In this document: positions 1-64,000 of the stretch, in pieces
Numbering within the stretch: position 1 is the first letter of the stretch
How the letters are laid out: each line of letters begins with the position of its first letter
Virus record (IMG/VR): IMGVR_UViG_3300043409_000928
Location: 221,305 to 285,304 of that record
Length of the DNA stretch: 64,000 nucleotides
Reading direction: 5' to 3' (one strand)
Notes under the pieces: model-generated
Told to the model about the DNA's origin: nothing
The model's input: the letters and a program-made list of their open reading frames with translations, nothing else
Database searches by the model: none
Position numbers and translations under genes: made by a program

Positions 1-374
1 AGCTTCCAAGTAATTGTATTGCCACCTATTTCAGGAATGGTACCGCATATGACGCCTTTGGTGGTGCAGGTGGCACCTTCTCCAAACAGGCTGTCAGTTA
101 ATTGTTTGGCCAACTGACTATAAATTCTACTTTCCAAGTTGGCAACAAATCTGGCAGTTGGCGTATTCAATGCGTCTGCTTCTGCTCGTTGTTTCAGCGC
201 ATCAACTAGATTTTTATTCTTTTCTTTTTGTTGATCTTCCAGTTGTTTGATAGTTAATACATGAGAAGAATATCCCACGCCACTGAATGCCGGGCTATTA
301 AATGAATGTTGTAGTTCTGCAGAAAGCACCGTTGCTGATGCAAAGATCAATACTACTGCCGTTATTGTTTTCAT
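1..374 (-). CDS. CsgF-like (curli assembly) secreted protein, 3' end runs off the window
   Basis: Hand translation MKTITAVVLIFASATVLSAELQHSFNSPAFSGVG...FVANLESRIYSQLAKQLTDSLFGE: signal peptide plus CsgF-like FNSPAF and LESRIYSQLA motifs; not in ORF track. Confidence 0.65.
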   Translation of the reverse strand, partial: MKTITAVVLIFASATVLSAELQHSFNSPAFSGVGYSSHVLTIKQLEDQQKEKNKNLVDALKQRAEADALNTPTARFVANLESRIYSQLAKQLTDSLFGEGATCTTKGVICGTIPEIGGNTITWK

Positions 375-461
375 AATTTAACCCATTAATAAATTCCATA
401 CAGCTATATTTAAATATAGGTATAGAACAGTAAACAGCATAGTTAACCTATGCTGTTGGGT

Positions 462-1709
462 TTATTTCAACTGTCTAGGGCCGGAAGTGTTGGTAAGACG
501 TGTGCCAGATGGAGTCTTTTCAGCTTTGGCCTGTTGCTTGGCCGCTTTGGCTTGTTCTTTGTCTGCTTTGGCCTGTTGCTTGACCGCATCTTTTTCTGCT
601 TTGGCCGCGGCGTTGGCACCAAAAGTGGTGTCAACAATTTCCATCTGCGGATAAGGTAAACGCACATCTTTGGTACTGGTCAAGTATGCTGTGCCTGCAT
701 GTAAGCGAACACCGCTGGCTGAAAGTTCCTCAGCAGTTTTAAACCAGATGGAACTGATTGGGTCAGTGGTAAGATTCATGTACAATACACCATCATCATC
801 CTTCTTACTCATATAGTAGTTAAAGCTGGCCTGTGAGTATGATTGTAGTGCCGCACCTAGATTGCTTTGGTATATTCCATCTATAATGTCATTCACACTG
901 GCCGCATTTGCTGTGCCACTACCACCAAATATCAATGTGACAAGATTTTCTAACTGTGTGAAGAATGATTCATATTCTTCTTTCATTTCTGCGGCTTCAA
1001 AGTATTCTTTAATAGCAATGGCCTGCTTGATACTAAGACCACTGGCAGGCATTGTAATTTCGTTGCCCAATTTATCTTTAACAAACTTATTAAGTGCTGT
1101 AGCAGCCGCTTCAAATCCGTTGCCTGGTCGAACTTCTTGGTCAGTGAATCGACCTGCACCGCCATCAGTTGTTTTACATTCAACTTTTACTTTGCCTACC
1201 ATTAGGTCGCCCTTGTCTGGCTTGCTAATGCTCTTGCTCATGACATTAAGACCAAATTCGCCTTTGCCCTGTCCCAGTGCGGCCACACGCATTAGATCGT
1301 TGGCAATTTCTTTAATAGCAGGGTTAGTGCCATATGAAGTTACAATGTCAGCAAAGTTGTGTTTCTTGCCTTGGTCTAGCAGAACATTGTGCTTGATTAA
1401 CTTGTCACTACGCCACAATGTGAACAACTCATCACGCTGTGCTGGTTCCATATCAATGCTTAGGATATAACGAGCAATCAGTTTCTGTGCTTGATCCACT
1501 GCCGGATCTTTGATACTTGCTAGTTCATTGTTGATAATGCCCATCTTGCCACCGGCGTTGACATTCTTTAATAGATCTTCAATTTCTCTAAGAGCTTTGA
1601 TGGTGGCATCGTCTGCTGGCAAGCCTTTAATTTTACCAGAGATGATTGCTTTCAGTGCATCTAAGTCTGCTGTATCTGGTGCTTCTTTGAGTAATGATCT
1701 AAGTAACAT
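462..1709 (-). CDS. Putative internal head protein with PD-(D/E)xK nuclease-like motif and Lys/Ala/Gln-rich tail
   Basis: N-term MLLRSLLKE|A; GEFGL...PDKGDLMV...VECKT resembles E...D...ExK nuclease motif; C-term KAEKDAVKQQAKADKEQAK repeats. Confidence 0.5.
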   Translation of the reverse strand: MLLRSLLKEAPDTADLDALKAIISGKIKGLPADDATIKALREIEDLLKNVNAGGKMGIINNELASIKDPAVDQAQKLIARYILSIDMEPAQRDELFTLWRSDKLIKHNVLLDQGKKHNFADIVTSYGTNPAIKEIANDLMRVAALGQGKGEFGLNVMSKSISKPDKGDLMVGKVKVECKTTDGGAGRFTDQEVRPGNGFEAAATALNKFVKDKLGNEITMPASGLSIKQAIAIKEYFEAAEMKEEYESFFTQLENLVTLIFGGSGTANAASVNDIIDGIYQSNLGAALQSYSQASFNYYMSKKDDDGVLYMNLTTDPISSIWFKTAEELSASGVRLHAGTAYLTSTKDVRLPYPQMEIVDTTFGANAAAKAEKDAVKQQAKADKEQAKAAKQQAKAEKTPSGTRLTNTSGPRQLK

Positions 1710-2425
1710 TATATTGTAATTCCGTCTCTGGCAAGTGTTTCGCGAGCATCTGCTAGTATAGCATCTGCATCTGGGTTACCATCCAGTCTTGATAGAATCT
1801 TTTCTACGCTGGTAATGTCCCCACGAGTTGCACCGTCACCTAACAGTGTTTGTGCAATTTCATCTGGGTCTGTACTGATAACCTGATTGGTTTCTCTGTT
1901 GATTAGTCCAGTGGTAGGACTCCACTTGAATCCTTTGTGCTTGGCCACTGCACTCATGACCACGTGCTTGTTGGCATCTTTGAAGTTGCTTTGTGGATCA
2001 GCGGCCATTGCAAATTTAGCAAACTCAAGGTTAGGTAGAAACATAAAGTCTGTTTGTACGTAACCTCGATCTGGGCTTCCACCAATTGGCGTAAGGAAGT
2101 GTACACTTACACCTGACTTCCTGATTGCTGACTTTGGATCAACATTGTGCTTACTGCACCATGCGCTGAGTTTAGCAATCAGCTCGTCTTTGGTGGCAAC
2201 TGGTGGCATGCCAATATCTAAGTCTCCACTGGTGGGCTTTTTACCAGTGGTACCCAGCATGTGTGGCAAATGCTCATAGTTGGTGATTGTTTCCAACCAA
2301 CGAACTGTGGGCTCAACATCAGCTTGGTTAATGCGTTGAGTGAGAATTTCCCCGTCCTTGCTTTTAAAGACATTGCCGCCTTCTTTGACAATTTGACGGA
2401 CCACTGTGAGTTCACGCAACAACAT
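1709..2425 (-). CDS. Pol beta-family nucleotidyltransferase-like protein, putative internal head protein
   Basis: GTTGKKPTSGDLDIG (G[ST]...DxD) and later VQTDF; N-term MLLRELTVVRQIVKE|GGNVF. Confidence 0.6.
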   Translation of the reverse strand: MLLRELTVVRQIVKEGGNVFKSKDGEILTQRINQADVEPTVRWLETITNYEHLPHMLGTTGKKPTSGDLDIGMPPVATKDELIAKLSAWCSKHNVDPKSAIRKSGVSVHFLTPIGGSPDRGYVQTDFMFLPNLEFAKFAMAADPQSNFKDANKHVVMSAVAKHKGFKWSPTTGLINRETNQVISTDPDEIAQTLLGDGATRGDITSVEKILSRLDGNPDADAILADARETLARDGITI

Positions 2426-2431
2426 GATTGA

Positions 2432-2704
2432 TTATACTGCCTTTTTCTTTGGAGCTCTGGGCTTCTTTGTAGCGCCTGTAGTTTTGGCTTTTGCTGTAAC
2501 AGCTGGGGCAACTGCCGCTTCATCTGAAGCTTTGACCATTAATCCTGCAACAGGTATAAACAACGCTGGTGCCACTTCAGGAGCCATCGATACTATAACT
2601 GCCTCTTTTATAGTGCTTTCAACCTTGTATGGCACGGCCTCTACAGCATTTTCTACAGTAGTTTCAGCCTTTTTACCAAATAAATTCTTCAAAAATGATA
2701 ACAT
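2432..2704 (-). CDS. Small Ala/Lys-rich protein with basic histone-like tail
   Basis: C-term AKAKTTGATKKPRAPKKKAV; SD AGGA and upstream TAAATA. Confidence 0.5.
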   Translation of the reverse strand: MLSFLKNLFGKKAETTVENAVEAVPYKVESTIKEAVIVSMAPEVAPALFIPVAGLMVKASDEAAVAPAVTAKAKTTGATKKPRAPKKKAV

Positions 2705-2782
2705 TTTAATTTCCTATTCTTTATCAAAGGCTGATGCCTTTTTGTGTAGTATATTTAGTTTTAATTAAATTAAACGGACGCT

Positions 2783-5700
2783 CTAATTAACCAATAATTT
2801 GGCTATCTCATTGCGATACTTAGCCAGCATGATTCGAGTTTTGTTTGCTTTTTCAACTGCACCAGGTGTAGCGGCTTTATCAAACTTGCTGGAATTGATT
2901 ACTTTGTCTAATTTTTCTGCGTATACACGGGAGATTTTCTGCATAAAGTCTTGACTGTTGGCAATGGAATCCAGTGCTCCTGTGCCAAATAGTTCAGCAG
3001 TTTCAAAGTCTGTGGCCATGGCATGAATTGTTTTGACAATGTCACTCAATCGCTGTTCGTCTTTGAGCCCACCGTGTTGCGCCAAGTTGCCCGGCACAAC
3101 GGGCTTGGTGCCGTGTGCCAATTGATAGTAATAGGAATACATGTCCCCGCCCCAATTGTGCGGATCAATGCTTACTGTGCTCAATTGCGTGTCTTTGCTT
3201 TGACGGAAGCTGACTGGTTGCCCGCCACGTGTCTTAACTTGTACGCCTTGTATGCCAAAGCTCATGTTTAATACTTCAGCAACGCTACTCATTAGGCTGG
3301 TGCTGATAACACCCTTGACACGATATTCTGGTGCTAGTGCTCGTGCCCAATCGGCATGTTCGTTATAGGTGTAAATTAAATCAACCTGTATGGGACCTGC
3401 GCTGGTATCCATGATAACATTGGTACCGTTGCTGGTATTGTATTCAGTGTGGCTGTCTGCAAACGACTTTACAGCATCTGCATACTCACTGGTGCGTCGG
3501 GCGGCACCTACACCCTCTCTGCTGTGAATATAGCACACAACATCTACATCACCGTATTCACGAGTAGGATCTGCTGTTAGGTCACGCTTGTAATAGGTAC
3601 CGGACCCAACAGGCTTGCCCATTCTAATTTCAACATCCAGTTCATTCTCAGCTTGCCAAGCATTAAATTCTCTTTCAAAGTGATCCAGCACATTGATTGC
3701 TTCTTCGATCACATGCGGAGTAATCACAGTATTTTGGGTGGCGGCACTGGCCCAGCCACCTTCTGTGATTGATTCGGTCTTCGGAGCCTGTTGTTCTTTA
3801 TACCATTCCCAAGCTTGATTGTTTATTTCTCTGCCAACTGTTCTTCTATAGTAACCTATAAGGCCCACTAGTTTTTGAGTTTCATCCCATACGGCTGAAG
3901 CGTCTTTACCAAACCACGGCTTGAAATCATCACTCTGCGCCCATTCTTTACAATGCTGTCTAAGTTTACTACCATCTGGATCATATGCTTGCCATGCTCT
4001 ACTGCCGGCCAACTCTACATCCAAGTTATCAAACAGGGTTTGTTCAATCAAGGCAGGTGTAATTACTCCTGATTCTTTTTTGTTGTCGATAGTCCGGAGT
4101 TGTTTGATAACTCTTGGATCTAATACTACACCCTGCGTTGGTTCATTGTAGGCAATCCAACCGTGGCCAGGGTCGAACACACTGGTAAAGCCCAAGTCTC
4201 TAAGCACCTTGTTCCAGCGAACAATATTGGTTTCATCACTCTTGCCTAATCTGCTTAAACAATCGTAGATGAACCAGTATGGTGTACCATCGAATTCATC
4301 TTCTTCAGCTGCCTGTTGCATTATTTCTTCTGAACAATACTGACTTAATGCTTGTTTTAATTTGGCACTATCAACTTGTGTTTCTTTTGTCATTTCACCT
4401 GAACGGTCATATTGAAACAACTGGATGTAGGGCATGTCTTCGCCCCATGGTAGTTTTTTACCACTGCGTGCCATGTCTACCGCATAGCCTAAAGGATAAA
4501 AGTAAATGCCTTTAGGAGTATCTTCACTAATACCTACTTGCGGGTTGATACCTAGCTTGGGTTCTGCTGTCATACTGATAGCCCAATTCTTAATGTCGCC
4601 CAAGGTCTTAGCAACAGCCTGCAACTCTTTCATACCTGACGCTGGCCGTGTATTTTGATCTGGATTAGCTCTTGCTTCTGGCAACTGTGCTGATTCATTT
4701 AGTGCAGAATCTGCAAACCAAGGGTCTATGATTACCAGCTGACCATTCTTTCTTTGCATTACATTTTCTGTATGCAAGTCCCAGCCAAACTTGTTTATCC
4801 TACCTGCCTTGTACAGTATCTGCATAACACCATACAATGTATGAAGCTCTTTGAACTTTGAATTATCATCTGCAAATGTCAAGTCTTGCCAGTACTTGGC
4901 CAGGTTGGCGGCCTGTCTTGGATTGTACTCCGTCCAGGTATCAGCCAACCCCAGTGCATGGTCAACTGCGTCCCAGGATTCATCGCCGGCTACAAAATCA
5001 CTAAAGAACCAGACCACACCTTCATTGAATGAATTTTTCTTGATAGGACTCAATCGTTCCATGTCAATTTGTGTGTACTCTCGGTCCAGTACGCTGATTT
5101 TATTATGTTCATTGATCACTGGCAAGCATTCCAAGTTCTGATGTGCCAGGCAGAATTCATAAAACTTGTTGAATACTTGTTCGGCTTGACTGCCAGGATC
5201 TGGCATTAATATTTTAATAATGTGACCTTTGTTTTTGGCCCACACAGTTGAATCGGCACCTGAGCCTACCTGCTTGTAACCCAATGCTGTAAATTCTTTT
5301 TCAATTTGGTCAGCATGTGCTGTGCCTGTTTCTGCTTCCGCCACACCTTGTGGGTTGCCTAATCTCCTAACAGGAATTTTATATTGTTGTATCAGGCTGT
5401 CAATCTCTGGCGGAATGTCGGCAGGCAATACAATTTCTTTAATTTTCCAATTGTCAACCAACACTTCGTGATGGGTTGACGTATCCATACTTAAAGTGGG
5501 ATCAATTTGCCCTGGTCGGCTAACATATTTTTGTTGTCCTCGTTGTCCTGCAGTCATTTTATATTGATCTGACCCCAAATCTGCACGCCCACCAATTGTA
5601 ATATGACCGTCGAGTACAATACCTACGGTTGGATTAGATCCGCCGCCCCACCTATTTTTTCCTAAAGATTCAGCGTTTGGTGCTAGGTAGGCGCTTAGTT

Positions 5701-8479
5701 CAATCTTGTTATTCACTTTTCCTTGCAAGAATGACTCTAATTGGTTCAATGGAGCCCAGTGTACTTTTAGCATTGCCGCGGCTTTTTTAGCATCCATTTT
5801 TTGTTGAAATAGTTGTTTAAGATATTTTTCAGCACTGTAAGATTTAGTATTCATATCTTTACCAGCATCAAGTGTAGATAATCTTTCATACTCGGCCTTT
5901 TCTTGAGGAGTCATCCAGGCATAATTGTTTAGTTCAGCATCTATTCTTCTTTGAAATTCGGTATTATATAAATTTTTCAATTCTGGATTTGTTTTATATA
6001 ATGCCAAACGATCCTTCATTGGCATTGCTGATATCTGGTCATAGTTGAAACTACCAGTGGTATCTTCCGCCACACCTTGCTTGGGAATCAACAACTCAGG
6101 CATGCGATATTCACTAACATCTACTGGATATGGCTGTAATGATGCTTTGTATGCCTCAGCATACTGTTGTTTTTCCACTGTGGTTTTGGCTCTGTAAAAC
6201 TTGTTGGCAATGGCCATGTCGCCCACCAAAGTTCCCGGTGGAATTGAAATCTTTTTTGGACCGTAGTATTTTAATTTGTCAGAATCTTTGTTGGTCAAAC
6301 TGTAAAAGGTTGATTCCCATTTGTCTGGGTGCAAGGCATATTGTGCAGTTGCTCGTTCTGGAACAAACTGTGCCAGTGTATCTGCACCGGGATGAAATTT
6401 ACCCAACTTGGATAAACTTATAGCAGTATCATTGCTTTCGCCTTCCGTCACACCTTGTTTTATTCTGCTTAATTCATATCTAACTATAGTACCAGTGTCT
6501 GCACGGAGAGGCCTATAGCCCCAAGCACGAGCATAACGAATCACCAGTCTATCATATAACTTGGCACGACTTTCACTGTTTTGGTCAGGCTCCACTTCTT
6601 TGCTGGCAGAGAATGTCAATCGTTTTGGATTGTGTTCTTTAATGTATTGCTGGATGGCGGACAATACTGTGGCAAATACTCGTTGAGCATCACCGTCACC
6701 AGTGACTTCTTGGCTGTTGTTTCTGTGGAACTCTACTTGTATGACTTCTTCACCTTCTTCATCATACTCCATGTTGAACATGATGCTGAGGTTAGAACCA
6801 TCTGGCAAGCGAGCTAGAGCATCCATAGAATCATCAGCTTCGCTCTTTTCCCATGACATGGGATAAGGTTGATCAAAAGCTTCGTCAAGACTTTCAGGAG
6901 TCCAGGCCATATTTTTAGCACCTTTCACTGTGGGTTTAAATCCTTGGCTCTTATAAAACTTGGTCAGCTTGGCCTGACTGACTTGCCCTTTGTCCCAGGG
7001 GAATAATGTCAATGCAATGCCTGCATCTTTGGCCAAGGCCTGCAGTTCTTGCATGGCACGACTGCCCACGCCTTGCCGCAATGGATACGCTTGAATCCAT
7101 TTGACTTCTACTGCGCCTCGTCGACTAAAACTTGGCGTCAGCTCAAACATGGCAAACTGTTGATCGTCACCTGTTCCGCCCAGGGGCATGACATGATTGT
7201 TTTGAAAAGTCTGAGGATATTTTGTATATACTGCGTCAATGAAATCTGTAACTTTAGTATCAGCTTCAGTTAAGTTTTCGTTAGTAGGAACTTCACCCAG
7301 GCCAATTTTACCCGGATACATTGCACCGTCTCGAACTCGTTCGCCGCCATCAAAGTAACGTATTTCAATGGGCATGTCTGGCCAGTTTAATCTGTATGCG
7401 GCCATGATGCGGTGATTGCCTTCGTTGACCCAAGCTTCGCCATTATAGGCCACCATGATATAAGGCAAGTATTCATCATCGGGATTGTTGCCTGGAGGTA
7501 GCTTGCCTGTGCGTTCCATATAGTCCATCAACCATTTCAAGTCATCTCGACGCACATTGGTTTGTTCGTTACGCATGCCTGGCAGTGACGCCAGTCGCAT
7601 TACACGCACTCTAGGCGGAGTACCACGCACACTTGCTGTGGTACTGCCCATGTAAGGCACGCCAAAACTGTTGCGACCCTTGCTCTTGGCATAGTCAATT
7701 TTGTCTTGTAGCCAGTCTTCGTTAGGCACATCTATACTCAGGGTGCCCTCTTCTATCACTGCTTCGTCTACAGGACCACGATCAGCGGCCACTGCACTGG
7801 CAATATCCCACCACTCGCCGGGAAAGTATTCTACTTGTAACATGCTGGCAGGTACTGTGCCGGGAACAATTATCTGTTCATCATCGCGCTCAATGCCGTT
7901 TTTATTTTCTGGGTATGCTCCAAACTTTGCCACCAGGTCAGCCCATTTGACACGGAACATGGTGGCTTGTTCTTTGTCGACATGATAGTAGCCACCTTCG
8001 GGATCGTATGCAAAATACACACCTGGACCAGCATATCCATCTGCACTGGGCAGTAATCCTTTACGCAATACGCTGTCTAGTCCACGGGGCATGTATCCTG
8101 CATGGTACACATACTCACCTGGGCCAGCACTTTCTTCTAACTGTAACACAGGTACAAATGCAGGGATAGTGGACATGCCCAGCTCTAGTGCCTTGGTTGC
8201 ACGGTGATTGCCATCTATAATATAACCTTGACTGTCAGCCACAATGGGGCGAGTAGCAATGTCATGGTCAGTAAGGTCGTCCACATAATCAAAATCAATG
8301 TCCAGCACACGATTATATGGGTCGGTCTTTTCGCCAAATTCATTTAGTTCAAGACTGTCAATGTCAATCTTTTTTAATTCCCATTGTGGAACACTGGCTA
8401 TCACGCTGTCTAATTTAAATCCTTTTTTATGGATCTTTTTAATGTAAGTCAATACTTGTGCGCTGGTAAATGTTTTCAT
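2783..8479 (-). CDS. 1898-aa multi-enzyme polyprotein (ParB-like x2, ART-like, GNAT, kinase-like, nucleotidyltransferase, unknown modules)
   Basis: IIDGNHR and VNEGNHR (ParB-like); YHAG..GLLP..VYF..E (ART-like); RQGVGS..LTKFYKSQGF (GNAT); VGSGADSTVW..IIKI..DLHTENVM..IIDP (kinase); GSG..GDVDV..QVDL (NTase); modules separated by [LIV]xE linkers. Confidence 0.8.
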   Translation of the reverse strand: MKTFTSAQVLTYIKKIHKKGFKLDSVIASVPQWELKKIDIDSLELNEFGEKTDPYNRVLDIDFDYVDDLTDHDIATRPIVADSQGYIIDGNHRATKALELGMSTIPAFVPVLQLEESAGPGEYVYHAGYMPRGLDSVLRKGLLPSADGYAGPGVYFAYDPEGGYYHVDKEQATMFRVKWADLVAKFGAYPENKNGIERDDEQIIVPGTVPASMLQVEYFPGEWWDIASAVAADRGPVDEAVIEEGTLSIDVPNEDWLQDKIDYAKSKGRNSFGVPYMGSTTASVRGTPPRVRVMRLASLPGMRNEQTNVRRDDLKWLMDYMERTGKLPPGNNPDDEYLPYIMVAYNGEAWVNEGNHRIMAAYRLNWPDMPIEIRYFDGGERVRDGAMYPGKIGLGEVPTNENLTEADTKVTDFIDAVYTKYPQTFQNNHVMPLGGTGDDQQFAMFELTPSFSRRGAVEVKWIQAYPLRQGVGSRAMQELQALAKDAGIALTLFPWDKGQVSQAKLTKFYKSQGFKPTVKGAKNMAWTPESLDEAFDQPYPMSWEKSEADDSMDALARLPDGSNLSIMFNMEYDEEGEEVIQVEFHRNNSQEVTGDGDAQRVFATVLSAIQQYIKEHNPKRLTFSASKEVEPDQNSESRAKLYDRLVIRYARAWGYRPLRADTGTIVRYELSRIKQGVTEGESNDTAISLSKLGKFHPGADTLAQFVPERATAQYALHPDKWESTFYSLTNKDSDKLKYYGPKKISIPPGTLVGDMAIANKFYRAKTTVEKQQYAEAYKASLQPYPVDVSEYRMPELLIPKQGVAEDTTGSFNYDQISAMPMKDRLALYKTNPELKNLYNTEFQRRIDAELNNYAWMTPQEKAEYERLSTLDAGKDMNTKSYSAEKYLKQLFQQKMDAKKAAAMLKVHWAPLNQLESFLQGKVNNKIELSAYLAPNAESLGKNRWGGGSNPTVGIVLDGHITIGGRADLGSDQYKMTAGQRGQQKYVSRPGQIDPTLSMDTSTHHEVLVDNWKIKEIVLPADIPPEIDSLIQQYKIPVRRLGNPQGVAEAETGTAHADQIEKEFTALGYKQVGSGADSTVWAKNKGHIIKILMPDPGSQAEQVFNKFYEFCLAHQNLECLPVINEHNKISVLDREYTQIDMERLSPIKKNSFNEGVVWFFSDFVAGDESWDAVDHALGLADTWTEYNPRQAANLAKYWQDLTFADDNSKFKELHTLYGVMQILYKAGRINKFGWDLHTENVMQRKNGQLVIIDPWFADSALNESAQLPEARANPDQNTRPASGMKELQAVAKTLGDIKNWAISMTAEPKLGINPQVGISEDTPKGIYFYPLGYAVDMARSGKKLPWGEDMPYIQLFQYDRSGEMTKETQVDSAKLKQALSQYCSEEIMQQAAEEDEFDGTPYWFIYDCLSRLGKSDETNIVRWNKVLRDLGFTSVFDPGHGWIAYNEPTQGVVLDPRVIKQLRTIDNKKESGVITPALIEQTLFDNLDVELAGSRAWQAYDPDGSKLRQHCKEWAQSDDFKPWFGKDASAVWDETQKLVGLIGYYRRTVGREINNQAWEWYKEQQAPKTESITEGGWASAATQNTVITPHVIEEAINVLDHFEREFNAWQAENELDVEIRMGKPVGSGTYYKRDLTADPTREYGDVDVVCYIHSREGVGAARRTSEYADAVKSFADSHTEYNTSNGTNVIMDTSAGPIQVDLIYTYNEHADWARALAPEYRVKGVISTSLMSSVAEVLNMSFGIQGVQVKTRGGQPVSFRQSKDTQLSTVSIDPHNWGGDMYSYYYQLAHGTKPVVPGNLAQHGGLKDEQRLSDIVKTIHAMATDFETAELFGTGALDSIANSQDFMQKISRVYAEKLDKVINSSKFDKAATPGAVEKANKTRIMLAKYRNEIAKLLVN

Positions 8480-8481
8480 AA

Positions 8482-9327
8482 TTACATTACCAATATTTTG
8501 CCTTCAAGATTGGACATTACATCGTTAAACATAAGTTCCATATCTCCGGACAGCATTTCAGTTGCATGAGTTCTACTGGCATCATCTCTGGCCTCAGGCT
8601 TTAAATTTAGATACTTGGAAGGTGAGCCCCAGGCCTGACGTCCGTAGCCCAAGTTACTGGGCAAGGGATTAAAAGTCACATGGCCTGTACCCAGGTATTG
8701 TGCAAATATTTCGTATAAGAATTCATAGGGTCTGCGAATCTGATTACTGCGACTACTTTTTTGTGTGCCTATAGCATTGAATAGGGCATTGTATTCAGGT
8801 GTCAACTCTGATTTTAAGTTGCCGCCACGCTCACCACTCTTACCATAGTATTCTTCCAGCATGGAATTAACCTGTCCAAAGAAATGATTTTCTGCCGACG
8901 GCCATGCACCTTCTCGATCTATTTTCCCGCCCCTGCGGTGACCTGCTTGCACAGCATGTCCAAACCTATGAGCCATAAGCCAGGGTGTAAGCATTTGCTT
9001 GGCGTCGCCTTTGTTGCCCACATACACTATGGTAATGGCATTTTCATGGCCAGCAACAATTTGCTCACCGTCATCTCCAAAGATGATTTTAACTGTCGCT
9101 GGGTCCATTGGGCCGTATTCACTGTATCGCCCTGTGCCTGAGATGTTGCTGAAAAACAGTCTGATATCGTAAGGAGTATTGGCAAAGAACTTTTCTGCTT
9201 TTAAACGATTCATTGGATGCGGAATCAGCTTTTTATCAGCACCACGAAATGGCCCAGGCTTGTCAAAGTCACCCAATGGCACATAATCTGCCATTGGGAC
9301 TTCGTTAATTAAATCGCGTATTTTCAT
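8482..9327 (-). CDS. Hypothetical protein, putative internal head protein
   Basis: 281-aa ORF; N-term MKIRDLINE|V propeptide-like. Confidence 0.6.
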   Translation of the reverse strand: MKIRDLINEVPMADYVPLGDFDKPGPFRGADKKLIPHPMNRLKAEKFFANTPYDIRLFFSNISGTGRYSEYGPMDPATVKIIFGDDGEQIVAGHENAITIVYVGNKGDAKQMLTPWLMAHRFGHAVQAGHRRGGKIDREGAWPSAENHFFGQVNSMLEEYYGKSGERGGNLKSELTPEYNALFNAIGTQKSSRSNQIRRPYEFLYEIFAQYLGTGHVTFNPLPSNLGYGRQAWGSPSKYLNLKPEARDDASRTHATEMLSGDMELMFNDVMSNLEGKILVM

Positions 9328-9932
9328 GCCATGTCGCCTATCTTTAGGTGATAGCCAAACTTTATACTATAGCGTACATCATTGGAACTGTTGCTGCCGC
9401 TGTGCCAACTACTTGCCCAATTGGCCGAGTACCAGCCTTGCCCAAACGCACAGGGCATTACATTTGGAAAATTGCCTGCACGATCGTTGTAGAATACAGT
9501 ACTTTTTTCTTCTATTTCATCTTTATTAAAGAACACCATGCCTGCAGTAACAATTGTACGATCATCAACATGTATGGTAGTGTCAAATCCTGGCAGATCC
9601 CTGCAGACTTCATGATATGGCAGTATGTGTAATTTCAGTTGTTCATAGGTAATATTGCTCCACTCCTGCTGGAAAAGTGAACTTTCCCACAACTTGGCCA
9701 ACAGTATTTCTTGAGCATCATCTAAACTCTTGGCAAATTTAGACAGTACAGGCAAATGGTCTATATCCCAAGCTGTTTGTCTAAATGACCATTTTGAATT
9801 CTCATTATCCCCTCCGGGAAGTTCAGAAGACTGCCGCCATGCCACCTGTTCAAATTCCAATCCGTTAGGCACTTCAAACTCTAGTAGATACAGCAGAGAT
9901 CTGTCCTCAGTAATAGATTTAATTATATCCAT
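9324..9932 (-). CDS. 2OG-Fe(II) oxygenase-like protein
   Basis: HxD (IHVDD), distal H (SWHSG), R (VRYSI). Confidence 0.55.
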   Translation of the reverse strand: MDIIKSITEDRSLLYLLEFEVPNGLEFEQVAWRQSSELPGGDNENSKWSFRQTAWDIDHLPVLSKFAKSLDDAQEILLAKLWESSLFQQEWSNITYEQLKLHILPYHEVCRDLPGFDTTIHVDDRTIVTAGMVFFNKDEIEEKSTVFYNDRAGNFPNVMPCAFGQGWYSANWASSWHSGSNSSNDVRYSIKFGYHLKIGDMA

Positions 9933-9950
9933 GGTCTTAGATCTGCATTA

Positions 9951-12272
9951 TTAATGAAACAACAAATAGCTACCGATTACATCGTTGCGATTGGCACTGT
10001 TATCTCCATCGCCTGGCATTACAATGGTATTCCATTTTGGCTTGTCGCCAACAGGAGTCTTCATCATTTCATCATATGTTAAAATACTGTTCTTATCTAT
10101 AGCGTATTTCTGCGCCATAATTGATTTGAATTGGTCAAGATTTTCTGCGCTGGCAAACTGCATACGGCCTTTGGCATCTTTCTTTAAATTGTTACCATCA
10201 CGGGCAATTAGGTCAAAGAACATGTCTTTGGGAACTACCTTGCTGTGCTTGACACGCTGAAAATCAATTTTCTTTTCCTGACTGCTCAATGCGCCACCAG
10301 AGAAATTCATATTAAAGTTCTTTGGTCGTTGTCCTGTGGCAACATCGGCCATTTTAGTATAAGCATAAAAGCCCACGTCTGGGTTGGCCGTGGCCACACC
10401 ATAGGCCATGTCTAGATATTCAGCACTGAAGAAGTCACCTGCATCGTGCCAACGCACCACAACCTTGGCATTCTTTTTGGCCATTTTACTTTTGGCGGCA
10501 GCAATTTCTGCATTTAATTGACTTGCAAAGCCTTGGGGATCGTTCAACAAGAAGTTCAGCATACGAGCCAAGCCCATGCTGACTGCTTTGAACATCACAT
10601 AGCTACCTTTCATTGCGTAGCAGAATGTCTTACATGCGCCAGCACCTGGACAAGTGTCTACCACAACAAACTCTCCGGTCTTTTCATTTACAGCCAGACC
10701 TTTGAGTGCAGGCAAGCCAATGTCAAATATGGCTTCTGTGCCTGTTTCGCTGTGTTGCATCTTGGCATTTTGTCCAAGAATTCGTCCAGGACGAACCATA
10801 ATAGATTTCTTTAATGCTTCAGCGTCAAATGTTTTACCGCCTTCATCTTTGACTTGAATATTGCTACCGTGAATATATGGATAATCAAACTTGTCACGCT
10901 TGGTCTTTGTTTTGTTTTTACTGCGACCCATTAGGTCTTGCATTTCTGCATCTGGAACAGCACGGTAATTGGCACCTAGACCAAAGTCACCTGGCGCTTC
11001 TGCTATATTCTTTTTAATTTCACCGGTATTGGGATTTTCATGATCGCCACGCTTGACACCAGACTTATAAACTTTCTCACCTGTGCTTGGGCTTATATAG
11101 TAATCACCTTTAGAATCTGTACCAATGCTTTTCACTTTGTATTTCTCGCTGCCTTCCGCCACACCTTGGTTGACGCTTTCGTTTTGTCTGACCATTTTCA
11201 TTAGTTTATCATAATATGGTCTTGTTTTATTTTCTATTCGTCTGGCAATCTCTTTATCATTTCTAAATTTACGATCATACTCCCATGCCTGATCTTGTGT
11301 TAAGCCAGCGGCTTTACCAGTTGGATCAATTGGATAATTATTCAATCCTTTAATCTCGTTAATTGAGTCTCTTGCTGTCTTCGTTCCCTTATGATAAGAC
11401 ATTTCTAGGTTATCATTGTCACTGGATGCTACTTCTACTTTTGCTTGAGAATGTAAGTCAAACATTTCATTACTCCACTTTGACATTTCCGTGTTTGAAT
11501 TTAACATTAATCCAGATATCATATTATAAACATATCCAAGTAAAAAATACGCCTGTGTATTACTTGGCATTTGTAATTTAGAAGTTTTTTCTTTTTTGCC
11601 AATCTCGTAACCAACACCACCACCAGCCGCACCTGCCACAGCCGCCGCACCCAAGCCTTTTAAGAATCCTCTACGGTCTATTTCATCAATTTGACTTTCA
11701 TTTAAGTCACCAAATGGCAAGTACCAAAACCAATTTTCAAAGCCACCTGGATTGGTATCGTAGTCCTGGTGTGCGCTGTTACGGGCACTCATCATCATAC
11801 GCTTGAATTCACTCACAGCGCCATTCTTTTCAGCCACTGCTTCTAGTGCATCATATAATTGGCCAGCTTTAAAACTATCTCTATGCTTTTCAATTCCCGG
11901 TGCCAGCTCATCATACACATCAGCAAATTGCAAATGTAAGTCGCTCATTACACCTTCTTTGACTGTGTCTTCTACTGTGCCTACATAATTGTGATCGTGT
12001 ACTTGATAGCCTTGCTTCTTGTACCATTTGACGGCTGTGTCACAGGCCTGTTCGCGACCGTCTGCTGTGACAGAACACATTCTTTGTCGAGTTTCACCAC
12101 GCTGACTAACAGCAGTATGGTTAGGATCGCTTACTGTAACAGCAACCTTGTGTTTTTGGCGGCCTTCTACTGCTTCTTCGACTTCTTTTTCATCATCTTT
12201 AACAAAAGCATCCAAGCTCATTACAGTAAGTCCGTGTAGTTTGCCTACACCAGCCACTTCGAATATTTTCAT
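9951..12272 (-). CDS. 773-aa polyprotein with internal twin-arginine motif and C-terminal GP88-like (radical-SAM-like) domain
   Basis: MKIFEV N-term; linkers AVE|G, VKE|G, IDE|I, QGVAE|G, IAE|A; RRGFLKGLGAAAVAG; CPGAGACKTFCYA and RWHDAGDFFS. Confidence 0.7.
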   Translation of the reverse strand: MKIFEVAGVGKLHGLTVMSLDAFVKDDEKEVEEAVEGRQKHKVAVTVSDPNHTAVSQRGETRQRMCSVTADGREQACDTAVKWYKKQGYQVHDHNYVGTVEDTVKEGVMSDLHLQFADVYDELAPGIEKHRDSFKAGQLYDALEAVAEKNGAVSEFKRMMMSARNSAHQDYDTNPGGFENWFWYLPFGDLNESQIDEIDRRGFLKGLGAAAVAGAAGGGVGYEIGKKEKTSKLQMPSNTQAYFLLGYVYNMISGLMLNSNTEMSKWSNEMFDLHSQAKVEVASSDNDNLEMSYHKGTKTARDSINEIKGLNNYPIDPTGKAAGLTQDQAWEYDRKFRNDKEIARRIENKTRPYYDKLMKMVRQNESVNQGVAEGSEKYKVKSIGTDSKGDYYISPSTGEKVYKSGVKRGDHENPNTGEIKKNIAEAPGDFGLGANYRAVPDAEMQDLMGRSKNKTKTKRDKFDYPYIHGSNIQVKDEGGKTFDAEALKKSIMVRPGRILGQNAKMQHSETGTEAIFDIGLPALKGLAVNEKTGEFVVVDTCPGAGACKTFCYAMKGSYVMFKAVSMGLARMLNFLLNDPQGFASQLNAEIAAAKSKMAKKNAKVVVRWHDAGDFFSAEYLDMAYGVATANPDVGFYAYTKMADVATGQRPKNFNMNFSGGALSSQEKKIDFQRVKHSKVVPKDMFFDLIARDGNNLKKDAKGRMQFASAENLDQFKSIMAQKYAIDKNSILTYDEMMKTPVGDKPKWNTIVMPGDGDNSANRNDVIGSYLLFH

Positions 12273-12330
12273 AATATTAATCCTAAATTAATTGCCAAAC
12301 AAAGGCTTCAGGATATTTAGTCATAATTAA

Positions 12331-12357
12331 AAGCCCACTGGTATTAGCAGTGGGCTT
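12331..12357 (-). terminator. Intrinsic terminator hairpin
   Basis: AAGCCCACTG-CTAATAC-CAGTGGGCTT, 10-bp stem, downstream of 12376 gene and upstream of a TAAATA motif. Confidence 0.7.
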
Positions 12358-12375
12358 ATTTCAATGAATATTAAA

Positions 12376-12573
12376 TCATTTTCCGTTTATTGCACGGAGA
12401 CGCTCGACCTTTTCATGCTGGTCACGACAGTCGGGACTGCAAAATGACCACTCAGTGGGTTCTTCGCATGTAAGGCAAAAGCCTGTGCGAATAGGTTTAA
12501 ATTGTTTGGCAACTGCACGGCGTAATTCTTCCGCGGCTTCCATTGCTTCTTGTGCGTCATCTACTATATCTGC
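12376..12573 (-). CDS. TraR/DksA-like or DUF2116-like Zn-finger protein
   Basis: MADIVDDAQE acidic N-term; CLTC...FCSPDC; SD AAGGAAG supports start at 12573. Confidence 0.55.
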   Translation of the reverse strand, partial: ADIVDDAQEAMEAAEELRRAVAKQFKPIRTGFCLTCEEPTEWSFCSPDCRDQHEKVERLRAINGK

Positions 12574-12608
12574 CATTGTACTTCCTTTGATCAATAATGT
12601 AATTATGC

Positions 12609-12974
12609 CTAGTCGGCCTTAGAGTCAGGCTTTTCACCTGCTAATTTTTTAAGCATGGCACGGGCCCGAACATCATCTTCTTTTCTGGCTCGTTTAACAT
12701 CATCGCTCAACTTCAAATGACTATCATATTCTCTGGCCCATTCTACACCAGCTAGCCAGTGTTCAAGTCCTTCAATACTGCCCACAAACAACTCAGCGTC
12801 ACGACTGTAAATTGGTAGAGCCATGGCATCAATGGGCACCAGGCTTAGTGCGCCATGATCGTCAGTGAAACTACTGTGCCTTGATTGATTGAATTTAAAA
12901 CCAATTTTGGTAATTCGTTTCTCAAGCCTGCGAATGCGTTCAATTGTGTTCCAACCTGCCATTATACTCTCCAA
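12609..12974 (-). CDS. Hypothetical phage protein
   Basis: 121-aa ORF in co-directional run. Confidence 0.6.
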   Translation of the reverse strand: MESIMAGWNTIERIRRLEKRITKIGFKFNQSRHSSFTDDHGALSLVPIDAMALPIYSRDAELFVGSIEGLEHWLAGVEWAREYDSHLKLSDDVKRARKEDDVRARAMLKKLAGEKPDSKAD

Positions 12975-13021
12975 CTGTTGGTACCATTATTCAATATGGT
13001 GTATCGTAAATTATACACTGG

Positions 13022-13447
13022 TTAATTCACAATGTCAATTATTTTATTAATATGAAATAAATCCACGCTTTCCGAATAATAACCATTGCTTTCCCCAAGC
13101 CAGCGAACGTCAACCCAGCCTTTGAATGTTGCAAACTTGTAAAAGGTCCAGGTGGAACTTTCGTGACACTGGTAAGATTCGGGAACGGTGCCAGCGACTT
13201 CTTCAGCTACCAGGATAGGCGTGCCAACCAGGTCCTGCAGGTCCCCTACAATGTCCTCTACAGTCACATGTTCACAGCAATCTTGCATGTGAGCAAACAC
13301 ATAGCTTTCGCGATCGTTGGACAACACAATTTGACCATGTCCCGGGTCTCCGGTAACTTGTGTAAACACCTTGCCAATCATGCTAGCCAGACCCTCGGAC
13401 GTTTTTACATGGTCGTCGTAGCCCACTGACACATAAACATTATTCAT
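13022..13447 (-). CDS. Conserved hypothetical phage protein
   Basis: HMQDCCE and WLGESNGYYSE motifs typical of a phage family of unknown function. Confidence 0.65.
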   Translation of the reverse strand: MNNVYVSVGYDDHVKTSEGLASMIGKVFTQVTGDPGHGQIVLSNDRESYVFAHMQDCCEHVTVEDIVGDLQDLVGTPILVAEEVAGTVPESYQCHESSTWTFYKFATFKGWVDVRWLGESNGYYSESVDLFHINKIIDIVN

Positions 13448-13456
13448 TTTTAAATC

Positions 13457-13741
13457 CTATTTTTTAGGTAAATCTTTTGCCATCTCGTACCACCTGGTGG
13501 CTTTTGTAAAATTAAAATTTGGGTGTCTGTACATGTAATCTCGCTTGCGCTCTGCCGCCTCTAGTGCGTCTAGCATACGCATTTTATCAAAAAATGGCAG
13601 GCCCATTAATACCCGGTTCATGTCTGTTATGTCTAACTGATATTCTACCCATTTTTCTGTAGCTTTTATATTATAAAAACTGCCATATGCTTTGCGATTA
13701 TTAGCACTTGTGTATTTGCTTATAAAGTTTTTAGCTTGCAT
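13457..13741 (-). CDS. Hypothetical protein
   Basis: SD AAGGAG and sigma70 promoter upstream. Confidence 0.65.
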   Translation of the reverse strand: MQAKNFISKYTSANNRKAYGSFYNIKATEKWVEYQLDITDMNRVLMGLPFFDKMRMLDALEAAERKRDYMYRHPNFNFTKATRWYEMAKDLPKK

Positions 13742-13771
13742 TTACTGTCTCCTTTTGTATAAAGAATAGTC

Positions 13772-13800
13772 AGTATAACACAAAACAATGCCCTTGTCAA
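13772..13800 (-). promoter_or_regulatory. sigma70-type promoter
   Basis: TTGACA-17-TATACT with TGn extension. Confidence 0.8.
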
Positions 13801-13826
13801 CAGCCGGGGTATTGTGTACTCAAGTA

Positions 13827-14078
13827 CTAGTCGCCTATGTGACGCATTTTCACATTCAAATGAGCCTGTTCATGTTCAACCAAGAATTTGTGGTTCTTCA
13901 CAGCTTCAGCTTCGGTGTCGTAAGTGGCCACAACATTGTTATCGCCATTGTCATAAAACAAGCAGGTTTCCCATCCACGGCCAGCAGAGTTCAATTTGAC
14001 AGTGGATATTTCAACGGTGCCCACTCGATCCAAGGCCACCTTTTCTGGCATTACAAAATTGTTTACAAAATCTTTCAT
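13827..14078 (-). CDS. Hypothetical protein
   Basis: 83-aa ORF, SD AAGGAG. Confidence 0.65.
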   Translation of the reverse strand: MKDFVNNFVMPEKVALDRVGTVEISTVKLNSAGRGWETCLFYDNGDNNVVATYDTEAEAVKNHKFLVEHEQAHLNVKMRHIGD

Positions 14079-14090
14079 GCTAATTACTCC

Positions 14091-14732
14091 TTAACCCCAA
14101 GCCAAACCAAATCGTTTTGCACACACAGGACCATAACCCACTTGTGTGCTACGCTCGTCTTTCAAACCATGACTGCAAAAACTGCAACCACCTGTGAGTC
14201 TACCATAACGGCCTGCAGTTTCTGCAGGGTTTTCGCTGAACTCTTTGACCAGCTCACTCACTTCCTGCGTGGCACTACGGGTGGCAAAGAACTCACCAGT
14301 GACATCAACACGACCAAAGAACTTGTTCTGTCCAAAGGGCTGGCCGTCTGTGATCATGATTTGGCCTGCATACTTGCTCATTGAGCCTGCACGGTTAAAC
14401 ACCACTGGCTGACCCGCTGACGTCTGCAAGCGAACCTTGATACGCTTCATGGTCTGGCTGGCCACATCAAACAGGTCCTGGATGGCTTTAAAGTCCACAG
14501 TCACATAGGCAACTGGAGCAGGCTTAGGAGCCATGGCCCGCTGAGTCAAGGTATCAATCCAGGGCAATTGTTTGTCGCTGAGTTTGCCAAAGCGATTGAA
14601 GCCAGCAATCAGTGAACCAGCAAAAGCTTGATCACGTTGGCCCAGCTGATCCATCACAGCCACCAGAGCATCAACAGCGGCCTTTTGAACAGCATCAACA
14701 ACAACTGGATTACGGGTTTTGTATGCAAACAT
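14091..14732 (-). CDS. DUF6011-like Zn-binding domain protein
   Basis: C-term CSFCSHGLKDERSTQVGYGPVCAKRFG; start moved to 14732 because promoter lies at 14761-14789. Confidence 0.7.
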   Translation of the reverse strand: MFAYKTRNPVVVDAVQKAAVDALVAVMDQLGQRDQAFAGSLIAGFNRFGKLSDKQLPWIDTLTQRAMAPKPAPVAYVTVDFKAIQDLFDVASQTMKRIKVRLQTSAGQPVVFNRAGSMSKYAGQIMITDGQPFGQNKFFGRVDVTGEFFATRSATQEVSELVKEFSENPAETAGRYGRLTGGCSFCSHGLKDERSTQVGYGPVCAKRFGLAWG

Positions 14733-14760
14733 TTTGGTTCCTTTTTGCTGGTATGTGTGT

Positions 14761-14789
14761 ATTATACTGGATCTGTCCCATTTGGTCAA
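14761..14789 (-). promoter_or_regulatory. sigma70-type promoter
   Basis: TTGACC-17-TATAAT. Confidence 0.85.
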
Positions 14790-14792
14790 CCG

Positions 14793-15071
14793 TTAATTGC
14801 ACCAGTAAGCTTCGCTGTCTACACGGCAAGCCCAGGGAGTGTCTGCATCAATCGTTACAGGCAAGCCAGTCATCAAATTCTTCACTGTGATCTTGGGTGC
14901 CGTGTATGTAGCACGGTCCACAATGTTCAGTTGGCTTTCAGTCCAACCTGCTTTGTTGCACAAGCGAGTTCTGGTAGCACGAGCGGCACCAAAAGTCTTG
15001 TAAGCACGGGTCTTGTTAGGACCATCTGTAACAATTAAACCAGTACCTTTTGCAACAATTACGTATGACAT
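14793..15071 (-). CDS. Hypothetical early protein
   Basis: SD AAGGA, own promoter. Confidence 0.65.
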   Translation of the reverse strand: MSYVIVAKGTGLIVTDGPNKTRAYKTFGAARATRTRLCNKAGWTESQLNIVDRATYTAPKITVKNLMTGLPVTIDADTPWACRVDSEAYWCN

Positions 15072-15101
15072 TTTGAGTTCCTTTTTGCTGTTTATGTGTA
15101 T

Positions 15102-15130
15102 ATTATACTGTGGATTGGGCCTACTGTCAA
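15102..15130 (-). promoter_or_regulatory. sigma70-type promoter
   Basis: Perfect TTGACA-17-TATAAT. Confidence 0.9.
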
Positions 15131-15139
15131 CCGAAATTG

Positions 15140-15157
15140 TGTTGTATTTTTACAACG
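15140..15157. promoter_or_regulatory. Palindromic operator-like TGTTG-N8-CAAC(A/G); further copies at 15766-15783 and 56756-56773
   Basis: Three 18-bp palindromes with T-rich core, each just upstream of a sigma70 -35 box. Confidence 0.55.
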
Positions 15158-15347
15158 AATTTGTAACAGGATGAATTTCAAAGCGGTAGCCCAACTTCTT
15201 TGGATACAGTTGGTATTGCAGTTCACGCACTTCACGGCCCATTTCTGCTGAGTCACGATGTTGCCAAACTGAAGTTGAAACAATTCGCTCGCCAGACTTG
15301 CAACGGCGGTCCACTTTGTAAATGTACATGGTGTGTGACTGTTTCAT
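15150..15347 (-). CDS. Hypothetical protein
   Basis: 65-aa ORF, SD AAGGAG. Confidence 0.6.
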   Translation of the reverse strand: MKQSHTMYIYKVDRRCKSGERIVSTSVWQHRDSAEMGREVRELQYQLYPKKLGYRFEIHPVTNSL

Positions 15348-15356
15348 GATAACTCC

Positions 15357-15689
15357 TTAAAGTGTATTGAGTGCTGGTTGCATGATTGCTGTCAGTTCAC
15401 GCTCGCGAGCATGAGCCGCTGTCTTGCCACGCACAACTTCCAACAAGTAAGGCGTAAAGCCTTCACGACCGTGTGTACGAAGTGCTTCGCACAGATTCCA
15501 GTTCTTGCTTTCTGTATTGGCACGGCTCAAGTGACGATTAAAACGTCCACGCACAGAGCTTAATGCAGAGCCATCAACCACTGTGATTCCGATGTAGCTT
15601 TCGCCTGTAACTTCGCAGAACAGCTCGTATATCGCATGGTTGCGATCTGTACGGCGCTTGCGTTGTGTTGGAGTGTTTTTGCAGTTCAT
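15357..15689 (-). CDS. GIY-YIG domain protein
   Basis: HAIYELFCEVTGESYIGIT...RFNRH...ARERE. Confidence 0.7.
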   Translation of the reverse strand: MNCKNTPTQRKRRTDRNHAIYELFCEVTGESYIGITVVDGSALSSVRGRFNRHLSRANTESKNWNLCEALRTHGREGFTPYLLEVVRGKTAAHARERELTAIMQPALNTL

Positions 15690-15695
15690 GTTATT

Positions 15696-15724
15696 ATTAT
15701 AGCACTCTGGACCACTTTGGTCAA
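15696..15724 (-). promoter_or_regulatory. sigma70 promoter abutting ATG (leaderless)
   Basis: TTGACC-17-TATAAT-6nt-ATG, no SD. Confidence 0.8.
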
Positions 15725-15911
15725 CCGTTTTCTGGCGTTTTAAGCCGGATTTCTGAGCCTATTTTTGTTGTTTTTTAGCAACAAACTGGGATATGCACTG
15801 GATTAAGCTGGATTAGTATTTTTGTGGGGTTTTTGCAACAAAAAGTAGTGGATTTTGTGGTGAAAGGTGACCCAATAATTGAAGCATTGAATAAATATGT
15901 TTGTGCAAATG

Positions 15912-15931
15912 AAACACCCTTAGGGGTGTTT
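15912..15931. terminator. Terminator hairpin
   Basis: AAACACCC-TTAG-GGGTGTTT, 15 bp downstream of lipoprotein stop. Confidence 0.6.
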
Positions 15932-15946
15932 CTTTTTGGCTTTAGT

Positions 15947-16276
15947 TTAACGACCCAGTCCCGAACGGTATGCTTCATTTTCTCTGCGGCGTTGTTCTTC
16001 ATAGTATCGCTGACGAGTACCACGAGCACAGGCATCACGTTCACTTGAGCTGTAAAAGCGGTTGCATTGTTCGTTAACAATGACCACTTGTTCTTGCCTG
16101 ATTACACGAACTGGCGTTGCATCCTGCACTATTACTGTTCTAGGTTGAGCAAGTGCTGAACCAACGATTAGGCCAGTGGCACCACCGATCAACATGCCAG
16201 TACCGTAGCGACTGGCACACCCTGTTGTTAAAAGTGTCAATGCAACGATTGGGATTAAAATAAGCTTTTTCATCAT
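15947..16276 (-). CDS. Glycine-zipper lipoprotein
   Basis: MMKKLILIP...LLTTG-C lipobox, GMLIGGATGLIVGS zipper; SD AAGGAG. Confidence 0.7.
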   Translation of the reverse strand: MMKKLILIPIVALTLLTTGCASRYGTGMLIGGATGLIVGSALAQPRTVIVQDATPVRVIRQEQVVIVNEQCNRFYSSSERDACARGTRQRYYEEQRRRENEAYRSGLGR

Positions 16277-16295
16277 GTGCTCCTTTGCACTATAT

Positions 16296-16694
16296 TTACC
16301 TACGCATTTTACTAATTGCTTCAGCTTCTTCGCTACTAAAAATTGGGACTGCATTACTCTTGTGCATGGTTCCAATTCCCAGTATCTTAGTTCCAGTATA
16401 ACACTGAACGGGCTTTGTTGCAACCGGACCTAGTATTGTATCAGACCTGCTGGGCCTGCGCGGCCCTGTATCCCGTATATGTGGTCGAGTAACAACAGGC
16501 CCATTAAAAGACTTGGTAGTGGTCTTAATTTTACCATCAGAAAATGGTTTAAACTTGGTCCAAGACTCTTTGGTCTGTTCCCATTGTTCTTCAAGTTCGC
16601 GGGCCTTACGAGCATGTTCGGCACTGGCAAACTTGCGCTTGGTTTTCTTTTTGCCTGTAGTACTAAGCCACGGGCCTTCTAGATGCATGGTCAT
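16296..16694 (-). CDS. Conserved hypothetical phage protein
   Basis: MHLEGPWLST...YTGTKILGIGTMHKSNAVPIF. Confidence 0.7.
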   Translation of the reverse strand: MTMHLEGPWLSTTGKKKTKRKFASAEHARKARELEEQWEQTKESWTKFKPFSDGKIKTTTKSFNGPVVTRPHIRDTGPRRPSRSDTILGPVATKPVQCYTGTKILGIGTMHKSNAVPIFSSEEAEAISKMRR

Positions 16695-16699
16695 GCTTT

Positions 16700-16728
16700 A
16701 TTATAGCACCATGCAACAGCTTTGTCAA
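16700..16728 (-). promoter_or_regulatory. sigma70 promoter abutting ATG (leaderless)
   Basis: TTGACA-17-TATAAT-5nt-ATG. Confidence 0.8.
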
Positions 16729-16762
16729 CGGATTAAATGCAGTATGCAATAGTCAAAAGAAA

Positions 16763-16860
16763 ATGCTCACTTTCGTAAAAATCGGGCACGACTCCTATTC
16801 TACGGACCAGCAGCCGGTCCACACTTATGATAACGCAAAGCGTTCCTAAGGTAGTGTGTT
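16763..16860 (-). ncRNA. Candidate structured non-coding RNA
   Basis: Stems AACGC/GCGTT, GGACC/GGTCC, CGTAGAA/TTTTACG, CTTA/TAAG packed in about 100 nt of non-coding DNA. Confidence 0.45.
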
Positions 16861-16864
16861 CTTA

Positions 16865-17065
16865 TTAAGCCTGTTGCCTTGTTGCGTCAGTTGTATTAAT
16901 CCAAGCCATGAAAAGTGATTCCATATCTGCTTTGTCACCAGCCTGCCAGTTTTTTGATGCAACTTCAAATTCTTCAGCAAATTTGCTAACAACCCATTCG
17001 TCAAAATTTTGTTTGCCGTCTTGCAGTTGCCAAATAGTTCCTTCTTGATCTGTCCATGTAGTCAT
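16865..17065 (-). CDS. Hypothetical protein (paralog of 17143-17400)
   Basis: MTTWTDQEG...GKQNFDEWVVSKFA near-identical to neighbour. Confidence 0.75.
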   Translation of the reverse strand: MTTWTDQEGTIWQLQDGKQNFDEWVVSKFAEEFEVASKNWQAGDKADMESLFMAWINTTDATRQQA

Positions 17066-17142
17066 AATATTTAATTCCTTAAATTAAGTAGGGAATTTTC
17101 TACTCCCATTAATTTTATTTATCTTACGGTAGTGTGTTCTTA

Positions 17143-17400
17143 TTAAGCCCGGCCGCCTGCTGCCACTCGTGCCGCTGCCGCTTCTGCTTCGTTGCGAGCA
17201 ATTCTTGTTTGATTTACCGCGTCGGTGGTGTTGGCCCAAGCAGAAAAAAGTGATTCCATATCTGTTTTGTCGCCAGCATTCCATTTGGTTGATGCAACAG
17301 TAAACTCGTCAGCAAATTTGCTAACAACCCATTCGTCAAAATTTTGTTTACCTTCTTGCAGTTCCCAGACTGAACCTTCTGCGTCTGTCCATGTAGTCAT
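17143..17400 (-). CDS. Hypothetical protein (paralog of 16865-17065)
   Basis: MTTWTDAEG...GKQNFDEWVVSKFA. Confidence 0.75.
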   Translation of the reverse strand: MTTWTDAEGSVWELQEGKQNFDEWVVSKFADEFTVASTKWNAGDKTDMESLFSAWANTTDAVNQTRIARNEAEAAAARVAAGGRA

Positions 17401-17456
17401 GTGTTTAATTCCTTATATTAAGTAGGGAATTTTCTATCCCATCAACTTTATTTATG

Positions 17457-17543
17457 TTAGACCGGGCTATAAGGGTTTCTTGGACGGTCTGTGCCGTCAT
17501 CTTCCGGATAAACCGGGTATTGGTTTTCGTTTTCTGGTTCCAT
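17457..17543 (-). CDS. 28-aa acidic peptide
   Basis: Hand translation MEPENENQYPVYPEDDGTDRPRNPYSPV. Confidence 0.45.
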   Translation of the reverse strand: MEPENENQYPVYPEDDGTDRPRNPYSPV

Positions 17544-17545
17544 GA

Positions 17546-17680
17546 TTATTTCACAATAGGCAGTTTTACAGCTACCTGTGCAATAGAGTCATATAGCCAT
17601 GATACATATATGCAATTAGATATTGATAACACGGCCACAAAAAAGGTTATTGCAAATAACCAAAATAGATATCTTGTCAT
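17546..17680 (-). CDS. 44-aa membrane peptide
   Basis: Hand translation MTRYLFWLFAITFFVAVLSISNCIYVSWLY...; SD AGGAG; ATGA-type overlap with upstream gene. Confidence 0.5.
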   Translation of the reverse strand: MTRYLFWLFAITFFVAVLSISNCIYVSWLYDSIAQVAVKLPIVK

Positions 17681-17880
17681 ATTGATTTTTCTCCTGTTAG
17701 ACCCGGACGAGAAAACCAAAGTTTAAACCATTCTTCTGTGCCCGGACGAATGTTATGTTTTTTCATATATTCGCCCTTCTCTGTTCCACCATGCGTTAGT
17801 GGACTGGCACTTTCAGCAGGTACAGTACTGTCAATCCCAGCAAGCTTTTTCAAACGCTCTAGATCAACTATATCTTGCAT
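17677..17880 (-). CDS. Small putative head-associated protein
   Basis: LKKLAGI motif shared with next gene. Confidence 0.6.
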   Translation of the reverse strand: MQDIVDLERLKKLAGIDSTVPAESASPLTHGGTEKGEYMKKHNIRPGTEEWFKLWFSRPGLTGEKSI

Positions 17881-17884
17881 ATTC

Positions 17885-18283
17885 TTATTCTTCCTCGCCG
17901 CCTTCAGCGTATTCTCTTAGATCTTCAATTAGGCCTTCAATGGACTTGCTCATACGGTCAACGTAACCATAACCACCCAGGCTGGTTTTAATGTGTGCAA
18001 ATGTGTAAGCTTCCATTGAGCGATACTCGTTGGGCAAATGGTGTTTCACCAGTGATTCAACACTTTCCAATGCCACACCCATTTCCTGTAACAGTTGCTC
18101 CAGATCATTGGCCAGTTCAGTGGCTTCTTCATTTGACATGCCAGTGCTGAGCTGTTCTTCAACTTGGGTGCCTGTTGCGGTGGAACTGTTGGCCAGGCCT
18201 GCCAATTTGCGAATGCGGCTAACATCATATGACTGATCAATGTTAATACTGCCCATTCCTTCTACTATCTGCTTCTTATCCAT
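17885..18283 (-). CDS. Putative internal head protein
   Basis: Start at MDKKQIVE|G with SD AAGGA; IRKLAGL motif. Confidence 0.6.
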   Translation of the reverse strand: MDKKQIVEGMGSINIDQSYDVSRIRKLAGLANSSTATGTQVEEQLSTGMSNEEATELANDLEQLLQEMGVALESVESLVKHHLPNEYRSMEAYTFAHIKTSLGGYGYVDRMSKSIEGLIEDLREYAEGGEEE

Positions 18284-18764
18284 GTTGCTTTCCTTTGTGA
18301 GATTTGGTACGTTTGGCTGTCTTTTTACCATGTCTTCTGACTTTCTTTGGATGTGCTCTACCAAACCGTACCTTAATTATTTTTCCAGTGTCCGAATCCC
18401 TAATGTACAAGTAGAATTTTTTGCTACCTTTGTAATGATAGGGCTTTCCTAACACAACTTCTTTACCTTGATATTCAGCTTCTTTAATTTGTTCTTGCCC
18501 ATCTACAGGTGCGGCAGTTGGGAAAAACACCGCCAACTGCTTTCGCATTGTATCGGTTTGAACATCTACAGTAAGACTTGCACTCCATCTTGGATCTTTG
18601 GCTTCTTGTGAATTTCTAGCAATATACCCACTGGATTCATCTAGCATTTCAACTACTAAATCCTGCCCGTTGGCTTCGATTACTCTACCATATGTTTTAA
18701 CACCTGGTGCAATGAGTTCGATTACATCGCCTACAGTTGGGGAATCTAACTCCCAGATCTTCAT
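18276..18764 (-). CDS. Putative internal head protein with basic C-terminal domain
   Basis: MKIWEL N-term; LDE|S and IKE|AEYQGKEVVLGKP junctions; SD GGAGG and TAAATA. Confidence 0.6.
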   Translation of the reverse strand: MKIWELDSPTVGDVIELIAPGVKTYGRVIEANGQDLVVEMLDESSGYIARNSQEAKDPRWSASLTVDVQTDTMRKQLAVFFPTAAPVDGQEQIKEAEYQGKEVVLGKPYHYKGSKKFYLYIRDSDTGKIIKVRFGRAHPKKVRRHGKKTAKRTKSHKGKQHG

Positions 18765-18765
18765 A

Positions 18766-18797
18766 AAAAACCTCCACAGTATTTAGCAGAGGCTTTT
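18766..18797 (-). promoter_or_regulatory. Composite hairpin: TAAATA in loop, SD in 3' arm
   Basis: AAAAGCCTC-TGCTAAATACTGTG-GAGGTTTTT then ATG. Confidence 0.55.
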
Positions 18798-18816
18798 GGT
18801 TATTGATATGAATATA

Positions 18817-18930
18817 TCAAGCCATAGTAATAGCAATGAACGCCAACATAAACATCAGTACAGCACCCACAATAGGTAGCACAACATGTATGTGTTTGAC
18901 CACTGACTCTACTGGATCAGGCTGGTGCAT
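18817..18930 (-). CDS. 37-aa single-TM peptide
   Basis: Hand translation MHQPDPVESVVKHIHVVLPIVGAVLMFMLAFIAITMA. Confidence 0.55.
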   Translation of the reverse strand: MHQPDPVESVVKHIHVVLPIVGAVLMFMLAFIAITMA

Positions 18931-19042
18931 TGTACACAGCCTTGGCTTCTTCTACTCGGCCTTGACGAGCAAGACTTGCGGCCGCACGGGCTTGACCAAA
19001 TGCTTGTAAAAATGACCAGATTGCGTTGGTAAATGTTTTCAT
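18917..19042 (-). CDS. 41-aa Ala-rich amphipathic peptide
   Basis: Hand translation MKTFTNAIWSFLQAFGQARAAASLARQGRVEEAKAVYNAPA; ATGA coupling. Confidence 0.55.
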   Translation of the reverse strand: MKTFTNAIWSFLQAFGQARAAASLARQGRVEEAKAVYNAPA

Positions 19043-19200
19043 TGATACGTTTCCTTTTGATAGTTAAATTGTCGGATGTAGTTTTCCAACTGTGCGGCAT
19101 CGGTAATGCCTTTGTCTGCTAGATAAGCGTCTAGGCGGCTTTGGTAGTTAGAGCTGGGAAACATTTCTGCTAACCTTTCTAACATTCTTTCTAATAACAT
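19039..19200 (-). CDS. 53-aa DUF3563-like small protein
   Basis: MLLERMLERLAEMFPSSNYQSRLDAYLADKGITDAAQLENYIRQF; SD AAGGA. Confidence 0.55.
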   Translation of the reverse strand: MLLERMLERLAEMFPSSNYQSRLDAYLADKGITDAAQLENYIRQFNYQKETYQ

Positions 19201-19276
19201 TGTGTGTCCTTATAAGTGAGAAACGGCATCAGCTTTTGGCCGACACCGTTATAAAATTAAATTTTAGACGAGCTTC

Positions 19277-19504
19277 TTACTCGGCTGTTTTTTTAGTTGT
19301 TTTAGCCACGGTGTCGTATCCTGGAAGCTTGAATGCTTCTAGGCTTTTGTAAGCTTCTGTGGCCTGTGTTTTAACAGTCTCAGCAAAGCGAGTGTTGACA
19401 TCGGTAATAGTTTTTGTAAATTCAACTGATGCGGCTGTTAACTGCGTAGCGAATTCTTGTGTCAACTTGGCGTTGGCTTGAAATGATTTGTATAAATCGA
19501 ACAT
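19277..19504 (-). CDS. Phasin-like amphipathic helical protein
   Basis: Ala/Thr/Lys-rich helix ending TTKKTAE; TGC-N3-GCA palindrome in its promoter. Confidence 0.5.
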   Translation of the reverse strand: MFDLYKSFQANAKLTQEFATQLTAASVEFTKTITDVNTRFAETVKTQATEAYKSLEAFKLPGYDTVAKTTKKTAE

Positions 19505-19587
19505 TTTGTTTTCCTTTAATAAGCAAATGTTTAGTAGCCTCTAATGAGCACTACCTACTAAGTAGAAACGCTATCAGCGTTTGTACT

Positions 19588-19618
19588 AGTATAACATATA
19601 TATGTTGCGGTGCAACAT
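19588..19618 (-). promoter_or_regulatory. sigma70 promoter overlapped by ATGTTGC-N3-GCAACAT palindrome (PhaR-box-like)
   Basis: TTGCAC-16-TATACT; perfect 7-bp inverted repeat 19602-19618. Confidence 0.6.
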
Positions 19619-19652
19619 CATTGTAGCCCGTTTTAAAGGATTTTACGGGATT

Positions 19653-20666
19653 TTAGTGACCATTCACTAATTTTGCAAATAGACCACTGGCCAGGTTCTT
19701 GCCTTTGCTTTCACACTGAATATCAAAGCGGTCAGCAAATGTGGCGGCCCAATCGTTCACTGCTGAGTTCCAGTAAAAGTCTGAGTGTGCTCTGAGCTTT
19801 TGTTTCTTATAACCCTGAGCCAATAAATTGGCCATGTCCGGCATAGTGTCTGAGTCATGCCCAACCAAATAATCTTCCCTACTCACACTATAATGCATGG
19901 CAGGTCGGACACCACGCCAGCTATCAATCACACGTGACACTCTATCGTTGGTGGGCTGAATGTATTCACCTGTACGAATCCAGTGATGGTGTATGTCAAG
20001 CACCAGGGCACAATGCTTGGCCAGCTCAAGGCTTGAGTCAATGCCCCAGGCATTTTCATCGTTTTCAATGGTGATGCAGTTGCGGGCTTCTGGCGACAAT
20101 CGTTCAAGGGCTGATACAATGCCGGCAGGTCCTTGCTTGCCTGAGATGTGTACATTGATCTTAAAGTCCTGGAACGACTTTCCGTATCCCATCCAGCGAA
20201 CCAAGTCTGCATGATATTCAAACTCCAAAATACTACGCTCAACAATGCCAGGATTCTCACTGGCCAATACACAAAACTGACCTGGGTGAAAACTTAGACG
20301 CACGTCTAATCTACGTGCGGCTTCACCTACAGGAGCAAAGATTCTAGCACAATGATCCTGCACGTCTGTTTGCTTCCAAAAAGGAATCCATTCTTCGTGT
20401 GTGTAGCCCTGTAACATTTCACTACCCAGGCGCACCATGCGTCTATGTTCAGGCAAAGTGGCCACACGTTCAACTAACAGCAGAGCCGCTCTAGCATTGT
20501 GGTTCATGATGTCCCACTGACGTTGTTCAGCTTCACTTTTGTGTTCACGTAGCCAGCGCATGGTGGTGCTACGTCCGTTTAAGTCTCGATCCACAGCACT
20601 GACTTTCATGCCAGCCACTTCACTAGGATCATTGATCCACTTACAACAAAAACCCACACGACCCAT
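19653..20666 (-). CDS. uvsE: UV damage endonuclease
   Basis: GRVGFCCK, MVRLGSEML, RLSFHPGQFCVLAS, ITIENDE, LVLDIHHH, IQCESKGKN. Confidence 0.93.
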   Translation of the reverse strand: MGRVGFCCKWINDPSEVAGMKVSAVDRDLNGRSTTMRWLREHKSEAEQRQWDIMNHNARAALLLVERVATLPEHRRMVRLGSEMLQGYTHEEWIPFWKQTDVQDHCARIFAPVGEAARRLDVRLSFHPGQFCVLASENPGIVERSILEFEYHADLVRWMGYGKSFQDFKINVHISGKQGPAGIVSALERLSPEARNCITIENDENAWGIDSSLELAKHCALVLDIHHHWIRTGEYIQPTNDRVSRVIDSWRGVRPAMHYSVSREDYLVGHDSDTMPDMANLLAQGYKKQKLRAHSDFYWNSAVNDWAATFADRFDIQCESKGKNLASGLFAKLVNGH

Positions 20667-20688
20667 ACATTCTCCTTATGTGTATGTT

Positions 20689-20717
20689 ATTGTAAATGAA
20701 AACAGCGGTTATGTCAA
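20689..20717 (-). promoter_or_regulatory. sigma70-type promoter of uvsE
   Basis: TTGACA-17-TACAAT. Confidence 0.8.
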
Positions 20718-20749
20718 CTGCTGTGTATAGTGCCACGAAGCAGGGACGA

Positions 20750-20957
20750 AATGAAAATAGTCAAACAGCAAACGTCAAATAGCTAATATCAAACATGGGT
20801 CTTTTGTTTAGGCATCACATCAAACATCAAAGTATTTTTTTGATGCCTAAACAAGACAATTTGGAATTAGTTGTTCAAACTAAGCCATAGGTTCATCAAT
20901 TAAGATGATGTATTTTCATTCCCCACCCTGGACTAAGTGTGGCAGTCTTAGTCTAGC
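20750..20957 (-). ncRNA. Candidate structured RNA downstream of the 191-aa coiled-coil gene
   Basis: Perfect 13-bp inverted repeat 20805-20817/20841-20853, GACTAAG/CTTAGTC hairpin over the stop codon, repeated TTTGA(T/C) motifs. Confidence 0.35.
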
Positions 20958-21523
20958 CCAAGTTCAGAAAGCACAAGTGCAATCTGTTCGGGTACTTCAA
21001 ACTCTGTACGGACATTGATACTGACCATCTCGTCCTTGATCTTGCGTCGACGTCGACGAATCGTTTCAAGACTGCGCTTGGCTTCATCCAGCAGTTCCTG
21101 TGTGGCAACATTCACTGTTACTTCATATGTGCGACCATAGATACTGCGCTCACTGTCTTTGGATTCTCGGCGAGATGCAATTTCTTGTGTGAGTGAATCC
21201 ATGACAGGACGAACTTCAAGTTCGGTAATAGTTTTGACACGACTCTCTGCACTGGCCAACATTGCTTCTTCTGCAAGGTAGTCAGTGATGCCAATTTCGG
21301 CATTTTTCTTGGCAACCATGGCACGAATGAAACGGTTTGCTTCAAGCAAGCGGCCCACCCGCTGGTTGTTTTCACGGACCAGTTGTAATTGGCTGTTCAA
21401 CTTTGCCTCAATGTCAGTATCAAAAAGACTGATGCTTAATGCAGACTTTTCTGTGCCTAGACGCTTGATTTCGTCGATGATTGTTTGCTGGACCACACTG
21501 GCCTTGCGTAGATTAATCTTCAT
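20948..21523 (-). CDS. Coiled-coil hypothetical phage protein
   Basis: MKINLRKA...; heptad-rich; SD AAGGA. Confidence 0.7.
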   Translation of the reverse strand: MKINLRKASVVQQTIIDEIKRLGTEKSALSISLFDTDIEAKLNSQLQLVRENNQRVGRLLEANRFIRAMVAKKNAEIGITDYLAEEAMLASAESRVKTITELEVRPVMDSLTQEIASRRESKDSERSIYGRTYEVTVNVATQELLDEAKRSLETIRRRRRKIKDEMVSINVRTEFEVPEQIALVLSELGLD

Positions 21524-21561
21524 TTGTTTGTCCTTTAAGTTGTAATTTGCTCTATGTGATA

Positions 21562-21590
21562 ATTATATAGGTATTACACTGTGGTGTCAA
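21562..21590 (-). promoter_or_regulatory. sigma70-type promoter
   Basis: TTGACA-17-TATAAT. Confidence 0.85.
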
Positions 21591-22032
21591 TGTCTTTTGG
21601 ACATCTTGGCAAAGTAAATTTGCCGTAGCTTTTCATAATAAGAAGTCCATTGGTATCATTGGCTCGAATGGTACCATTTAATTCAATACAGTCATGAAGA
21701 ACAGTGGGAATCACCTGTGCAAACAGCCACCTGTCAATTCGTGCCGCTCGAACAAACTCGTTGTTCAACTGCAAGGTGTACGAATTATTACCGCCTGACA
21801 AGTCCCATATTGCGGCAGACATTGCATAATCCATATAGGTCATAAGTGCTCCGCCGTGTGTGACATTCATCACATTACGATGGCCCTTATGAGCATACCA
21901 GGCAAAATCACTTACACCGTGATCAGGAGAGAACCGATACCAAGCATGTAGTGTATGTGTGGCAAAGTCGTCCCAATGCTTGCTTCTAAGATTATAATTG
22001 AGTAATCTTAGGCCTGCCTGCGTGTATTTCAT
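21574..22032 (-). CDS. PaaI-type hotdog thioesterase
   Basis: NVMNVTHGGALMTYMD. Confidence 0.75.
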   Translation of the reverse strand: MKYTQAGLRLLNYNLRSKHWDDFATHTLHAWYRFSPDHGVSDFAWYAHKGHRNVMNVTHGGALMTYMDYAMSAAIWDLSGGNNSYTLQLNNEFVRAARIDRWLFAQVIPTVLHDCIELNGTIRANDTNGLLIMKSYGKFTLPRCPKDIDTTV

Positions 22033-22431
22033 TTAACCCTTCAGAATATTTCTGAAATAGGCCACAGCGGCTTCTTCAACCTGTTCGGGTGTGGCATCGT
22101 CAGGTACATCCAACTCTACATCGTCTGTGCTGGCTTCAACTTCCCAATTGAGTCCATCAGGCAGGACCTGATCAATTTCATAGCTGATCAAATCGCCTGC
22201 GGCTGATCCTTGCTCACTGTTGACAATATCAGTACCAAGTTGGAACATATAACAAATTTTTCCTTTGTCGTTCATGTGTTCTAGTACATCATCACTAATG
22301 ACAATGTCACCAATTTCATCTTCAATGATTTCGGTAATGTCTTCAAATTCAGTTTCGGTAAGTTCTCTGTCTACACAGATTCTTACATAGTGTTTAGGTT
22401 CAAGCGTTTCCATAATTCCATCCTTAATCAA
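22033..22431 (-). CDS. Acidic hypothetical protein
   Basis: 132-aa ORF coupled to neighbours. Confidence 0.6.
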   Translation of the reverse strand: MIKDGIMETLEPKHYVRICVDRELTETEFEDITEIIEDEIGDIVISDDVLEHMNDKGKICYMFQLGTDIVNSEQGSAAGDLISYEIDQVLPDGLNWEVEASTDDVELDVPDDATPEQVEEAAVAYFRNILKG

Positions 22432-23269
22432 AATTGAATCCCATTTGCCTTAGACTACTACTTACATTAGTTTTAGTCCATGATACTGCCATCCGTTCTA
22501 CCAGTCTCGTTGAGTAGCTGTAATTGCTATTGCCATCAAAGTAAACTTTATCATAATCTACAAATTCATCAAATTTTGTAGGCTCATATTTGCCGTTATG
22601 TAAAATGACCTTTGTTTGTATTCTCGGTTTGACCTTCCTCTGATGCACGGGCCATACTGGATGACCAACTGCCATGCCAAAAATTGGAAATGTTAGTTTG
22701 GGAAAACCAAACTCTTTTTCAAATAGTTCAACTGGTATTTGTCTAATTGCACCACAATACATTATGCCCAATTTCATTGATTCTGCCGCACTGGCAAAGG
22801 CCTGCGCGGCAATTGTTGCATCAATGATTGCCTTTAAATGATATTCGGCTCTGCTTGTTTGTTTTAAAATCTCACTACTAAAAGGAGTTGTTTTATGAAT
22901 TTCATGTAATAAAAAATCTATCCTGGACAGGTCAGCAATCCATATCAAGAAAACTGGAGCAGTCTTGATTACCCCAACATTGTAAGAATCAACTGCACCA
23001 ATGGCCTCTCTGGCCAGTCTTGTTGAAAATAATTTTTCTTTGTCTTCTGCGGTAGTTAAAGCCAAGACACTATAGGTCTGCAACATGCCACTGGTTGAAG
23101 CACTTTGCGCCACTGCCAATAAAACTTCTAATGTTCCAGCATCCAACGGTTGTGTTTTAAAATCTCTAACGGTAGACCTTGACAGTTGAGATTGAATATA
23201 GTCATTTAATGGAATGTTGGGAGTGTCCAATGGCAGGCCAAACCTACGCTGATATAAATTTAAATCCAT
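22424..23269 (-). CDS. NfsA/Frp-family nitroreductase (flavin reductase)
   Basis: RSTVRDF, AQSASTSGMLQTYS, DATIAAQ..AAESMKLGIMYCGAIR, GMAVGHP. Confidence 0.85.
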   Translation of the reverse strand: MDLNLYQRRFGLPLDTPNIPLNDYIQSQLSRSTVRDFKTQPLDAGTLEVLLAVAQSASTSGMLQTYSVLALTTAEDKEKLFSTRLAREAIGAVDSYNVGVIKTAPVFLIWIADLSRIDFLLHEIHKTTPFSSEILKQTSRAEYHLKAIIDATIAAQAFASAAESMKLGIMYCGAIRQIPVELFEKEFGFPKLTFPIFGMAVGHPVWPVHQRKVKPRIQTKVILHNGKYEPTKFDEFVDYDKVYFDGNSNYSYSTRLVERMAVSWTKTNVSSSLRQMGFNFD

Positions 23270-23270
23270 A

Positions 23271-24821
23271 TTAACTTGTTATACTGCCTCTCAATGAGCT
23301 CTTAAATGGCTGGTGCAAGACTCTATTATTACCACCTTGTAGATAATAGTTGTTGGTGTATGTTGCACCGCCGCCAGGCAAACCACTGGGATTTTCATTA
23401 AGAGCATTGAGAGTACTGTTTTCAATTAGCCAAGCCAAGCAATCTGCGGCTGTTGCTGTGGGCCGTAGTTGCAAGACGCAAGCCAGAACTCCAGTAACTT
23501 GCGGACATGCCATACTGGTTCCTGATACTTTATTAAGATAAAATGAGCCGTTTCTTGGATCAGGTACAGCATTAGTTGCATACGGTTTGTTGGCATAGGC
23601 ACCCATGACCATGCTACCGGGAGCATAGATATTAACCCTAGGACCAGTTTCGCTGAAGTTGCTTTTTCTTTCCAAGGCTGGATTAGTTTGTATGGTATCA
23701 ACAGCACCAACATTGATAAAGCCTGTGGCACGAGTTGGACTGCTTCCACGATGATAGTAGGTCACGCCATAGTATGAATTGTAATAGTTGTCATAGTCTA
23801 TTCCGCCAGGTATGTCTGCTTTGTGATAATAGTTGCCGGCTGCACCAACTAGAATAACTCCAGCATTGATACAGTTCGTTGCACTGACATCTAGGTAGTT
23901 GACCACATACGGGTGGAGAGAGCTGACTTGGCCATAAGTGGAATTCCTGCTGGTTGTGGTATATGTTGTTCCGCGCCATACAGTAGAACTGATTCCGCTG
24001 TAGCTAGAACGATACCCCCAGCTGTTGGTACAGATGGTGGGTCTGGCGTTACCAGCGGCAATCTTGGCCAGGTGAAATGCTCTAACTAGGTCAAAGGCAA
24101 TGTCTGAGTCGATGGCTCCTAGATAAGCACCAGTCCGAATGTTGTTGCCGCTGAAGATACGAATTGAATAGATGGCGGCACCGCTAGCCCAGCCTTGTGT
24201 ATTACCACAGCTTACGCTGGCACAGTGACTACCGTGTCCGTCGCTGTCACCAAGATAGCCACCAATGCTGGCGGAACTGGCAGTACCTGGAACACCAAGA
24301 CTTGCCCAGTTAAAATCCACTACACGACTGCCACCAGTGCCATCAGCATTGACAGCAAACTCAGGATGGTCGGGTTCTACACCTGCATCCATGACAATGA
24401 CATCAACGCCAGTACCATCTAGGTTGTAAGGAAATTCGGCAGTGACTGAGGTATTAGTACCATAAGGGTCAGCTTGATTTATACATCGATGTAACCCCCA
24501 ATTTTTCATCGAATTAGTTGTTGATCCTGGATGTCGATTATAATTGTAACTGGCACGAACTGCTGAGAATCCTTTTTCAACGCCTTCTTGTAAGTCGGCC
24601 TGCAATTCAACAAACGCTATTCTGCTGTCTTGTCTAATTTCTACAGCTTCTTCTTCTGTTAAATTAAAGTGAGCACAAAGATCATTGAATGGACGCTCGT
24701 TTAAAACCTGCAGGCTCCTTGAGGGAATAAAGTTATCGCCTAGTCCATCTGTTGTTAGTTCGTTCCACAATCCGCTGTCCCAGGATGCTGGATCTTTTAC
24801 GGTGATGATATATTCTTTCAT
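23271..24821 (-). CDS. Subtilisin-like S8 serine protease
   Basis: Catalytic triad VIVMDAG / DGHGSHCAS / SGTSMACPQV; oxyanion AAGN. Confidence 0.9.
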   Translation of the reverse strand: MKEYIITVKDPASWDSGLWNELTTDGLGDNFIPSRSLQVLNERPFNDLCAHFNLTEEEAVEIRQDSRIAFVELQADLQEGVEKGFSAVRASYNYNRHPGSTTNSMKNWGLHRCINQADPYGTNTSVTAEFPYNLDGTGVDVIVMDAGVEPDHPEFAVNADGTGGSRVVDFNWASLGVPGTASSASIGGYLGDSDGHGSHCASVSCGNTQGWASGAAIYSIRIFSGNNIRTGAYLGAIDSDIAFDLVRAFHLAKIAAGNARPTICTNSWGYRSSYSGISSTVWRGTTYTTTSRNSTYGQVSSLHPYVVNYLDVSATNCINAGVILVGAAGNYYHKADIPGGIDYDNYYNSYYGVTYYHRGSSPTRATGFINVGAVDTIQTNPALERKSNFSETGPRVNIYAPGSMVMGAYANKPYATNAVPDPRNGSFYLNKVSGTSMACPQVTGVLACVLQLRPTATAADCLAWLIENSTLNALNENPSGLPGGGATYTNNYYLQGGNNRVLHQPFKSSLRGSITS

Positions 24822-24830
24822 TTGTTATCC

Positions 24831-25655
24831 TTATAGCGCCGGCAATGTAGGCAGTAGTTCTTTTATTCTTGCATAATTAACTTCGTCAAGAAGAATTAAC
24901 CATTTTGTATCTACCCAAACTTTTACTTTTTTCTTTGTGGTATCAAAATACAATGTGCCATTATCTAGTGGACCAAGTGGTGGCACTGGAGGAACATCGT
25001 CCTTTTTAATCTGTGTAAATGCCAGTAACACTTCGGCATCGTTTGGATAGGCTGGCAATCTAGGAAATCCATTTTTAACTTCCTTGGTAGCGTACTTGTA
25101 AATTAATGCATTGCCATCCTTGACAGTTGTTGGCACTACATCTCGATCGTCATCTTTCCTAATAGGATCAATGTATAAGCCTTTGTTCTTCGCAACAATT
25201 TCTGTGTTACTGGTAGTGATAATAATGCTGTACGCTGGTTGATTGTTTTTCCCAGCTATATCACCAATGGCAATAGATCGGGCACCCTGTAGGGTGTTAC
25301 CAGCTTGGTCACCAATGGCAATGGCCTTGACGCCTTGTGTGCTGTTGCCGGCCTGATCTCCGATTGCAATGGCATTGATGCCTTGGGTTGTTTTCCCAGC
25401 TTGGTCACCAATGGCAATAGCATGAGTACCTTGTGTGAACTGCCCGGCTTGTGGACCAATGGCAATACCGTAAGTTGATTGATTGTTTTCACCTGCTTGA
25501 TCGCCAATGGCAATGGCATACGCACCAATTGGCCCATTGTTGCCAGCCTTGCGACCAACAGAAACTGAATAATTGTCTACTACTAAATCTTCGCTGGCAA
25601 ATCTGCCAATGGATACAGTATCATGTAGTAATCGATGTCGTGCTCTACTGGCCAT
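24831..25655 (-). CDS. Tail-fibre-associated protein with 14-aa AIAIGDQAG repeats
   Basis: About six AIAIGxQAGxxxQG repeats (YadA/Hep-Hag-like beta-roll). Confidence 0.7.
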   Translation of the reverse strand: MASRARHRLLHDTVSIGRFASEDLVVDNYSVSVGRKAGNNGPIGAYAIAIGDQAGENNQSTYGIAIGPQAGQFTQGTHAIAIGDQAGKTTQGINAIAIGDQAGNSTQGVKAIAIGDQAGNTLQGARSIAIGDIAGKNNQPAYSIIITTSNTEIVAKNKGLYIDPIRKDDDRDVVPTTVKDGNALIYKYATKEVKNGFPRLPAYPNDAEVLLAFTQIKKDDVPPVPPLGPLDNGTLYFDTTKKKVKVWVDTKWLILLDEVNYARIKELLPTLPAL

Positions 25656-25665
25656 ACACGAATCC

Positions 25666-27573
25666 TTATAATGCCGCTATACGAGCTTGAAAATCTGCAA
25701 AGTTTGTGGATGCGGCAACAATTGATTTCAATTGGGTCTTAGTAATTGCTTCACTGCCATTGAATGTAATTGCGCCTGCGGCCACAAAGTTTAAATCATT
25801 TCCGCTTGTAAATGTACATGGACCTGCGCCAGTGAGTGTTACATTCTGAACATTTAAGTTGGTTGTGGTTACACTGGTATATGTTGGTGCAGTTGGTTTA
25901 TCAGTTAAGTCATTGTAGCTACCGCTAAAAGATTCAATGGCACTGGTCTGACTATCAACGTAGCCTTTTGTTGCCGCATGATCTGCACTTGTTGGTTCAG
26001 CCGGTAATGTTAACTTACCATCTGCTGAAAACAGCCAATCTTTGTAAGTGTTTGGTAATGTAGTTGTACGAATTCTAATGTTGCCACCAGTGTACGAATC
26101 CATATGAAGCGCACCAAGAGTGTCGCTTGGATCATACCCGATATAGGTACTGTTTACTGCATCTGTAATTCCATAACCATTTCCAGTGCCGGATCCGTAA
26201 TCATAAAGTTGTGCGCCATTTACCAATCTTATGTAACCATTTGATTGAAGGATAACCTGTTTACTTCCGTTAATCAATCTATCAGCAAAGCCACCGGCAC
26301 CACTTGGTGCCGGACCGTATGTTACTTCTTTGGTCTCTGGGTCGTAGTATGCTATATAATATGTAGGTTCTGCGCTTCTAATTGGGTCAATATACAAGCC
26401 AGCAACACTACCATTTAATTCATTGCCACTTGCGTTGATTACAATAGAGCCAGCAGGTTGATTAGTCACCCCAGCCGCCGTACCAATTGCTACAGCATAG
26501 TCGCCTTGGGCGTTTGAACCAGCCGCCGTACCAACAGCCACTGAGTAGTTGCCTTGTATGGTTCGGCCAGCATTGCGGCCAATGGCCACTGCATTGGAGC
26601 CTTGTGAGGTTTGGCCGGCACTTTCGCCAACTGCAACTGCCGCCGTCCCTTGATACTCGCTACCTGCTGTAAAACCGACAGCAACTGCGTTCTCGCCTTG
26701 ATCAATATAACCAGTGGCCACACCAATGGAAACTGCCGCGCCGCCTTGATTTGTTCTACCTGAACTATTACCAATAGCAATAGCAAATGAGGAGCCACCG
26801 TATGCCCCATATCCGCCATATCCGCCAGCATCAGTGACGCCACCTGCATTGCGACCCAATGCGATTCGAGTTGGTCCTAAATTATTACTAATGTTGGCTA
26901 TGCTGTTCCATGATAGGGTGGGTATGGAACTTACTTTCCAATCAACATAGGCCTTGGTTGTTGCATGGTTTGGATTTGTTATAGGACCTGAAACAATAAC
27001 TGAGTTGTATGTTGGATTTGTTGGTTTGTCTATCAGGTCATTATAACTAACACCACGAGGTGGAATAGAATCCAGCACATCATGCACACGCTGTTCTGTA
27101 AAATATAAATTACTACCTTCTGCGATATGGAAAGTATTCTTTGCCGCAAGTGCTGTGTCAAATCTTTCTTGTGTCCAGTATAAATTAATACCTTCGGCAA
27201 TATGGTAGGTGTTGACCTGTGCCAACTCTTCCCAAAATCTTAAACCAAAGTCGCCACTGGCCAATTTTGTATTGACAATGGTAGTAATTGTACCGGCAAA
27301 GTTTGCATCATCATTTAGTGCAGTGGCAAGTTCGTCCAGTGTGTCTAGTATACCAGGTGCGCCATCAATCAGCGCAGTAATTGCGCTATCTACATATGGC
27401 TTGTTGGCTAAGTTGCCAATGCTGATCACGCTGTCTGTGATATCAAGGCCGGTAGTCTTTAGTGTAACGCCATTTTGTACAAGAACAAATTCGTCTTCAG
27501 CGGCAAATCCAACCGTGGGATCCAGTTCGCTAATCTTTACAAAGACTTTACCTTCAAGTAGATTTGATGCCAT
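25666..27573 (-). CDS. Tail fibre protein
   Basis: APGILDTLDELA, EGxNLY repeats, AVAIGxxAG repeats, HAATKGYVD. Confidence 0.8.
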   Translation of the reverse strand: MASNLLEGKVFVKISELDPTVGFAAEDEFVLVQNGVTLKTTGLDITDSVISIGNLANKPYVDSAITALIDGAPGILDTLDELATALNDDANFAGTITTIVNTKLASGDFGLRFWEELAQVNTYHIAEGINLYWTQERFDTALAAKNTFHIAEGSNLYFTEQRVHDVLDSIPPRGVSYNDLIDKPTNPTYNSVIVSGPITNPNHATTKAYVDWKVSSIPTLSWNSIANISNNLGPTRIALGRNAGGVTDAGGYGGYGAYGGSSFAIAIGNSSGRTNQGGAAVSIGVATGYIDQGENAVAVGFTAGSEYQGTAAVAVGESAGQTSQGSNAVAIGRNAGRTIQGNYSVAVGTAAGSNAQGDYAVAIGTAAGVTNQPAGSIVINASGNELNGSVAGLYIDPIRSAEPTYYIAYYDPETKEVTYGPAPSGAGGFADRLINGSKQVILQSNGYIRLVNGAQLYDYGSGTGNGYGITDAVNSTYIGYDPSDTLGALHMDSYTGGNIRIRTTTLPNTYKDWLFSADGKLTLPAEPTSADHAATKGYVDSQTSAIESFSGSYNDLTDKPTAPTYTSVTTTNLNVQNVTLTGAGPCTFTSGNDLNFVAAGAITFNGSEAITKTQLKSIVAASTNFADFQARIAAL

Positions 27574-27587
27574 TTTGTTATTCTCTC

Positions 27588-27986
27588 TTATTCAATTCTT
27601 TGTAGTGCAATATAGATACTATAAGTTGCACTGGTTGCGGATCCAATTTTACAGCTCATCGTAACTGTATTGGCATTCAAGGTCAATACAATTGCACCAT
27701 TGAAACCTTCTTCAAATGTATCTTCAATCTTAGTTATGCCAGATCCAACAGTGATGGTTCCACGCAATTGTTTAGTAACTCTGTTGCCTAAGTTGTCTGT
27801 ACCAAATAATTTTAACTCATAAAATTCTGTTCCTGCCACTGATAGTTGATTGCCATTACGATCCAGTGCGTTTGAATCAGCGCCGGCACATACAGCACCA
27901 AACACCATTTGTCTTACACTGACTGCACCTTCGCCAATGCTAAATTCACTTGAGGTTGTACCTGCTATGTTGTTATATGTTTTCAT
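27588..27986 (-). CDS. Putative structural protein
   Basis: Beta-rich 132-aa ORF within tail module. Confidence 0.55.
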   Translation of the reverse strand: MKTYNNIAGTTSSEFSIGEGAVSVRQMVFGAVCAGADSNALDRNGNQLSVAGTEFYELKLFGTDNLGNRVTKQLRGTITVGSGITKIEDTFEEGFNGAIVLTLNANTVTMSCKIGSATSATYSIYIALQRIE

Positions 27987-29971
27987 TATATGTATGTTAC
28001 CTCAACTCTTACCTGTCCAGTTGCACTATTACTAGGAATGTCAACAACAATATCTTTTCTAGCAGAAGTCACCAAGTCACTTTCAATTGAATATGTGCCT
28101 GTTTTATCAGACCCGTGTAAACTAAACTGCCAAACTGTATCGCTTCCAACATTTACAGCAAAGTCTGGAGCATCTACTAGAGCTTGCAATACTGTTACAC
28201 TTACATTTAAAACTCGACGATCTTCAGAGATAGTACCAATTGTAGTGGTTGTGCCTGGCAATGAAACTGTTTCTTTGATTGTTTTTGCATCGACTGCTAC
28301 ACTTCGTTCACCACCAACTTTGGTCCACGCAGATCCATCATATGTAAATGTGGCCCATTCGCCATTGCCATCATTGATGACATAGCACTGGTCACCAACC
28401 AAGGCATTTAATGCATCGCGGGCTACTATGTTTGCAACAACCGCAGTACCGCTTGATCTGATACCTTGCTCAATATTTAGACCCAGTGCATAGCGTCCGT
28501 TTTGTCCACTCAATACACCTGCCGTGTCTAAGAACGAACCAGCAAAGTCTCTGATAGTTAATGGGCCACCATCTACTCGAATTAAACGTAGCGCACTTGT
28601 TGTTGTATTTGCGGCTGTACTTAAAGGCAAGCTTGACAAAGAACTAGCACCAGCAAAATTATTGCTGTTGGCATCTGCTGTGACATTTACAATAGTAATT
28701 GCACCACCAGCATTGTGTCTTAGTTTAATATCACTGCCATTTACCAGGCTGGCAACAATGTCAGGAATCTTTGCGGCATTGATATCTGCTACCATGTCGT
28801 TTTGATCAGCAACAACCGGATCGCCATAAGCGGCACTACCACTGGTGGTTGTTGTAAAGTTAACAACGACTCCGTTAATGCTTGCACTGAACGGAGTATA
28901 GCCAGCAATAATACCATAAGCACTGCCTTGTCCGGCAATGTCACTGAATACTTCAGTGGCCGCGCCAACTTTTACTGCTGTAATTTTATGTGTAGGAGTA
29001 TCTACATTGATTAATGCCACTGCTTCGTCTACACTGTATGTACCTGTACCGCTGTACAGCGTAACCTGTGTTCTATTAATTTCAACAATGTCGCCATCTG
29101 TACCAACTGGGTCAATACCAGTACCGGTTGTTGATGTAGTAATAGCATCAGCAACCTTCATGTAGATAGGACGTCGACTGTTATCGTTGGTTGTTAAATC
29201 GCCCGAGCCATCCAAGCTGGGATATAGGTAATCACCTACTGCTCCTGGCAAACCTGGCACAAAGTCAACAATGCCGTTGGCTGGCCGCAGAATGAATTGA
29301 TCAGGACCTGGACCTGGATGAACCACAGTACCAAGGAATTTGCTGATGTTGTTGGAATTACTTAAAGAAAATGTACCTGCTTCAATACAAACTGCATCAC
29401 CTTGTTCAAAGCCATGATTAGTTTTTTCTAACAAGTAATTTGTCAAGGGGTTCATATACTGGAAGCGACTCATTACGTTGGTAAAGAAGTCTGTGGCCGC
29501 TTCACCTGGCAACGGGTCCAACATTGGAAAACCTAGTTCATTAATTTGAAAGAAGATGACAGGACCCGGAGTACCAAATAAACCAAAACCAGCAGGATCT
29601 CTAAATGTATTGTAACGCAGTCTATCTTCTACCACTGCTACCACTTCACTATTGGTCTTGGAAAGAACACTGATAATTTGTAAAACTTTACCGTCGCTGG
29701 CACCAGCAACAAAATCGCCTACTTCAATATCTTGTGCATCAAATTTAAATGGAGTTCTTGTTAAGTTACTACCATGCGTCTTTTCTGATACAGTAAAAGA
29801 AACTTCCCAGCGATAGGATTTGGGATTAAGACCACCGCTCCAATAAGGATCGTCAGCACCATTTGCATAGGGCCAAAGACTCAATGCTGTCACCGAATCG
29901 GCTGTGCCAGAAAGTACTTTGGCCGGCTTGTTTAATCCAATGAAGCTGGTTTTCCAAGCATTGATAGTCAT
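27986..29971 (-). CDS. Putative tail/baseplate structural protein
   Basis: 661 aa, Gly/Thr/Ser-rich, within tail module. Confidence 0.6.
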   Translation of the reverse strand: MTINAWKTSFIGLNKPAKVLSGTADSVTALSLWPYANGADDPYWSGGLNPKSYRWEVSFTVSEKTHGSNLTRTPFKFDAQDIEVGDFVAGASDGKVLQIISVLSKTNSEVVAVVEDRLRYNTFRDPAGFGLFGTPGPVIFFQINELGFPMLDPLPGEAATDFFTNVMSRFQYMNPLTNYLLEKTNHGFEQGDAVCIEAGTFSLSNSNNISKFLGTVVHPGPGPDQFILRPANGIVDFVPGLPGAVGDYLYPSLDGSGDLTTNDNSRRPIYMKVADAITTSTTGTGIDPVGTDGDIVEINRTQVTLYSGTGTYSVDEAVALINVDTPTHKITAVKVGAATEVFSDIAGQGSAYGIIAGYTPFSASINGVVVNFTTTTSGSAAYGDPVVADQNDMVADINAAKIPDIVASLVNGSDIKLRHNAGGAITIVNVTADANSNNFAGASSLSSLPLSTAANTTTSALRLIRVDGGPLTIRDFAGSFLDTAGVLSGQNGRYALGLNIEQGIRSSGTAVVANIVARDALNALVGDQCYVINDGNGEWATFTYDGSAWTKVGGERSVAVDAKTIKETVSLPGTTTTIGTISEDRRVLNVSVTVLQALVDAPDFAVNVGSDTVWQFSLHGSDKTGTYSIESDLVTSARKDIVVDIPSNSATGQVRVEVTYI

Positions 29972-29980
29972 GTTGTTCCT

Positions 29981-32900
29981 TTATACACTACTTAATAAAA
30001 ATTGTACTACACAGTGAGTTGTTTGTCCCACACCAGCACTGGCACCAGTGATAGCTTTAGTCAAACCAATTGTCATTGTGTTAACTGCTGGATCAAATGC
30101 ACTGAATGCACTTGGACTACCACTTGTGCCGCCACCTGCAAGTGTTCTACCTGCAGTAAATGTGCTTGAAACTGCTGTCAACACATAGGAGTTACTTGCT
30201 CGTTGATAAGAGTATACTTGAGTATTCAATGGAGCACATACACTGCCTGTAAATGTAAATGTAACTGTGGCAACAGTAGAAGTTGCAGTAGCAATAACAG
30301 CACTGATGCCGCCATTTAATACGCTGACACTTGACAAGTTACCAGACGCATCGTATTCGACCTGTACGCTAGCACGGAATACACCTGAGCTTGAGCCGGT
30401 GCCGCCGGATCCACCGCTTACTGTACTTGGTGCCCATGAACTACCATTCCAAACAAGTGCTTGACCTGTTGTTGGTGTTGTGGCCGCCACGTCGGCAAAT
30501 TGATTTAAATTACTTTGTCCTAGACGTGTATCAAAACGTGATGACGTATAATATAAGTTTGAGCTACCTTCAGTGACATTGTCTGTGGTAGCATTTAAAC
30601 TAATTGTACCTGTACCGCTGTTGTAGCTGATACCAGTACCAGCGCCAAATGCTCCACGAGCCAGCGTGTCAGTAAAGTATTTGTTAATGCTACCTTGAGT
30701 TAAATTGTCAGTGGTCTTGGTACCTAGTCTTGTATCCCAACGAGCATTTGTATAATATTGATTGGCTGACCCTTCGCTTACGCTGTCAGTGTTCAGAGTT
30801 ACTGCGCCAGTTAAGCCGTTGACACTGGCAACAGCGCCACTGCCGCCACTAACAGTGCTAGGAGTCCAAGCACTACCTGTCCAAGTCAATACTTGTCCGT
30901 TAGTAGGAGCCGCCGTAATTGTGTCAACGTCTGATAGTGCGTTGATACTACTTGCCGCAATACGTACATCAGCACGAGCATCAGCTCGAGTATTTGTAAA
31001 GAACAAGTTACTACCTTCTGTAATGTAACTTGTATTGGCACGATATTTAATTTGACCAGTGACATCATCATAACTGATCAAGCTAGTGATATTACTATCA
31101 CTGATAGAACTTAGTGCTGATCTTGCTCTGGCATCTGTGTAGTATAATCTAGTGCCTTCAGTAACATCACTAGATGTCACTCCACTCAACGCTGTAGTAA
31201 CACTAACATTAGCACTACCATCAAAACTAACCAAACCAGTTACTTTACCAGTTAAGGTAAGTGTTCTAGCAGTTGTCCATTTATTTGCCTTGTTGGCTAA
31301 ATCAACTTCTAAATCATAGCCAGATTGTGTTGTATTTTGTACACCATAAATCTGTACACTACCAGCCTTGCCGTTGACTGTATAACTTGTACCAGTATCG
31401 CCCTTGGCTCCTTGTGGGATTACAAAGTTCAATGTGGCCGCAGAACTTGTGCCGGCATTTGTAATACTTGCGCTACTGCCAGCGGCACCTGTTGTTACAC
31501 TACCCACTGCAATAGTACCCGCATTACCTTGCGTACCTTGATCACCCTGTGGTCCACGTACATCACCGGCATTTAATACAGTAGAGTCAGATAGTGTAAT
31601 GTTTAAATCATTACCACTTACTGCGGCATTGGTAACAGACACGCCAGCATTTCCTGTATTACCTTTGTCACCTTTTGGTCCAACAATGCTACCAGTATCA
31701 ATTGTACTGGCATCGTCTAATGTAAGTATTAAATTACCATCACCGTTGACTACTGCGCTGAAAACGCCGACACCAGTGTCACCTTTTGGAATAGTAAAGT
31801 TTAATAGTGCCGCACTGGCAGTACCAGTATTTGTAATAACTACGTCTGTACCTGCGGCACCAGTTGCCACAGCATTGATAGTAATGGTACCAGCATCGCC
31901 AGCATCGCCTTTGTCACCCTGTGTACCAACTACACTACCAGCATCAACTGTCGAGCTGTCTGTTTTGGTAATAATTAAATTGCCGCTGCCATTGACAGTG
32001 GCTGAACTGACACCAACACCGGCATTACCTGTGTCGCCCTTAGCACCCTGCGGGATACTAAAGTTTAATGTTACTGCACTGGCAGTACCAGAATTTGCCA
32101 CAGTTGCCGCTGAACCGGCCGCCCCTGTTGTTACACTACCCACTGCAATAGTTGCCGCTGTACCTGTGTCACCTTTGGTACCAACTACGCTACCAGCGTT
32201 GATTGTTGTATTATCTTGCTTTGTTAATATTAATTCGCCACTGCCGTTTATTGCGGCAGTTTTAATACCTGATACATTACCAGCATCAACAATGCTGTTG
32301 TCTGTTAATGTTAATTGTAAACGACCTAACAATGTTACTGTGGCGGCGCTGATACTTAGACCTGCTGAGCCTGCGGCACCAGCCGCACCTGTATCACCTG
32401 TATCACCTTTGGCTCCACTATTAGCAACTGGTACAAAATTTGTACCATCAAAACCTAGGATTTGCCCTGCACTAATTGCACTTACGTTTACACCAGAAAG
32501 TGAATTTAGTGTTACTTGACTTGCAACTGCATTGGCAAATGTAGGATTGACTGATGAAGATACATTGGCTGTAAATTGGTCATCAACATATTTCTTGGTT
32601 GCGGCTTGTAAATCAGCAGTAGGAGCACCTGACAATGTCAATGCACCTGTCATTGTGCCACCTGACAAGTTTACCTTGCCAGCCAGAGTACTTGTAAGGT
32701 CTGTTGCAAAACTTGGATTGCTGGCAATTGCCGCGGCCAACTCGTTTAGTGTGTTTAACGCACCAGGAGCTCCATTGATTAAATTATCTACTTGGCCTGT
32801 AACATAAGTTTGTGTGGCATATCCGTTGTTGTTTAGGTATGTGCCTACATCACTTAATGTTACGCCACCGCCTGTGCCACCTACAGAACTGATAACTCCA

Positions 32901-33475
32901 TTGGTAATAGTAATCGTTGAACCGTCAACTTTGACACCACCCAGTACTGAAGTTGATGCAGTTGGTAATGTGTATGCAGAAGGAATAGTAGGCTTGTTTG
33001 TTAAATCATTGTAGTTGCCACTAAAATTACCACTGCCGCCAGTGATACTGACATTTGCTGTGCCATCAAGAACTGTAACAGTTGCGCCACTTACAAAGTT
33101 AATGCTGGTAAAATTACCACGGTTTGCGGTGTTCTCGTAAATTGAAACACTGTCAAGTCCACCTGTAATAGTGGCAATGTTGTCTTGTACTGCAACATTT
33201 GGCCCAACAAAATTCAATACAGTAGCAGTTCCACGGGCTGTACCATTTTCTTTAACAGCAATACTTCCCGACCCGCCACTGTTGCCACTGCCACCAGCTA
33301 GACTGATCATCAGTTTGCCAGTCACATCATCGTATGATGTTTGTAGTCCGATGTTAATATCGGTGCCTACTTCAATTTGTTCGGCTACAATGTCTTGAAC
33401 ATCTTCTTCTGTGAGGCCTCCGCCACCACCTGTTCCGCCTTGTAGTTGTCCTCCTGAAGATGCATTAATTGCCAT
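29981..33475 (-). CDS. Long collagen-like tail fibre
   Basis: GAKGDTG Gly-X-Y blocks alternating with repeated beta modules; EGxxNLYY repeats. Confidence 0.85.
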   Translation of the reverse strand: MAINASSGGQLQGGTGGGGGLTEEDVQDIVAEQIEVGTDINIGLQTSYDDVTGKLMISLAGGSGNSGGSGSIAVKENGTARGTATVLNFVGPNVAVQDNIATITGGLDSVSIYENTANRGNFTSINFVSGATVTVLDGTANVSITGGSGNFSGNYNDLTNKPTIPSAYTLPTASTSVLGGVKVDGSTITITNGVISSVGGTGGGVTLSDVGTYLNNNGYATQTYVTGQVDNLINGAPGALNTLNELAAAIASNPSFATDLTSTLAGKVNLSGGTMTGALTLSGAPTADLQAATKKYVDDQFTANVSSSVNPTFANAVASQVTLNSLSGVNVSAISAGQILGFDGTNFVPVANSGAKGDTGDTGAAGAAGSAGLSISAATVTLLGRLQLTLTDNSIVDAGNVSGIKTAAINGSGELILTKQDNTTINAGSVVGTKGDTGTAATIAVGSVTTGAAGSAATVANSGTASAVTLNFSIPQGAKGDTGNAGVGVSSATVNGSGNLIITKTDSSTVDAGSVVGTQGDKGDAGDAGTITINAVATGAAGTDVVITNTGTASAALLNFTIPKGDTGVGVFSAVVNGDGNLILTLDDASTIDTGSIVGPKGDKGNTGNAGVSVTNAAVSGNDLNITLSDSTVLNAGDVRGPQGDQGTQGNAGTIAVGSVTTGAAGSSASITNAGTSSAATLNFVIPQGAKGDTGTSYTVNGKAGSVQIYGVQNTTQSGYDLEVDLANKANKWTTARTLTLTGKVTGLVSFDGSANVSVTTALSGVTSSDVTEGTRLYYTDARARSALSSISDSNITSLISYDDVTGQIKYRANTSYITEGSNLFFTNTRADARADVRIAASSINALSDVDTITAAPTNGQVLTWTGSAWTPSTVSGGSGAVASVNGLTGAVTLNTDSVSEGSANQYYTNARWDTRLGTKTTDNLTQGSINKYFTDTLARGAFGAGTGISYNSGTGTISLNATTDNVTEGSSNLYYTSSRFDTRLGQSNLNQFADVAATTPTTGQALVWNGSSWAPSTVSGGSGGTGSSSGVFRASVQVEYDASGNLSSVSVLNGGISAVIATATSTVATVTFTFTGSVCAPLNTQVYSYQRASNSYVLTAVSSTFTAGRTLAGGGTSGSPSAFSAFDPAVNTMTIGLTKAITGASAGVGQTTHCVVQFLLSSV

Positions 33476-33498
33476 TTTTATTTCTCCTGTTTATTCTT

Positions 33499-33867
33499 TT
33501 ATAAGCTTAGAACTACTCGTTCGCAGGTGCCTAATGCCGAAATTGGCTGACCTAAATGGCTTCTCTGAATCTTTGCTCTTAAGTAAACAAAGTTTCCTAC
33601 CAAGTTAAATGTTTCTATTTTTGATTCCGCACTTTCTACATTGAAGTAGCCTGTCCCGTTTCCTAATCCTATAGGAAACCAGTCATTTTCGCTTGGGTTA
33701 TCACTGATACTGGCTTCTATGAACAGCTTACCTTTAAAGTTTTTTAAGTAAAATGCAACAGTATGTAAACCGTCTGCAAATCCATAATATCCGTCAGCAC
33801 GGGTTGCAAGCCCAACTTGATCCAAGTTGCCATTTGCCACCATCATGTTTGAGTTACGCATACTCAT
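33499..33867 (-). CDS. Putative structural protein
   Basis: 122-aa ORF, SD AAGGA. Confidence 0.6.
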   Translation of the reverse strand: MSMRNSNMMVANGNLDQVGLATRADGYYGFADGLHTVAFYLKNFKGKLFIEASISDNPSENDWFPIGLGNGTGYFNVESAESKIETFNLVGNFVYLRAKIQRSHLGQPISALGTCERVVLSL

Positions 33868-33870
33868 GGG

Positions 33871-34035
33871 TTATTCCTTAATAATTTCCACAATTGCACC
33901 ATCGCCAACCAACTGTTGAGCCACTGCTTCTAGGTTAGAAACGGTTTCTTCGCTCAAAATTGGACTTGCAACTTCACCTTCTTTGTGTAGTTTGCTGACT
34001 TTGATTACAAGTAGTTCTTCGTGTATTTTTGCCAT
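33871..34035 (-). CDS. 54-aa hypothetical protein
   Basis: Hand translation MAKIHEELLVIKVSKLHKEG...GDGAIVEIIKE; SD GGAGG. Confidence 0.6.
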   Translation of the reverse strand: MAKIHEELLVIKVSKLHKEGEVASPILSEETVSNLEAVAQQLVGDGAIVEIIKE

Positions 34036-34041
34036 TAAAAA

Positions 34042-34068
34042 GCCTCCATCACTATTTAGCGTGGAGGC
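34042..34068 (-). terminator. Terminator hairpin containing TAAATA (loop) and SD (3' arm)
   Basis: GCCTCCA-CGCTAAATAGTGA-TGGAGGC-TTTTT-A-ATG. Confidence 0.65.
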
Positions 34069-34088
34069 TCAGTTTAGGCTTTAGCTTT

Positions 34089-34718
34089 TTACGGTTTTCT
34101 TATGCGTTCAAAGCGTTCTATACAGTCGCCAACTTGCAATCTAAGCATGGCGGCATCATCAGCAGAACGAAGATATAAATGCATTGGTTGTCCCCACGCA
34201 TTTAACTTGGGGGCTGACTCTTTTGTAATAATATCTTTAAGTACGCCTGCACAATGCCAGTCATTTGGATCCATTGCACGAACGGCTGTTTTAAAACTGT
34301 CAACTTTAGTGCTCTTGAACTCACTGGAGTATAGGATTCTAGCACGGATTGAATACTTGCCGTACCATGGTTTGCTACGGATAATGTCTGAGGAATGCAA
34401 CATCAAAAGCTCTTTGGCTCTATCGTTTTCTGGTTTCCAAATTTCTAGTATTTTATGGGACCAAGTTTCTAACAGTTCCTCAAGTTCTTCTTCAGTATTT
34501 AAAAACAAACTTAAATTATTTTCTTTACGCATTCCTGCGTTTGAAAACTTTTCTTTACACCATTTACTCAAAAGTCGAAATTCTTGAACTCGGGCCGCTC
34601 TGGAACTTGGGTCAGTGCGCCAATTATTGCTTCTACATTGGCTATTGGGAGTAATTTCAATGACTGCTTTTATTGGCCACTGTTTCCAAAATAACCGTTG
34701 TGTGTTATGTATTTTCAT
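34089..34718 (-). CDS. Hypothetical protein
   Basis: 209-aa ORF. Confidence 0.6.
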   Translation of the reverse strand: MKIHNTQRLFWKQWPIKAVIEITPNSQCRSNNWRTDPSSRAARVQEFRLLSKWCKEKFSNAGMRKENNLSLFLNTEEELEELLETWSHKILEIWKPENDRAKELLMLHSSDIIRSKPWYGKYSIRARILYSSEFKSTKVDSFKTAVRAMDPNDWHCAGVLKDIITKESAPKLNAWGQPMHLYLRSADDAAMLRLQVGDCIERFERIRKP

Positions 34719-34719
34719 T

Positions 34720-36933
34720 TTAACTAATTTTTAATTCAGTACCATCGCTTGAAACATGGTGTGTATTCAACTCTTCTTTGATGATGCGTTTGGCAATAGG
34801 CAAACGAATTTGTTCATTTATTAATCTCTTCATTGGACGAGCACCCATTGTATCACTATAACCATGTACTGCCAAATAGTCCAATGCACTATCGTCATAT
34901 TCAATACTTTGCTTTTGTTCCGCAAGTTGAGCACGAATTTGTTGCATAAACTTGTCAGCAACACGTCGAATTACTTCCTTGTCTAATCGATTAAACTTAA
35001 CAGTTGCGTCTAAGCGATTGCGGAATTCTGGACTAAAGAACTTCTTAACTGCTTCTTCGTTTGCATCGTTATTCAATGCGCTACCAAAACCAATTACATT
35101 CCGTTCGCTGTCTACTGCACCCAAGTTGCTGGTCATAATAACAAACGCATTGCGGGCACTGGCCTGTTTATTATCACTGCCGGTAATAATACCATTATCC
35201 ATTAAGCCCAGCAAGACCTGGATCACATCTGGGTGAGCTTTTTCAATTTCGTCAAACAGCAATACACAGTTGGGCACACGCTCAAGTTCATTGATAAGCT
35301 TACCAGAGCCAGCTTTGCCTTCGCCGTATCCAACATAGCCTGGCGGACTACCAATCAAGCTGGCAATTTTGTGCGGTTCACGATATTCGCTCATATCAAA
35401 TCGTACAAGTTCCATTCCCAGTCCCAATGCCAATTGTTGGGCAAGTTCTGTTTTACCAGTACCAGTTGGGCCTACAAACAAGAAGTTGGCCATTGGGCGA
35501 TTCACTTCTTTCAATCCTGACTTGGCAATATACACCATGTTCATCAAGCGTTCAATTGCATTGTCTTGACCAAACACATTTGTACGCATACGGCTTTCTA
35601 ATTCTGTGACTGCAACGCCTTTTTGCTCACCCAGTTGTTCCAAAGGAACACGAGTCAAGTCGCTAATTTCTCTGCGAACATGTTCTGCTGTCAGCATTGT
35701 ACCTGCTTCAGTATTTGTGACACGGAGATAAGACATAGCAGAATCGATAATATCAATTGCCTTATCTGGAAGCTTGCGATCTAACATGTACTTCATTGAC
35801 AAGTCAATTGCCAAGTCAATGGTTTCCTCATTGATATCAAGTTTATGGTATTTGGCATACAATGGAGCAATTCGACGCAACATCAATTTGGTTTCTTCAA
35901 CTGTGGGTTCGTTAATGTCAATCTTAGTGAAGCGGCGCAGTAGGGCACGGTCTTTCTCAAAGTGTTCGCGGAACTCTTCGTAGGTGGTACTGCCAACGCA
36001 ACGTAGCTTGCCTTTTTCCAAGCTGGGCTTGAGCATGTTTGCTACATCCATACTGCCTTGGCCACCTGCGCCCGCACCCATGATCATATGAATTTCATCA
36101 ATGAATAAAATTGCATCTTCACGATCTTCAAGAGCTTCCAACACCTGTTGCATACGTTCTTCAAAGTCTCCTCTGTATCGTGTACCAGCCAGTAACTTGC
36201 CAAGGTCTAAACTGTAAATTGTTTTCTTTTTAAGTACTTCCGGGACTTCACCTTTGATGATGGCAACAGCAAGACCTTCTACAATGGCAGTCTTACCAAC
36301 GCCTGGTTCGCCAACCATGATAGCATTGTTTTTCTTCTTGCGAGTAAGTGTCTGTGCAAGACGAAACACTTCTTTTTCTCTGCCAATTAACGGATCAATT
36401 AACGCACTTTCTGCACTCTTATTCAAGTTAGTTGTATACTTGCTAAGAATCTTTTCTCCGCCACGCTGTTTGGCCACTTTGCTTTCTTTACTACGACCAT
36501 CTTTTAGACGACCAATATAGTTAATCAATATTTCTTTTGTAATGCCATTCTTTGCTAAGAAAAAATTGGCATGGCTATTTTTTTCGCTGGAGATGCTGAT
36601 CAGCAGATCCAATGGTTCCATATGACCACGACCTGTAAAGATGGCCTGCGTATAAGCACGATTGAAACAACGCTCTAAGGTTGCAGTTTTGCGTGGCTTG
36701 GTAATACCTTCAACGCGAATGTCTTCTTGCTCTCTTAACCATAGGTCAATGTCATCTTTAAGAGAGTTTACATCAACCTCTAATTCTGTCAAGGCATCTT
36801 TGATTTCATCCTCGTCCAGCATGACTCTAAGTATATGCTCAAGGGTTACATATTCGTGTTCCCTGTTAAGGGCTTCCTGAAATGCCTTGGCAATGACTTC
36901 GTTAATGCGATTGTTGTTTTCTTCTTGACTCAT
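34720..36933 (-). CDS. clpA: ATP-dependent Clp protease ATP-binding subunit ClpA
   Basis: HEYVTLEH N-domain, two Walker A (GEPGVGKT, GPTGTGKTE), FDMSEY, GSPPGYVG. Confidence 0.95.
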   Translation of the reverse strand: MSQEENNNRINEVIAKAFQEALNREHEYVTLEHILRVMLDEDEIKDALTELEVDVNSLKDDIDLWLREQEDIRVEGITKPRKTATLERCFNRAYTQAIFTGRGHMEPLDLLISISSEKNSHANFFLAKNGITKEILINYIGRLKDGRSKESKVAKQRGGEKILSKYTTNLNKSAESALIDPLIGREKEVFRLAQTLTRKKKNNAIMVGEPGVGKTAIVEGLAVAIIKGEVPEVLKKKTIYSLDLGKLLAGTRYRGDFEERMQQVLEALEDREDAILFIDEIHMIMGAGAGGQGSMDVANMLKPSLEKGKLRCVGSTTYEEFREHFEKDRALLRRFTKIDINEPTVEETKLMLRRIAPLYAKYHKLDINEETIDLAIDLSMKYMLDRKLPDKAIDIIDSAMSYLRVTNTEAGTMLTAEHVRREISDLTRVPLEQLGEQKGVAVTELESRMRTNVFGQDNAIERLMNMVYIAKSGLKEVNRPMANFLFVGPTGTGKTELAQQLALGLGMELVRFDMSEYREPHKIASLIGSPPGYVGYGEGKAGSGKLINELERVPNCVLLFDEIEKAHPDVIQVLLGLMDNGIITGSDNKQASARNAFVIMTSNLGAVDSERNVIGFGSALNNDANEEAVKKFFSPEFRNRLDATVKFNRLDKEVIRRVADKFMQQIRAQLAEQKQSIEYDDSALDYLAVHGYSDTMGARPMKRLINEQIRLPIAKRIIKEELNTHHVSSDGTELKIS

Positions 36934-36934
36934 A

Positions 36935-37429
36935 TTACCCTTTGATTTTCCTTAATTTCTTTTGTTGACGTGTTCGTGCAAGTTGCAATCCCAACGCAGA
37001 ACTTTGACTTGTAAATAATACTCCGTTTAAATGGTCTAGCTCATGTATGTAACACCTTGCCAACAAACCTTCAAACTTCTTCTCTATCACTTGACCGTCA
37101 AGTGTAGCATATCTTGCTTGCACCCATAGTGGCCTCTTGATATTTAACCAGAGAGCTGGGTACGATAAACACCCTTCTAAGGCAATATGTTGATCTTCGC
37201 TTGTTTCAACTATTTCAGGATTGATACACACATAGTTTGGGCCCTCTTGTGGTCCCATTACAAACATGCGTACAGACATCCCAACTTGCGGTGCCGCTAA
37301 CCCAATGCCTCCATTGAGCCACATAATCATAAACATCTCTTTGCTTAGGTGTTCTAGGTCAGTGGCAGAGTCAATTGGTGGTATTGTAATTGATAGAATG
37401 GGATGAGTTTCGTTTACAAGTTCAAGCAT
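36935..37429 (-). CDS. def: Peptide deformylase
   Basis: GIGLAAPQVG, EGCLS, HELDHLNG. Confidence 0.95.
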   Translation of the reverse strand: MLELVNETHPILSITIPPIDSATDLEHLSKEMFMIMWLNGGIGLAAPQVGMSVRMFVMGPQEGPNYVCINPEIVETSEDQHIALEGCLSYPALWLNIKRPLWVQARYATLDGQVIEKKFEGLLARCYIHELDHLNGVLFTSQSSALGLQLARTRQQKKLRKIKG

Positions 37430-37438
37430 GTTATTATT

Positions 37439-38233
37439 TTACAGTTTTTCATTGCAAAGGTCAACTACTCGTTTCTCCGCATCAGCCTGGGTCAATGCAG
37501 GGATTTCTACGGCAACTACAATGTATGCATTTCCTCTACGGGTTGATCCTCGTATGTTGAAACCTCTGTTACGTAACCTTATCTGACCACCATGTTGGGT
37601 ACCAGGTGGAATGGCAACTTCTAACAATGTCCCGTCAATGTCAGTTATTTTAATTGACTTGCCTAGCATGGCCTCCCATATTGATATTTTTTTACCAGCA
37701 TACAACTCACCATTGCGCTGATGCCAAATTGGATGCTCTTGTATGTTTACGGTAACATATATGTCTCCGGGCGGTCGGTTTGGGGTCATTGATGTACCTT
37801 CACCTGCGTATCTGATTTTGATATCTTTGGTTGTGCCAGGTGGGAATTTTACAATAAGTTTTTTGTCAATTCCCTCGGGCAGTGAAAATTCAATGGTCTT
37901 GACAAAGCCAGCATGTGCTTCTTCTAGCGAGCACGGAACGCTGAGATTTACATCTGGGTTTCGTATTGCGGCAGGCTCAAAGTGAAAATCAAAATTACCG
38001 GCTCTCCTGCCCATACTAAAGATATCACTTAAATCGGGATGATGTCCAAATCCTTTAGGTTGATTTATTTCGGTAACAATAGTGTCGTATGCTGTTTGTA
38101 TTTCTTGGAATTTTTTAGTGTCACCGCCTTTGTCGGGGTGATGGATTGATGCTAACTTGCGATAAGCTTTTTTTATTTCTTCTTCACTGGCACCTGGATT
38201 TACTCCAAGTATCTTATAATGTTGTATGCCCAT
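37439..38233 (-). CDS. DnaJ/CbpA-type co-chaperone (no Zn finger)
   Basis: J-domain [21 protein letters not shown] and DnaJ C-terminal domain. Confidence 0.88.
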
Positions 38234-38248
38234 GTGCATACTTACCCA

Positions 38249-38533
38249 TTACTTGACCAGGTCAAAAGCCTTCTTTTGTTCAATGTACCATTCATTCCAT
38301 GCATCTAGCTTTGCTGAGCATTCGTGATACTTTGAATAGTTTGAATTGACAATGGTCAGTAGTTCACTCAATTTGACTTCGGGCTTACCAATAATTGTCA
38401 ATGGGCCACACTCCTTTGATATTTCTGCAGGTACTTCGGGAAAATGTCTGCTCACTGGTGTAGTAGTTGAGCAAGCACCCAACATGGACAGCAATGCTGT
38501 GGATAACATTATTTTGGTAAGTATTCTCGCCAT
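38249..38533 (-). CDS. Putative outer-membrane spanin (Rz1-like lipoprotein)
   Basis: Lipobox LGAC; overlaps upstream TM/coiled-coil gene. Confidence 0.6.
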   Translation of the reverse strand: MARILTKIMLSTALLSMLGACSTTTPVSRHFPEVPAEISKECGPLTIIGKPEVKLSELLTIVNSNYSKYHECSAKLDAWNEWYIEQKKAFDLVK

Positions 38534-39042
38534 GATTTCTTAGGTTTAGGTTCTGCGGCCTTGTCGATGTCGCTTGGATTAATTTTTGTACCTGGAGTTA
38601 CTATTGTATCGCCCAGTGCTAGATTTTGTGCTGATGCATCGTGCGCGGTAATAACCGCTGTTGGAATTTTACAAGTGGCATCCGCAGATTTTACTTCTCT
38701 ATCTATGTATTGTACTACAGTATCGCCTTTTTCTTTTATTACTCGTGTTTTAGTTACTACTTTAGTAACAATCTGAGTATTGACTTGTGCAGACTTGGCT
38801 TCAGCCTGTGCCACTTTAATTTCAAGTTCGGCTACTCGAGCTTTCCATTCGGCATCTTTGGCAATGCCGCCTTCATACCATACGCCTACTATTGTTAGTA
38901 AAATACCGGCTACTTGTATGGGCAATGAATACTTGTTGATAACCGGTATCATGCGTAATGCCCAACCAGCCAAGAGGGCCAGCACACCTACAATTAAGAT
39001 TAGGTGAAAAACAGCATCAGGTAACCAGTTCAGTATCCACAT
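38509..39042 (-). CDS. Putative inner-membrane spanin (Rz-like)
   Basis: N-terminal TM helices then coiled coil WKARVAELEIKV and C-terminal CKIP. Confidence 0.6.
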   Translation of the reverse strand: MWILNWLPDAVFHLILIVGVLALLAGWALRMIPVINKYSLPIQVAGILLTIVGVWYEGGIAKDAEWKARVAELEIKVAQAEAKSAQVNTQIVTKVVTKTRVIKEKGDTVVQYIDREVKSADATCKIPTAVITAHDASAQNLALGDTIVTPGTKINPSDIDKAAEPKPKKSWREYLPK

Positions 39043-39049
39043 ACCACTT

Positions 39050-39271
39050 CTATCCTTTGTGCCTAAATGTAATGCGACCTTTAGTCACATCATATGGGCT
39101 CATTTCTACTTCTACATTATCCCCTGGGATAATGGTAATTCTATTTACTCTTAGCTTCCCTGCTAAGTGTCCTAATATTTCCTGTCCCGTTTCCAACTTA
39201 ATAAGGAACTGTGCATTAGGTAATGCTTCGGTCACTTGACCTTTTATCTTAAAACTATCTTCTTTGGCCAC
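39050..39271 (-). CDS. infA: Translation initiation factor IF-1
   Basis: MAKED..GQVTEALPNAQF..LAGKLR..GDNVEVEMSPYDVTKGRITFR. Confidence 0.95.
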   Translation of the reverse strand: MAKEDSFKIKGQVTEALPNAQFLIKLETGQEILGHLAGKLRVNRITIIPGDNVEVEMSPYDVTKGRITFRHKG

Positions 39272-39273
39272 TA

Positions 39274-39762
39274 TTAATACTTAGTTAAATTCTTCATTCT
39301 TGTATAATATTCCCTGCTTTCGGGCGGCAATGCATAAAGCTGTGGGTCTTGTATGATTCTAGCAGAAAGTTCACCAATTGTCAAGTCTGCCCGTTTACCA
39401 TCCATACCAACAAACTTCCATTGTTGTGAGCCTGTTGCATGTTCAACATCCTCAACAATAGTCAGTATTTTTTCACAAACTCCTGGTAACCTTTTTAGTT
39501 CAATGTATACATGAAATTTACCATCTTTATCGCTGGCATCACTTACTTCAACATCGTCAATGCCTGCACCAGACCATTCTAAATAGGCACCTAAATCTTT
39601 GGCTGAAGTGTCTGTGCTTGCTTTGAAACAGACTACTATTGTATCTGCTTCTGCGCCAAGCTTTGGCTTATAGCGGTCAATCTCAATCAGCGGATTAATT
39701 GTATCCTGTAAGTCGCCTGCCCGAAGGCTTTCTTTAAGCTGGTACTTGTGGTGCTTGATCAT
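39274..39762 (-). CDS. Hypothetical phage protein
   Basis: Start placed at MIKHHKYQL; DRYKPKLG motif. Confidence 0.6.
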   Translation of the reverse strand: MIKHHKYQLKESLRAGDLQDTINPLIEIDRYKPKLGAEADTIVVCFKASTDTSAKDLGAYLEWSGAGIDDVEVSDASDKDGKFHVYIELKRLPGVCEKILTIVEDVEHATGSQQWKFVGMDGKRADLTIGELSARIIQDPQLYALPPESREYYTRMKNLTKY

Positions 39763-40297
39763 CAGTTGGATTCTGTGTAGTATTAGCGTCTTCGCTATTG
39801 GTAGAGAGGCCCTGTTCACCATCTAGTTCTTCGCCATATGCTTCATCAACGCTGTCATAGTCAACATCGTCTGTGTCTTTGATTTCTTCACTAACATCAA
39901 GCAGTTGTTTTGGAATACGCAATGTAACCAACCACACAGACTTTTTAACTGTGCGTGGTACTCGCTCTCCTTTGGAGTTGGTTACAATATCTTCTGGGTT
40001 CTCTACTTTGGCAAAGGTATCTAATATATCCTTGCCAAATTTAACTTTACAGCCATTTTTTACCAAACGCATTGCGGCGTCTGGATTGGGCATCATCTTT
40101 GCAGGATACATCAGTGTTAATTCTACCCAATGGCGCTCTACAAATGGCCCGTCTACAATTTCACCCCTAATCCAGTTTTCATAGGCGTACACATCCATGC
40201 GATCAAGGATACGATCAATTTCTATCAATGTGTCAATAACATTGGGACTAGTGTGTGCTCTATCTAGATTTTTATAAATTAAGTCTTGTGTTGGCAT
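39734..40297 (-). CDS. Hypothetical phage protein
   Basis: 187 aa, acidic tail; TAAATA 7 nt upstream of ATG. Confidence 0.65.
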   Translation of the reverse strand: MPTQDLIYKNLDRAHTSPNVIDTLIEIDRILDRMDVYAYENWIRGEIVDGPFVERHWVELTLMYPAKMMPNPDAAMRLVKNGCKVKFGKDILDTFAKVENPEDIVTNSKGERVPRTVKKSVWLVTLRIPKQLLDVSEEIKDTDDVDYDSVDEAYGEELDGEQGLSTNSEDANTTQNPTDDQAPQVPA

Positions 40298-40469
40298 AGT
40301 CAGATATTTAGCCTTTTATAGCCATCCGCCTGCCCAAGTTGGACTGGTTAGTTAAATACTTTTGGTTCAGCGATGAATCAACCCAAGAGAACAGTTGGGT
40401 TGTATAACATGCAAATCTAAACAATTTAATGAAATCAGCCCAACAATACACTTATTGTCAAGGAGCAAG

Positions 40470-41225
40470 ATGAGAAAACAACAAAAACGAGTCCAACAGG
40501 ACCGTAAAGTAGCGTTTGACGGAAACGCAGTCATCGATTTAAATAATTTCAGGGACCGAGAAGAAACTAAACCTTCAAAATACAAACGAGTTGAAATTAC
40601 ACCCCGTAATCTACGCCAAGAAGATTACCTTGCACATTTAGAAAATCCACATAAAGACATGGTGTTTGCACTAGGACCTGCTGGTACTGGTAAAACACTC
40701 ATTGCCACATTGTGGGCTGTTAAACAGCTAAAATCGGGCAGGGCTGAACGCATTGTAATTACCAGACCAGCAGTCAGTGTTGATGAGCAACACGGCTTCC
40801 TACCAGGTGATCTAATGAGTAAAATGGCGCCGTGGACTCGTCCTGTATTTGATGTGTTTCGTGAATACTGGAATGCAAAACAAATAGAAGGTATGATAAC
40901 CGAAGGCACAATAGAAGTTGCTCCTCTAGCCTACATGCGTGGTCGTACATTCAAAGACAGTATTGTTATCGCTGACGAAATGCAAAACGCTACACAAAGT
41001 CAAATGAAAATGTTGCTGACAAGAATCGGTGATAACAGTAAATTTGTTATTACCGGAGATCTTGAACAACACGACCGTGGGTTTGAACAGAATGGACTTA
41101 AAGATTTCTTAGAAAAGATTCTTGATAGTAATCAATCAAACCGTTTGGCAGTTGTTAAGTTTGAGATTGGCCATGTTGAAAGACACCCGGCCGTTGCCCA
41201 AGTTCTAGGAATTTACGGAGATTAA
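40470..41225 (+). CDS. phoH: PhoH family ATPase
   Basis: GPAGTGKT, ITRPAV, GFLPG, YMRGRTF, DEMQN, ITGDLEQ; SD AAGGAG. Confidence 0.93.
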   Translation: MRKQQKRVQQDRKVAFDGNAVIDLNNFRDREETKPSKYKRVEITPRNLRQEDYLAHLENPHKDMVFALGPAGTGKTLIATLWAVKQLKSGRAERIVITRPAVSVDEQHGFLPGDLMSKMAPWTRPVFDVFREYWNAKQIEGMITEGTIEVAPLAYMRGRTFKDSIVIADEMQNATQSQMKMLLTRIGDNSKFVITGDLEQHDRGFEQNGLKDFLEKILDSNQSNRLAVVKFEIGHVERHPAVAQVLGIYGD

Positions 41226-41228
41226 AAA

Positions 41229-41250
41229 TAAGGGGGAGAAATCCCCCTTA
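41229..41250. terminator. Terminator between convergent genes
   Basis: TAAGGGGGA-GAAA-TCCCCCTTA 9-bp stem; U-tract on minus strand. Confidence 0.8.
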
Positions 41251-41261
41251 CTACACAGGTT

Positions 41262-41849
41262 CTAAACTGTTGTGTCATTTATAATTTTGTATGCCTCGTT
41301 CCAGGCATTTACCCTAGACACTAGACCATAGTATGACAAATTATGATTGTTTGTCATTATTAATGGGCGTAATCCATACTTAAATCCAAGCTCGGCATTG
41401 CTGGGTTTGTCTTCAATCCAATACAAGTTTGAATCTGCATAGTCAACCAGCTTTATACCCTTATCACCGTGCAAAGGCAAAATGTGTAGCTCGTCAATGG
41501 CATCTTGTCCAAATACTTGGTCTAAATTACTCTTCCGAAGGCCATAGGTCCAAGGATGATCTCCAGCAGTTGTAATAACAACAATCTTCCAATTCTCATT
41601 TTTCAATCGTGTAATATACTCAACACTATCTTTAAATGGAGTTAGCGATTCAAAGTCACTGGAAGCATTGAACTTGGCAATTAATGCAGATCCTTCTGCT
41701 TGACTAATGTCATATTGTTCACTGGTACTGTACGCATTGACCGCAGTATCTCTTAATCGATATCCTAGTCGTTTTGCAAATGCTCTAAACTTGGTTTCCC
41801 AGTCTAACAGCACACCATCACAATCTGTCAACAGAATCTTATTCGCCAC
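41262..41849 (-). CDS. HAD-family 5'-nucleotidase/phosphatase
   Basis: LTDCDGVLLDW (DxD), WIEDKPSN; GTG start with GGAGAG. Confidence 0.8.
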   Translation of the reverse strand: MANKILLTDCDGVLLDWETKFRAFAKRLGYRLRDTAVNAYSTSEQYDISQAEGSALIAKFNASSDFESLTPFKDSVEYITRLKNENWKIVVITTAGDHPWTYGLRKSNLDQVFGQDAIDELHILPLHGDKGIKLVDYADSNLYWIEDKPSNAELGFKYGLRPLIMTNNHNLSYYGLVSRVNAWNEAYKIINDTTV

Positions 41850-42771
41850 GATACAATCTCTCCAATTCAACAAATGTTGCACTGAGATTAATTTCTGGAT
41901 CACTTGCAAGTCCATGATTTACCATACCTTTACGAATTAGTAATAGTGCTTGGTCTTGTGCATTTTCATCTTTGCCCCACAAGTCTAAATTACGGTACAT
42001 AAAGCGAAACATATCTTGATACTCTTCCAGGCTAATTTGCTTGATGATCAGGTTGCGGGCTTCTCGCAACCTGCCCTGACGGAACAGGTCTACCATTGCA
42101 ATTTTGTAATCACTTTCAGCATCATCCTGCTGTGGCGCATTTAGTTTGCCACTGGTACTACGCATCTGTACAGTATTAATTGCCTTACGTAAATCTGGAT
42201 AACATGCTTTTACATACAGGCTCAATGTGTCAGCGTCAAGGTCAACCCCTTCTGTCACTAAGATTTCTGCCAAGCGTCTAGTGTACTGTGTTTCATCCAG
42301 TGTTCTAAATGCAATAGTTTGTACCCTGCTATGCAACGCTGGAATAATTTTATTTGGGTAGTTACAGGTAAGAATAAATCTAACACCTTCATGGTACTGT
42401 TCCATCATGCCACGCAAGATACCCTGTGCTGGCGGAGTAATGTAATCGGCTTCGTCTAACAGCACTACCTTGAATGGTCCATTGGACATGGTAGTACAGA
42501 AATTGTTGATCCTGTTACGCAAAAAGTCTACACCGTTGTCACGACTTGCATTAATGTGCATGAACTCTGCTAGATCAATTCCTAATTCGTTTACAAGCAC
42601 TTTGGCCAATGTAGTTTTACCTGCGCCAGCACTACCAGCCAATAGCAAGTGCGGAATGTAACCATCCTTAATCCAAGTCTCAACCATATGCTTGGTATCT
42701 TTGTCAATCCACACATAGTCTTGGGTTGACTTAGGACGATATTTTTCTACCCAGATTTCTTTCATTACCAA
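41839..42771 (-). CDS. Sliding clamp loader ATPase subunit (RFC/gp44-like)
   Basis: WVEKYRP, GSAGAGKTT, NASRDNG, LDEAD, FILTCNY, PALHSR. Confidence 0.92.
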   Translation of the reverse strand: MVMKEIWVEKYRPKSTQDYVWIDKDTKHMVETWIKDGYIPHLLLAGSAGAGKTTLAKVLVNELGIDLAEFMHINASRDNGVDFLRNRINNFCTTMSNGPFKVVLLDEADYITPPAQGILRGMMEQYHEGVRFILTCNYPNKIIPALHSRVQTIAFRTLDETQYTRRLAEILVTEGVDLDADTLSLYVKACYPDLRKAINTVQMRSTSGKLNAPQQDDAESDYKIAMVDLFRQGRLREARNLIIKQISLEEYQDMFRFMYRNLDLWGKDENAQDQALLLIRKGMVNHGLASDPEINLSATFVELERLYRGE

Positions 42772-42965
42772 TTACTCACATCTGTTATATCGATCACTGT
42801 GTCTTCTGGATCAAAGGTTTGAAATTTTACCAACAAGCCCAGACCGATTCCAGACTCTGACATCCAACTAAGTTTAAAATCTTGAACTTCTGGATGCAAC
42901 TGCAATAATTCGTTTAACTTTTCAATTTGTTCTCTAGTTAAAACAATTGAGTCTCTCATGCTCAT
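42765..42965 (-). CDS. Hypothetical protein
   Basis: ESGIG..DITDVSNW. Confidence 0.6.
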   Translation of the reverse strand: MSMRDSIVLTREQIEKLNELLQLHPEVQDFKLSWMSESGIGLGLLVKFQTFDPEDTVIDITDVSNW

Positions 42966-43186
42966 ACTGTCTCCTCATTGTTATTTTCTTTTGCGGCCTC
43001 TAGCAGGCGTATAAGCGAGTCTACGCCGGCTTCTGACATGGTCAATGTGGTATATCCCATACGCAGGGTGACGGAACCATCAAGTGTTTTACCAACTTGA
43101 TATACTGGATCATCGTTGTGCTTGGGAGTTTCAACTGTCTTGATCTCTGGCATAGTATATTCTGGCTTTTTAAAAAAATCAAACAT
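42962..43186 (-). CDS. Hypothetical protein
   Basis: Coupled ORF. Confidence 0.6.
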   Translation of the reverse strand: MFDFFKKPEYTMPEIKTVETPKHNDDPVYQVGKTLDGSVTLRMGYTTLTMSEAGVDSLIRLLEAAKENNNEETV

Positions 43187-43190
43187 TGAA

Positions 43191-43424
43191 TTAATATCCT
43201 TTCAGCTTGTCTATTATAACAGTTTCTTTGTGTTCTTGCAACCAGGCGTCTTCTCCATAGAACTCCGAACACTTGTTTAATTGTCTCTGAGTTTCCCAAA
43301 GTATCTCATATAGTTTTTGTTTTTGACCCCATTGGTAATAACCATCCATGCGCGGGTCAGTACAGTTATATCCAAGTTTCTGAATATCCCAGATTATGTC
43401 AGTGAGGCCTACTTCTGAAGACAT
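43191..43424 (-). CDS. Hypothetical protein
   Basis: Coupled ORF. Confidence 0.55.
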   Translation of the reverse strand: MSSEVGLTDIIWDIQKLGYNCTDPRMDGYYQWGQKQKLYEILWETQRQLNKCSEFYGEDAWLQEHKETVIIDKLKGY

Positions 43425-43584
43425 TTTTAATTGCGTTAAAAAGATTAAGGAACCTGGCCTTGTAAGGATCGTTTAGAATTTGATCCACCATGCTAGGGTG
43501 ATGAGGACAGCGGCCTTGCCGCCAATTGCATTGCGGCGAATATATGTCACCGCAGACTGTACAACGAGTAGTTTTAGTTTCCAT
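43399..43584 (-). CDS. Small Cys/His-rich protein (leaderless)
   Basis: CTVC..C..CPHH; promoter 6 nt upstream of ATG. Confidence 0.6.
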   Translation of the reverse strand: METKTTRCTVCGDIYSPQCNWRQGRCPHHPSMVDQILNDPYKARFLNLFNAIKNVFRSRPH

Positions 43585-43590
43585 ACTCTA

Positions 43591-43619
43591 AGTGTAACAC
43601 CTTACGATTAAAAAGTCAA
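43591..43619 (-). promoter_or_regulatory. sigma70 promoter abutting ATG
   Basis: TTGACT-17-TACACT-6nt-ATG. Confidence 0.65.
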
Positions 43620-43620
43620 C

Positions 43621-43995
43621 TTATCTTGCGCCGAAATCTTCCGCAGTGGCCGCATTTGGAGTGGTATCAATTCCAACCCCGACAAATTCATCCTGTGGAT
43701 CTTCATCGGATACAGCCAGTACTTCTTTATTGTCTAGGTGTACCAATTTAAGTGTTTCACCGTTGTGCTCGCATTCAAACTGTCGGCTCCAGCGGCCATG
43801 TGATACCAACACATACTGTCCGGGTGTGACCCAATCAATACCCTCACCTACCAAGCGTACTCTGGCCCAGCGAGGACGAATGCCGCGGTCCTTACCATTT
43901 TCACTTTGAATAATAATTCCACTGGCTGTTACTCGTTGTTCCAATCCCAGCAATTCAGCCAGGACACGTTCTTTCAATGGTCTAATAGTTTTCAT
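43621..43995 (-). CDS. groES: GroES-like co-chaperonin
   Basis: IRPLKERVL..TASGIII..VGEG..PGQYVLV. Confidence 0.85.
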   Translation of the reverse strand: MKTIRPLKERVLAELLGLEQRVTASGIIIQSENGKDRGIRPRWARVRLVGEGIDWVTPGQYVLVSHGRWSRQFECEHNGETLKLVHLDNKEVLAVSDEDPQDEFVGVGIDTTPNAATAEDFGAR

Positions 43996-44393
43996 TATAG
44001 GCTTGTTGGGTTTGTTGGAGTTTTTGGGGCGACTTGTATACTTCCGTCACTGTATTCGGTTTCTATTGATTCAAGCCCATCAACTGTGTTCACTTCTCTA
44101 GTGGCCACTACAGTTGGTTTAAAATTATCTGCTGGAGGACTTGTATTTTGTACAGGGGCAATTGTTTCATCTGCCTTTAGGCTGACTCTTTTACTTTCGT
44201 TGTTTTGTAAATTTGAAACAGCTCTGCTAATAGATTGAGTAGGAATTTTTACATTGCCTTTGGCATCAATCACATCTCCTCGGGCATTCATAGATGTATT
44301 ACCAACTGCTCGAGTATCTCCGTGTTGTTCAGCAAAGGCACTCATGTTAAATTCTCGACCCTTGTGTGTCTTATATCTCGAATTTGCACTCAT
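43995..44393 (-). CDS. Hypothetical protein
   Basis: RAVGNTSMNARGD motif. Confidence 0.6.
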   Translation of the reverse strand: MSANSRYKTHKGREFNMSAFAEQHGDTRAVGNTSMNARGDVIDAKGNVKIPTQSISRAVSNLQNNESKRVSLKADETIAPVQNTSPPADNFKPTVVATREVNTVDGLESIETEYSDGSIQVAPKTPTNPTSL

Positions 44394-44899
44394 CTAATAA
44401 ACTCCTTAATATCTAACTTGTACTTAATCGGATTGATCTGGTGAAGTCCTACCAAGAATAGTAAAAACGAGCTAACTGAACTGCCTCGACCAACTCCCCA
44501 AACAATTTTATTTTCTTTCATTGCATCTACCAGGTAAATCATAAATCTTAGCATGACATCCATATTTCTTTCCCGAAATAAGGCCAACTCATCTGACACT
44601 CGAACAGCCTCTTCTATGGTATTGACTTTTTGAGCAAAGTAAGTGTCTAAATCTAATTCTTTGTAGTAATTTGGCATGGACCAATTGCCAACTGCTTCTT
44701 CTATTGAATCTGGCAGTTCTTTTACTTTAAAAATAGCAGGTTGACCAATATCTGCACAGCCTTCCGTATATCGGGCAAGCAATACTGCACCAACTGTCAA
44801 TTCGCCAGCTTTGTCTTGGTACAGTAATTCTACCAAGTCGTGTTCTGATAAACTAGTTGTTGGCATATTAAACAATGCTGTCTTTAAATTGGTCGCCAT
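44390..44899 (-). CDS. dnaE: Stand-alone fragment of DNA polymerase III alpha-like polymerase
   Basis: WGVGRGSSVSSFLLFLVGLHQINPIKYKLDIKEF matches DnaE GPGRGS..IT.vDP.ky.L.FERF segment. Confidence 0.65.
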   Translation of the reverse strand: MATNLKTALFNMPTTSLSEHDLVELLYQDKAGELTVGAVLLARYTEGCADIGQPAIFKVKELPDSIEEAVGNWSMPNYYKELDLDTYFAQKVNTIEEAVRVSDELALFRERNMDVMLRFMIYLVDAMKENKIVWGVGRGSSVSSFLLFLVGLHQINPIKYKLDIKEFIR

Positions 44900-45071
44900 C
44901 TTGATTCACTTTAAATGATTCCTTGTATCCAAGTTCCCACATGGCATTTCTGATAGCATCCATATGTCCTAACATTTGGTTCATAACTTCATGGCTGGCA
45001 CCGCCATTATAAGCGGCATTGTATTTTTTAGTAATCATACGCTGTCGCTCCATAAGTTCATCAAATGTCAT
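44868..45071 (-). CDS. Hypothetical protein
   Basis: Start MTFDELM; TTGACA-17-TATTCT at 45084-45112. Confidence 0.55.
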   Translation of the reverse strand: MTFDELMERQRMITKKYNAAYNGGASHEVMNQMLGHMDAIRNAMWELGYKESFKVNQDGDQFKDSIV

Positions 45072-45108
45072 TGTCAAGTAGTTAGAATACACGATTTTCT
45101 CTCTATTG

Positions 45109-45438
45109 TCAACCAGGACTAAAACTACTTCCACAACCACATGTTGATTGAGCCTGTGGATTGGTGATTACAAAGCTGGCACCCATTTCATTTTCCTTAT
45201 AATCAATTGAAGCACCTTGGAGATATTGCATACTCATAGCATCAACTAAAATAACATGACCACCATCTAGCGGAATCTGAAAGTCATCTTCATTAATTTC
45301 TTCGTCAAATGTAAACCCATAACTCATTCCAGAGCATCCGCCGCCCTGTACAAAGGTCCTTAGATTAAGTTTGGGATTGTTTTCCTCTGCCAATAAATCG
45401 GCAACTTTTACTTTGCATTCTACTGTTAATTCTATCAT
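45109..45438 (-). CDS. erpA: A-type Fe-S carrier (ErpA/IscA)
   Basis: [31 protein letters not shown]. Confidence 0.9.
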
Positions 45439-45439
45439 A

Positions 45440-45670
45440 TTATGACCTCAAAATAATTTCTATTAGCTCTTCCTTCTTCTTGCGGGAATTGATTGCAATG
45501 CTGTTGGCATGTGCAAATGCTATTACCTCTTTCTTAGTTAGCTGATTTAATGCATTATAATCATATCTTGGACTGACAATCAAGGGTTCGCTGACCAAAG
45601 ATGCATTTTCATCCACTTGCTTGCCTAAAAATGATTTAATTGTACTCATTGCTGACATTTTCTCCGACAT
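45440..45670 (-). CDS. Small protein with Rho-N/HeH-like C-terminus
   Basis: [28 protein letters not shown]; start uncertain. Confidence 0.45.
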
Positions 45671-45926
45671 GTATTTTTGCAAATAATGCATCTTCCTTGT
45701 CCTCAAATAATAAAAAAGCCCGTTCTTGACCAATCATTCCAAATCCCCAACCACACCAATAATTTGATATCTCTGACATTTTACTCAATACGTCATGTGG
45801 AATACCTTGTACCGCTTCCAACTGTCCATCTTCCCTTAGCACCGGAATGGCCCAAAACTGTTTAGGTTTTTCGTCCTGACTATGACTGTAAACTTGATGA
45901 AGATCGGAATGTGTTAATAAACGCAT
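45636..45926 (-). CDS. Hypothetical protein
   Basis: 96-aa ORF. Confidence 0.55.
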   Translation of the reverse strand: MRLLTHSDLHQVYSHSQDEKPKQFWAIPVLREDGQLEAVQGIPHDVLSKMSEISNYWCGWGFGMIGQERAFLLFEDKEDALFAKIHVGENVSNEYN

Positions 45927-45941
45927 GTTAATGGCTTGCTC

Positions 45942-47078
45942 TCAAACAAGTGCTTTTAGCCTATCAATAAAACTTAGATAGTATGGTGGTAAGGACTGCA
46001 CCTTGGCCAGTTGATTGTATTTTGTGATCCAATCTAACAAATTTTGAATCCTAATTTTGTCTGGTGGGTGAGACGTTGTAATTTGCGGCTTGATAAATTC
46101 TTCAAATTTGATGAAATAAGTTTTCCAGTGATGATCAAGTGAACTTGGCCAATTTGGTAGGAACTGATGTATGCTGTTACCAAAATTTGCAACACTGAAC
46201 ATCTGGGGTTGATTGACCATGTTAATTTTTAGTTTTACTTTAGCCAATAATCCTTCTTGATCCAACCAATGCAATATATTGATATGGTTTTCTATGTTCA
46301 ACATGCTTATACTGATAGATATAGTTACATCGGCATTTTTTGCAACCATTGCTTTTAGATTAGAACCAAATCTTTCAAAATTCAATCCGCCTCGAATAAA
46401 TTCACCTTCTTCACCAATGGCATCTAAACTGAATATTAAATTTATTACAAGCGGCGTATTAGCCTTAAGTCTGTCAATGTTTGATTCAAATTTGGTCTTG
46501 AAGTTACCTGAATAATTGCCATTGGTTATTACGCGGAGAGTAATTGCATTTGTCAATCCAATTGTTAGCATTGAATCAACAATTTTATTGAATGCTGGAT
46601 CAACACTAGGTTCGCCGCCATGTAGGTTGATATGATGTAGTGTATTTTGATGTTGTAAGATGAACGCCGAAAGTTTCCCCCAACTCACATCAAATAAATC
46701 TTCCTTGAAGGGATACTTGTTTGTCATTGATTGCCATACCGTACTTGAATATTCGCTACAAATGATGCAATGCATATTGCAGGTATCACCAAAGTCAATA
46801 TCAACTATGCCAGGTGGCTTTGGTTTTGTACGTAACATTTCAATAGTTGTTACACCCCCGTCAGTTAAGCGAAATGAAGTGCCGCCCATGGCTTCTTCTC
46901 TCCAACAAGAGCTACATGCTAGATGTTTTTTATTTTCTAGGAACGATTTCTTTACATCTTCAACTCGAACAATATTTGTTTCATATTTATTATATGTTGT
47001 TTTGCAACAGAACTTCCAGTCGTCAGTCCTAAGTCTAACAAATGTTTCTTCCCACGGATATAAACATGAATGATCCAT
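45942..47078 (-). CDS. Radical SAM protein with N-terminal twitch/SPASM-like cysteines
   Basis: CNMHCIIC (CxxxCxxC), GGEPS, TNG; extra C..P W, CC, CSSCW. Confidence 0.85.
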   Translation of the reverse strand: MDHSCLYPWEETFVRLRTDDWKFCCKTTYNKYETNIVRVEDVKKSFLENKKHLACSSCWREEAMGGTSFRLTDGGVTTIEMLRTKPKPPGIVDIDFGDTCNMHCIICSEYSSTVWQSMTNKYPFKEDLFDVSWGKLSAFILQHQNTLHHINLHGGEPSVDPAFNKIVDSMLTIGLTNAITLRVITNGNYSGNFKTKFESNIDRLKANTPLVINLIFSLDAIGEEGEFIRGGLNFERFGSNLKAMVAKNADVTISISISMLNIENHINILHWLDQEGLLAKVKLKINMVNQPQMFSVANFGNSIHQFLPNWPSSLDHHWKTYFIKFEEFIKPQITTSHPPDKIRIQNLLDWITKYNQLAKVQSLPPYYLSFIDRLKALV

Positions 47079-47079
47079 T

Positions 47080-47922
47080 TTAGTTTACTTGTATGCCGGC
47101 CAATAACCAACCACCAGAGGATTTTGACTTGGTCATGTTCCAAACTTCTTCGAATGCCTCAGCTTCTGCCCCCACGGTGTCTTGTATTGTGCCTGTAAAT
47201 TCCACACTGGCTATGTAATTGACATCAGTTTCTTCTATGCCCAACATTTTCACTGTCAATGATATCACCGCTGTTCTATATACCTGGGTAGCATCGCGAG
47301 ATGCAATTTGTTGTTGGATCTCCGTCAACATGGTATCTGTCATCATACTGCCTAGGGTGGTGATATCTGCCCGGTCCCATGCGCCTTGTAACAACACGAA
47401 GTTTTGTTTGGCGGCAGATTCGAAACCTGCTACATCAAACCCTGCAGGAATGGTCCAAGTGGGGGCCAGCGCAGATCCAATCATTGAACCACCTGAGAAC
47501 CGTGTGGGTTGATCAATTACAGCATTGGTGCCAGCGCCTTGATAAGCAAGGTCAGGTGAACTGGCCATCATACGCCGACGCATGAACCAACCTATTGCTC
47601 CTAACACCACAGCACCAATCAACAGCGCCATCATAATATTGCCAAATGCCTCACCCATGCCCAGACTGCTGGCTAACCAAGCCAGACCCAAGCCTGCCGC
47701 CAGTCCACCCAACATTGCACCCCATGGACGACTAGGTGTTGGTGCAGGTGCCGCGGTTGGTGGTGTAGCTTGTGCCGGAGGTGCGGCCTGTTTTTTAGTC
47801 ACATTAGAACTTTGTTGGCCCACGCTTTTGCCGCCGCCCATGCGTTTATTACCGGCTTCGGCAATCACACTGGCAAACCCCACGATGCTTATTAATAAAA
47901 TTGCAATAAACTTTTTCATATT
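47080..47922 (-). CDS. Tim44-like domain protein with signal peptide
   Basis: KRMGGGKSVG, GGLAAGLGL, FVLLQGAWD, EEVWNM..WLLAGIQ. Confidence 0.85.
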   Translation of the reverse strand, partial: NMKKFIAILLISIVGFASVIAEAGNKRMGGGKSVGQQSSNVTKKQAAPPAQATPPTAAPAPTPSRPWGAMLGGLAAGLGLAWLASSLGMGEAFGNIMMALLIGAVVLGAIGWFMRRRMMASSPDLAYQGAGTNAVIDQPTRFSGGSMIGSALAPTWTIPAGFDVAGFESAAKQNFVLLQGAWDRADITTLGSMMTDTMLTEIQQQIASRDATQVYRTAVISLTVKMLGIEETDVNYIASVEFTGTIQDTVGAEAEAFEEVWNMTKSKSSGGWLLAGIQVN

Positions 47923-48568
47923 ATCTCCTTGATGCAAGTACTATCTTGCAAATATGCTCCAATCGCTCTATGTGTTCATAGGCTCTCCATGGACTTGTGT
48001 CAATGGCAACTACTCCATGTCCCTTTATGCCCACAATATCAAAAGCAATATTGCCAGCCGTATCCAATTGCAACTGCCGATGACATTGATCCGCAAGCTC
48101 TTGACTAATAGGAGGCACATCGCCTACATTGGGTGCTACCCGAGTATATCTATTTAATTCTGGAAAGTCTGCACTCACTGTGCTTAGATCAATGCCGGCG
48201 TGCATGGCCGCAATACAGTAAGTGGGGTGAACATGTACAACCACACGAACCTCTCCGGTGTGTTGTCCCATTTCTTTTTGCAATCCAAAATGCAATGGCA
48301 GTTCTCCACTGGGCTTGAGGTTGGCACTGATATCAGTATATGTCAACTCAGTGCTGGCATGATACAGCCTAGGAGGTTGATCATAATAACCTTTCTCAAT
48401 GCCAATCTTCTTAAACTGATCTGGCTGTAGAGTTTGTTTACGAACACCACTTGGAGTGATATAGAAGTGATCACGGTCGTGATGTCGTATGCTAACATTG
48501 CCATCACGACTGGTAATCCAATTACGCTTATAAGCGTCTTCTAATACTTCACAAATGGTTTCTAACAT
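47921..48568 (-). CDS. Class II aldolase/adducin family protein
   Basis: RDGNVS, ITPSG, PSGELPLH, HVHP, GHGVVA. Confidence 0.88.
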   Translation of the reverse strand: MLETICEVLEDAYKRNWITSRDGNVSIRHHDRDHFYITPSGVRKQTLQPDQFKKIGIEKGYYDQPPRLYHASTELTYTDISANLKPSGELPLHFGLQKEMGQHTGEVRVVVHVHPTYCIAAMHAGIDLSTVSADFPELNRYTRVAPNVGDVPPISQELADQCHRQLQLDTAGNIAFDIVGIKGHGVVAIDTSPWRAYEHIERLEHICKIVLASRR

Positions 48569-49077
48569 TATGCAAACAAGTCCTCATTCCATTCACGGTG
48601 TCCTTCACGGAACGCCATGTTACTTTGTGTTTCACGAACTTCTACACGATAGCACCAAAGTCGTTGTGCTTCACCGTGCCCTAGGTAATCTGGAATATAC
48701 ACACCGTTGACATACTTGTAAAGCTGATCTGCTAATCCTTCACAACCCAGTTTGGGCAGGATTGTCAGTTTGGCCAACTTGCGCTGTTCCATCTCTTTGT
48801 AAAAGGCCAGTTCAGGATCGTCCTCTGCTACCAGTAGGGTGTGATCAAATTGGCTTTCCAATACACCTTTGAGTTCTTTGAGGCCACCATAATCGGCCGC
48901 CCAGTTGCGAGCATCCAGATAGTCGGTACCAAAGTAAAACTTCATACTAAAACTGTATCCATGAATTAAATTACAGTGACTATCGGCCCTCCACTGTCTG
49001 TACGCACATGGAAATGCGTCATGATACTCTTTGGTGCTGGTGTACTTGTATTGTACGGGTTGTAATAAATTTGCCAT
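48568..49077 (-). CDS. queD: QueD/6-pyruvoyltetrahydropterin synthase family protein
   Basis: CNLIHGYS, FDHTLLV, GCEGLA, VEVRET; SD AAGGAG supports start at 49077. Confidence 0.8.
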   Translation of the reverse strand: MANLLQPVQYKYTSTKEYHDAFPCAYRQWRADSHCNLIHGYSFSMKFYFGTDYLDARNWAADYGGLKELKGVLESQFDHTLLVAEDDPELAFYKEMEQRKLAKLTILPKLGCEGLADQLYKYVNGVYIPDYLGHGEAQRLWCYRVEVRETQSNMAFREGHREWNEDLFA

Positions 49078-49150
49078 TGTTATCTCCTTTAGATTTAGCA
49101 ATGACATGCAGAATATTTAAAGAGGGATGAATGCCGAAAAGTCCTCTAAC
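49078..49150 (-). promoter_or_regulatory. Pseudoknot-like 5' leader (candidate riboswitch) of queD-like gene
   Basis: P1 AGAGG/CCTCT; loop GGCAT pairs with downstream ATGTC near SD. Confidence 0.35.
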
Positions 49151-49166
49151 TATACTTATCAAAGCG

Positions 49167-49877
49167 TTAGCGTGTCTTTAACTCTTTAATACCTAGTTTG
49201 GAAAAGGATCGTTGTACTCCAATGAGTTGACTCCAACAATCCCATAATGCATGGTGTGCCGCACCTTGTGGTCTCTCTAGTCCAGGCACCAATGCATATA
49301 GTGTACGAGCGTCACGGGCTTGCCAGTAACTCCAGGCCACTCCTCGCTTGAGTTCACGACTAAAGTGCTCAAGTATGTTCAAGTCAAAGCCTGTACCGTT
49401 GGCCCAGATAGCATCAACGCCGCCACACCACTTGTGAAAGTCTCGTAGCACATCGCGAATATCATGCCTGTCATCTTCTGCAAATGCTTCAGCACGAACT
49501 TCTTCACTCTGATTGCCCCACCAAGCAAGGGTGTCGTCGTCAATGATATGATCAAGCCCTTCAAAACTTTCAAAACTGACACGTCGATAAAATGTGTCCA
49601 TCTTTTCCATTGGGTTGTTGACATCATCTGCCCATGGATTAAAACGAATAGCGCCAATAGTAAGCATTAGGCTATTTGGTTTAGTGCCAAGTGTTTCAAG
49701 GTCAACCATAATATGGTTGCCAGGTTTACCAAAATTAAAAGTCGTTGCCATCGGTAACATCCTTTTTCTTTGAAAGAGCCCAACTTCCATTACCGTTATC
49801 GTGCCACTCAAGAGTGTCGCCTTCTTTCCAACCAGTTTGTGCCAATAGATCATCGGGAAACTGTAGAATGCATTCAC
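49167..49877 (-). CDS. DEDDh 3'-5' exonuclease
   Basis: MVDLETLG, WANGTGFD, HHALWDC; true start probably downstream of the track start. Confidence 0.8.
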   Translation of the reverse strand: MNAFYSFPMIYWHKLVGKKATLLSGTITVMEVGLFQRKRMLPMATTFNFGKPGNHIMVDLETLGTKPNSLMLTIGAIRFNPWADDVNNPMEKMDTFYRRVSFESFEGLDHIIDDDTLAWWGNQSEEVRAEAFAEDDRHDIRDVLRDFHKWCGGVDAIWANGTGFDLNILEHFSRELKRGVAWSYWQARDARTLYALVPGLERPQGAAHHALWDCWSQLIGVQRSFSKLGIKELKTR

Positions 49878-49920
49878 CTGTTGCAGGATCTTCTTCGACT
49901 GTGAGCGTCCAAGCTGTCAT
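49735..49920 (-). CDS. AbrB/SpoVT-like small protein
   Basis: LQFPDDLLAQTGWKEGDTLEW. Confidence 0.6.
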   Translation of the reverse strand: MTAWTLTVEEDPATGECILQFPDDLLAQTGWKEGDTLEWHDNGNGSWALSKKKDVTDGNDF

Positions 49921-50159
49921 TGTACTAATCCTAATAATTGTGCGGAAAGAGATTTAACATCGTTGTCAGACAAGAAGAAGTTATAGGTACTTGTATCTGT
50001 TACTGCGCCGTCTGCCCGCAATGACTCATTGATAAACTCAATTGAGTTGATATCTTTGGGAGCCAATGGCTTCCAGCTTCGAATACGCAAGCGGTAACCA
50101 GTATCTTCTTTTGCAACAAATTCTTTAACTTCAAGGTCAGGGTGTAAAGTGTTAATCAT
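49917..50159 (-). CDS. Hypothetical protein
   Basis: Coupled ORF. Confidence 0.55.
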   Translation of the reverse strand: MINTLHPDLEVKEFVAKEDTGYRLRIRSWKPLAPKDINSIEFINESLRADGAVTDTSTYNFFLSDNDVKSLSAQLLGLVQ

Positions 50160-50377
50160 TTTATTTTGTGTCCGTTAAAATCTTTAGTTGAAAGTCGGTC
50201 TGGTGCTTTTTGTGCTAGTCGTTCAAAGTCAGAGGCACTTGGATAATGTCGCATGATCCAACGTGCCCGTTCTCGTATATTACCAGGTACTCTGGGTGTT
50301 ACCTGCGGTATTAAAAGGTCTTCGATAAGACGCATGCCTTCGACCAGGGCACGGTATCTCTCATCAGGCATTGTCAT
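50156..50377 (-). CDS. BPSL0761-like small protein
   Basis: MTMPDERYRAL..IRERARWIMRHYP. Confidence 0.6.
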   Translation of the reverse strand: MTMPDERYRALVEGMRLIEDLLIPQVTPRVPGNIRERARWIMRHYPSASDFERLAQKAPDRLSTKDFNGHKIK

Positions 50378-50431
50378 AATTTTGTTCCATATTCAAATTT
50401 TAACATCTCTTAGAAGTAAATGCAACCACCA

Positions 50432-51265
50432 TTATGTCCAAAGTGATTGACGAATCTTAATAAGACGGATCATCATTGCTTCATCTTCTTTTTCGTACGC
50501 GGCTTCTATTTTTTGCAACAGCTTGTGAGCCTTGTCACTCTGCTTTTTCATTTCGGGTGTCTTGTCAGCACTGAAACTTAGTTTACCACCATTGGCTATT
50601 CTGCTGGCTTCACAATACTCAGTCCAACCGCTGGCATCGTATGCATCTGGGCGAGCACGATAGGTAACAGTCCACCATGTGTAAAGTTCTTTCATTTCCT
50701 TGGCGGCCAATGCTTGACTAGTTGGTACTGCTTCACCTTTTTTATCTTCTTCTAACCACTCTTCGTTGGTCAGAGTCATTGCCCAGTCAAGATGATCCAG
50801 TCCGGCTTGTGGACAGCGCCACACACGCCAGCGCCACCAACCCGAAGCCCAGAATGGAGGATTGTACTTGGCACGGTCTTCTTTCTCGCCCCAGGCAATG
50901 TGGCTCCATGCTGTTTCTATCTCAACAAAATCCACCAGTTCATTGAATAGGCAAGGCAAAAAGCGGTTGCCTACATCCTGCCACTGGCCTGGCTTGATGT
51001 CCTGGGCATGGGCAGTAAGACTATGAGTGCGAGTAACCCAGCGGTTGTTGATGTAGTACTTGACAGAATGAATTTGATCAGGAATAAAATAAACAGCTTT
51101 TTGTAAGTAATCTAATCCTTCTTCGGCCAACCAGTAGCGGAAGTTGTGTTTCATTTGAGCGCGAGTGGTCCACTCATCCCATTCTTCACTGGTGCCAGCA
51201 CCAAGCTTGGCAGTTCCTCGAATCCAATCAGCAAATTTGCTACATGTCCAATAGTGACTTCTCAT
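50432..51265 (-). CDS. Conserved hypothetical phage protein (Trp-rich)
   Basis: 277-aa ORF. Confidence 0.7.
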   Translation of the reverse strand: MRSHYWTCSKFADWIRGTAKLGAGTSEEWDEWTTRAQMKHNFRYWLAEEGLDYLQKAVYFIPDQIHSVKYYINNRWVTRTHSLTAHAQDIKPGQWQDVGNRFLPCLFNELVDFVEIETAWSHIAWGEKEDRAKYNPPFWASGWWRWRVWRCPQAGLDHLDWAMTLTNEEWLEEDKKGEAVPTSQALAAKEMKELYTWWTVTYRARPDAYDASGWTEYCEASRIANGGKLSFSADKTPEMKKQSDKAHKLLQKIEAAYEKEDEAMMIRLIKIRQSLWT

Positions 51266-51408
51266 TCTTCAACTCCGGTTAATGGTGTGTGGGGCCTGTT
51301 AATACAGTACTCGCACGTTGGATCATCACACTTGTCTTCCGTCCATTCATTGGTTTTTTCATTATAATAAGCATCATATTTTTCAGAGTATACAATATCT
51401 TTGTTCAT
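51262..51408 (-). CDS. 48-aa Cys-containing protein
   Basis: Hand translation YSEKYDAYY..CDDPTCEYCINRP; coupled both sides. Confidence 0.55.
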   Translation of the reverse strand: MNKDIVYSEKYDAYYNEKTNEWTEDKCDDPTCEYCINRPHTPLTGVEE

Positions 51409-51938
51409 TATTCTACTTGGTTTACAATTACACCAGCCTGCTTTAGGAAATCAGTTCCTGTTGTATTTCTATAGTTATCACGATAAAATACCTGTTTGAT
51501 GCCGCTTTGGAATACCAATTTGGCACACTCAATACACGGAGCATGAGTAATAAAAATTACAGCACCTTCTGAACTTTCTGGACTACGGGCCACCTTGGCA
51601 ATGGCATTGGCTTCTGCGTGAAGTACTTCAGGTTTGGTTTTAAGACAATAACGCCTTGTTATTTCAAAACTTTCATTGTCATTGGCAACAACAGCAATTT
51701 CCGTGAAGGGCCAGCGGTTATAAATCTCATTGGGGTCAAGCCATCCACCTGTATCAACACTCATATAATCTTTGTCTTCGCAATTGTTATCCCAGCCACT
51801 GGGCATACCATTGTAGCCAATACTGATGATTCTATCATCTTTTACAATAAGGGCACCAACTTGAAGTCGTCGGGCTGTACTTAATTTGGCATAGGTTTCT
51901 GCAACCTGCATGTGTGCCTTAATATACTTTGGTTTCAT
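51408..51938 (-). CDS. dCMP deaminase family protein
   Basis: IISIGYNG, HAEANAI, HAPCIECAK. Confidence 0.9.
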   Translation of the reverse strand: MKPKYIKAHMQVAETYAKLSTARRLQVGALIVKDDRIISIGYNGMPSGWDNNCEDKDYMSVDTGGWLDPNEIYNRWPFTEIAVVANDNESFEITRRYCLKTKPEVLHAEANAIAKVARSPESSEGAVIFITHAPCIECAKLVFQSGIKQVFYRDNYRNTTGTDFLKQAGVIVNQVE

Positions 51939-51944
51939 GATATA

Positions 51945-51973
51945 AGTATAACACACTGATTAGCAGGTGTCAA
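51945..51973 (-). promoter_or_regulatory. sigma70 promoter abutting ATG (leaderless)
   Basis: TTGACA-17-TATACT-6nt-ATG. Confidence 0.8.
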
Positions 51974-51980
51974 TGGAAAT

Positions 51981-52580
51981 ATGGAAATTATGATAATTTA
52001 TATTCACGGTGCAAGTGCCACTGGGGAAAGTTTTACCCACATTAGAGAGCATGTTGGTGGTGCTGATAAGGTCCTGGAATATTCCAGTGCCAACGGATTT
52101 TATAATAACCTGGAAACAATGAAAGAAGAAATAGAGTCTGTGGATCGGTTATTTTTTGTGGCTCATAGTTTAGGTGGCATCTATGCCTTGCATCTGGCAG
52201 AACATTATCGAAATCGAGTGCAGGGTGGTGTAACACTTAGTACTCCATATGGTGGTTGTGTCCAGGCCGACTATGCTCAATACTTCTTGCCATTCAGTAG
52301 GCTAATGCGTGATGTTGGTACAATGAGTAAACCAATGACTGACTCAACAAAAATACCGGCACCGCGGAACTGGACCAATATTGTTACCACAGTTGGTGAC
52401 AGTCCCTGGATACACGAACCAAACGATGGTGTGGTTACAATTGAAAGTATGCGTTCAAAAACAGATATGGAACTGATTGAAATTAAATTGAACCATTACG
52501 AAGTTGTTATTAGTAATCGCGTGGTTGAACTTATCAAGGAACGAACTAAACAATTATCGCCTTTTCCTTCGCGTATTTAA
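51981..52580 (+). CDS. Alpha/beta hydrolase
   Basis: IHG, AHSLGG nucleophile elbow, NDGVV, NHYEV. Confidence 0.85.
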   Translation: MEIMIIYIHGASATGESFTHIREHVGGADKVLEYSSANGFYNNLETMKEEIESVDRLFFVAHSLGGIYALHLAEHYRNRVQGGVTLSTPYGGCVQADYAQYFLPFSRLMRDVGTMSKPMTDSTKIPAPRNWTNIVTTVGDSPWIHEPNDGVVTIESMRSKTDMELIEIKLNHYEVVISNRVVELIKERTKQLSPFPSRI

Positions 52581-52875
52581 AAAGGTTGGTTCCCCGATCT
52601 CTAACCGAGTCAGCAACCACTTGTGGCGAGGCCTCCCACATCTTCCTCATTTCTTCATACTCATAATCTTCAGCAGTATCATAGGCCCATACTTCTGGAA
52701 AGCGTTGGTGGTTGGCCTGAGCTCGCAGTACCATCAGGCTGACACGCTGACCAACTCGGTCCTTTGGCTTTTTACCCGACAGCACAGTCAACATATCTTC
52801 TCCCTTGAGGTCATCCCAAGGTAATAGTGTGTCAACGCCCAATGTATCAAATAAGACTACCCATTGCTTGGCCAT
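52546..52875 (-). CDS. Hypothetical protein
   Basis: 109-aa ORF. Confidence 0.6.
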   Translation of the reverse strand: MAKQWVVLFDTLGVDTLLPWDDLKGEDMLTVLSGKKPKDRVGQRVSLMVLRAQANHQRFPEVWAYDTAEDYEYEEMRKMWEASPQVVADSVRDRGTNLFKYAKEKAIIV

Positions 52876-53073
52876 TTAAAAATCTCCCGAATCGATACCT
52901 TTAAGAACTCGAATCGCCCGTTCTAGATTTTCTAAGTTGCATTCCACTGGACGTAGTAAAGTGTTTCCGGTTAACTCGTTGTATACTGCAAAACCAAACT
53001 TATCCTTTTCCATTTCAACACACAAAAATTGCTTATCTTCGTGATTTAAAATTTTAAAAACAGTAAACATCAT
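52876..53073 (-). CDS. Hypothetical protein
   Basis: Coupled ORF. Confidence 0.5.
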   Translation of the reverse strand: MMFTVFKILNHEDKQFLCVEMEKDKFGFAVYNELTGNTLLRPVECNLENLERAIRVLKGIDSGDF

Positions 53074-53372
53074 TTTGACTTCTCCTCATCATTGGGTTCA
53101 ACAATAATTCCTCTTCGATCAGGAAAGCGCAAACCAAACTGCACATTTAAATCATCTATATTTTTGCCCTGACAAATAAATTCTTCATTTGTTGCATTGT
53201 AAGCATACATTACATCTGCGTGAGTTTCAATACGCATGAATACAATTTTTTGCATTACTCCGGTTATTTCTTTATGGATGTTGTTTACTTCTCGTTGAAT
53301 TTTACGAGACCATAGCCAGGCCACAAAAAGAAATATTGCTAACAGCCACCATATAAAAGGGTAATCTTCCAT
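53070..53372 (-). CDS. Membrane-anchored hypothetical protein
   Basis: N-terminal TM helix. Confidence 0.55.
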   Translation of the reverse strand: MEDYPFIWWLLAIFLFVAWLWSRKIQREVNNIHKEITGVMQKIVFMRIETHADVMYAYNATNEEFICQGKNIDDLNVQFGLRFPDRRGIIVEPNDEEKSK

Positions 53373-53373
53373 A

Positions 53374-53691
53374 TTACTCTCTAATCAATGGTACTACACT
53401 GATAACATTTTCAACACGGAAGCTTCGCCACTCGTGCTTGTCTGTACAAAACACACTCATAACAGTGGGATTGAATTTTTTGACTTTGGGAAAGACAACG
53501 GGACTATCTGTATTGGTAAAGTGAGGAGCAGGGACAGGATCAGGTATGAATTCTGCCTTGAGTGTGCAAGGCATAGTGCGTAAAGTACCGTCAACCTTGG
53601 TGAAGGTAACTTCTGCTATACCCTTGCTCAGCGCCTCGGTCAGTACATCTCTGCGTTGCTGTAAACTTTCTTTGTCAAATTCAATCATCAT
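53374..53691 (-). CDS. SH3-fold / WYL_2-like phage protein
   Basis: VTFTKVDGTLRTMPCTL..WRSFRVENV. Confidence 0.7.
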   Translation of the reverse strand: MMIEFDKESLQQRRDVLTEALSKGIAEVTFTKVDGTLRTMPCTLKAEFIPDPVPAPHFTNTDSPVVFPKVKKFNPTVMSVFCTDKHEWRSFRVENVISVVPLIRE

Positions 53692-54008
53692 TGTTCCTTT
53701 ATAATGTTATACAATACATCAAACTCTCGTTTAGCTTCTGCAAGATTTGGATAGTTCTTACACAGTTCAGCAACCTGTTGCTCCTCGGCTTTTTTGATTT
53801 CAAACCAAGCCACCATCTCTTTCAATTTAGATCCAACTGTAATATTGGCCGAGCTTTGTGGTACAGCCTGAGCATTGCCACTGATGTCAACAATTTTATG
53901 TTGCCTAACGCTTGCGTCCCAATAAAGTGCTCCACTGGTGTAGGCACCATTGTTGTAATAAGATACCGCAATGATATCTGGATCTGAACTTACAATATTA
54001 TCAATCAT
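53688..54008 (-). CDS. Hypothetical protein
   Basis: Coupled ORF. Confidence 0.55.
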   Translation of the reverse strand: MIDNIVSSDPDIIAVSYYNNGAYTSGALYWDASVRQHKIVDISGNAQAVPQSSANITVGSKLKEMVAWFEIKKAEEQQVAELCKNYPNLAEAKREFDVLYNIIKEQ

Positions 54009-54571
54009 GATTTAAAATAGTCAAAGTGGTCAGCCAGTGACCACACAGTAGGATCAATTGCTTGGCCATCATGCGTGGCAATTGCATCTGTAAAAATATT
54101 GTAGCGTTCAAAGAATATCCATAAGTTTGATGTTGAGCTGACTCTACCACTCTTGTTCAATGCTAGATCTTGTTTCTTAGAAACAAAACAAGTGGGCATA
54201 TTAATTGCCTGTTCTGCTGTCAATATGCCTTGTAACAACAGGTCCCGAGTCTTGCTGGCAGGTACCACATGCTCAAAGATCCTGGCCTTTGAACTGGCGC
54301 TTTCCTTTGTAGCATAATGGCTACCAATGCTACCACGAATTGCATAACCGTGATACCTGCGTAACCAGTGATCAATTGCATCGCGGATTAAACGCAATCG
54401 TTGAGCACCGGTAGTTGTCCGATACAAATCGACCAGTCGGTCCAATTCAATTACAGTAATCTCAATGGACTCTGTGTAACTGTCTGGACCGCGCCGAACT
54501 TTTGTATAAGGCGCGGCAACATAATTAGCAATGTTTTCTTTTAACATAACCTGAAGGTCAGTTACACACAA
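54005..54571 (-). CDS. Hypothetical protein (possible His-nuclease-like)
   Basis: IFEHVVP motif; 188 aa. Confidence 0.5.
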   Translation of the reverse strand: MCVTDLQVMLKENIANYVAAPYTKVRRGPDSYTESIEITVIELDRLVDLYRTTTGAQRLRLIRDAIDHWLRRYHGYAIRGSIGSHYATKESASSKARIFEHVVPASKTRDLLLQGILTAEQAINMPTCFVSKKQDLALNKSGRVSSTSNLWIFFERYNIFTDAIATHDGQAIDPTVWSLADHFDYFKS

Positions 54572-54577
54572 GCGGCA

Positions 54578-54757
54578 TTATGAATTTACAGTTTCAAACG
54601 GACTGTACTGCTCGCCGCCTTGACGGGTAGCAAGAACCCAGTTGTGCATGACACGCTGGAGCTCTTCATAATTGAAGGCCTGTGCCGAAGGGCGCACCTT
54701 GGCATCTTGACGAGCTTCGTGTGCAGTATTCTTTTCGCGGTTGGTAAGAGTTGTCAT
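54578..54757 (-). CDS. 59-aa hypothetical protein
   Basis: Hand translation MTTLTNREKN...; SD AAGGA. Confidence 0.5.
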   Translation of the reverse strand: MTTLTNREKNTAHEARQDAKVRPSAQAFNYEELQRVMHNWVLATRQGGEQYSPFETVNS

Positions 54758-54766
54758 TGTGTTTCC

Positions 54767-54955
54767 TTAGAGTGATTTAATGTAATTGATAACTTCAATT
54801 GCTTGTTTATACCTGCTTGCTTCAACTGCGGCTTCAACTGCGGCTTCAATGTAACCTTGTTGCATTTCGTGCAGTTGATTTACAAACTCAGTAATCTGTT
54901 CTCGCTTCAATGTATACCGAACAGTATACAGGTGTTGTGGCTTGTCAGGATGCAT
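54767..54955 (-). CDS. Hypothetical protein
   Basis: SD GGAGG. Confidence 0.55.
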   Translation of the reverse strand: MHPDKPQHLYTVRYTLKREQITEFVNQLHEMQQGYIEAAVEAAVEASRYKQAIEVINYIKSL

Positions 54956-55125
54956 TATACCTCCCAGTCAGTGCTACGAAGTTCAAATTGTGATTGCATT
55001 TCGTCAACCACTTTGTCTAATTTTTCAATTAGTTTATCAACAATTGGCTCAGGCAAACCAAGGTCTGATATACGACCAATTAAGTCATCAAGTTCTTCTA
55101 ACCATTGATCGCGTCTATTAGCCAT
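54955..55125 (-). CDS. 56-aa hypothetical protein
   Basis: Hand translation MANRRDQWLEELDDLIG... Confidence 0.5.
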   Translation of the reverse strand: MANRRDQWLEELDDLIGRISDLGLPEPIVDKLIEKLDKVVDEMQSQFELRSTDWEV

Positions 55126-55294
55126 TTACAGTTTCCTTTTTAACTTCGTTTTCAAGTTGTTCATATCGTGTTCGACTAATTGCACCAATTGCTCTGAGTA
55201 TACGGGCCTGCTCTGCCGCAGATATATCTGCATCTTTAAGACGAGCAAGTCCAAACTCAATGCGATCAATTACTTCCATTGTAGTAATGTTCAT
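55118..55294 (-). CDS. Hypothetical protein
   Basis: Start MNITTM. Confidence 0.5.
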   Translation of the reverse strand: MNITTMEVIDRIEFGLARLKDADISAAEQARILRAIGAISRTRYEQLENEVKKETVNG

Positions 55295-55295
55295 T

Positions 55296-55496
55296 TTAAT
55301 CTTTCGTGATGCTTGTCTTGAACAAGATACCAAACAGCACATTCAGTCCCCAGGCCTGTAGCCAGGTAACTTCCCTAACTCCATCAATTGCGCCTACCAA
55401 ACAACCATTCCACAGCCACATGACTGGCAAGCTGAATAGCAATCCCAGTGCAATTACAAGGCCAACAATACCAACAAGCGCCAATAAGATTTTCAT
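55296..55496 (-). CDS. Small membrane protein
   Basis: MKILLALVG..PVMWLWN..WLQAWGL. Confidence 0.6.
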   Translation of the reverse strand: MKILLALVGIVGLVIALGLLFSLPVMWLWNGCLVGAIDGVREVTWLQAWGLNVLFGILFKTSITKD

Positions 55497-55633
55497 GCAT
55501 CCACTCCTTGCGAATCCAACCAGGCCAATACAATGGCAATTGGACATTCAAGTTCGCTTGCAATTTGTTTTGGGCTCATACCATCAATGTACAATTGCTC
55601 AATGTCGTATGCCAGTTCTACTATCTTGCTCAT
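55493..55633 (-). CDS. 46-aa HTH-like protein
   Basis: Hand translation LYIDGMSPKQIASELECPIAIV. Confidence 0.5.
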   Translation of the reverse strand: MSKIVELAYDIEQLYIDGMSPKQIASELECPIAIVLAWLDSQGVDA

Positions 55634-56091
55634 GATGTTTCCTTTTGTTCTGTTAATGCTTCTGTTAGTTCCACCAGTCGGCTACCCTTAGCAGGACAAC
55701 CTGTGTACCAAACGCCGTCACGCATTATGTAGTAATATTCTGCACCACAATTGTCACATTGTTCCAGGAACTTTGCAAATGTGTGTGCCACTTTAAACTC
55801 TGTACCCGTCTCGCCACGGTCACGACCGTAAAAGGTACACATGTTCTCAGTCAACAGTTTGAAGCCTGCAACTTCTTCGGCCCGTAGTTCAAACTGGCTA
55901 AAGGCATGCTTCTCACCAATCTCAGACTGCAGGCTGGACAAGTCACCCAGTGCTACCAAGTTATTGGCCTTGGCACTGCCATAATGCTCCTGCAAGATAG
56001 CACCATTGTGTTCCAGATAGCCATCCCAATGACAGTAAACACTTTTAACAATGTCACCGTGCATGACTCCAATGCGACTTCGTGTACCCAT
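55630..56091 (-). CDS. Conserved hypothetical phage protein
   Basis: MGTRSRIG..VYCHWDGY. Confidence 0.7.
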   Translation of the reverse strand: MGTRSRIGVMHGDIVKSVYCHWDGYLEHNGAILQEHYGSAKANNLVALGDLSSLQSEIGEKHAFSQFELRAEEVAGFKLLTENMCTFYGRDRGETGTEFKVAHTFAKFLEQCDNCGAEYYYIMRDGVWYTGCPAKGSRLVELTEALTEQKETS

Positions 56092-56117
56092 TTTTGACTC
56101 CTTGTTGCTAAGTGTTA

Positions 56118-56146
56118 ATTATAATGCAATTTGTCCAAACCGTCAA
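56118..56146 (-). promoter_or_regulatory. sigma70-type promoter
   Basis: TTGACG-17-TATAAT. Confidence 0.8.
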
Positions 56147-56169
56147 CCAATAACCCTTATGGTCACAGG

Positions 56170-56442
56170 TTATACAGTTTCCAACATTGAAGCAGGAACA
56201 TTGTAACGGCCCTGTGGTGTGTTTACCAGCACAAATTTGATTTTGATTTTATCAACTGTGCCCAGGTAAGTCATACCATTGCGATTGCTGGTGAACTTGA
56301 CCTTAGAACCAATTGTGAGCTGGCGTTTGGTTTGACGAACCAAATTGGCACGAGCGAATCGGATCGCATCGCCAATGCTGGCCAGTTGATCATTTGTAAA
56401 ATTTCCAGACATGATTGCTGAGTTGATTTCTTGTATGGTCAT
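56170..56442 (-). CDS. Hypothetical protein (SH3/KOW-like C-term)
   Basis: IGSKVKF..GTVDKIKIK. Confidence 0.6.
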   Translation of the reverse strand: MTIQEINSAIMSGNFTNDQLASIGDAIRFARANLVRQTKRQLTIGSKVKFTSNRNGMTYLGTVDKIKIKFVLVNTPQGRYNVPASMLETV

Positions 56443-56451
56443 AATATTTCC

Positions 56452-56676
56452 TTAGAAGTAAAAATTTGTGTCAAAGTTCAATGCAGAATACACCTGTTCA
56501 CGAACTTCAGTGTCCATTGCTTCGCCGTATAATTCTGGGTTTGCATTGGCCAGCTTACGCATTGCATCGTATGCCTCGGGCCAAGTCAAATTGGCAACAC
56601 GAGCATAATTTACAAGGGCCTCAACGGCTGTATTACCTTGTTCGCTAAACATTCCAAACTCTTTATATGCTACCAT
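56452..56676 (-). CDS. Hypothetical protein
   Basis: SD AGGAG, own promoter. Confidence 0.6.
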   Translation of the reverse strand: MVAYKEFGMFSEQGNTAVEALVNYARVANLTWPEAYDAMRKLANANPELYGEAMDTEVREQVYSALNFDTNFYF

Positions 56677-56709
56677 TTTGAACTCCTATTTGTTGCTGTC
56701 TATGTATGT

Positions 56710-56738
56710 ATTATAGCACCGAACCAATAACCCGTCAA
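56710..56738 (-). promoter_or_regulatory. sigma70 promoter with overlapping 9-bp inverted repeat
   Basis: TTGACG-17-TATAAT; caataaccc/gggttattg 56725-56753. Confidence 0.8.
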
Positions 56739-56779
56739 CCAGGTGGGTTATTGTTTGTTGTTTTTAAACAACAGTGTGT

Positions 56780-57019
56780 TTAAGCAGGCTGACGAGCTTC
56801 CATCATTTCTGACAGTATAAATTTGGCAACGTTCATTTGTTTGCGAACATACTCCACTGAACGAGGACCAGTGCCCATGGCCATCATTTCTTGACAATCG
56901 CTTAGGATGCCCATGGCAACCATTTCAAGTCCAGAAAACTTGGCAGTGATGCCATTCATGTATTGTTCACGGATTGCTTGCTCGGACATACCGTAGCAGT
57001 TCTTTTCAAATTCTGTCAT
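56780..57019 (-). CDS. Hypothetical protein
   Basis: SD AAGGAG, own promoter. Confidence 0.6.
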   Translation of the reverse strand: MTEFEKNCYGMSEQAIREQYMNGITAKFSGLEMVAMGILSDCQEMMAMGTGPRSVEYVRKQMNVAKFILSEMMEARQPA

Positions 57020-57049
57020 CTTTAACTCCTTTTCGTTTACTGTACATAC

Positions 57050-57078
57050 AGTATAAGCGATCTTGAGCCTGCTGTCAA
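57050..57078 (-). promoter_or_regulatory. sigma70-type promoter
   Basis: TTGACA-17-TATACT. Confidence 0.8.
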
Positions 57079-57168
57079 CCGTTTTCTGCTGATTTTTGGG
57101 CTTGTAAGTTGTTGATTTTGCTGGTATTTTAAAAAAAGTGTTAAAAATACCGCAGAATTTGCAGTATT

Positions 57169-57441
57169 TTACCGCCGGACTTGGCTTTTAATGTCTTTAA
57201 TTTTTAAAACTTGTGGCAATACTTTTCGTTTTCTGGCGAATTCAGTATTCAGATAAAAATTAACAATCTTCTTCTCAATGCTATGCACGACACTGATACA
57301 GTCGTCATCAATGATCCATTGATGAGGGCAATTTTTCCAGGAATGCAATTTTAGGAATTGCTGGTAACATCTACGGTGTTCTTCATTTGTTGGATCAAAT
57401 ACAGCAAATGGTCTTGCCTGAGTGTGAAGTGATTTAAGCAT
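57169..57441 (-). CDS. Hypothetical protein
   Basis: TAAATA and AGGA upstream. Confidence 0.6.
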   Translation of the reverse strand: MLKSLHTQARPFAVFDPTNEEHRRCYQQFLKLHSWKNCPHQWIIDDDCISVVHSIEKKIVNFYLNTEFARKRKVLPQVLKIKDIKSQVRR

Positions 57442-57524
57442 GTCTGTCCTATTTAGTACGTATTATTGCATTAATTGCTTAGAAAGTCAACTGGGATGTC
57501 AGCCAGAAAAAAGCCCCGGTGGCA

Positions 57525-57725
57525 TCAGTTGTAGTTGTTGTAGTCCGGATAGTCAAAGAAGTGCTCAACTATATTTGAAATATTTCCATAAACCAGTGCT
57601 TCCAAGTGTTCTTGATCTTCTGCACACAGGCTCACATCAGACTCTATGCGCTGATGCAACTCTGAGAGCCAGGAGTTTATCAAGTCCATATGTACTGCAT
57701 TCTTTTCCAGTTTCGTCTTGCTCAT
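57525..57725 (-). CDS. Hypothetical protein (leaderless)
   Basis: Start MSKTKLEK 6 nt after TATAAT. Confidence 0.55.
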   Translation of the reverse strand: MSKTKLEKNAVHMDLINSWLSELHQRIESDVSLCAEDQEHLEALVYGNISNIVEHFFDYPDYNNYN

Positions 57726-57731
57726 TGTGTA

Positions 57732-57795
57732 ATTATATAGTAAAATAGCTGAGCTGTCAAATCCCATTGATAAGTAACAATAACAGTAGTAAAAT
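57732..57795. promoter_or_regulatory. Back-to-back divergent sigma70 promoters, both abutting ATGs
   Basis: Minus TTGACA-17-TATAAT (57732-57760); plus TTGATA-17-TAAAAT (57767-57795) then 5 nt to ATG 57801. Confidence 0.7.
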
Positions 57796-57800
57796 CCCAT

Positions 57801-58358
57801 ATGATACAAGAAGGCCAATATCCAGCATTATTGCTAAACGCAGACTGGCAACCAGTACAGATGCATCCTCTCAGCACGGTTCCGTGGCAAGACTCAATGA
57901 AAGCTGTTGTAATGGATCGTGTGGTAGTGGTTGAAGAATACAACATACGTATCCATAGTGGCCATCAGGAATGGAAATTGCCAAGTGTAATTGCGTTAAA
58001 AGAATATGTAAAACGCGAACAACATGCTACATTTAGTAGATACAATGTATTTCTGCGTGACAATTATACTTGCCAATATTGTGGAGGTGAATTTGAAACA
58101 CGACAGTTGACCTTTGACCATGTGATTCCACGGGCACATGGTGGTAAGAGTAGCTGGACCAATGTGGTATCTGCATGTGGACCATGCAATCATCGCAAGG
58201 GTTCACTGTTGCCTGCCAGTGCAAATATGTTTCCAATAGTTGCTCCAAAGGAACCTAACAGTTGGGAATTATATATTCGAGCAAAGAAAATCCCTCATAA
58301 CAATCTGCATGAAACTTGGAGAGATTATCTATACTGGGATACTGAGCTAGACGCTTAA
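57801..58358 (+). CDS. HNH endonuclease (McrA-like)
   Basis: LLLNAD..P, RDNYTCQYC, TFDHVIPR, NVVSACGPCNHRKG. Confidence 0.9.
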   Translation: MIQEGQYPALLLNADWQPVQMHPLSTVPWQDSMKAVVMDRVVVVEEYNIRIHSGHQEWKLPSVIALKEYVKREQHATFSRYNVFLRDNYTCQYCGGEFETRQLTFDHVIPRAHGGKSSWTNVVSACGPCNHRKGSLLPASANMFPIVAPKEPNSWELYIRAKKIPHNNLHETWRDYLYWDTELDA

Positions 58359-59027
58359 TTACCAATCACTTGCAATGGTAATTTTTGGTCGATGAACATC
58401 CTGCACAGGCCATGTCTGTGCATGTGATCTAAGTGCAGATTTTTTAATATCAAACGATATCATAATTCTGTCCGCTGTCCCTTGATTTCGAGTACCATGA
58501 AATACGTTAGCATCATCAAACCCAAATATTTCACCGGTTATCCACTCGTGTATTTCGTTTTCAATATTAAATTCACAGCCTTTGACACCTACCAGCACCA
58601 AATGCAACCTTAGGTAATTATTGTCTAATCCATAATGATGATTTAATTTAGAACCAGGTGTTGCTATGTTAAAAGTTACACCACCAATTATATCTAAATG
58701 TTGCGTGACCCACTTTGCAATTGTTGGCATTTTATCAAGCCTTGCTGGCCAGAATCTAATTTTTTCATCGGCACCCCAATTCAAAGCCTTTGCTTCATGT
58801 CGGTCTATTAGACAGTCTCGCAGTATCAGTGGTAGGCATTTGAGTTTACCGGTATATAACGGCGCATTAAACGAGTCAGTGATATAATTAGCTTTTGTTC
58901 CGTTCAGTGGGTACTGTGACAATTCGGCCTGAATACTTACAAGAAACTCATCGCGTATACTTGTAAAATTATCGTTAAGATAATCTAATATTTCACAATT
59001 GTTAAAATAGATATAGTGGCTTTCCAT
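58359..59027 (-). CDS. Aspartyl/asparaginyl beta-hydroxylase family 2OG-Fe(II) oxygenase
   Basis: PGSKLNHHYG..LRLHLVL..FDDANVFHG..DRIM. Confidence 0.8.
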   Translation of the reverse strand: MESHYIYFNNCEILDYLNDNFTSIRDEFLVSIQAELSQYPLNGTKANYITDSFNAPLYTGKLKCLPLILRDCLIDRHEAKALNWGADEKIRFWPARLDKMPTIAKWVTQHLDIIGGVTFNIATPGSKLNHHYGLDNNYLRLHLVLVGVKGCEFNIENEIHEWITGEIFGFDDANVFHGTRNQGTADRIMISFDIKKSALRSHAQTWPVQDVHRPKITIASDW

Positions 59028-59040
59028 ATTTTATATTTAG

Positions 59041-59898
59041 TTAAGCATTGATAAACTCTATTGTTAAATCAACGTCGTGATCAATATTGGCACGCCACAT
59101 TAACCGCTCTTCACCTTCTTTTAGGTTTGGGGCGGTTCTTCTATGTACAAAAGGCCAGTTGTCATACAGTACAATGTCGTTTGGTTGCCAACGCATTTCA
59201 TATACACAATCCTTAACCTCTGACATTGCTTCCATTAATTCTTCTAAAATACCTGTGCCTCTGCTGTTGCCCAACGAGTCTTTGGTATCAAGGATCCAAC
59301 TATTTTTAATGCCATGATAGTTACAGCGGGGACTCCATTTGCCTGTGATAGGATGCTGTTTCATTGCACTAGTTTCAACAACATCTCGACCCGGGTGGTG
59401 CCAGTTTTGTTGGAGGATAGTTCTTGATTCCCAACGCTTACGCAGGATAGGATGCACATGATAATAGGCTTCTTCCATATCTAACCAATAGGTAAATCCT
59501 GCTTCTGGATTTGGGACTGTTTTCATGTAGATGCAACGGTGAGGAAAATTGATACCAGCAACTCGATTAGCAATATCTGCATGCCATGGCATTTTATAAT
59601 CAACCAAACGCTTACTCAGTTTGTTGCTCATCCATGTAATGTATCGCATTTGGCCAGATTCGGGATCTGGGACTTCTCGCCAACGCTCAGTGCTTTTAAT
59701 GTATTCTTCTCGGTCCCACGGATTGCCCCATAATGCAAGAAATTTCCAATAGGTCAATTGATCCCAATCCGGAGCATGGAACACCAGCATCTTTCGCTGA
59801 TATAATATTTTTCTAAGTTCGCGTACATCCTGCTGAAGCAAGTCGGAGATGTCGGTGAATTCAGTACCCCAGTGTGTATAAATGTCTTTATATTGCAT
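59041..59898 (-). CDS. TauD/TfdA family dioxygenase
   Basis: WHAD, WQPNDIVLYDNWPFVHRR. Confidence 0.85.
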   Translation of the reverse strand: MQYKDIYTHWGTEFTDISDLLQQDVRELRKILYQRKMLVFHAPDWDQLTYWKFLALWGNPWDREEYIKSTERWREVPDPESGQMRYITWMSNKLSKRLVDYKMPWHADIANRVAGINFPHRCIYMKTVPNPEAGFTYWLDMEEAYYHVHPILRKRWESRTILQQNWHHPGRDVVETSAMKQHPITGKWSPRCNYHGIKNSWILDTKDSLGNSRGTGILEELMEAMSEVKDCVYEMRWQPNDIVLYDNWPFVHRRTAPNLKEGEERLMWRANIDHDVDLTIEFINA

Positions 59899-59905
59899 CT
59901 GGTAT

Positions 59906-60172
59906 TTAACTGGATAACTTATCCATCATTAGCTTTTCTGCTAACTCTTTGGTATGTTTCCGTTGTGCTTCTACCAGCATGGGTATTAGCATTTTAATTG
60001 TATCAATCATTAACTTTTCACCTGGCGCTTTGAGCTCACAGTATTTTGCACTTCCCCCAATATAAGCATATTCTGAATTCCTGAGTAACTCTTTTAAAGT
60101 ACCCATTAAAATTATTGCAACATTATTTTCTTCTTCTTCTATCATATTAGATTCCATCATCGGATCAACCAT
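59906..60172 (-). CDS. Hypothetical protein
   Basis: 88-aa ORF. Confidence 0.55.
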   Translation of the reverse strand: MVDPMMESNMIEEEENNVAIILMGTLKELLRNSEYAYIGGSAKYCELKAPGEKLMIDTIKMLIPMLVEAQRKHTKELAEKLMMDKLSS

Positions 60173-60732
60173 TCTTCTACTTCTGAACCAGCTACATCTT
60201 TTAATTTTATCCAGGATGGATTACATACACTTCCTTTTCGTATAACTGCTCTGCCTACCACAACCACAATGCCCCATTCGTTTCTTTCCCAGCGGGGAAG
60301 GTATGGCTCAACTGCTTTGACAGGATTTTTATATTCTTCTGACAGTATCTCACGTTTCAATTTATGGCCGTTCCATTCGCCTTTATAATAGGTAGCATTG
60401 GCAGGCACTGCAATTCCCGCAGGAATCCGATCTGCTTCATACCAATGACGGTATCCATTTTCAATCCACTCCACCATGCTTTGTGGTTCCCACAGCAGAC
60501 GATTGTAAGCATCACGCAGGTGCTTGCTGTGCCACTCCTGGGGGCTGGCATTGCTGATCGCCGCGCAACTGGTATTGTCTCCACCAACCACGCCAATGGG
60601 TACATCATTGGCGTGAGCCGCCCTAATTTTATCTCCATCATAAAGTGCAACTGTTAGTCCAACCCGATCTTCTTTATTGGGGTTACCATCTGCCCACTCA
60701 AACATTTCTGCAAAGCCTGTTGCTGTACTCAT
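60157..60732 (-). CDS. Stand-alone peptidase G2/IMC autoproteolytic chaperone-like domain
   Basis: FAEMFEWADGN..PIGVV..YLPRWERNEWGIVVVVG. Confidence 0.7.
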   Translation of the reverse strand: MSTATGFAEMFEWADGNPNKEDRVGLTVALYDGDKIRAAHANDVPIGVVGGDNTSCAAISNASPQEWHSKHLRDAYNRLLWEPQSMVEWIENGYRHWYEADRIPAGIAVPANATYYKGEWNGHKLKREILSEEYKNPVKAVEPYLPRWERNEWGIVVVVGRAVIRKGSVCNPSWIKLKDVAGSEVEEWLIR

Positions 60733-61280
60733 ACTAATTTTGCTCCAATTTGTTCTAGCACTTGTCTATAAAAAGGTTCACCTGCGGCCACTTGTTCTTT
60801 CCAAGTTTTTCCTGCGCCAGCATCTGCTGGGTCACTGATGTACTTCCATATCTCAATATCAAGGCCAAGACGGTTTGCCACCTTGGCCACACTATACGCT
60901 TCCATATCAACTAGATCACATTCGACTCTGATCTTATTGGGCTCTGTGATAAAAATGTCGCCGGATGCACAGGTCTTGCCTACACCGGGCATGATGATCA
61001 TGCTTTCTGGATCATTGAAATGTATTCCCGGCTTCATGCCTAATGCCATCAAGTTCACATCATGTTGCCATACTGTATTAATACGATGGATACCGTGGCC
61101 CAACCTAATACCGCCAGCTGTACCCATGTTGACAATACGTTTTGGGTGATACATGTGACATAATCGCATTGTGTTAATTGCGGCATTGACCTTACCTACT
61201 CCAATGCAATGCACATTAGCGTATTCTTTAAATAAGTTTGGTGCTTCATCTTCTAGTGCAAATACAATTAGATCACGCAT
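60729..61280 (-). CDS. MTA/SAH nucleosidase-like (PNP/UDP family)
   Basis: FALEDE, GVGKVNAA, GTAGG, SGDIF, VDMEAYSVA, KYISD. Confidence 0.8.
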   Translation of the reverse strand: MRDLIVFALEDEAPNLFKEYANVHCIGVGKVNAAINTMRLCHMYHPKRIVNMGTAGGIRLGHGIHRINTVWQHDVNLMALGMKPGIHFNDPESMIIMPGVGKTCASGDIFITEPNKIRVECDLVDMEAYSVAKVANRLGLDIEIWKYISDPADAGAGKTWKEQVAAGEPFYRQVLEQIGAKLV

Positions 61281-61824
61281 TGATTAGCCCTTTCACATTG
61301 ATGTTTTTACTTTTAAGCAAAGACTCTCCAGGAAGGAATGTAAGGTTAACCAATACTGCAACAGTAATGCTAGAAGGCGCAATGCCAAGTTTTTCTATTA
61401 GTAATTTACAAATTGCTTCTGCGGTGCCGCCGGTGGCCAGCACATCATCAATGATCATTACATTACGATCACCTGACGGTATCTTTGCTGACATTTCAAG
61501 AGTGTCAGTTCCATATTCCAGTGTGTACGATTGTTTGTGTACTGTGCCTGGTAACTTGCCTGGCTTACGAACAACATGCATTGGAATGCCAAGTGCGGTG
61601 GCTGTTGGAGCACCCCATATAAATCCACGGGCATCAGCGGCAAATATATCCTTGGTCATGACTGATCTGCCTTGGGCGGCAAACCAAGTGATGCTGTCAT
61701 AAAATGCTCGGGGATTGGAGCATAATTCAACAGTATTCATATACTGTATACCTGTCTTGGGCCAATCGTTATAGATTGGAATAGCAGATTTTATAAAGTC
61801 AATGGTAGTGTCGTTCATATACAA
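61273..61824 (-). CDS. apt: Adenine phosphoribosyltransferase
   Basis: DWPKTGI, DARGFI, VRKPGKLPG, YTLEYG, IIDDVLATGGT. Confidence 0.93.
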   Translation of the reverse strand: MYMNDTTIDFIKSAIPIYNDWPKTGIQYMNTVELCSNPRAFYDSITWFAAQGRSVMTKDIFAADARGFIWGAPTATALGIPMHVVRKPGKLPGTVHKQSYTLEYGTDTLEMSAKIPSGDRNVMIIDDVLATGGTAEAICKLLIEKLGIAPSSITVAVLVNLTFLPGESLLKSKNINVKGLINA

Positions 61825-61857
61825 TTAATTAGCGTATGCAACCAATTGCTGTTTATT

Positions 61858-62556
61858 CTAAAAAACGATTTTAACTCGTGTAAGTCTTGTTTCTGGCCGG
61901 TTTTCTCTATCAAGACCATGTGCCTTAATCACTCCAACTACTTCAAACTCTTCAGGAGCATCGGGCCACATGTCAATCATTTTGCTACTGGTCCAAAAAT
62001 ACAAGTTGGTACCGTCCGTGGCACGAACAACAGATCCAGGAAATGCTTTGCCTTCATATTTTGCAATTACAAATACTTTTGCTCTCAGGTGTTGACCTAT
62101 GCTTCCTTGGTGAGTACTGGTTGATCCAAGTTTTAAGAATAAATCGGACTTGGTCTCTTTTTCGATTTCGCGTCGATAACGCACTGCCATACATGCAAGA
62201 TAGGCCATTCCAAGTCCAGCATCAACTTCGTCATGCGTGATAAAGTTAAGTATCTTTTGATCAAAGTCGTTTAGCTTTTCTGACAATGCTTTAAATGCAA
62301 TACCTTGAAAGTGTTCAGCCATTTGGCTGGCAACTATGCGATCTGCTTCTGTAATATTAGTCAGTCCAAGTGAAATTTCATCTTTAATAATTTCTCTATT
62401 TGGTCGTATACTAACTTTGCCAGTTTCTTGATCAAACTCAGGAAATTTAACATAGCCACCAGCATTGATTCGGTCCGCCATTGCAACCAATGACCAAGCA
62501 TCTTTCAATGGCAGTTTCTTATGCCGTATCAGCTGTTTCTTTTCATCTGCGGTCAC
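61858..62556 (-). CDS. Hypothetical protein with OB-fold-like C-term
   Basis: HQGSIG..ETRLTRVK. Confidence 0.55.
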   Translation of the reverse strand: MTADEKKQLIRHKKLPLKDAWSLVAMADRINAGGYVKFPEFDQETGKVSIRPNREIIKDEISLGLTNITEADRIVASQMAEHFQGIAFKALSEKLNDFDQKILNFITHDEVDAGLGMAYLACMAVRYRREIEKETKSDLFLKLGSTSTHQGSIGQHLRAKVFVIAKYEGKAFPGSVVRATDGTNLYFWTSSKMIDMWPDAPEEFEVVGVIKAHGLDRENRPETRLTRVKIVF

Positions 62557-62564
62557 TGCATTTC

Positions 62565-63140
62565 CTATTCAGGTTTATAGAATTGGTGTACTTCTTCAAA
62601 TGTTCTTGCAAAGCCATAGGTAAACAAATACCTTGGTTGATCATTCACAGCTATAACTCTGTGTAAACGACTGGTATCCAACAGGTAAGCATACCCGTCT
62701 TGACAAACATGCGACACAGCAACATCTTCAAATATTGCATGGTCTAATGTAGATGAAGTTTTAGTGACGGCCCCGGTTGAATTCTTAATTCCAATATTAA
62801 TACAGCACTTTCGATTATTTTCATCTTTATGCACACGTATACTACCGCAGGTCTTTAATAAATTAATACGTCTATAATCCAGCGGTAAGTTAGGGAAAAA
62901 GGAAGTTATGTAATTGGCAACATACTGTGCTGTATCGGGATATTGTAAAAATAAAGCCCTTGCAAAACTAATGGTTCCGTCACCTGCTTGGAATGGCTGA
63001 TACTCTGTCCAGTACAGACTGCTTGCAGTTTCTTCCATTGGTTGTCCATAATGGTGCTTACGAATAGGAAGGGTGTCTAACAGCTCAGTGGTAAACCCTT
63101 CTGGGAGTCTGAAGTCATTGTTAATTTCAAAAAAGTTCAT
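62565..63140 (-). CDS. 2OG-Fe(II) oxygenase-like protein
   Basis: VHKD, LDTSRLHRV, PRY. Confidence 0.6.
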   Translation of the reverse strand: MNFFEINNDFRLPEGFTTELLDTLPIRKHHYGQPMEETASSLYWTEYQPFQAGDGTISFARALFLQYPDTAQYVANYITSFFPNLPLDYRRINLLKTCGSIRVHKDENNRKCCINIGIKNSTGAVTKTSSTLDHAIFEDVAVSHVCQDGYAYLLDTSRLHRVIAVNDQPRYLFTYGFARTFEEVHQFYKPE

Positions 63141-63211
63141 TTGTTATCCTTTATAATATTGCACAATGCTCAGTGACCATTCGGTGGCAAGCACTATTTT
63201 AATTGCCTTTT

Positions 63212-63466
63212 TCATTCGTCTACTCCAAAATGTTCTTTAATAGTTTCTACTGCTTGTGTTAGTCCATCATCATAACCAATGTCATAAACATCGGTTCTAT
63301 ATTCATTTACTTTGACTGATTCGAGTTCTGCAATACATTCTCGCACAATCAACTCGGCGAACCTGTCAGCAAATTTAGTCAAGTCTTGCATGTCCATTAC
63401 AGACCATGTGCCGGAGAATTTCTCATCTAGAGTTTGCCCCATCAATTGTTTAATTCGTTTGTTCAT
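63212..63466 (-). CDS. FGVEE-family small protein
   Basis: MNKRIKQL..KFAD/RFAELIVREC..IKEHFGVDE. Confidence 0.7.
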   Translation of the reverse strand: MNKRIKQLMGQTLDEKFSGTWSVMDMQDLTKFADRFAELIVRECIAELESVKVNEYRTDVYDIGYDDGLTQAVETIKEHFGVDE

Positions 63467-63906
63467 TCTTCAACTCCAAACTGTTTCTTTGCACCTTCGA
63501 TAGTAAACAACTTGCTAGATGCAATTCCAGCAAATAGTGCCTGCTCATCAGCAGACAAAATCGGAATAGCACGGTCTTCAACTCCGAAATGTTGTTTAAT
63601 CTGCTCACCGATCATTCGACCTGTCCAAACAGGATGATCCTCACAAGTCTGCAACATTTCTCGAACAATCAACTCGGCGAACTTTTCGTACTGAAAATCA
63701 TCATAGTGAACACCATGAAGAAATTCAAATCTTGCTCCAGCCTCGATCATAAGTTCATCAATTCGTTCGTTCATTCTTCAACTCCGAAATATTGTTTAAT
63801 ACGATTCTGAACCTGTGTTGCCGCAGGATAAGTCAAATCTGAATTTTCCTCACGCAGAACATCACGCACACATTCTGTAGCATGAGCAACAATCAACTGG
63901 GCGAAC
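63345..63906. repeat. Repeats in FGVEE array: 18-mer at 63345, 63665, 63889; 26-mer at 63575, 63775
   Basis: acaatcaactcggcgaac x2 plus one-mismatch copy; tcttcaactccgaaat(g/a)ttgtttaat x2. Confidence 0.85.
63463..63774 (-). CDS. FGVEE-family small protein with duplicated C-terminus
   Basis: EKFAELIVREM..IKQHFGVED..KKQFGVEE. Confidence 0.7.
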   Translation of the reverse strand: MNERIDELMIEAGARFEFLHGVHYDDFQYEKFAELIVREMLQTCEDHPVWTGRMIGEQIKQHFGVEDRAIPILSADEQALFAGIASSKLFTIEGAKKQFGVEE

Positions 63907-63980
63907 TTTTCTGTATAATAATCCATCCAAACTACCGGCTCATCACCAGTAAAATGCTTGGTATCCTCAGTAGCATACAC
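63771..63980 (-). CDS. FGVEE-family small protein
   Basis: EKFAQLIV..IKQYFGVEE. Confidence 0.65.
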   Translation of the reverse strand: MYATEDTKHFTGDEPVVWMDYYTEKFAQLIVAHATECVRDVLREENSDLTYPAATQVQNRIKQYFGVEE

Positions 63981-64000
63981 TTTAGCACGTTCACATAATT

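Follow-up and report, generated by a model that had tools for sequence, protein, structure and literature searches.

A codon-exact linker box at the exchange points of cassettes in phage polyproteins

A short DNA stretch of 15–20 nt encoding Gln-Gly-Val-Ala-Glu, spelled with the same codons hundreds of times, marks the joints between small protein modules in giant multi-module proteins of an uncultured group of large T4-like phages. Modules are swapped between phages exactly at this stretch, which therefore looks like a standard connector for mixing protein cassettes and probably, as inferred from sequence alone, also a protease cutting site. No match in the literature or in a cultured phage was found.

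The linker box in the window

The analysis started from a 64,000-nt stretch (the window; positions 221,305 to 285,304 of the IMG/VR record IMGVR_UViG_3300043409_000928), in which a sequence-only reading had pointed to an invariant 16-bp site, in frame at module junctions of two genes. This observation was confirmed. The 16-mer CAAGGTGTGGCGGAAG matches exactly at three positions and with one mismatch (GCG to ACG) at a fourth, all of them on the minus strand, a point that the sequence-only reading did not mention. The chance expectation is 0.04 matches at ≤2 mismatches, and none of 100 shuffled sequences reached four. No further copies were seen at ≤3 mismatches in the window, except for one chance-level hit on the plus strand. 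All four copies are in frame as QGVAE or QGVTE, a peptide that can indeed be encoded in 256 ways (2×4×4×4×2), as had been stated, and the aligned 135-nt flanks share only scattered columns and no extended similarity. The claim that the copies always lie between unrelated domains is borne out by relatives, as homology segments to other contigs start or stop at these residues. The features are as follows (L numbers in the text denote contigs or loci that carry the box):

2783–8479, minus strand: polyprotein gene P1 (1898 aa, about 10 modules)
9951–12272, minus strand: polyprotein gene P2 (773 aa)
5335–5350, minus strand: exact linker box (QGVAE + G), junction of modules M7 and M8 in P1 (residues 1044–1048)
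6064–6079, minus strand: exact linker box, junction of M6 and M7 in P1 (residues 801–805)
6442–6457, minus strand: one-mismatch linker box (QGVTE), junction of M5 and M6 in P1 (residues 675–679)
11153–11168, minus strand: exact linker box in P2 (residues 369–373), in front of a 52-aa mini-module
4694–5335, minus strand: module M8, a protein-kinase-like cassette bounded by QGVAE and LNE
5336–6064, minus strand: module M7 (243 aa), bounded on both sides by exact linker boxes, without assigned function
6065–6442, minus strand: module M6 (126 aa), bounded on both sides by linker boxes
10998–11153, minus strand: the 52-aa mini-module (GSEKYKVKSIG...), between QGVAE and IAE
8482–9932, minus strand: two ORFs (281 and 202 aa) between P1 and P2, with no linker and no family match, probably not part of the system

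In P1 the predicted junctions, of the type [LIV]-x-E, follow residues 116, 243, 405, 533, 679, 805, 1048, 1262 and 1573, those without the box being written in ordinary codons. The recognisable modules are a weak ParB-like match (phrog_620, 1e-4), a weak GNAT match (Pfam, 2e-3, below the cut-off), DUF6934/phrog_16075 and a T7 gp0.7-type kinase (phrog_15752, E = 3e-10, residues 1052–1254). P2 comprises small N-terminal modules, a Tat-signal-like module (residues 197–217), the linker, the mini-module and a GP88 (PF17338) domain (residues 528–684). A single-sequence AlphaFold model of M7 was uninformative.

Codon choice and spread of the box

The box is not a local duplication relic. Scans of IMG/VR, whose counts are lower bounds, gave hundreds of in-frame copies in about 380 different flanking contexts, including at least 171 exact copies in 120 loci, of which 164 were in open frames, in 164 distinct contexts. 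The core 16-mer belongs to a box of roughly 20 nt whose consensus is CAA, GGT, GTG, GCG and GAA, preceded by nAG and followed by GGC, encoding [K/E/Q]-Q-G-V-A-E-G. Among QGVAE sites sampled without regard to codon choice, 109 of 144 (76%) use the exact 15-mer, and the ascertainment-corrected value (p = 0.735) stands against 0.0038 (0.4%) expected from codon usage. GTG and GCG are rare codons in these ORFs (0.19 and 0.076), and the preceding codon ends in G in 74% of cases, against local preference. The exact fraction is the same across GC bins from below 0.38 to 0.52, and the carrier phages are deeply diverged, with a median DNA polymerase (PolB) identity of 63%.

The constraint on the DNA is, however, not absolute. 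In L122, a close relative with 91% identity, the two linkers that share a flank with the window sites 11153 and 5335 carry 2 and 1 substitutions, respectively, and two further QGVAE sites carry synonymous ones, so that every QGVAE copy there carries a change and there is no hard constraint on each copy. Across the family a smooth decay series was seen, with 245, 121, 78 and 84 sites at 0, 1, 2 and 3 mismatches, respectively. In these loci 528 sites were in frame and 2 out of frame.

Exchange of cassettes at the box

Homology between contigs breaks at the linker. Of the junction pairs compared, 312 share one flank only and 25 share both, and 30 pairs fall from ≥85% to about 25–45% nucleotide identity exactly at the box. 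Within polyprotein ORFs, 56–69% of homology ends lie within 20 nt of a box, against 5.9% of ORF length. Cassettes 92–100% identical in DNA sit in otherwise diverged phages: a 162-nt cassette bounded by two boxes is 100% identical between L014 and L117, and other cassettes are 92–96% identical at the nucleotide level between loci whose remaining genes are 40–70% identical in amino acids. A double-substituted allele, CAAGGCATGGCGGAA, recurs in 10 sites with different partners.

The same behaviour is seen for the modules of the window. In L122 the kinase module downstream of site 5335 is 98% identical in DNA while the upstream DNA is unrelated, and homologues of M8 in L122, L126, L241, L231, L020 and L094 start at residues 1045–1058 and end at 1255–1262. 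Homologues of M6 in L235 and L021 (92–94% aa identity over residues 674–805) end exactly at residue 805, and at the junction of M5 and M6 homology segments end at residues 674–680. The 52-aa mini-module follows at least five different upstream modules in other contigs (L101, L056, L077, L041, L223, L090 and others). Window modules are reordered or missing in L241, L231 and L126. Breakpoints at the 16-mer, identical cassettes in different genes, and modules gained, lost and reordered, which had been set beforehand as criteria of support, were found.

Conservation of V-x-E and the putative protease site

Among the 528 copies mismatches are fewest at the T of GTG and the GA of GAA, and most frequent at the Gln codon, at the Ala codon and at third positions, so that the decay pattern keeps only V-x-E. 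This fits the cleavage motif of the T4 gp21-family (S77) prohead proteases, with a small or hydrophobic residue at P3, any residue at P2 and Glu at P1, after which they cut (PMC5694885, PMC9026906). In agreement with this motif, the alternative junctions in the window are L/I/V-x-E, and homologous modules are preceded by LDE or IEE in the window where relatives have VAE. Genes for gp21-like protease and gp23-like capsid proteins lie next to linker ORFs in L019, L042 and L218 (phmmer E = 2e-28 to 1e-17); none was present in the window, which covers only part of its 285-kb contig. In 54–55 carrier loci, however, the polyprotein gene sits beside PolB and a ferritin-like gene and not among head genes, and the N-terminal leaders are heterogeneous.

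Interpretation

The reading that we consider more likely than not is that of a shared homology box for cassette exchange that doubles as a cleavable linker, separating small, independently folding cassettes (median 75 aa) in polyproteins of an uncultured clade of large T4-like and jumbo phages. At the DNA level the box would be a patch of identity shared by otherwise unrelated genes and by diverged phages, at which general homologous or homology-facilitated recombination during co-infection crosses over, so that cassettes are swapped, inserted, lost and reordered in frame. This role rests on the mapped breakpoints, which show it in comparisons of sequence. How the spelling is kept standard is inferred: only copies that still match the common spelling could exchange and each exchange would regenerate an intact box, and together these would act as homogenisation plus frequency-dependent, second-order selection, while individual copies would drift once they stop exchanging. 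A stretch of 15–20 bp is short for efficient RecA/UvsX-type recombination, so an unknown helper cannot be excluded. At the protein level the polyprotein would be cut into free cassettes, most likely inside the prohead, and delivered with the DNA like T4 internal proteins; cleavage, virion packaging and the effector status of the cassettes, most of which have no recognisable domain, are likewise inferred.

The interpretation given by the sequence-only reading, that of a recombination target for cassettes that is also a protease-cleavable linker, integron-like but resolved at the protein level, is therefore supported in part. The constraint on codon choice and the exchange at the site hold, the cleavable linker is plausible, and the integron-like mechanism is not supported. 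A further and more tentative possibility, on balance unlikely, is that the box is a universal connector kept by selection for exchangeability, maybe with a dedicated box-recognising factor, which would let a whole community of diverged large phages draw on one shared pool of hundreds of small injected anti-host cassettes, in an integron-like cassette economy operating inside reading frames and resolved by proteolysis.

If the favoured reading is right, this is the clearest natural example so far of the linker sequence postulated by modular theories of phage evolution, a short and standardised DNA joint that lets unrelated protein modules be recombined in frame between distant phages and then released as separate proteins. 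It would explain how large phages quickly diversify their accessory or anti-defence repertoire, and would define hundreds of small dark-matter proteins as discrete units with exact boundaries, ready for functional screening. It also suggests a natural design rule, a cleavable linker combined with a homology box, for packaged multi-protein payloads in laboratory phages.

Comparison with known systems

The T4 internal proteins (IPI–III, Alt) are diverse, fast-evolving accessory proteins that share only a short conserved element, the capsid-targeting sequence, ending in a hydrophobic-x-Glu site; they are cut in the prohead by gp21 and injected with the DNA (PMC3012670, PMC9026906, PMC5694885). 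In T4 this element is an N-terminal leader of 10–20 aa on separate small genes, whereas here it is an internal linker, repeated up to 7 times in one ORF and spelled with fixed codons across diverged phages.

The polyvalent proteins of phages and conjugative elements (Iyer et al. 2017, PMC5512222) string together 2–15 unrelated conflict-type domains (ParB-like, kinase, acetyltransferase), are thought to be delivered with the DNA and processed into units, and show cassette-like variability at kinase loci. P1, with its about 10 modules, fits this description of domain content. Processing there is ascribed to an embedded zincin-like MPTase domain and no conserved linker is described (the word does not occur in the paper), while no peptidase domain was detected in P1, P2 or seven other long polyproteins, within the limited sensitivity of the search, and most cassettes here are about 60–120 aa and Pfam-dark.

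In the T-even tail-fibre adhesins short conserved coding motifs (His boxes, gp38 glycine-rich motifs) separate hypervariable segments and exchanges occur within or near them (Tetart 1996/1998, Trojet 2011, PMC3157838), and the coincidence of exchange points with the motif is also found here. Those motifs are structural parts of a single folded protein in one gene family, whereas here a single universal box joins unrelated domains in many genes and probably gets cleaved. In polymorphic toxins (Rhs PxxxxDPxGL, CdiA VENN) a short peptide encoded by conserved DNA marks the point where variable C-terminal cassettes are exchanged by recombination, and in Rhs it is also a cleavage site; these have one junction per protein, in bacterial genes with immunity partners and orphan cassette arrays, while here the junctions are serial, the genes are phage genes and no immunity genes are seen.

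Integrons also insert an open-ended pool of small cassettes at a recurring short site. They use structured attC sites (imperfect palindromes of about 60–130 nt) and an IntI tyrosine recombinase, and each cassette is a separate gene. None of this was found here: the box lies inside a reading frame, shows no evident dyad symmetry as judged by eye only, has non-conserved flanks and no predicted stable fold, and no IntI-type recombinase was found among the window ORFs scanned or the ten most widely shared neighbour clusters that were annotated, several neighbour families being without annotation. In Botstein's modular theory and the short conserved boundary sequences of lambdoid phages, shared sequences at module borders are proposed as crossover points, but there the borders lie between genes and the evidence for linker sequences is sparse, whereas here they lie inside genes, with hundreds of codon-exact copies and mapped breakpoints.

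Alternative explanations

The codon exactness could instead be selected at the RNA or translation level, for instance as a rare-codon or Shine-Dalgarno-like pause that lets the upstream module fold or as a binding site for an RNA factor, with recombination as a by-product. In favour of this, GTG, GCG and the preceding nAG are minor codons in an AT-rich background, AAGGUG resembles, in our reading, a Shine-Dalgarno core, and the box always lies at domain boundaries. We consider it unlikely, since the other three codons are the common ones and the rarest alternatives (GGG, GTC, CAG) are not used, the spelling is the same across GC contents, a two-substitution allele spreads as a unit, copies decay freely at third positions, other junctions in P1 use ordinary codons, and no stable local structure is predicted.

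Slightly less likely is a dedicated machinery that recognises the box, such as a site-specific recombinase, a nicking or homing endonuclease, or a recombination initiator such as a G-rich structure. The conservation of 15–20 nt across phages with about 63% PolB identity, the cassettes bounded on both sides by the box, a GIY-YIG-like ORF next to linker ORFs in L019, L042 and L070, and the four GG runs of the box when followed by GGC speak for it. Against it stand the lack of evident dyad symmetry, the restriction to reading frames, with no occurrence between genes in these loci, and the absence of an integrase or recombinase in the neighbours described above. The predicted G-quadruplex is marginal (−2.7 kcal/mol) and absent at the window sites, and a nuclease cutting this box would cut the phage's own genes many times.

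A mere protein motif inherited from one ancestral duplication, with no role for the DNA, would agree with the drift of individual copies and the V-x-E constraint, but is very unlikely and already contradicted by the codon statistics and the breakpoint mapping, together with the about 380 unrelated contexts, the flanks saturated at synonymous sites while the linkers stay the same, and the deep divergence of the carriers. Chimeric assembly at a short repeat is the least likely explanation, for although all carriers are metagenomic contigs, the identity patch (16–21 nt) is shorter than the final assembler k-mers in common use, the junctions are always in frame in long ORFs, the decay pattern is biological, and the same architecture appears in hundreds of independent samples, in contigs up to 524 kb.

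The linker box and its setting in the window

The 16-mer CAAGGTGTGGCGGAAG was found on the minus strand at three positions of the window, together with a fourth copy that differs from it at a single base. At ≤2 mismatches 0.04 matches are expected by chance, and none of 100 shuffles gave four. The four copies are in frame as QGVAE or QGVTE and are distributed over two open reading frames as follows:

5335, minus strand: exact copy, in P1
6064, minus strand: exact copy, in P1
6442, minus strand: copy with one mismatch, in P1
11153, minus strand: exact copy, in P2
2783-8479, minus strand: ORF of 1898 aa, polyprotein P1
9951-12272, minus strand: ORF of 773 aa, polyprotein P2

A comparison of the 135-nt surroundings of the four copies showed no extended similarity beyond the motif, so that this is not a tandem or segmental duplication. 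The observation made in the sequence-only reading, an invariant site recurring in frame in two different genes, is confirmed. The window belongs to IMG/VR contig 3300043409_000928 (285,304 bp), whose nearest cultured relatives, as judged from the clamp loader, are the Pseudomonas jumbo phages of the PA5oct group, at 52% aa identity. Megablast of the region against GenBank phages gave no match, and tblastn of P1 gave only a weak hit to one module in Vibrio schizo-T4 phages. A single-sequence AlphaFold model of two adjacent modules of P1 (M6-M7) had a mean pLDDT of 38.6 and was uninformative.

Distribution of the box

An exact-match scan of IMG/VR revealed at least 120 stretches, which hold 171 copies of the motif, 164 of them in open frames as QGVAE and in 164 different 105-nt contexts. 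Many of these metagenomic contigs (the loci designated L below) carry 2-4 copies on one strand. The consensus extends to about 20 nt, [A/G/C]AG CAA GGT GTG GCG GAA G(G)(C), and is referred to here as the box. No GenBank/INPHARED phage carries it, since a 30-nt consensus query against 50,697 phage records (2.3 Gb) found only one chance-level copy of the 16-mer. A search of 185,579 GTDB genomes with the 19-mer gave 19 stretches, of which only two MAG contigs (L271 and L272) look like family members. These are binned with Bacteroidota (a Haliscomenobacter MAG and a lake Bacteroidetes MAG), which gives no prophage signal and represents either a weak host hint or a mis-binned phage contig. Among 77 loci found through the GP88 domain of P2 only the closest relatives carry the box, indicating that it is not tied to that domain. 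A full-text literature search for QGVAE returned only alpha-synuclein papers, other literature searches found no description of such a linker, and the paper on polyvalent proteins (Iyer et al. 2017, PMC5512222) never uses the word 'linker'.

Codon exactness

In the ORFs that carry the motif, the five codons have frequencies of 0.74 (CAA), 0.45 (GGT), 0.19 (GTG), 0.076 (GCG) and 0.80 (GAA), and codon usage therefore predicts the exact 15-mer in 0.38% of QGVAE sites. After correction for the way in which the loci were found, the exact fraction is 0.735 (95% interval 0.65-0.81). A second IMG/VR scan, with a pattern degenerate at all synonymous positions and hence unbiased for codon choice, gave 109 exact copies among 144 in-frame sites, a sample rather than a total. 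Of the remaining sites, 25 carry a single mismatch and about ten are unrelated high-GC hits. The exact fraction is 0.69-0.84 in every GC bin from below 0.38 to 0.52. In addition, the preceding codon ends in G in 74% of cases, although AAG, GAG and CAG are minor codons here. The carrier phages are deeply diverged, with a median identity of 63% (minimum 44%) between their PolB proteins and of 49% for a ferritin-like neighbour. Vertical neutral inheritance cannot give this pattern.

Modules are exchanged at the box

Among 497 junctions, 312 pairs from different contigs share a homologous flank on one side only, whereas only 25 pairs share both sides. In 30 pairs the DNA identity falls from ≥85% to about 25-45% exactly at the box. 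Loci L014 and L117 share a 162-nt cassette at 100% identity, bounded by two boxes and with unrelated DNA outside. The kinase module downstream of window site 5335 is 98% identical in L122, a relative whose P2 is 91% identical, where it lies behind a different upstream module. Inside polyprotein ORFs, 56% of the homology ends (≥85% HSPs) and 69% (≥95% HSPs) lie within 20 nt of a box, while only 5.9% of ORF length lies that close to one. Cassettes 92-96% identical in DNA occur in locus pairs whose other shared genes are 40-70% identical in protein, so that cassettes move between diverged phages. The pool is large, with about 380 flank families on each side of 496 junctions, and families with three or more members have a different partner almost every time (79 partners for 93 members and 76 for 88).

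In the window itself, homology segments of P1 start and stop at residues 116-120, 233-246, 393-413, 529-537, 674-680, 805, 1045-1058, 1255-1262 and 1571, which are the predicted junctions. The module order differs in loci L241 and L231, and L126 lacks several modules. These results satisfy the support criteria set in the sequence-only reading. The box was also seen at gene ends: in L053, L082, L231 and L034 some ORFs stop 2-8 codons after it (e.g. ...QGVAEDN or ...QGVAEGKK followed by the stop), and some start with a leader of roughly 15-40 aa followed by the box, as expected if genes are split or extended at boxes.

Constraint and drift of the box

In linker-bearing ORFs there are 245, 121, 78 and 84 in-frame sites at 0, 1, 2 and 3 mismatches, respectively, and only 2 sites out of frame. 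The box thus exists only as coding sequence, and it decays. Mismatches are rarest at the T of GTG (4) and at the GA of GAA (7 and 2) and commonest at the first base (109, giving Q->E/K), in the Ala codon and at third positions, and the requirement at the protein level is therefore V-x-E. The first-base variants GAAGG... (EGVAE, 26 sites) and AAAGG... (KGVAE, 24 sites) keep the remaining 14 nt exact.

A closer inspection of L122 showed that there is no hard constraint on each copy. The two linkers that share a flank with window sites carry changes, namely QGMAE (2 nt) next to the homologue of the site-11153 mini-module and GCC (1 nt) next to the homologue of the site-5335 kinase module, and two further QGVAE sites carry single synonymous changes (GTA, GCA). 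A two-substitution allele, CAAGGCATGGCGGAA (QGMAE), recurs at 10 sites with different partners (loci L016, L018, L024, L015, L117, L122, L214, L216 and L235), so that box alleles spread as DNA. Box similarity does not fall with synonymous divergence of the flanks, although this comparison is bounded by the inclusion rule of ≤3 mismatches. In our reading, exchange at the box would continually regenerate and spread the majority spelling; only matching boxes could exchange, which would give a frequency-dependent advantage to the standard form.

The box as a putative protease site

T4-family prohead proteases cut C-terminal to Glu in short motifs (L/I-x-E in T4, S/A/G-x-E in phiKZ, A-x-E in SPN3US), and T4 internal proteins are a diverse set that shares only a short targeting leader ending in such a site. 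The window polyproteins have L/I/V-x-E followed by G, A, S, D or E at every module border, and homologous modules are preceded by VAE in one contig and by LDE or IEE in the window. At the DNA level the other junctions of the window protein are not recognisable as decayed boxes (6-10 mismatches of 15). A second [LIVM]-x-E just after the box is not enriched (14% against a background of 12%). Genes for gp21-like proteases, gp23-like capsid proteins and portals lie next to linker ORFs in loci L019, L042 and L218. A short leader directly followed by the box (MKTLR[D/E]YINLIE..QGVAE) starts some ORFs, but leaders are heterogeneous and a common N-terminal capsid-targeting leader was not found. It also speaks against a protease role that many polyprotein genes lie beside PolB rather than beside head genes.

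Two features of the cassettes would be exposed by the predicted cleavage. At window 11620-11705 (P2 residues 190-217) a twin-arginine (Tat) signal-like segment (RRGFLKGLGAAA; Pfam TAT_signal at cut-off) sits in the middle of the polyprotein, directly after a predicted cut following LNE, and in L078 the same module directly follows a QGVAEGSLEE linker. Cleavage would expose it as an N-terminal export signal, which raises the possibility that some cassettes are re-exported to the periplasm after delivery. In L116, L241, L253 and L059, several cassettes begin, right after the linker, with GWKD/GWKQ followed by a Gly/Ala-rich hydrophobic stretch (e.g. GWKDxVAGGAMxLGALGA), which looks like a signal or membrane anchor that cleavage would expose.

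Interpretation and alternatives

The interpretation put forward in the sequence-only reading, a recombination target for domain cassettes that is at the same time a protease-cleavable linker, is partly supported. The codon exactness and the mapping of the breakpoints onto the box come directly from the sequence comparisons, all of them on metagenomic contigs, while the recombination mechanism, the cleavage of the polyproteins and their packaging are inferred.

A dedicated recombinase or nuclease is not supported by the anatomy of the box or by its neighbours, but it cannot be excluded because several conserved neighbour families have no annotation. In this respect, a GIY-YIG-like ORF (N-terminus MKPYTYLIKHRPTGQVYYG...), identified by reading the N-terminus and not by an HMM hit, lies between the gp23-like capsid gene and the linker-bearing ORF at L019:3241-3984, L042:7870-8589 and in L070 (minus strand), and free-standing homing endonucleases could promote local exchange. 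A translational pause or RNA signal would explain the rare codons, but not the common ones, the spreading double-substitution allele or the free decay at third positions, and a G-quadruplex or hairpin in the box is marginal or absent. A duplication relic and an assembly artefact are contradicted by the codon statistics and the breakpoints.

Each ingredient of the system has a precedent: T4 internal proteins with a targeting leader and gp21 cleavage, polyvalent proteins, T-even adhesin shuffling at conserved motifs, and polymorphic-toxin cassettes. What we could not find described anywhere is their combination, that is, one codon-standardised linker repeated inside reading frames, shared across a diverged uncultured phage clade, with breakpoints mapped onto it.

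Cassette content and neighbouring genes

A Pfam search with seven long polyproteins gave only weak GNAT and ParB_N hits. The window also carries a gp44-type clamp loader, tail-fibre genes and the following genes:

34720-36933, minus strand: ClpA/ClpB-like double-AAA+ ATPase (phrog_4871, E about 1e-242)
45942-47078, minus strand, and 40395-41225, plus strand: a radical-SAM protein and a PhoH-like protein

The ATPase recurs in 15 motif-bearing loci (e.g. L081:4020-6359) at 41-80% identity, and may be linked to unfolding or processing of the polyproteins, a possibility only on present evidence. The radical-SAM and PhoH-like proteins are encoded by auxiliary genes typical of large aquatic T4-like phages. 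A further conserved neighbourhood, seen at L059:4967-8181, in L250 and in about 54 other loci, consists of a family-B DNA polymerase, a ferritin/Dps-like gene (PF00210) and a linker-bearing polyprotein gene.

What the first reader, a model, noticed from the sequence alone, without database searches (positions are those of the whole stretch)
2783..8479. Ten-module enzyme polyprotein punctuated by prohead-protease-like [LIV]-x-E sites
Seen: junctions at aa 116 (LEE|S), 239/244 (VDE|A, IEE|G), 405 (LTE|A), 533 (LDE|A), 679 (VTE|G), 805 (VAE|D), 1048 (VAE|A), 1262/1268 (LNE|S, LPE|A) and 1573 (ITE|G). They delimit ParB-like, ART-like, ParB-like, GNAT, unknown, unknown, H..S..E ART-like, kinase, unknown and nucleotidyltransferase modules. 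Known: T4 gp21 cleaves head proteins after (I/L)-x-E and processes internal proteins that are injected. Inference: one gene delivers about 10 host-modifying enzymes in the capsid, active before phage transcription.
Basis: partly seen in the sequence, partly recalled or inferred. Interest (0 to 1): 0.88.

Follow-up and report, generated by a model that had tools for sequence, protein, structure and literature searches.

The report
Phage cargo polyprotein with cleavable linkers
One 1,898-residue protein of an uncultured freshwater jumbo phage joins ten or eleven enzyme modules with short linkers that match the cutting site of the T4-type head protease, so it is most likely a "polyvalent" protein cut into separate host-modifying enzymes: a known kind of protein with a new, testable processing scheme.

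Summary
Homology breakpoints in 84 mosaic relatives fall within 5 residues of those sites. Across the family, [LIVM]-x-E marks 70% of 609 breakpoints against 19% of random positions. Asp at P1 and small residues at P3 are not enriched. The logo is [QEK][GS]-V/L/I/M-x-E|[AGS], which matches T4 gp21 specificity (L/I-x-E).

New here: four neighbouring genes carry 9-15-residue leaders that end in the same motif. In related loci, 50 of 72 stand-alone leader genes align with modules embedded in polyproteins, with the leader's Glu in exact register with a junction Glu.

The protein belongs to the known polyvalent-protein class (Iyer et al. 2017), but it has no embedded peptidase. Capsid packaging and cutting by a gp21-type protease are inferred, not shown. 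No head genes lie in the window, and I could not locate the protease on this contig. All cultured relatives have one.

The QGVAE linker is also conserved as an exact 15-mer, which suggests it doubles as a recombination joint.

Verdict: a new variant of a known kind. Module calls are partly confirmed.

The parts
2783..8479 (-). Polyvalent protein gene, 1,898 aa, no internal stop, no HExxH motif
8132..8479 (-). M1, aa 1-116, ParB/DdrB-like; ends in LEE|S. It has no N-terminal leader.
   Evidence: PHROG ParB hit at 1e-4. Embedded copies in homologues are preceded by LSLE| or NIDE|.
7763..8131 (-). M2, aa 117-239, possible H-Y-D/E ADP-ribosyltransferase-like module; ends in VDE|A
   Evidence: Invariant H126, Y155, D199/D200 and E217 in 10 homologues. 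No HMM or fold confirmation.
7748..7762 (-). Five-residue spacer AVIEE between the tandem sites VDE| and IEE|
   Evidence: Homologues that start at M3 carry the leader MKI(T/N/S)DIK(V/Q)LKE| at this point.
7265..7747 (-). M3, aa 245-405, ParB/sulfiredoxin-like (GNHR motif); ends in LTE|A
6881..7264 (-). M4, aa 406-533, GNAT acetyltransferase; ends in LDE|A
   Evidence: Pfam PF00583 at 0.002. 40 homologues carry this module.
6443..6880 (-). M5, aa 534-679, DUF6934-like; ends in QGVTE|G
   Evidence: Pfam PF22028 and PHROG 16075 at 6e-14. A stand-alone form occurs in Vibrio nt-1-like phages.
6065..6442 (-). M6, aa 680-805, unknown function; ends in QGVAE|D
   Evidence: 22 homologues, with different neighbouring modules
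5336..6064 (-). M7, aa 806-1048, a rare family with conserved H907, S929, Y985 and E1005; possibly ART-like; ends in QGVAE|A
   Evidence: Only 30 representatives among 1.84 billion proteins. AF2 pLDDT 89.8, with the final QGVAE disordered. Foldseek was not significant, but PARP/ART domains head the list.
4694..5335 (-). M8, aa 1049-1262, protein kinase (T7 gp0.7-like / Kinase-PolyVal); ends in LNE|S
   Evidence: PHROG 15752 at 3e-10; Pfam PF18762 weak. A stand-alone form with a leader is at L194:4644-5306.
4676..4693 (-). Six-residue spacer SAQLPE between the tandem sites LNE| and LPE|
3761..4675 (-). M9, aa 1269-1573, unknown function; possible extra site GISE|D at aa 1319 (about window 4523); ends in ITE|G
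   Evidence: 20 homologues. AF2 shows low-confidence segments at aa 1309-1323 and 1565-1577.
2786..3760 (-). M10, aa 1574-1898, Pol-beta-fold nucleotidyltransferase
   Evidence: GSG..DVDV motif. Foldseek hits to Pol beta, CD-NTases and Rel with probability up to 1.0, E 2e-3.
5336..5350 (-). Exact 15-mer CAAGGTGTGGCGGAA encoding QGVAE (junction 1048). Further copies at 6065-6079 (exact) and 6443-6457 (one mismatch).
   Evidence: 4 copies in the window against 0.16 expected. It uses the rare Ala codon GCG.
11154..11168 (-). The same 15-mer inside the neighbouring 773-aa gene, at QGVAE|G, aa 373
   Evidence: The homology break in this gene lies at about aa 365.
8482..9327 (-). o281: conserved cargo-like gene with the leader MKIRDLINE|VPMADY..., 2 nt upstream of the polyprotein's start codon
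   Evidence: 568 homologues with Glu-9 invariant. The same module is embedded after QGVAE| in P0061 and after LEE| in P0017.
9324..9932 (-). o202: leader MDIIKSITE|D
9951..12272 (-). o773: mosaic protein with a variable N-terminal part, an internal QGVAE|G site and a GP88 (PF17338) C-terminal domain
1709..2425 (-). o238: leader MLLRELTVVRQIVKE|GG; conserved downstream of the polyprotein gene
462..1709 (-). o415: leader MLLRSLLKE|A

Best explanation
The gene encodes a polyvalent protein: a chain of 10-11 unrelated enzyme modules. They are two ParB-like modules, a GNAT, a protein kinase, a Pol-beta nucleotidyltransferase, DUF6934, two possible ADP-ribosyltransferase-like modules and two of unknown function. 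It belongs to an uncultured freshwater jumbo phage related to PA5oct, Phosso and Atu_ph07.

The modules are joined by short disordered linkers with the consensus [QEK][GS]-(V/L/I/M)-x-Glu | (A/G/S). I infer that the protein and its neighbouring leader-bearing genes are capsid cargo. I also infer that the phage's T4 gp21-type (Pfam PF03420) head-maturation protease cuts after each linker Glu, as gp21 cuts after L/I-x-E in T4 internal proteins and Alt. The separate enzymes would then enter the host with the DNA and act before phage genes are expressed.

Shown: the modular architecture, the junction motif and its specificity, the disorder at junctions, and the equivalence of junctions to N-terminal leader ends. 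Inferred: packaging, cleavage, the identity of the protease and the timing.

Secondary inference: the conserved 15-nt QGVAE joint also serves as an in-frame recombination point that shuffles modules between polyproteins and stand-alone leader genes.
For: (1) Breakpoints of module shuffling coincide with the sites. In this protein 9 of 9 lie within 5 aa. In 85 proteins, 70% of 609 breakpoints lie within 6 aa of [LIVM]xE, against 19% of random positions.

(2) The specificity fingerprint matches gp21. The share of each motif lying at breakpoints is: [LIVM]xE 28%, baseline 7%, [LIVM]xD 4.7%, [LIVM]xQ 7.5%, [AGS]xE 7.6%, VAE 55% and VAD 2%. T4 gp21 cuts after L/I-X-E, and Asp at P1 of the T4 capsid targeting sequence blocks processing (PMC9026906). 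phiKZ and SPN3US use S/A-X-E, which does not fit.

(3) Four flanking genes start with 9-15-aa leaders that end in the motif.

(4) 72 stand-alone leader ORFs align from their N-terminus to internal positions of polyproteins. In 50 of them the leader's Glu-9 is in exact register with a phi-x-E junction, against a background of 1.65% per position. This covers about 20 distinct embedded module starts, including the kinase, DUF6934 and o281.

(5) The same leader type heads a gene in freshwater PF03420 head clusters. In the two loci annotated, the order is leader protein, 796-aa protein, portal, 345-aa protein, protease, scaffold, MCP. All 17 hits lie about 7 kb upstream of the protease on the same strand. 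The MCP N-termini there keep L-x-E|(S/T/N).

(6) AF2 puts junctions in low-confidence coil and the non-junction sites in structured regions.

(7) Relatives of o281 lie within 10 kb of T4-like TerL or tail sheath genes. That TerL is closest to PA5oct (54.5%). PA5oct, Phosso, Atu_ph07 and the Rak2-like phages all encode a gp21-type protease.

(8) This protein has no embedded peptidase motif.
Against: There is no direct evidence that the protein is packaged or cut.
- No head genes lie in the 64-kb window or in the 94 kb of this contig that I could read. Four database attempts did not place a PF03420 gene on this contig. Output caps make that uninformative rather than negative.
- I found no single contig that carries both a PF03420 protease and an o281 or polyvalent gene.
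- The polyprotein itself has no N-terminal leader.
- T4-type late promoters (TATAAATA) are absent from the window.
- 22 of 85 family members carry an embedded HExxH module that may be a metallopeptidase.
- The QGVAE linker is conserved at the nucleotide level, well beyond what selection on the peptide needs. At least part of the junction conservation could therefore reflect recombination rather than proteolysis.
Confidence: 0.55

Rival explanations
1. The linkers are cleavage sites, but a different protease cuts them. Candidates are a zincin-like metallopeptidase of the kind embedded in many polyvalent proteins (acting in cis or in trans, before packaging or after injection), another phage protease such as the S8 subtilase at 23271-24821, or a host protease.
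For: Iyer et al. 2017 propose embedded MPTase domains as the processing enzymes of polyvalent proteins (PMC5512222). 22 of 85 family members carry a conserved RT.AHE..H...GETGS module, with a weak Pfam hit to the putative metallopeptidase family DUF6782 (2e-4). Six close homologues carry an AAHEACH module where this protein has its GNAT. The conserved neighbour o281 has invariant H120-x3-H124 and E146.
Against: This protein and 63 of the 85 family members lack the HExxH module yet keep the same junction motif. No such module was found in the 94 kb of this contig that I read. o281 has Arg where a zincin has its catalytic Glu, and it shows no profile similarity to the HExxH module (hhalign probability 1.7%). 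From general knowledge, not tested here: a strict P1-Glu, P3-hydrophobic preference that excludes Asp is the signature of gp21-type serine proteases, not of zincins or subtilases. The N-terminal leaders mirror the T4 capsid targeting sequence.
Confidence: 0.15
2. The protein works as an uncut multi-domain enzyme. On this view the conserved linkers are flexible spacers whose conservation comes from their role as in-frame recombination joints (microhomology) for module shuffling, not from proteolysis.
For: The exact 15-mer CAAGGTGTGGCGGAA occurs 3 times, plus one copy with a single mismatch, in the window against 0.16 expected. All four copies lie at junctions and bracket M6 and M7. In related loci, 33 of 56 in-frame QGVAE motifs use this exact 15-mer, although GCG is only 6% of Ala codons, so about 0.5% would be expected. 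Homology breakpoints fall exactly at the linkers. Some polyvalent proteins, such as N4 vRNAP, ArdC and TraC1, are transferred uncut (PMC5512222).
Against: Most junctions are not QGVAE. They share no nucleotide sequence and keep only hydrophobic-x-Glu at the peptide level: VTE, LDE, ITE, LNE, VNE and others. Asp never replaces Glu. The motif also ends the N-terminal leaders of stand-alone genes, where no joint is needed, and it does so in exact register with embedded junctions. Recombination and proteolysis are compatible, so this is more a complement than an alternative.
Confidence: 0.15
3. The protein is a cytoplasmic polyprotein made after infection and is not capsid cargo. It may or may not be processed.
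For: The immediate neighbourhood holds auxiliary genes rather than head genes: CsgG/CsgF-like, a cyclase and a desaturase downstream, with tail fibre genes about 17 kb away. There is no late-promoter consensus. The protein has no leader.
Against: The leader and junction grammar equals that of T4 capsid targeting and processing, and it occurs on a gene inside PF03420 head clusters. Relatives of the cassette sit next to TerL or the tail sheath. The domain repertoire (ParB/DdrB, ART, GNAT, kinase, NTase) is that of proteins argued to be injected (PMC5512222).
Confidence: 0.1

Closest known systems
Polyvalent proteins of phages and conjugative elements (Iyer, Burroughs, Anand, de Souza, Aravind 2017, PMC5512222)
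   Same: One polypeptide holds many unrelated catalytic domains. The repertoire is the same: ParB/DdrB-like, ART, GNAT, the truncated Kinase-PolyVal, and Pol-beta NTase. The family is extensively mosaic, and smaller ORFs encoding the same domains lie nearby, like cassettes.
   Different: That paper attributes processing to embedded metallopeptidase (MPTase) domains. It does not use the word "linker" at all, and "prohead" appears only in its reference list. Here the protein has no peptidase. Every junction carries a gp21-type site, stand-alone versions carry leaders like the capsid targeting sequence, and one linker type is fixed as a 15-nt sequence.
T4 internal proteins IPI-III and Alt: capsid targeting sequence plus gp21 processing
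   Same: Short N-terminal propeptides end in hydrophobic-x-Glu. P1 Glu is required and Asp is not tolerated. Highly diverse mature domains sit behind a conserved leader. Alt is an injected ADP-ribosyltransferase (PMC9026906, PMC3012670).
   Different: T4 cargo proteins are separate small genes that lose a propeptide from the N-terminus (Alt also loses one from the C-terminus). Here up to 11 mature domains are fused, with internal sites. The leaders are 9 aa rather than 10. The fused protein has no leader of its own. There is no sequence similarity to T4 proteins.
phiKZ / 201phi2-1 / SPN3US ejection and inner-body proteins cut by gp175 / gp245
   Same: These are jumbo-phage capsid cargo cut after Glu by a diverged gp21 homologue, sometimes at several sites in one protein (PMC10052503, PMC9026906).
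   Different: Their motif is S/A-X-E, which is not enriched at the junctions here (7.6% against a 7% baseline). Their multiple cuts degrade propeptides rather than release a series of enzymes.
Polymorphic toxin cassettes and RNA-virus polyproteins
   Same: Polymorphic toxins recombine cassettes into a main locus. RNA-virus polyproteins release functional units by proteolysis at conserved junctions. Iyer et al. draw both analogies.
   Different: There is no secretion or immunity-gene context, and the domains and proteases are unrelated.

Membership tests
Polyvalent proteins (Iyer et al. 2017) | Multiple (2-15) biochemically disparate domains in one polypeptide | tested here: met
   10-11 modules, delimited by homology breakpoints; they include ParB-like, GNAT, kinase, NTase and DUF6934 modules
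Polyvalent proteins (Iyer et al. 2017) | Encoded by a phage or conjugative element, in a packaging or late-gene context | tested here: inconclusive
   The element is clearly a phage: a 285-kb IMG/VR contig with tail fibre, clamp loader and ClpA-like genes as in PA5oct and Atu_ph07. Head genes are not nearby. Relatives of the cassette lie within 10 kb of TerL or the tail sheath.
Polyvalent proteins (Iyer et al. 2017) | Characteristic domain repertoire, including the family-specific Kinase-PolyVal | tested here: met
   Pfam PF18762 match at aa 1234-1255 (weak, 0.051), supported by PHROG 15752 at 3e-10 over aa 1052-1254. ddrB-ParB PF18763 is weak in homologue P0036.
Polyvalent proteins (Iyer et al. 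2017) | Embedded MPTase or other peptidase for autoprocessing (frequent but not obligatory) | tested here: not met
   No HExxH or HxxEH motif in the protein. A putative metallopeptidase module is present in 22 of 85 relatives.
T4-type gp21-processed capsid cargo | Cleavage motif L/I-X-E at accessible positions | tested here: met
   Met at the sequence level only. All junctions are [LIV]-x-E. The family logo is V/L/I/M at P3, E at P1 and A/G/S at P1', with D excluded. Junctions are disordered in AF2 models.
T4-type gp21-processed capsid cargo | N-terminal capsid targeting sequence of about 10 aa, removed by the protease | tested here: not met
   The polyprotein starts directly with M1. The neighbours o281, o415, o238 and o202 and many homologues do have such leaders.
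T4-type gp21-processed capsid cargo | A gp21-type (PF03420) protease encoded by the same genome | tested here: inconclusive
   It is not in the window. It was not retrievable from the remaining 190 kb because search outputs are capped. All cultured relatives have one.
T4-type gp21-processed capsid cargo | Protein or its fragments present in virions and injected | not testable with these tools
   The phage is uncultured. No cultured phage carries a homologue of o281, and cultured phages share only module M5 of the polyprotein.
ADP-ribosyltransferase fold (M2 and M7) | ART fold with an H-Y-E/D or R-S-E catalytic triad | tested here: inconclusive
   M7: near-invariant H, S, Y and E; confident AF2 model; PARP, ART and Vis toxin domains head the Foldseek list, but the best E is 0.16 and TM about 0.2. 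The viral library gave only uncharacterised proteins. M2: invariant H126, Y155, D199/D200 and E217, with no HMM or fold test.
Pol-beta superfamily nucleotidyltransferase (M10) | hG[GS]x9-13Dh[DE]h motif and the Pol-beta palm fold | tested here: met
   VGSGTYYKRD...GDVDVV is in the sequence. Foldseek hits Pol beta, CdnC/CdnB/CdnE and Rel/SpoT with probability 0.9-1.0, E from 2e-3.

The most novel reading that the evidence does not exclude
A large clade of uncultured freshwater jumbo phages runs a plug-and-play capsid-cargo system. Dozens of enzyme modules move freely between stand-alone genes, which carry a 9-aa targeting leader, and giant polyproteins. A universal joint makes this possible. 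At the peptide level it is the head-protease cutting site. At the DNA level (CAAGGTGTGGCGGAA and its relatives) it is the in-frame crossover point for shuffling. One short sequence would then encode both the release of the cargo and its evolvability.
Probability: 0.35. Interest if true: 0.8.

Novelty: new variant of a known kind. Interest (0 to 1): 0.64.

Why it matters
Polyvalent proteins are thought to be a phage's first strike against host defences, but how their domains are released is largely conjecture. This family offers a concrete rule that can be read from sequence: cut after hydrophobic-x-Glu at every module joint, with an equivalent 9-aa leader on stand-alone modules.

The rule can be used to predict capsid cargo in metagenomic jumbo phages. 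It defines mature enzyme boundaries for expression and assay. It also suggests a natural design for loading several proteins into capsids. The nucleotide-level conservation of one linker hints at a mechanism for in-frame domain shuffling.

Tried and rejected
Locating the head protease on this contig failed.
- tblastn with T4 head proteins found nothing in the window.
- A protease HMM found nothing in 160 related loci.
- The search for related loci with a gp21 alignment, a freshwater protease and a tail sheath, and the search for homologous proteins with contig-length matching, all hit the best-80 or best-120 output caps without listing contig IMGVR_UViG_3300043409_000928.
- Walking the contig with the look-up of encoding contigs reached only record position 201,853 and found tail or lysis-like and auxiliary genes.

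Other dead ends:
- There is no near-identical or distant DNA relative among cultured phages.
- Sequence searches of PDB and Pfam give almost nothing for most modules.
- o281 as a degenerate zincin: there is a suggestive H-x3-H motif, but no profile or PDB support.
- T4 late promoters: none found.
- A generic N-terminal [LIVM]xE regex is non-specific, matching 34 of 100 ORFs. I replaced it with the stricter leader pattern.
- The phiKZ-type S/A-X-E motif is rejected because it is not enriched at junctions.
Full report
**What is there.** Window 2783-8479 (- strand) is one intact ORF of 1,898 codons. It lies in a tightly packed minus-strand operon. The stop codon of the upstream 281-aa gene is 2 nt from its ATG. 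The window is the last 64 kb of a 285,304-bp viral contig, JGI Ga0451705_0000005 = IMGVR_UViG_3300043409_000928. The window has about 42% GC. It carries tail-fibre genes, a T4-type clamp loader and a ClpA-like ATPase that is 40-44% identical to those of the jumbo phages Phosso, Atu_ph07 and PA5oct. No cultured phage has DNA similar to the gene. By tblastn, only module 530-650 is found, as a small stand-alone gene in Vibrio nt-1-like phages.

**Checking the observation.** The motif is not enriched overall: 25 sites against 24 expected. A count alone would therefore mean nothing. The test that matters is independent of the motif. A search of 5.8 billion proteins returned 84 relatives that are mosaics of this protein, with high identity over 6-46% of its length. 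The ends of their BLAST alignments on the query cluster at medians 113, 242, 403, 528, 674, 806, 1044, 1263 and 1568 (similar medians). Each is 1-5 residues from a listed site. None of 200,000 random trials reproduced that fit. One more probable site, GISE|D at 1319, lies next to a low-confidence loop and was missed.

**The junction grammar across the family.** In 85 proteins I defined 609 homology breakpoints without reference to the motif. Of these, 70% lie within 6 residues of [LIVM]-x-E, against 19% for random positions. The logo from 395 distinct junctions is [Q/E/K]-[G/S]-(V49/L27/I16/M9 %)-(A/N/T/D)-E | (A/G/S). The specificity is sharp:
- 28% of all [LIVM]xE tripeptides lie at breakpoints, against a 7% baseline.
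- For [LIVM]xD the figure is 4.7%, for [LIVM]xQ 7.5%, for [FYW]xE 5.8% and for [AGS]xE 7.6%.
- VAE is at a breakpoint in 55% of cases and VAD in 2%.

The same Glu is kept when the flanking modules differ completely. This is the published specificity of T4 gp21: cleavage after L/I-X-E, with Asp at P1 blocking processing. It is not that of the phiKZ/SPN3US proteases, which use S/A-X-E (PMC9026906, PMC10052503).

**Structure.** M7 (aa 806-1048), folded with a 29-sequence alignment, gives a confident single domain (pLDDT 89.8, pTM 0.84). Its last five residues, QGVAE, are the only stretch below pLDDT 50. In the model of aa 1049-1898, the low-confidence stretch 1565-1577 spans ITE|G-1573, and 1219-1275 spans the 1262/1268 pair, although M8 is poorly predicted throughout. 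The [LIV]xE sites that are not junctions (1015, 1479, 1592/3, 1735) sit in a predicted strand or helices, in blocks with mean pLDDT of 80-97. Where I could test it, they do.

**Leaders: the strongest new evidence.** The genes flanking the polyprotein begin with short leaders that end in the same motif:
- o281: MKIRDLINE|V
- o415: MLLRSLLKE|A
- o238: MLLRELTVVRQIVKE|G
- o202: MDIIKSITE|D

Many homologous polyproteins begin the same way, for example MKITDIKVLKE|GTLS..., where this protein has ...IEE|GTLS.... o281 belongs to a very conserved family of 568 hits, most about 280 aa long. Its leader follows M-[RK]-x-x-[DE]-[FI]-[LI]-x-E, and Glu-9 is invariant.

In loci around o281 relatives I found 72 distinct stand-alone leader ORFs whose N-terminus aligns to an internal position of one of the 85 polyproteins. 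In 50 of them the leader's Glu-9 is in exact register with a hydrophobic-x-Glu junction, against a background of 1.65% per position. About 20 distinct embedded module starts are involved. Examples are the kinase (MRINDIIVE|AESGT.. against ..SVAE|AETGT..), DUF6934 (..IQE|SFNQPY against QGVAE|GFDQPY) and o281 itself (against QGVAE|APLADY). A module can therefore be delivered either as a separate gene behind a leader or fused behind a junction, and the Glu marks the same boundary in both. [quoted passage not shown]

**Link to a protease.** No T4-like head gene is in the window. I could not retrieve the rest of the contig. Searches with gp21-type proteases and with a sheath protein returned capped lists that did not include it. 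Walking reached only record position 201,853. The indirect evidence is as follows.
- Relatives of o281 lie within 10 kb of a T4 gp17-like terminase or a gp18-like sheath.
- That terminase is closest to PA5oct (54.5%), then Phosso, Atu_ph07 and the Rak2-like phages.
- An abundant freshwater clade of PF03420 proteases has the same set of closest cultured relatives: Phosso 60%, SCTP-2 57%, PA5oct 52% and Atu_ph07 53%.
- All of those cultured phages encode a gp21-type protease.
- In the freshwater PF03420 head clusters, a gene about 7 kb upstream of the protease on the same strand starts with the same leader, for example MRINELILE|QQLDE|L.... This occurs in 17 loci, always at the same position. 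In the two loci annotated it lies two genes upstream of the portal. The MCP N-termini there keep ..L-x-E|(S/T/N).

No contig was shown to carry both a PF03420 protease and an o281 or polyvalent gene. The protease assignment is therefore an inference from related phages.

**What the modules are.**
- M1 and M3: ParB-like (PHROG ParB families; GNHR motif; ddrB-ParB weak in a homologue).
- M4: GNAT.
- M5: DUF6934.
- M8: protein kinase (PHROG T7 gp0.7-like at 3e-10; Pfam Kinase-PolyVal).
- M10: a Pol-beta-fold nucleotidyltransferase (GSG...DVDV motif; Foldseek to Pol beta, CD-NTases and Rel with probability up to 1.0).
- M7: a rare family with 30 representatives among 1.84 billion proteins and no Pfam match. 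It has near-invariant H907, S929, Y985 and E1005. PARP/ART domains head a non-significant Foldseek list, so ART-like is possible but unproven.
- M2: invariant H126, Y155, D199/D200 and E217, a pattern like an H-Y-D/E ART triad, with no further support.
- M6 and M9: unknown.

**Comparison with what is known.** This is a polyvalent protein in the sense of Iyer et al. 2017. It has the same domain repertoire, the same mosaicism and nearby cassette-like small ORFs (PMC5512222). That work proposes release of domains by embedded metallopeptidases. It does not describe conserved junction sites: "linker" does not occur in the text, and "prohead" appears only in the reference list.

This protein has no HExxH motif. 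However, 22 of the 85 relatives do carry a conserved HExxH...E module, with a weak match to a putative metallopeptidase family. Six close relatives have a different HEACH module in place of the GNAT. That keeps a non-head protease alive as a rival. The same junction motif in the 63 proteins without the module argues for a common trans-acting enzyme.

**An unexplained extra layer.** The QGVAE linker is conserved as DNA. The 15-mer CAAGGTGTGGCGGAA occurs three times exactly and once with one mismatch in the window, against 0.16 expected. All four copies lie at junctions, bracketing M6 and M7 and marking the mosaic point of the neighbouring 773-aa gene. In related loci from many samples, 33 of 56 in-frame QGVAE motifs use this exact 15-mer. 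Its Ala codon GCG makes up only 6% of Ala codons here. The 15-mer is absent from the protease-cluster loci. Selection on the peptide does not explain this. The simplest reading is that the joint also serves as microhomology for in-frame module exchange.

**Verdict.** Packaging, cleavage and the protease itself remain inferred. The protein's lack of a leader is unexplained. The class is already known. The processing grammar, the equivalence of leaders and junctions, and the fixed 15-nt joint appear to be new. I found no paper describing them in five full-text searches.

Noticed in passing
window 5336-5350, 6065-6079, 6443-6457, 11154-11168: The QGVAE linker is encoded by an almost invariant 15-mer, CAAGGTGTGGCGGAA, that contains a rare GCG codon. 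It occurs here and in 33 of 56 cases in related loci from other metagenomes. It may be an in-frame recombination joint.
   Followed up: partly
window 8482-9327 (o281): This very conserved 281-aa protein has 568 homologues (the best 120 listed are at least 61% identical) and a cleavable-looking leader. Invariant residues are H120-R-x-G-H124, E146, E202 and E206. It has no Pfam, PHROG or PDB match and no homologue in cultured phages. It always sits next to the polyprotein gene.
   Followed up: partly
window 9951-12272 (o773): A second mosaic protein. Its N-terminal 365 aa vary between relatives, it has an internal QGVAE|G site at aa 373, and its C-terminal part is conserved with a GP88 (PF17338) domain.
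   Followed up: partly
L330 (contig record 201,853-222,134) and L002: Unusual auxiliary genes lie just beyond the window's left edge: a CsgG/CsgF-like curli-secretion pair, a FecR-like protein, a CHASE2-nucleotide cyclase, a fatty-acid desaturase, and then large proteins with a GH19 lysozyme.
   Followed up: no
homologues P0028-P0083 (about aa 330-350) and P0002-P0008: 22 relatives carry an embedded RT.AHE..H...GETGS.(W/Y)E module, with a weak hit to the putative metallopeptidase family DUF6782. Six close relatives carry an AAHEACH module where this protein has its GNAT.
   Followed up: partly
window 23271-24821: A stand-alone S8 subtilase (Pfam 1.8e-27) lies directly beside the tail-fibre genes at 25666-33475.
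   Followed up: no
whole window: The T4 late-promoter consensus TATAAATA is absent (0 against 3.3 expected), although the replication and packaging genes are T4-like.
   Followed up: no
window 34720-36933, 45942-49107, 47080-47937, 22424-23269: A ClpA-like AAA+ ATPase, a radical-SAM protein with a QueD-like gene nearby, a Tim44-like protein and a nitroreductase are all encoded by the phage.
   Followed up: no
L099:639-1271 and 16 syntenic loci: In freshwater PF03420 head-gene clusters, a Gly/Ala-rich protein encoded about 7 kb upstream of the protease starts with the same leader followed by a second site, MRINELILE|QQLDE|LNLKGLG. In the two loci annotated (L099, L125) it lies two genes upstream of the portal. 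It is probably a head-internal protein.
   Followed up: partly
window 16865-17065 and 17143-17400: Two adjacent small paralogous ORFs, both starting MTTWTD..EG..W.LQ.GKQNFDEW.
   Followed up: no

What the first reader, a model, noticed from the sequence alone, without database searches (positions are those of the whole stretch)
11600..11700. Cryptic twin-arginine signal peptide unmasked by cleavage inside a polyprotein
Seen: at aa ~197-222 of the 773-aa protein, LNE|SQIDE|IDRRGFLKGLGAAAVAGAAGGG. This is a textbook Tat motif (S/T-R-R-x-F-L-K plus h-region) sitting immediately after a putative protease site. Known: Tat signals function near N-termini. Inference: head maturation would create a new N-terminus so the ejected fragment (aa ~198-373) could be exported or membrane-targeted by host Tat, e.g. 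for superinfection exclusion or envelope remodelling.
Basis: partly seen in the sequence, partly recalled or inferred. Interest (0 to 1): 0.72.

Follow-up and report, generated by a model that had tools for sequence, protein, structure and literature searches.

The report
Tat export signal inside phage polyprotein
A freshwater jumbo phage carries a genuine bacterial twin-arginine (Tat) export signal in the middle of a modular polyprotein, right after two sites matching its head protease's cutting rule. Relatives do the same with Tat, Sec and lipoprotein signals, which points to an undescribed way of sending cut-out phage protein modules into the host envelope.

Summary
Residues 198-222 of the 773-aa ORF (window 9951-12272, minus strand) form a Tat-type signal. 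It scores at the Pfam TAT_signal cut-off and above the TIGR01409 cut-off, and it is the only such site in a long ORF of the 285-kb genome.

It is not a chance match.
- The ORF is a mosaic of modules that are shuffled among hundreds of proteins of related freshwater T4-superfamily jumbo phages.
- The module breakpoints fall on [L/I/V]-x-E sites, the cleavage rule of the T4 gp21 protease. The genome encodes a gp21-type head protease.
- The same Tat cassette recurs inside relatives. In 40 of 43 loci fetched without specifying the upstream sequence, a Phi-x-E site lies 2-4 residues before RR. Half of 46 contexts have an AxA signal-peptidase site about 22 residues after RR.
- Stand-alone homologues of the cargo module carry the same signal at their true N-terminus.
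- Relatives also embed Sec-type and lipobox signals directly after Phi-x-E|G.

Cleavage, virion packaging and Tat-dependent export are all inferred, not shown. This copy lacks an AxA site, so it is probably a signal anchor. The synonymous sites of the cassette are also conserved, so part of the recurrence reflects spread as DNA. I found no prior description. Interest is high.

The parts
9951..12272 (-). 773-aa modular polyprotein ORF (P0001)
   Evidence: BLAST against 120 relatives shows it is a mosaic of at least six modules.
12174..12272 (-). N-terminal leader, aa 1-33 (MKIFEVAG...), ending in V-E-E33
   Evidence: About 40 relatives share it even though their downstream modules differ. Alignments end at q34 in 26 proteins. 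It fits the family-wide N-terminal tag M-x-[ILA]-x-[DE]-[LIFV]-[FIL]. A role as a capsid-targeting-like leader is inferred only.
11955..12173 (-). Module B, aa 34-106, ending in V-K-E106|G
   Evidence: Alignment breakpoints cluster at q101-104. It has a weak relative in a Synechococcus phage.
11697..11954 (-). Module C, aa 107-192: helical module ending ...NWFWYLPF
   Evidence: More than 50 otherwise unrelated multi-module proteins share it at 55-75% identity. It is always followed by an acidic Phi-x-E linker.
11682..11705 (-). Tandem Phi-x-E sites L190-N-E192 | S-Q-I195-D-E197 |, the predicted protease sites
   Evidence: Phi at -5 and E at -3 from RR in 43 of 46 contexts, and a second Phi-x-E five residues upstream in 23 of 46. 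The pattern matches the T4 gp21 rule L/I-X-E (PMC9026906).
11607..11681 (-). Tat-type signal, aa 198-222 (IDRRGFLKG + Ala/Gly hydrophobic region), with no AxA site
   Evidence: PF10518 at its cut-off. TIGR01409 above its cut-off. AlphaFold2 models it as an isolated low-confidence helix that does not pack on the domain. Stand-alone homologues have the same signal at their N-terminus.
11154..11606 (-). Cargo of module D, aa 223-373: helical bundle of unknown function, ending ...ESVNQGVAE373
   Evidence: AlphaFold2 pLDDT is about 90 for aa 235-370. No fold match in PDB or AFDB. Homologues are aligned in A2.
11151..11168 (-). Linker Q-G-V-A-E373|G, a family-wide junction motif
   Evidence: A six-frame scan of the genome finds this motif class only 5 times, all in three long ORFs. 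The Logan assembly breaks here, and depth spikes at window 11105-11211. The motif uses the rare Ala codon GCG.
10998..11153 (-). Module E, aa 374-425, ending I-A-E425|A
   Evidence: It is shared with P0007, P0016 and P0077. Breakpoints lie at q415-425.
9954..10997 (-). GP88 module, aa 426-773: conserved enzyme-like alpha/beta domain with an invariant C-x5-C-x3-C cluster
   Evidence: PF17338 at 1.5e-33. Identity is 57-97% across about 60 relatives that have varied N-terminal modules. The AlphaFold2 model gives only weak TIM-barrel-like matches.
2783..8479 (-). Neighbouring 1898-aa polyprotein with three QGV[AT]E linkers (motif starts at window 6457, 6079, 5350)
   Evidence: It contains ParB-like and kinase-like modules, an architecture like that of polyvalent proteins.
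8482..9327 (-). 281-aa ORF that carries the family N-terminal tag (MKIRDLINE...)
   Evidence: PHROGs gives it no function.

Best explanation
The motif is a genuine Tat-type export-signal cassette at a module junction of a phage polyprotein.

Shown:
- The ORF is a concatenation of swappable modules joined by short acidic linkers, each ending in [L/I/V]-x-E.
- The Tat cassette starts two residues after the second of two such sites.
- The same cassette heads many different cargo modules inside relatives' polyproteins.
- The same cassette sits at the true N-terminus of stand-alone homologues of this cargo.
- The genome encodes a T4 gp21-type head maturation protease.

Inferred:
1. A Glu-specific phage protease cuts the polyprotein at the linkers. 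The most likely candidate is the head protease, acting on polyprotein taken into the prohead through the conserved N-terminal leader.
2. The cut after E197 leaves I198-D-R-R-G-F-L-K as a new N-terminus, which is the normal geometry of a Tat signal.
3. The released fragment of about 176 residues (aa 198-373) folds into its helical bundle and is taken by the host Tat system. This happens either in the next infected cell after ejection with the DNA, or in the producing cell if processing is cytoplasmic.
4. This copy lacks an AxA signal-peptidase site, so the signal most likely stays as an N-in/C-out membrane anchor that holds the bundle on the periplasmic face of the inner membrane.
5. The function of the cargo is unknown.
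For: - Two curated Tat models match the motif.
- Six of the 11 Phi-x-E sites in the protein (E33, E106, E192, E197, E373, E425) sit at module breakpoints defined independently from BLAST alignment ends. My rough estimate is under one by chance.
- Phi-x-E lies just before RR in 43 of 46 contexts and in 40 of 43 loci. P3 is hydrophobic, P1 is Glu and P2 is free, as in the gp21 rule (PMC9026906).
- A Peptidase_S77 head protease and a gp23-type capsid protein are present.
- AxA or VxA follows at about +22 from RR, often with Lys at -2, in 23 of 46 contexts.
- In one relative the cargo after the Tat signal is a TonB C-terminal domain, which is periplasmic.
- Stand-alone homologues of 130-185 aa begin MKTLREYIDQLDE-ISRRDFLKG.
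- Relatives carry Sec-type signals (E|GWKS...AQA|A) and lipobox signals (E|GVKSS...LSGC) right after Phi-x-E. P0083 has a Tat signal and a lipobox signal in one ORF.
- The GP88 module and a common C-terminal module occur both downstream of export signals and in proteins without any. That is only coherent if the modules are separated.
- The hydrophobic-region positions the search pattern left free (12-19 after RR) stay small or hydrophobic while varying.
- AlphaFold2 shows a confident bundle with a detached signal helix.
Against: - There is no proteomic, expression or export evidence.
- The cassette and the QGVAE linker are conserved at synonymous sites against genome codon usage. GCG is 8% of Ala codons genome-wide but dominates in the cassette. 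Recurrence therefore partly reflects spread of a DNA cassette, and the contexts are not independent samples.
- An N-terminal copy (P0131) still keeps L-Q-E-I-D before RR, so Phi-x-E-ID may simply be part of the signal's n-region.
- P1' = Ile or Val differs from the usual small residue at T4 gp21 sites (from memory, not checked).
- This copy lacks AxA.
- The gene's position and upstream region give no clue to late expression.
- The TatC docking job gave no answer.
- The host, and so its Tat system, is unknown.
Confidence: 0.5

Rival explanations
1. The signals work internally without prior unmasking. The polyprotein is targeted as a whole, and the Tat, Sec or lipobox segment inserts as a loop or signal anchor. 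Host signal peptidases cut on the periplasmic side where AxA or a lipobox is present, and the upstream modules stay in the cytoplasm. This is how flavivirus-type polyproteins use internal signals in the ER. The phage protease may cut afterwards or not at all.
For: Internal Tat signals work in dual Sec-Tat membrane proteins (PMC3471235, PMC5449189). AxA and lipobox sites after the signals show that host peptidases are expected to act. The positive residues lie on the N-terminal side, as an N-in anchor needs.
Against: Known internal Tat signals follow Sec-inserted transmembrane helices, not a soluble region of about 200 residues, and no hydrophobic segment lies upstream here. Everything downstream, including GP88, would then be exported in some phages but not in most. 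P0083 would carry a second export signal inside an already exported chain. This reading also does not explain why Phi-x-E sites sit immediately before every signal.
Confidence: 0.17
2. Unmasking happens by cleavage but outside the capsid. The polyprotein is cut in the cytoplasm of the producing cell, by the head protease outside proheads or by another phage or host Glu-specific protease. The modules are exported in that same cell, for example for lysis control, envelope remodelling or exclusion of other phages. Nothing is ejected.
For: Stand-alone homologues look like ordinary Tat substrates made and exported in the infected cell. The gene lies among non-structural genes. The same genome encodes envelope proteins, a curli-like CsgG/CsgF operon, nearby.
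Against: T4-type head proteases are active inside proheads (PMC9026906, PMC5694885). No other candidate protease was identified in the locus. The conserved N-terminal tag shared by otherwise unrelated polyproteins is best explained as a targeting leader like the T4 capsid-targeting sequence (PMC8442874).
Confidence: 0.2
3. The cassette is a recombination joint or relic. The conserved linker and Tat DNA segments mainly provide in-frame homology for module shuffling, and in this ORF the Tat-like segment is a passenger with no export role.
For: Synonymous sites are conserved against codon bias (GTG GCG GAA GGC; CGT AGA GGA TTC TTA AAA). Assembly-graph breaks and depth spikes fall exactly at the linker and the Tat segment. 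One relative has a truncated scar, RRGFLKGL followed directly by AEGSLEE (P0014). Swaps occur exactly at Phi-x-E|.
Against: The Tat features are kept through sequence variation: hydrophobic regions free of charge, and AxA at +22 to +26 in several different sequence versions. Sec-type and lipobox signals occupy the same position with unrelated sequences. N-terminal stand-alone versions exist. The AlphaFold2 model places the segment outside the fold, like a signal.
Confidence: 0.1
4. The motif is an artefact: a chimeric metagenome assembly, or two genes read as one.
For: The conserved cassettes are repeats that can tangle assemblies. The Logan contigs break at the QGVAE linker.
Against: A Logan contig spans the Tat junction without a difference, and depth is equal on both sides of the linker, 14.7 against 16.1. 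The same architecture types are seen in ENA, JGI, NCBI and Logan assemblies. There is no stop codon and no in-frame start with a ribosome-binding site near the motif.
Confidence: 0.03

Closest known systems
Bacterial twin-arginine (Tat) signal peptides (Pfam PF10518, TIGR01409)
   Same: It has the consensus core (D/S)-R-R-x-F-L-K-G and a weakly hydrophobic Ala/Gly region. In many relatives it also has a c-region with Lys and AxA about 22 residues after RR. Both curated models match it.
   Different: It sits 197 residues inside an ORF, and up to about 990 residues inside in relatives, after soluble modules. This copy has no AxA site. It is carried by a virus as a shuffled cassette.
T4 internal proteins and Alt, and the ejection proteins of phiKZ and SPN3US (capsid-targeting sequence plus prohead-protease processing)
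   Same: The phage has a T4-type capsid protein and head protease. The predicted sites end in Glu with a hydrophobic P3. A conserved N-terminal leader is shared by otherwise unrelated cargo. Tandem redundant sites occur, as in phiKZ propeptides (PMC9026906, PMC5694885, PMC8442874).
   Different: Here many cargo modules are chained in one ORF and would be diced apart. Some cargo starts with a host export signal, which has not been reported for T4 or phiKZ-type head proteins. Presence in the virion is untested.
Polyvalent proteins of phages and conjugative elements (Iyer et al. 2017, PMC5512222)
   Same: They are large multi-domain phage proteins that combine unrelated effector domains (ParB-like and kinase-like in the 1898-aa neighbour). 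That paper also points out that domains with different subcellular targets need processing.
   Different: No zincin-like metallopeptidase module was seen. Instead there are stereotyped Phi-x-E linkers. That paper does not mention signal peptides or twin-arginine motifs at all.
Dual Sec-Tat membrane proteins with internal Tat signals (actinobacterial Rieske and others; PMC3471235, PMC5449189)
   Same: A Tat motif acts away from the N-terminus of the polypeptide.
   Different: Those signals follow Sec-inserted transmembrane helices and precede cofactor domains. Here the upstream part is soluble and bounded by protease-type sites.
Polyproteins of eukaryotic RNA viruses with internal signal peptides, such as the flavivirus C-prM junction (from general knowledge, not checked here)
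   Same: The layout is a viral-protease site on the cytoplasmic side of an internal signal and a host signal-peptidase site on the far side.
   Different: This is a bacterial dsDNA phage. It uses Tat, Sec and lipoprotein pathways, targeting is likely post-translational, and processing may take place inside the capsid.

Membership tests
Tat signal peptide | Twin-arginine consensus (S/T/D)-R-R-x-F-L-K | tested here: met
   The sequence is D-R-R-G-F-L-K at aa 199-205. PF10518 scores 22.7 bits, equal to its cut-off. TIGR01409 scores 19.6-21.8 bits against a cut-off of 16.7.
Tat signal peptide | Moderately hydrophobic, uncharged region of 12-20 residues after the motif | tested here: met
   LGAAAVAGAAGGGV has a mean Kyte-Doolittle value of 1.5 and no charged residue.
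Tat signal peptide | c-region with an AxA signal-peptidase site | tested here: not met
   This copy has no AxA after the hydrophobic region (GVGYEIGKKEK). The site is present in 23 of 46 relatives' cassettes. Uncleaved Tat signal anchors are known, so this argues for anchoring rather than against Tat.
Tat signal peptide | Located at the N-terminus of the translated protein | tested here: not met
   RR is at aa 200-201 of 773, with no internal start codon. The feature is met in stand-alone homologues, where RR is at 16-17.
Tat signal peptide | Export depends on TatABC and on the RR pair | not testable with these tools
   This needs a reporter assay. The complex prediction with E. coli TatC and TatB gave no answer.
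T4-type prohead-protease substrate / internal head protein | The genome encodes a gp21-family (Peptidase_S77) head protease | tested here: met
   G000:C1:113522-114163 scores 89.9 bits with PF03420 and 2.2e-57 with phrog_207. It lies between the portal and scaffold/capsid genes.
T4-type prohead-protease substrate / internal head protein | Cleavage motif L/I-X-E at the processed junctions | tested here: met
   E33, E106, E192, E197, E373 and E425 all follow L, I or V at P3 and coincide with module breakpoints. The pattern holds family-wide. Cleavage itself is not shown.
T4-type prohead-protease substrate / internal head protein | N-terminal capsid-targeting propeptide | tested here: inconclusive
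   A conserved N-terminal tag is shared by most polyproteins. Stand-alone proteins start MKTLREYIDQLDE, which resembles the T4 sequence MKTYQEFIAE (PMC8442874). This is resemblance only.
T4-type prohead-protease substrate / internal head protein | Protein present in mature virions in processed form | not testable with these tools
   There is no isolate and no proteome. No cultured phage has these modules.
Polyvalent proteins (Iyer et al. 2017) | Several unrelated effector domains in one polypeptide of a phage or conjugative element | tested here: met
   This ORF has at least six modules. Relatives fuse ribosome-modulation-factor, sigma-70, cytidylyltransferase and TonB_C domains. The neighbour has ParB-like and kinase-like domains.
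Polyvalent proteins (Iyer et al. 2017) | Signature domains such as zincin-like MPTase, DdrB-like ParB or virion RNA polymerase | tested here: inconclusive
   The 773-aa ORF has none. The 1898-aa neighbour has a ParB-like hit at E 1.2e-4. No MPTase was detected, but no dedicated profile was available.
Dual Sec-Tat membrane proteins | Sec-inserted transmembrane helices upstream of the internal Tat signal | tested here: not met
   No hydrophobic segment lies in aa 1-197.

The most novel reading that the evidence does not exclude
A large clade of freshwater T4-superfamily jumbo phages packs multi-effector polyproteins into the head. The head protease dices them at Phi-x-E linkers and so unmasks Tat, Sec and lipoprotein signals. 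The virion-borne modules are ejected into the next host's cytoplasm and are then re-exported by the host's own machinery into its inner membrane, periplasm or outer membrane at the very start of infection. This would be an 'inject, then export' route for phage effectors that has not been described.
Probability: 0.3. Interest if true: 0.9.

Novelty: new variant of a known kind. Interest (0 to 1): 0.8.

Why it matters
Signal peptides are taken to work at N-termini, and phage head proteins processed by the prohead protease are thought of as cytoplasmic effectors or structural parts. Here all three classes of bacterial export signal sit inside viral polyproteins, exactly at protease-type junctions. 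This holds across hundreds of environmental phage proteins.

If cleavage unmasks them, phages can address separate pieces of one gene product to different cell compartments. They might even deliver ready-made envelope effectors with the virion.

The finding gives concrete predictions: neo-N-termini at defined residues, and RR- and tatC-dependent targeting. It also offers a natural set of cleavable linkers and signals for phage engineering. Finally, it shows in-frame cassettes that drive domain shuffling in huge phages.

Tried and rejected
- Internal translation start: rejected. No ATG or GTG, and no TTG with a ribosome-binding site, lies before the motif.
- Assembly chimera at the Tat junction: rejected.
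- Paralogues of the modules, or further Tat sites, in the same genome: none found.
- Cultured-phage relatives: tblastn found only distant GP88 hits and one Synechococcus phage hit.
I replaced it with a degenerate DNA pattern.
- Function of the cargo: the ESM Atlas, PDB and AFDB fold searches gave nothing above noise.
- GP88 fold: only weak TIM-barrel-like matches.
- T4 late promoter TATAAATA upstream of the polyprotein or head genes: absent, so expression timing cannot be read from the sequence.
- TatC/TatB docking of the peptide: no answer, so not used as evidence.
- Literature: four searches found no paper linking Tat or other signal peptides with phage polyproteins. The polyvalent-protein paper does not mention signal peptides.
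Full report
**What is there**

The window is the last 64 kb of a 285,304-bp IMG/VR virus record, estimated 86% complete. The ORF at window 9951-12272 on the minus strand encodes 773 residues. Residues 186-224 contain L-N-E, S-Q-I-D-E, then I-D-R-R-G-F-L-K-G and an Ala/Gly-rich stretch. The Arg-Arg codons are at window 11670-11675.

- Pfam TAT_signal matches aa 197-217 at exactly its gathering score, 22.7 bits.
- TIGR01409 scores above its cut-off, 19.6 to 21.8 bits against 16.7.
- The C-terminal third is a GP88 domain (PF17338, 1.5e-33).
- A six-frame scan of the whole genome finds no other RRxF[LIVM][KRQ] site in a long ORF.
- A Logan contig assembled independently covers window 11120-12700 with no differences where it overlaps the window.

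**The phage**

The genome encodes a T4 gp23-type major capsid protein (323 bits) and a Peptidase_S77 (gp21-type) head maturation protease (89.9 bits; phrog_207 at 2.2e-57). Both sit in a T4-like order of portal, small proteins, protease, scaffold and capsid. The capsid protein is 62-64% identical to those of PA5oct, GAP32, CBB and Phosso. This is an uncultured member of the T4-superfamily jumbo phages. Runs that hold its DNA are freshwater and lake metagenomes. A curli-like CsgG/CsgF operon with ordinary N-terminal signals lies just left of the window, which points to a diderm host.

**The ORF is a polyprotein-like mosaic**

A search of 5.8 billion proteins gave 260 relatives. BLAST mapping shows that they share different pieces of the query:
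- aa 1-34, in dozens of proteins;
- aa ~100-194, in more than 50 proteins that are otherwise unrelated, some with ribosome-modulation-factor, sigma-70 or cytidylyltransferase domains;
- aa 192-377;
- aa 369-425;
- aa ~420-773 (GP88), at 57-97% identity behind many different N-terminal parts.

Alignment ends pile up at q34, q101-104, q189-194, q365-377 and q415-425. The protein has only 11 [L/I/V]-x-E sites, and six of them (E33, E106, E192, E197, E373, E425) fall in those narrow zones.

Everything that follows module C in relatives starts after a short acidic linker ending in Phi-x-E, such as ELSEE, DVAEG, QGVAEA or QLEE. The linker class QGV[AT]E occurs only five times in all six frames of the genome. 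All five are in three long ORFs: this one, the 1898-aa neighbour (window 2783-8479) and an 874-aa ORF.

The nearest relatives are 94% identical in the flanks but carry other modules where this ORF has the Tat module. The 874-aa ORF and its relative P0140 diverge exactly after ...N-M-I-D-E. P0140 continues with a Tat cargo and this genome with something else.

**The Tat cassette recurs, is internal, and sits after Phi-x-E**

Among 148 relatives I found 46 distinct contexts of RRxF[LIVM][KRQ]G, at positions 17 to 982.
- Position -5 is L, I or V in 43 of 46, position -3 is E in 43 of 46, and position -4 is variable. This is the L/I-X-E rule reported for T4 gp21 (PMC9026906).
- A second Phi-x-E lies five residues further upstream in 23 of 46. 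Redundant sites of this kind are also noted for phiKZ propeptides (PMC9026906).

Those proteins were partly retrieved through words that include the linker. I therefore scanned IMG/VR with a degenerate DNA pattern for RRGFLKGxGAAA only. All 43 loci belong to this family. Forty have Phi-x-E 2-4 residues before RR, and in 36 the RR lies more than 40 codons after the first ATG of the open frame.

Downstream, 23 of 46 contexts have [A/V/S]-x-A followed by a polar residue. Most are at +22 from RR and often have Lys at -2 (AKA|D, AMA|Q, ANA|D). That is a normal Tat c-region with a signal peptidase I site. Ten of ten tested relatives hit TAT_signal near its cut-off. In one of them the cargo is a TonB C-terminal domain, a periplasmic module.

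**Stand-alone versions**

An exhaustive phmmer search with aa 192-377 found proteins of 130-185 residues. Their match starts at residue ~10, and they begin MKTLREYIDQLDE-ISRRDFLKG. Their ORFs cannot extend upstream, and they lie in T4-like contexts. The cargo of this cassette is therefore, in other phages, an ordinary small protein with an N-terminal Tat signal. Their first ten residues resemble the T4 capsid-targeting sequence MKTYQEFIAE (PMC8442874). About 70% of complete polyprotein N-termini share a tag M-x-[ILA]-x-[DE]-[LIFV]-[FIL]. This is a resemblance, not a test.

**Other export signals in the same position**

Relatives carry three kinds of internal signal directly after Phi-x-E:
- Sec-type signals, for example E|GWKS, a hydrophobic stretch, then AHA|A;
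- a similar signal ending VRA|D;
- lipoprotein signals, E|GVKSS, a hydrophobic stretch, then L-S-G-C.

P0083 has a Tat signal at residue 633 and a lipobox signal ending at C958 in one ORF. GP88 and a common C-terminal module occur both downstream of such signals and, more often, in proteins without any. These facts are hard to reconcile with export of an uncut chain. They are the strongest argument that the modules are separated.

**Structure**

AlphaFold2 on an alignment of 20 module D sequences gives a confident helical bundle for aa ~235-370, with pLDDT about 90. The Tat segment is a detached helix with pLDDT below 50. No fold relative was found, so the cargo's function is unknown. This copy and its closest module D relatives have AAGY-x-x-G-[KQ] instead of AxA. 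I therefore expect an uncleaved signal anchor here.

**Caveats**

- The cassette and the linker are conserved at synonymous sites against the genome's codon usage. GCG is 8% of Ala codons, GGA 15% of Gly and TTC 29% of Phe genome-wide, yet the cassette reads CGT AGA GGA TTC TTA AAA GGC ... GCG GCG and the linker reads GTG GCG GAA GGC.
- Depth spikes and contig breaks fall on exactly these segments. One lake contig joins the same Tat signal and the same linker around a different 720-nt cargo.
- The cassettes therefore spread as DNA and probably serve as in-frame crossover points. The many contexts are not independent, and P0014 shows a truncated scar.
- An N-terminal copy keeps L-Q-E-I-D, so the acidic site could be part of the n-region.
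- Against a pure relic reading, the hydrophobic-region positions the pattern left free (12-19 after RR) vary but stay uncharged. The AxA sites come in several sequence versions, and unrelated Sec and lipobox signals occupy the same slot.

**Mechanism and what is known**

My best reading is this. A Glu-specific phage protease, most likely the gp21-type head protease acting in the prohead, dices the polyprotein. The cut after E197 makes the Tat signal N-terminal. The host Tat system then inserts the aa 198-373 module, probably anchored in the inner membrane.

The rivals are:
- internal signal function without prior cleavage, with precedents in dual Sec-Tat proteins (PMC3471235, PMC5449189);
- cytoplasmic processing in the producing cell without ejection;
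- a recombination joint with no export role.

None of the steps (cleavage, packaging, export) is shown. Neither the polyvalent-protein paper (PMC5512222) nor four literature searches mention export signals inside phage polyproteins. I rate it a new variant of known kinds (Tat signals, head-protease substrates, polyvalent proteins) and of high interest.

Noticed in passing
window 2783-8479 (-): The 1898-aa neighbour is a second polyprotein. It has two ParB-like segments, a kinase-like module and three QGV[AT]E linkers (motif starts at window 6457, 6079, 5350). Its architecture looks like that of polyvalent proteins.
   Followed up: partly
G000:C1:206537-209161 (-), outside the window: This is a third polyprotein of 874 aa that starts MKFFQEIQ. 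It shares ...DDVDYENMIDE with relative P0140 and then diverges exactly after the Glu. P0140 continues with a Tat cargo and this genome does not.
   Followed up: partly
L053 (G000:C1:219034-222522), just left of the window; also L005:21513-22598: The phage carries a curli-like operon: a CsgG-like lipoprotein (PF03783, 148 bits), a CsgF-like protein, and a 251-aa secreted protein with GNTN-type repeats. All three have ordinary N-terminal signals, and the operon lies downstream of the polyprotein locus on the same strand.
   Followed up: partly
relatives P0016 aa 30-60, P0033 aa 110-142, P0074 aa 165-200, P0083 aa 930-960, P0089 aa 895-930: Internal Sec-type signals (AxA) and lipoprotein signals (lipobox LSGC) start right after Phi-x-E|G in relatives' polyproteins. 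P0083 combines a Tat signal and a lipobox signal in one ORF.
   Followed up: partly
N-termini of P0001-P0180; window 8482-9327 (-); G000:C1:115020-115226 (-): About 70% of complete relatives start with M-x-[ILA]-x-[DE]-[LIFV]-[FIL]. The 281-aa ORF next door (MKIRDLINE) shares the tag. So does a 68-aa ORF between the portal and protease genes (MRFNDIINAEEEIEKE). It may be a capsid-targeting tag.
   Followed up: partly
window 11105-11211 and 11640-11746: Lake metagenome contigs pile up (depth up to about 350x) and break exactly at the QGVAE linker and at the Tat segment. One contig joins these two around a different 720-nt cargo. The cassettes are conserved at synonymous sites against codon bias, so they behave as in-frame recombination joints.
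   Followed up: partly
window 9954-10997 (-): The GP88 module has an invariant C-x5-C-x3-C cluster and many invariant residues across relatives. The AlphaFold2 model gives only weak TIM-barrel-like matches, with a radical-SAM protein far down the list. Its function is unknown.
   Followed up: partly
P0014 aa 41-60: This is a truncated Tat cassette. RRGFLKGL runs directly into an AEGSLEE linker with no hydrophobic region, apparently a recombination scar.
   Followed up: no
stand-alone homologues P0151, P0153, P0157, P0158, P0168: Small Tat-signal proteins end in a conserved tail (ASPDAVKRIEQL-like) that follows an acidic Phi-x-E-type linker. Even these look like leader-cargo-tail mini-polyproteins.
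   Followed up: no
window ~12330-12365 (-): A G+C-rich hairpin followed by a T run lies about 60 nt upstream of the ORF start and looks like an intrinsic terminator of the preceding gene. The T4 late-promoter motif TATAAATA is not used upstream of head genes in this genome.
   Followed up: partly
window 34720-36933 (-), 45942-47078 (-): There is a ClpA-like two-AAA ATPase of 737 aa, 40-44% identical to those of Atu_ph07, Phosso and PA5oct. There is also a radical-SAM protein in the window.
   Followed up: no
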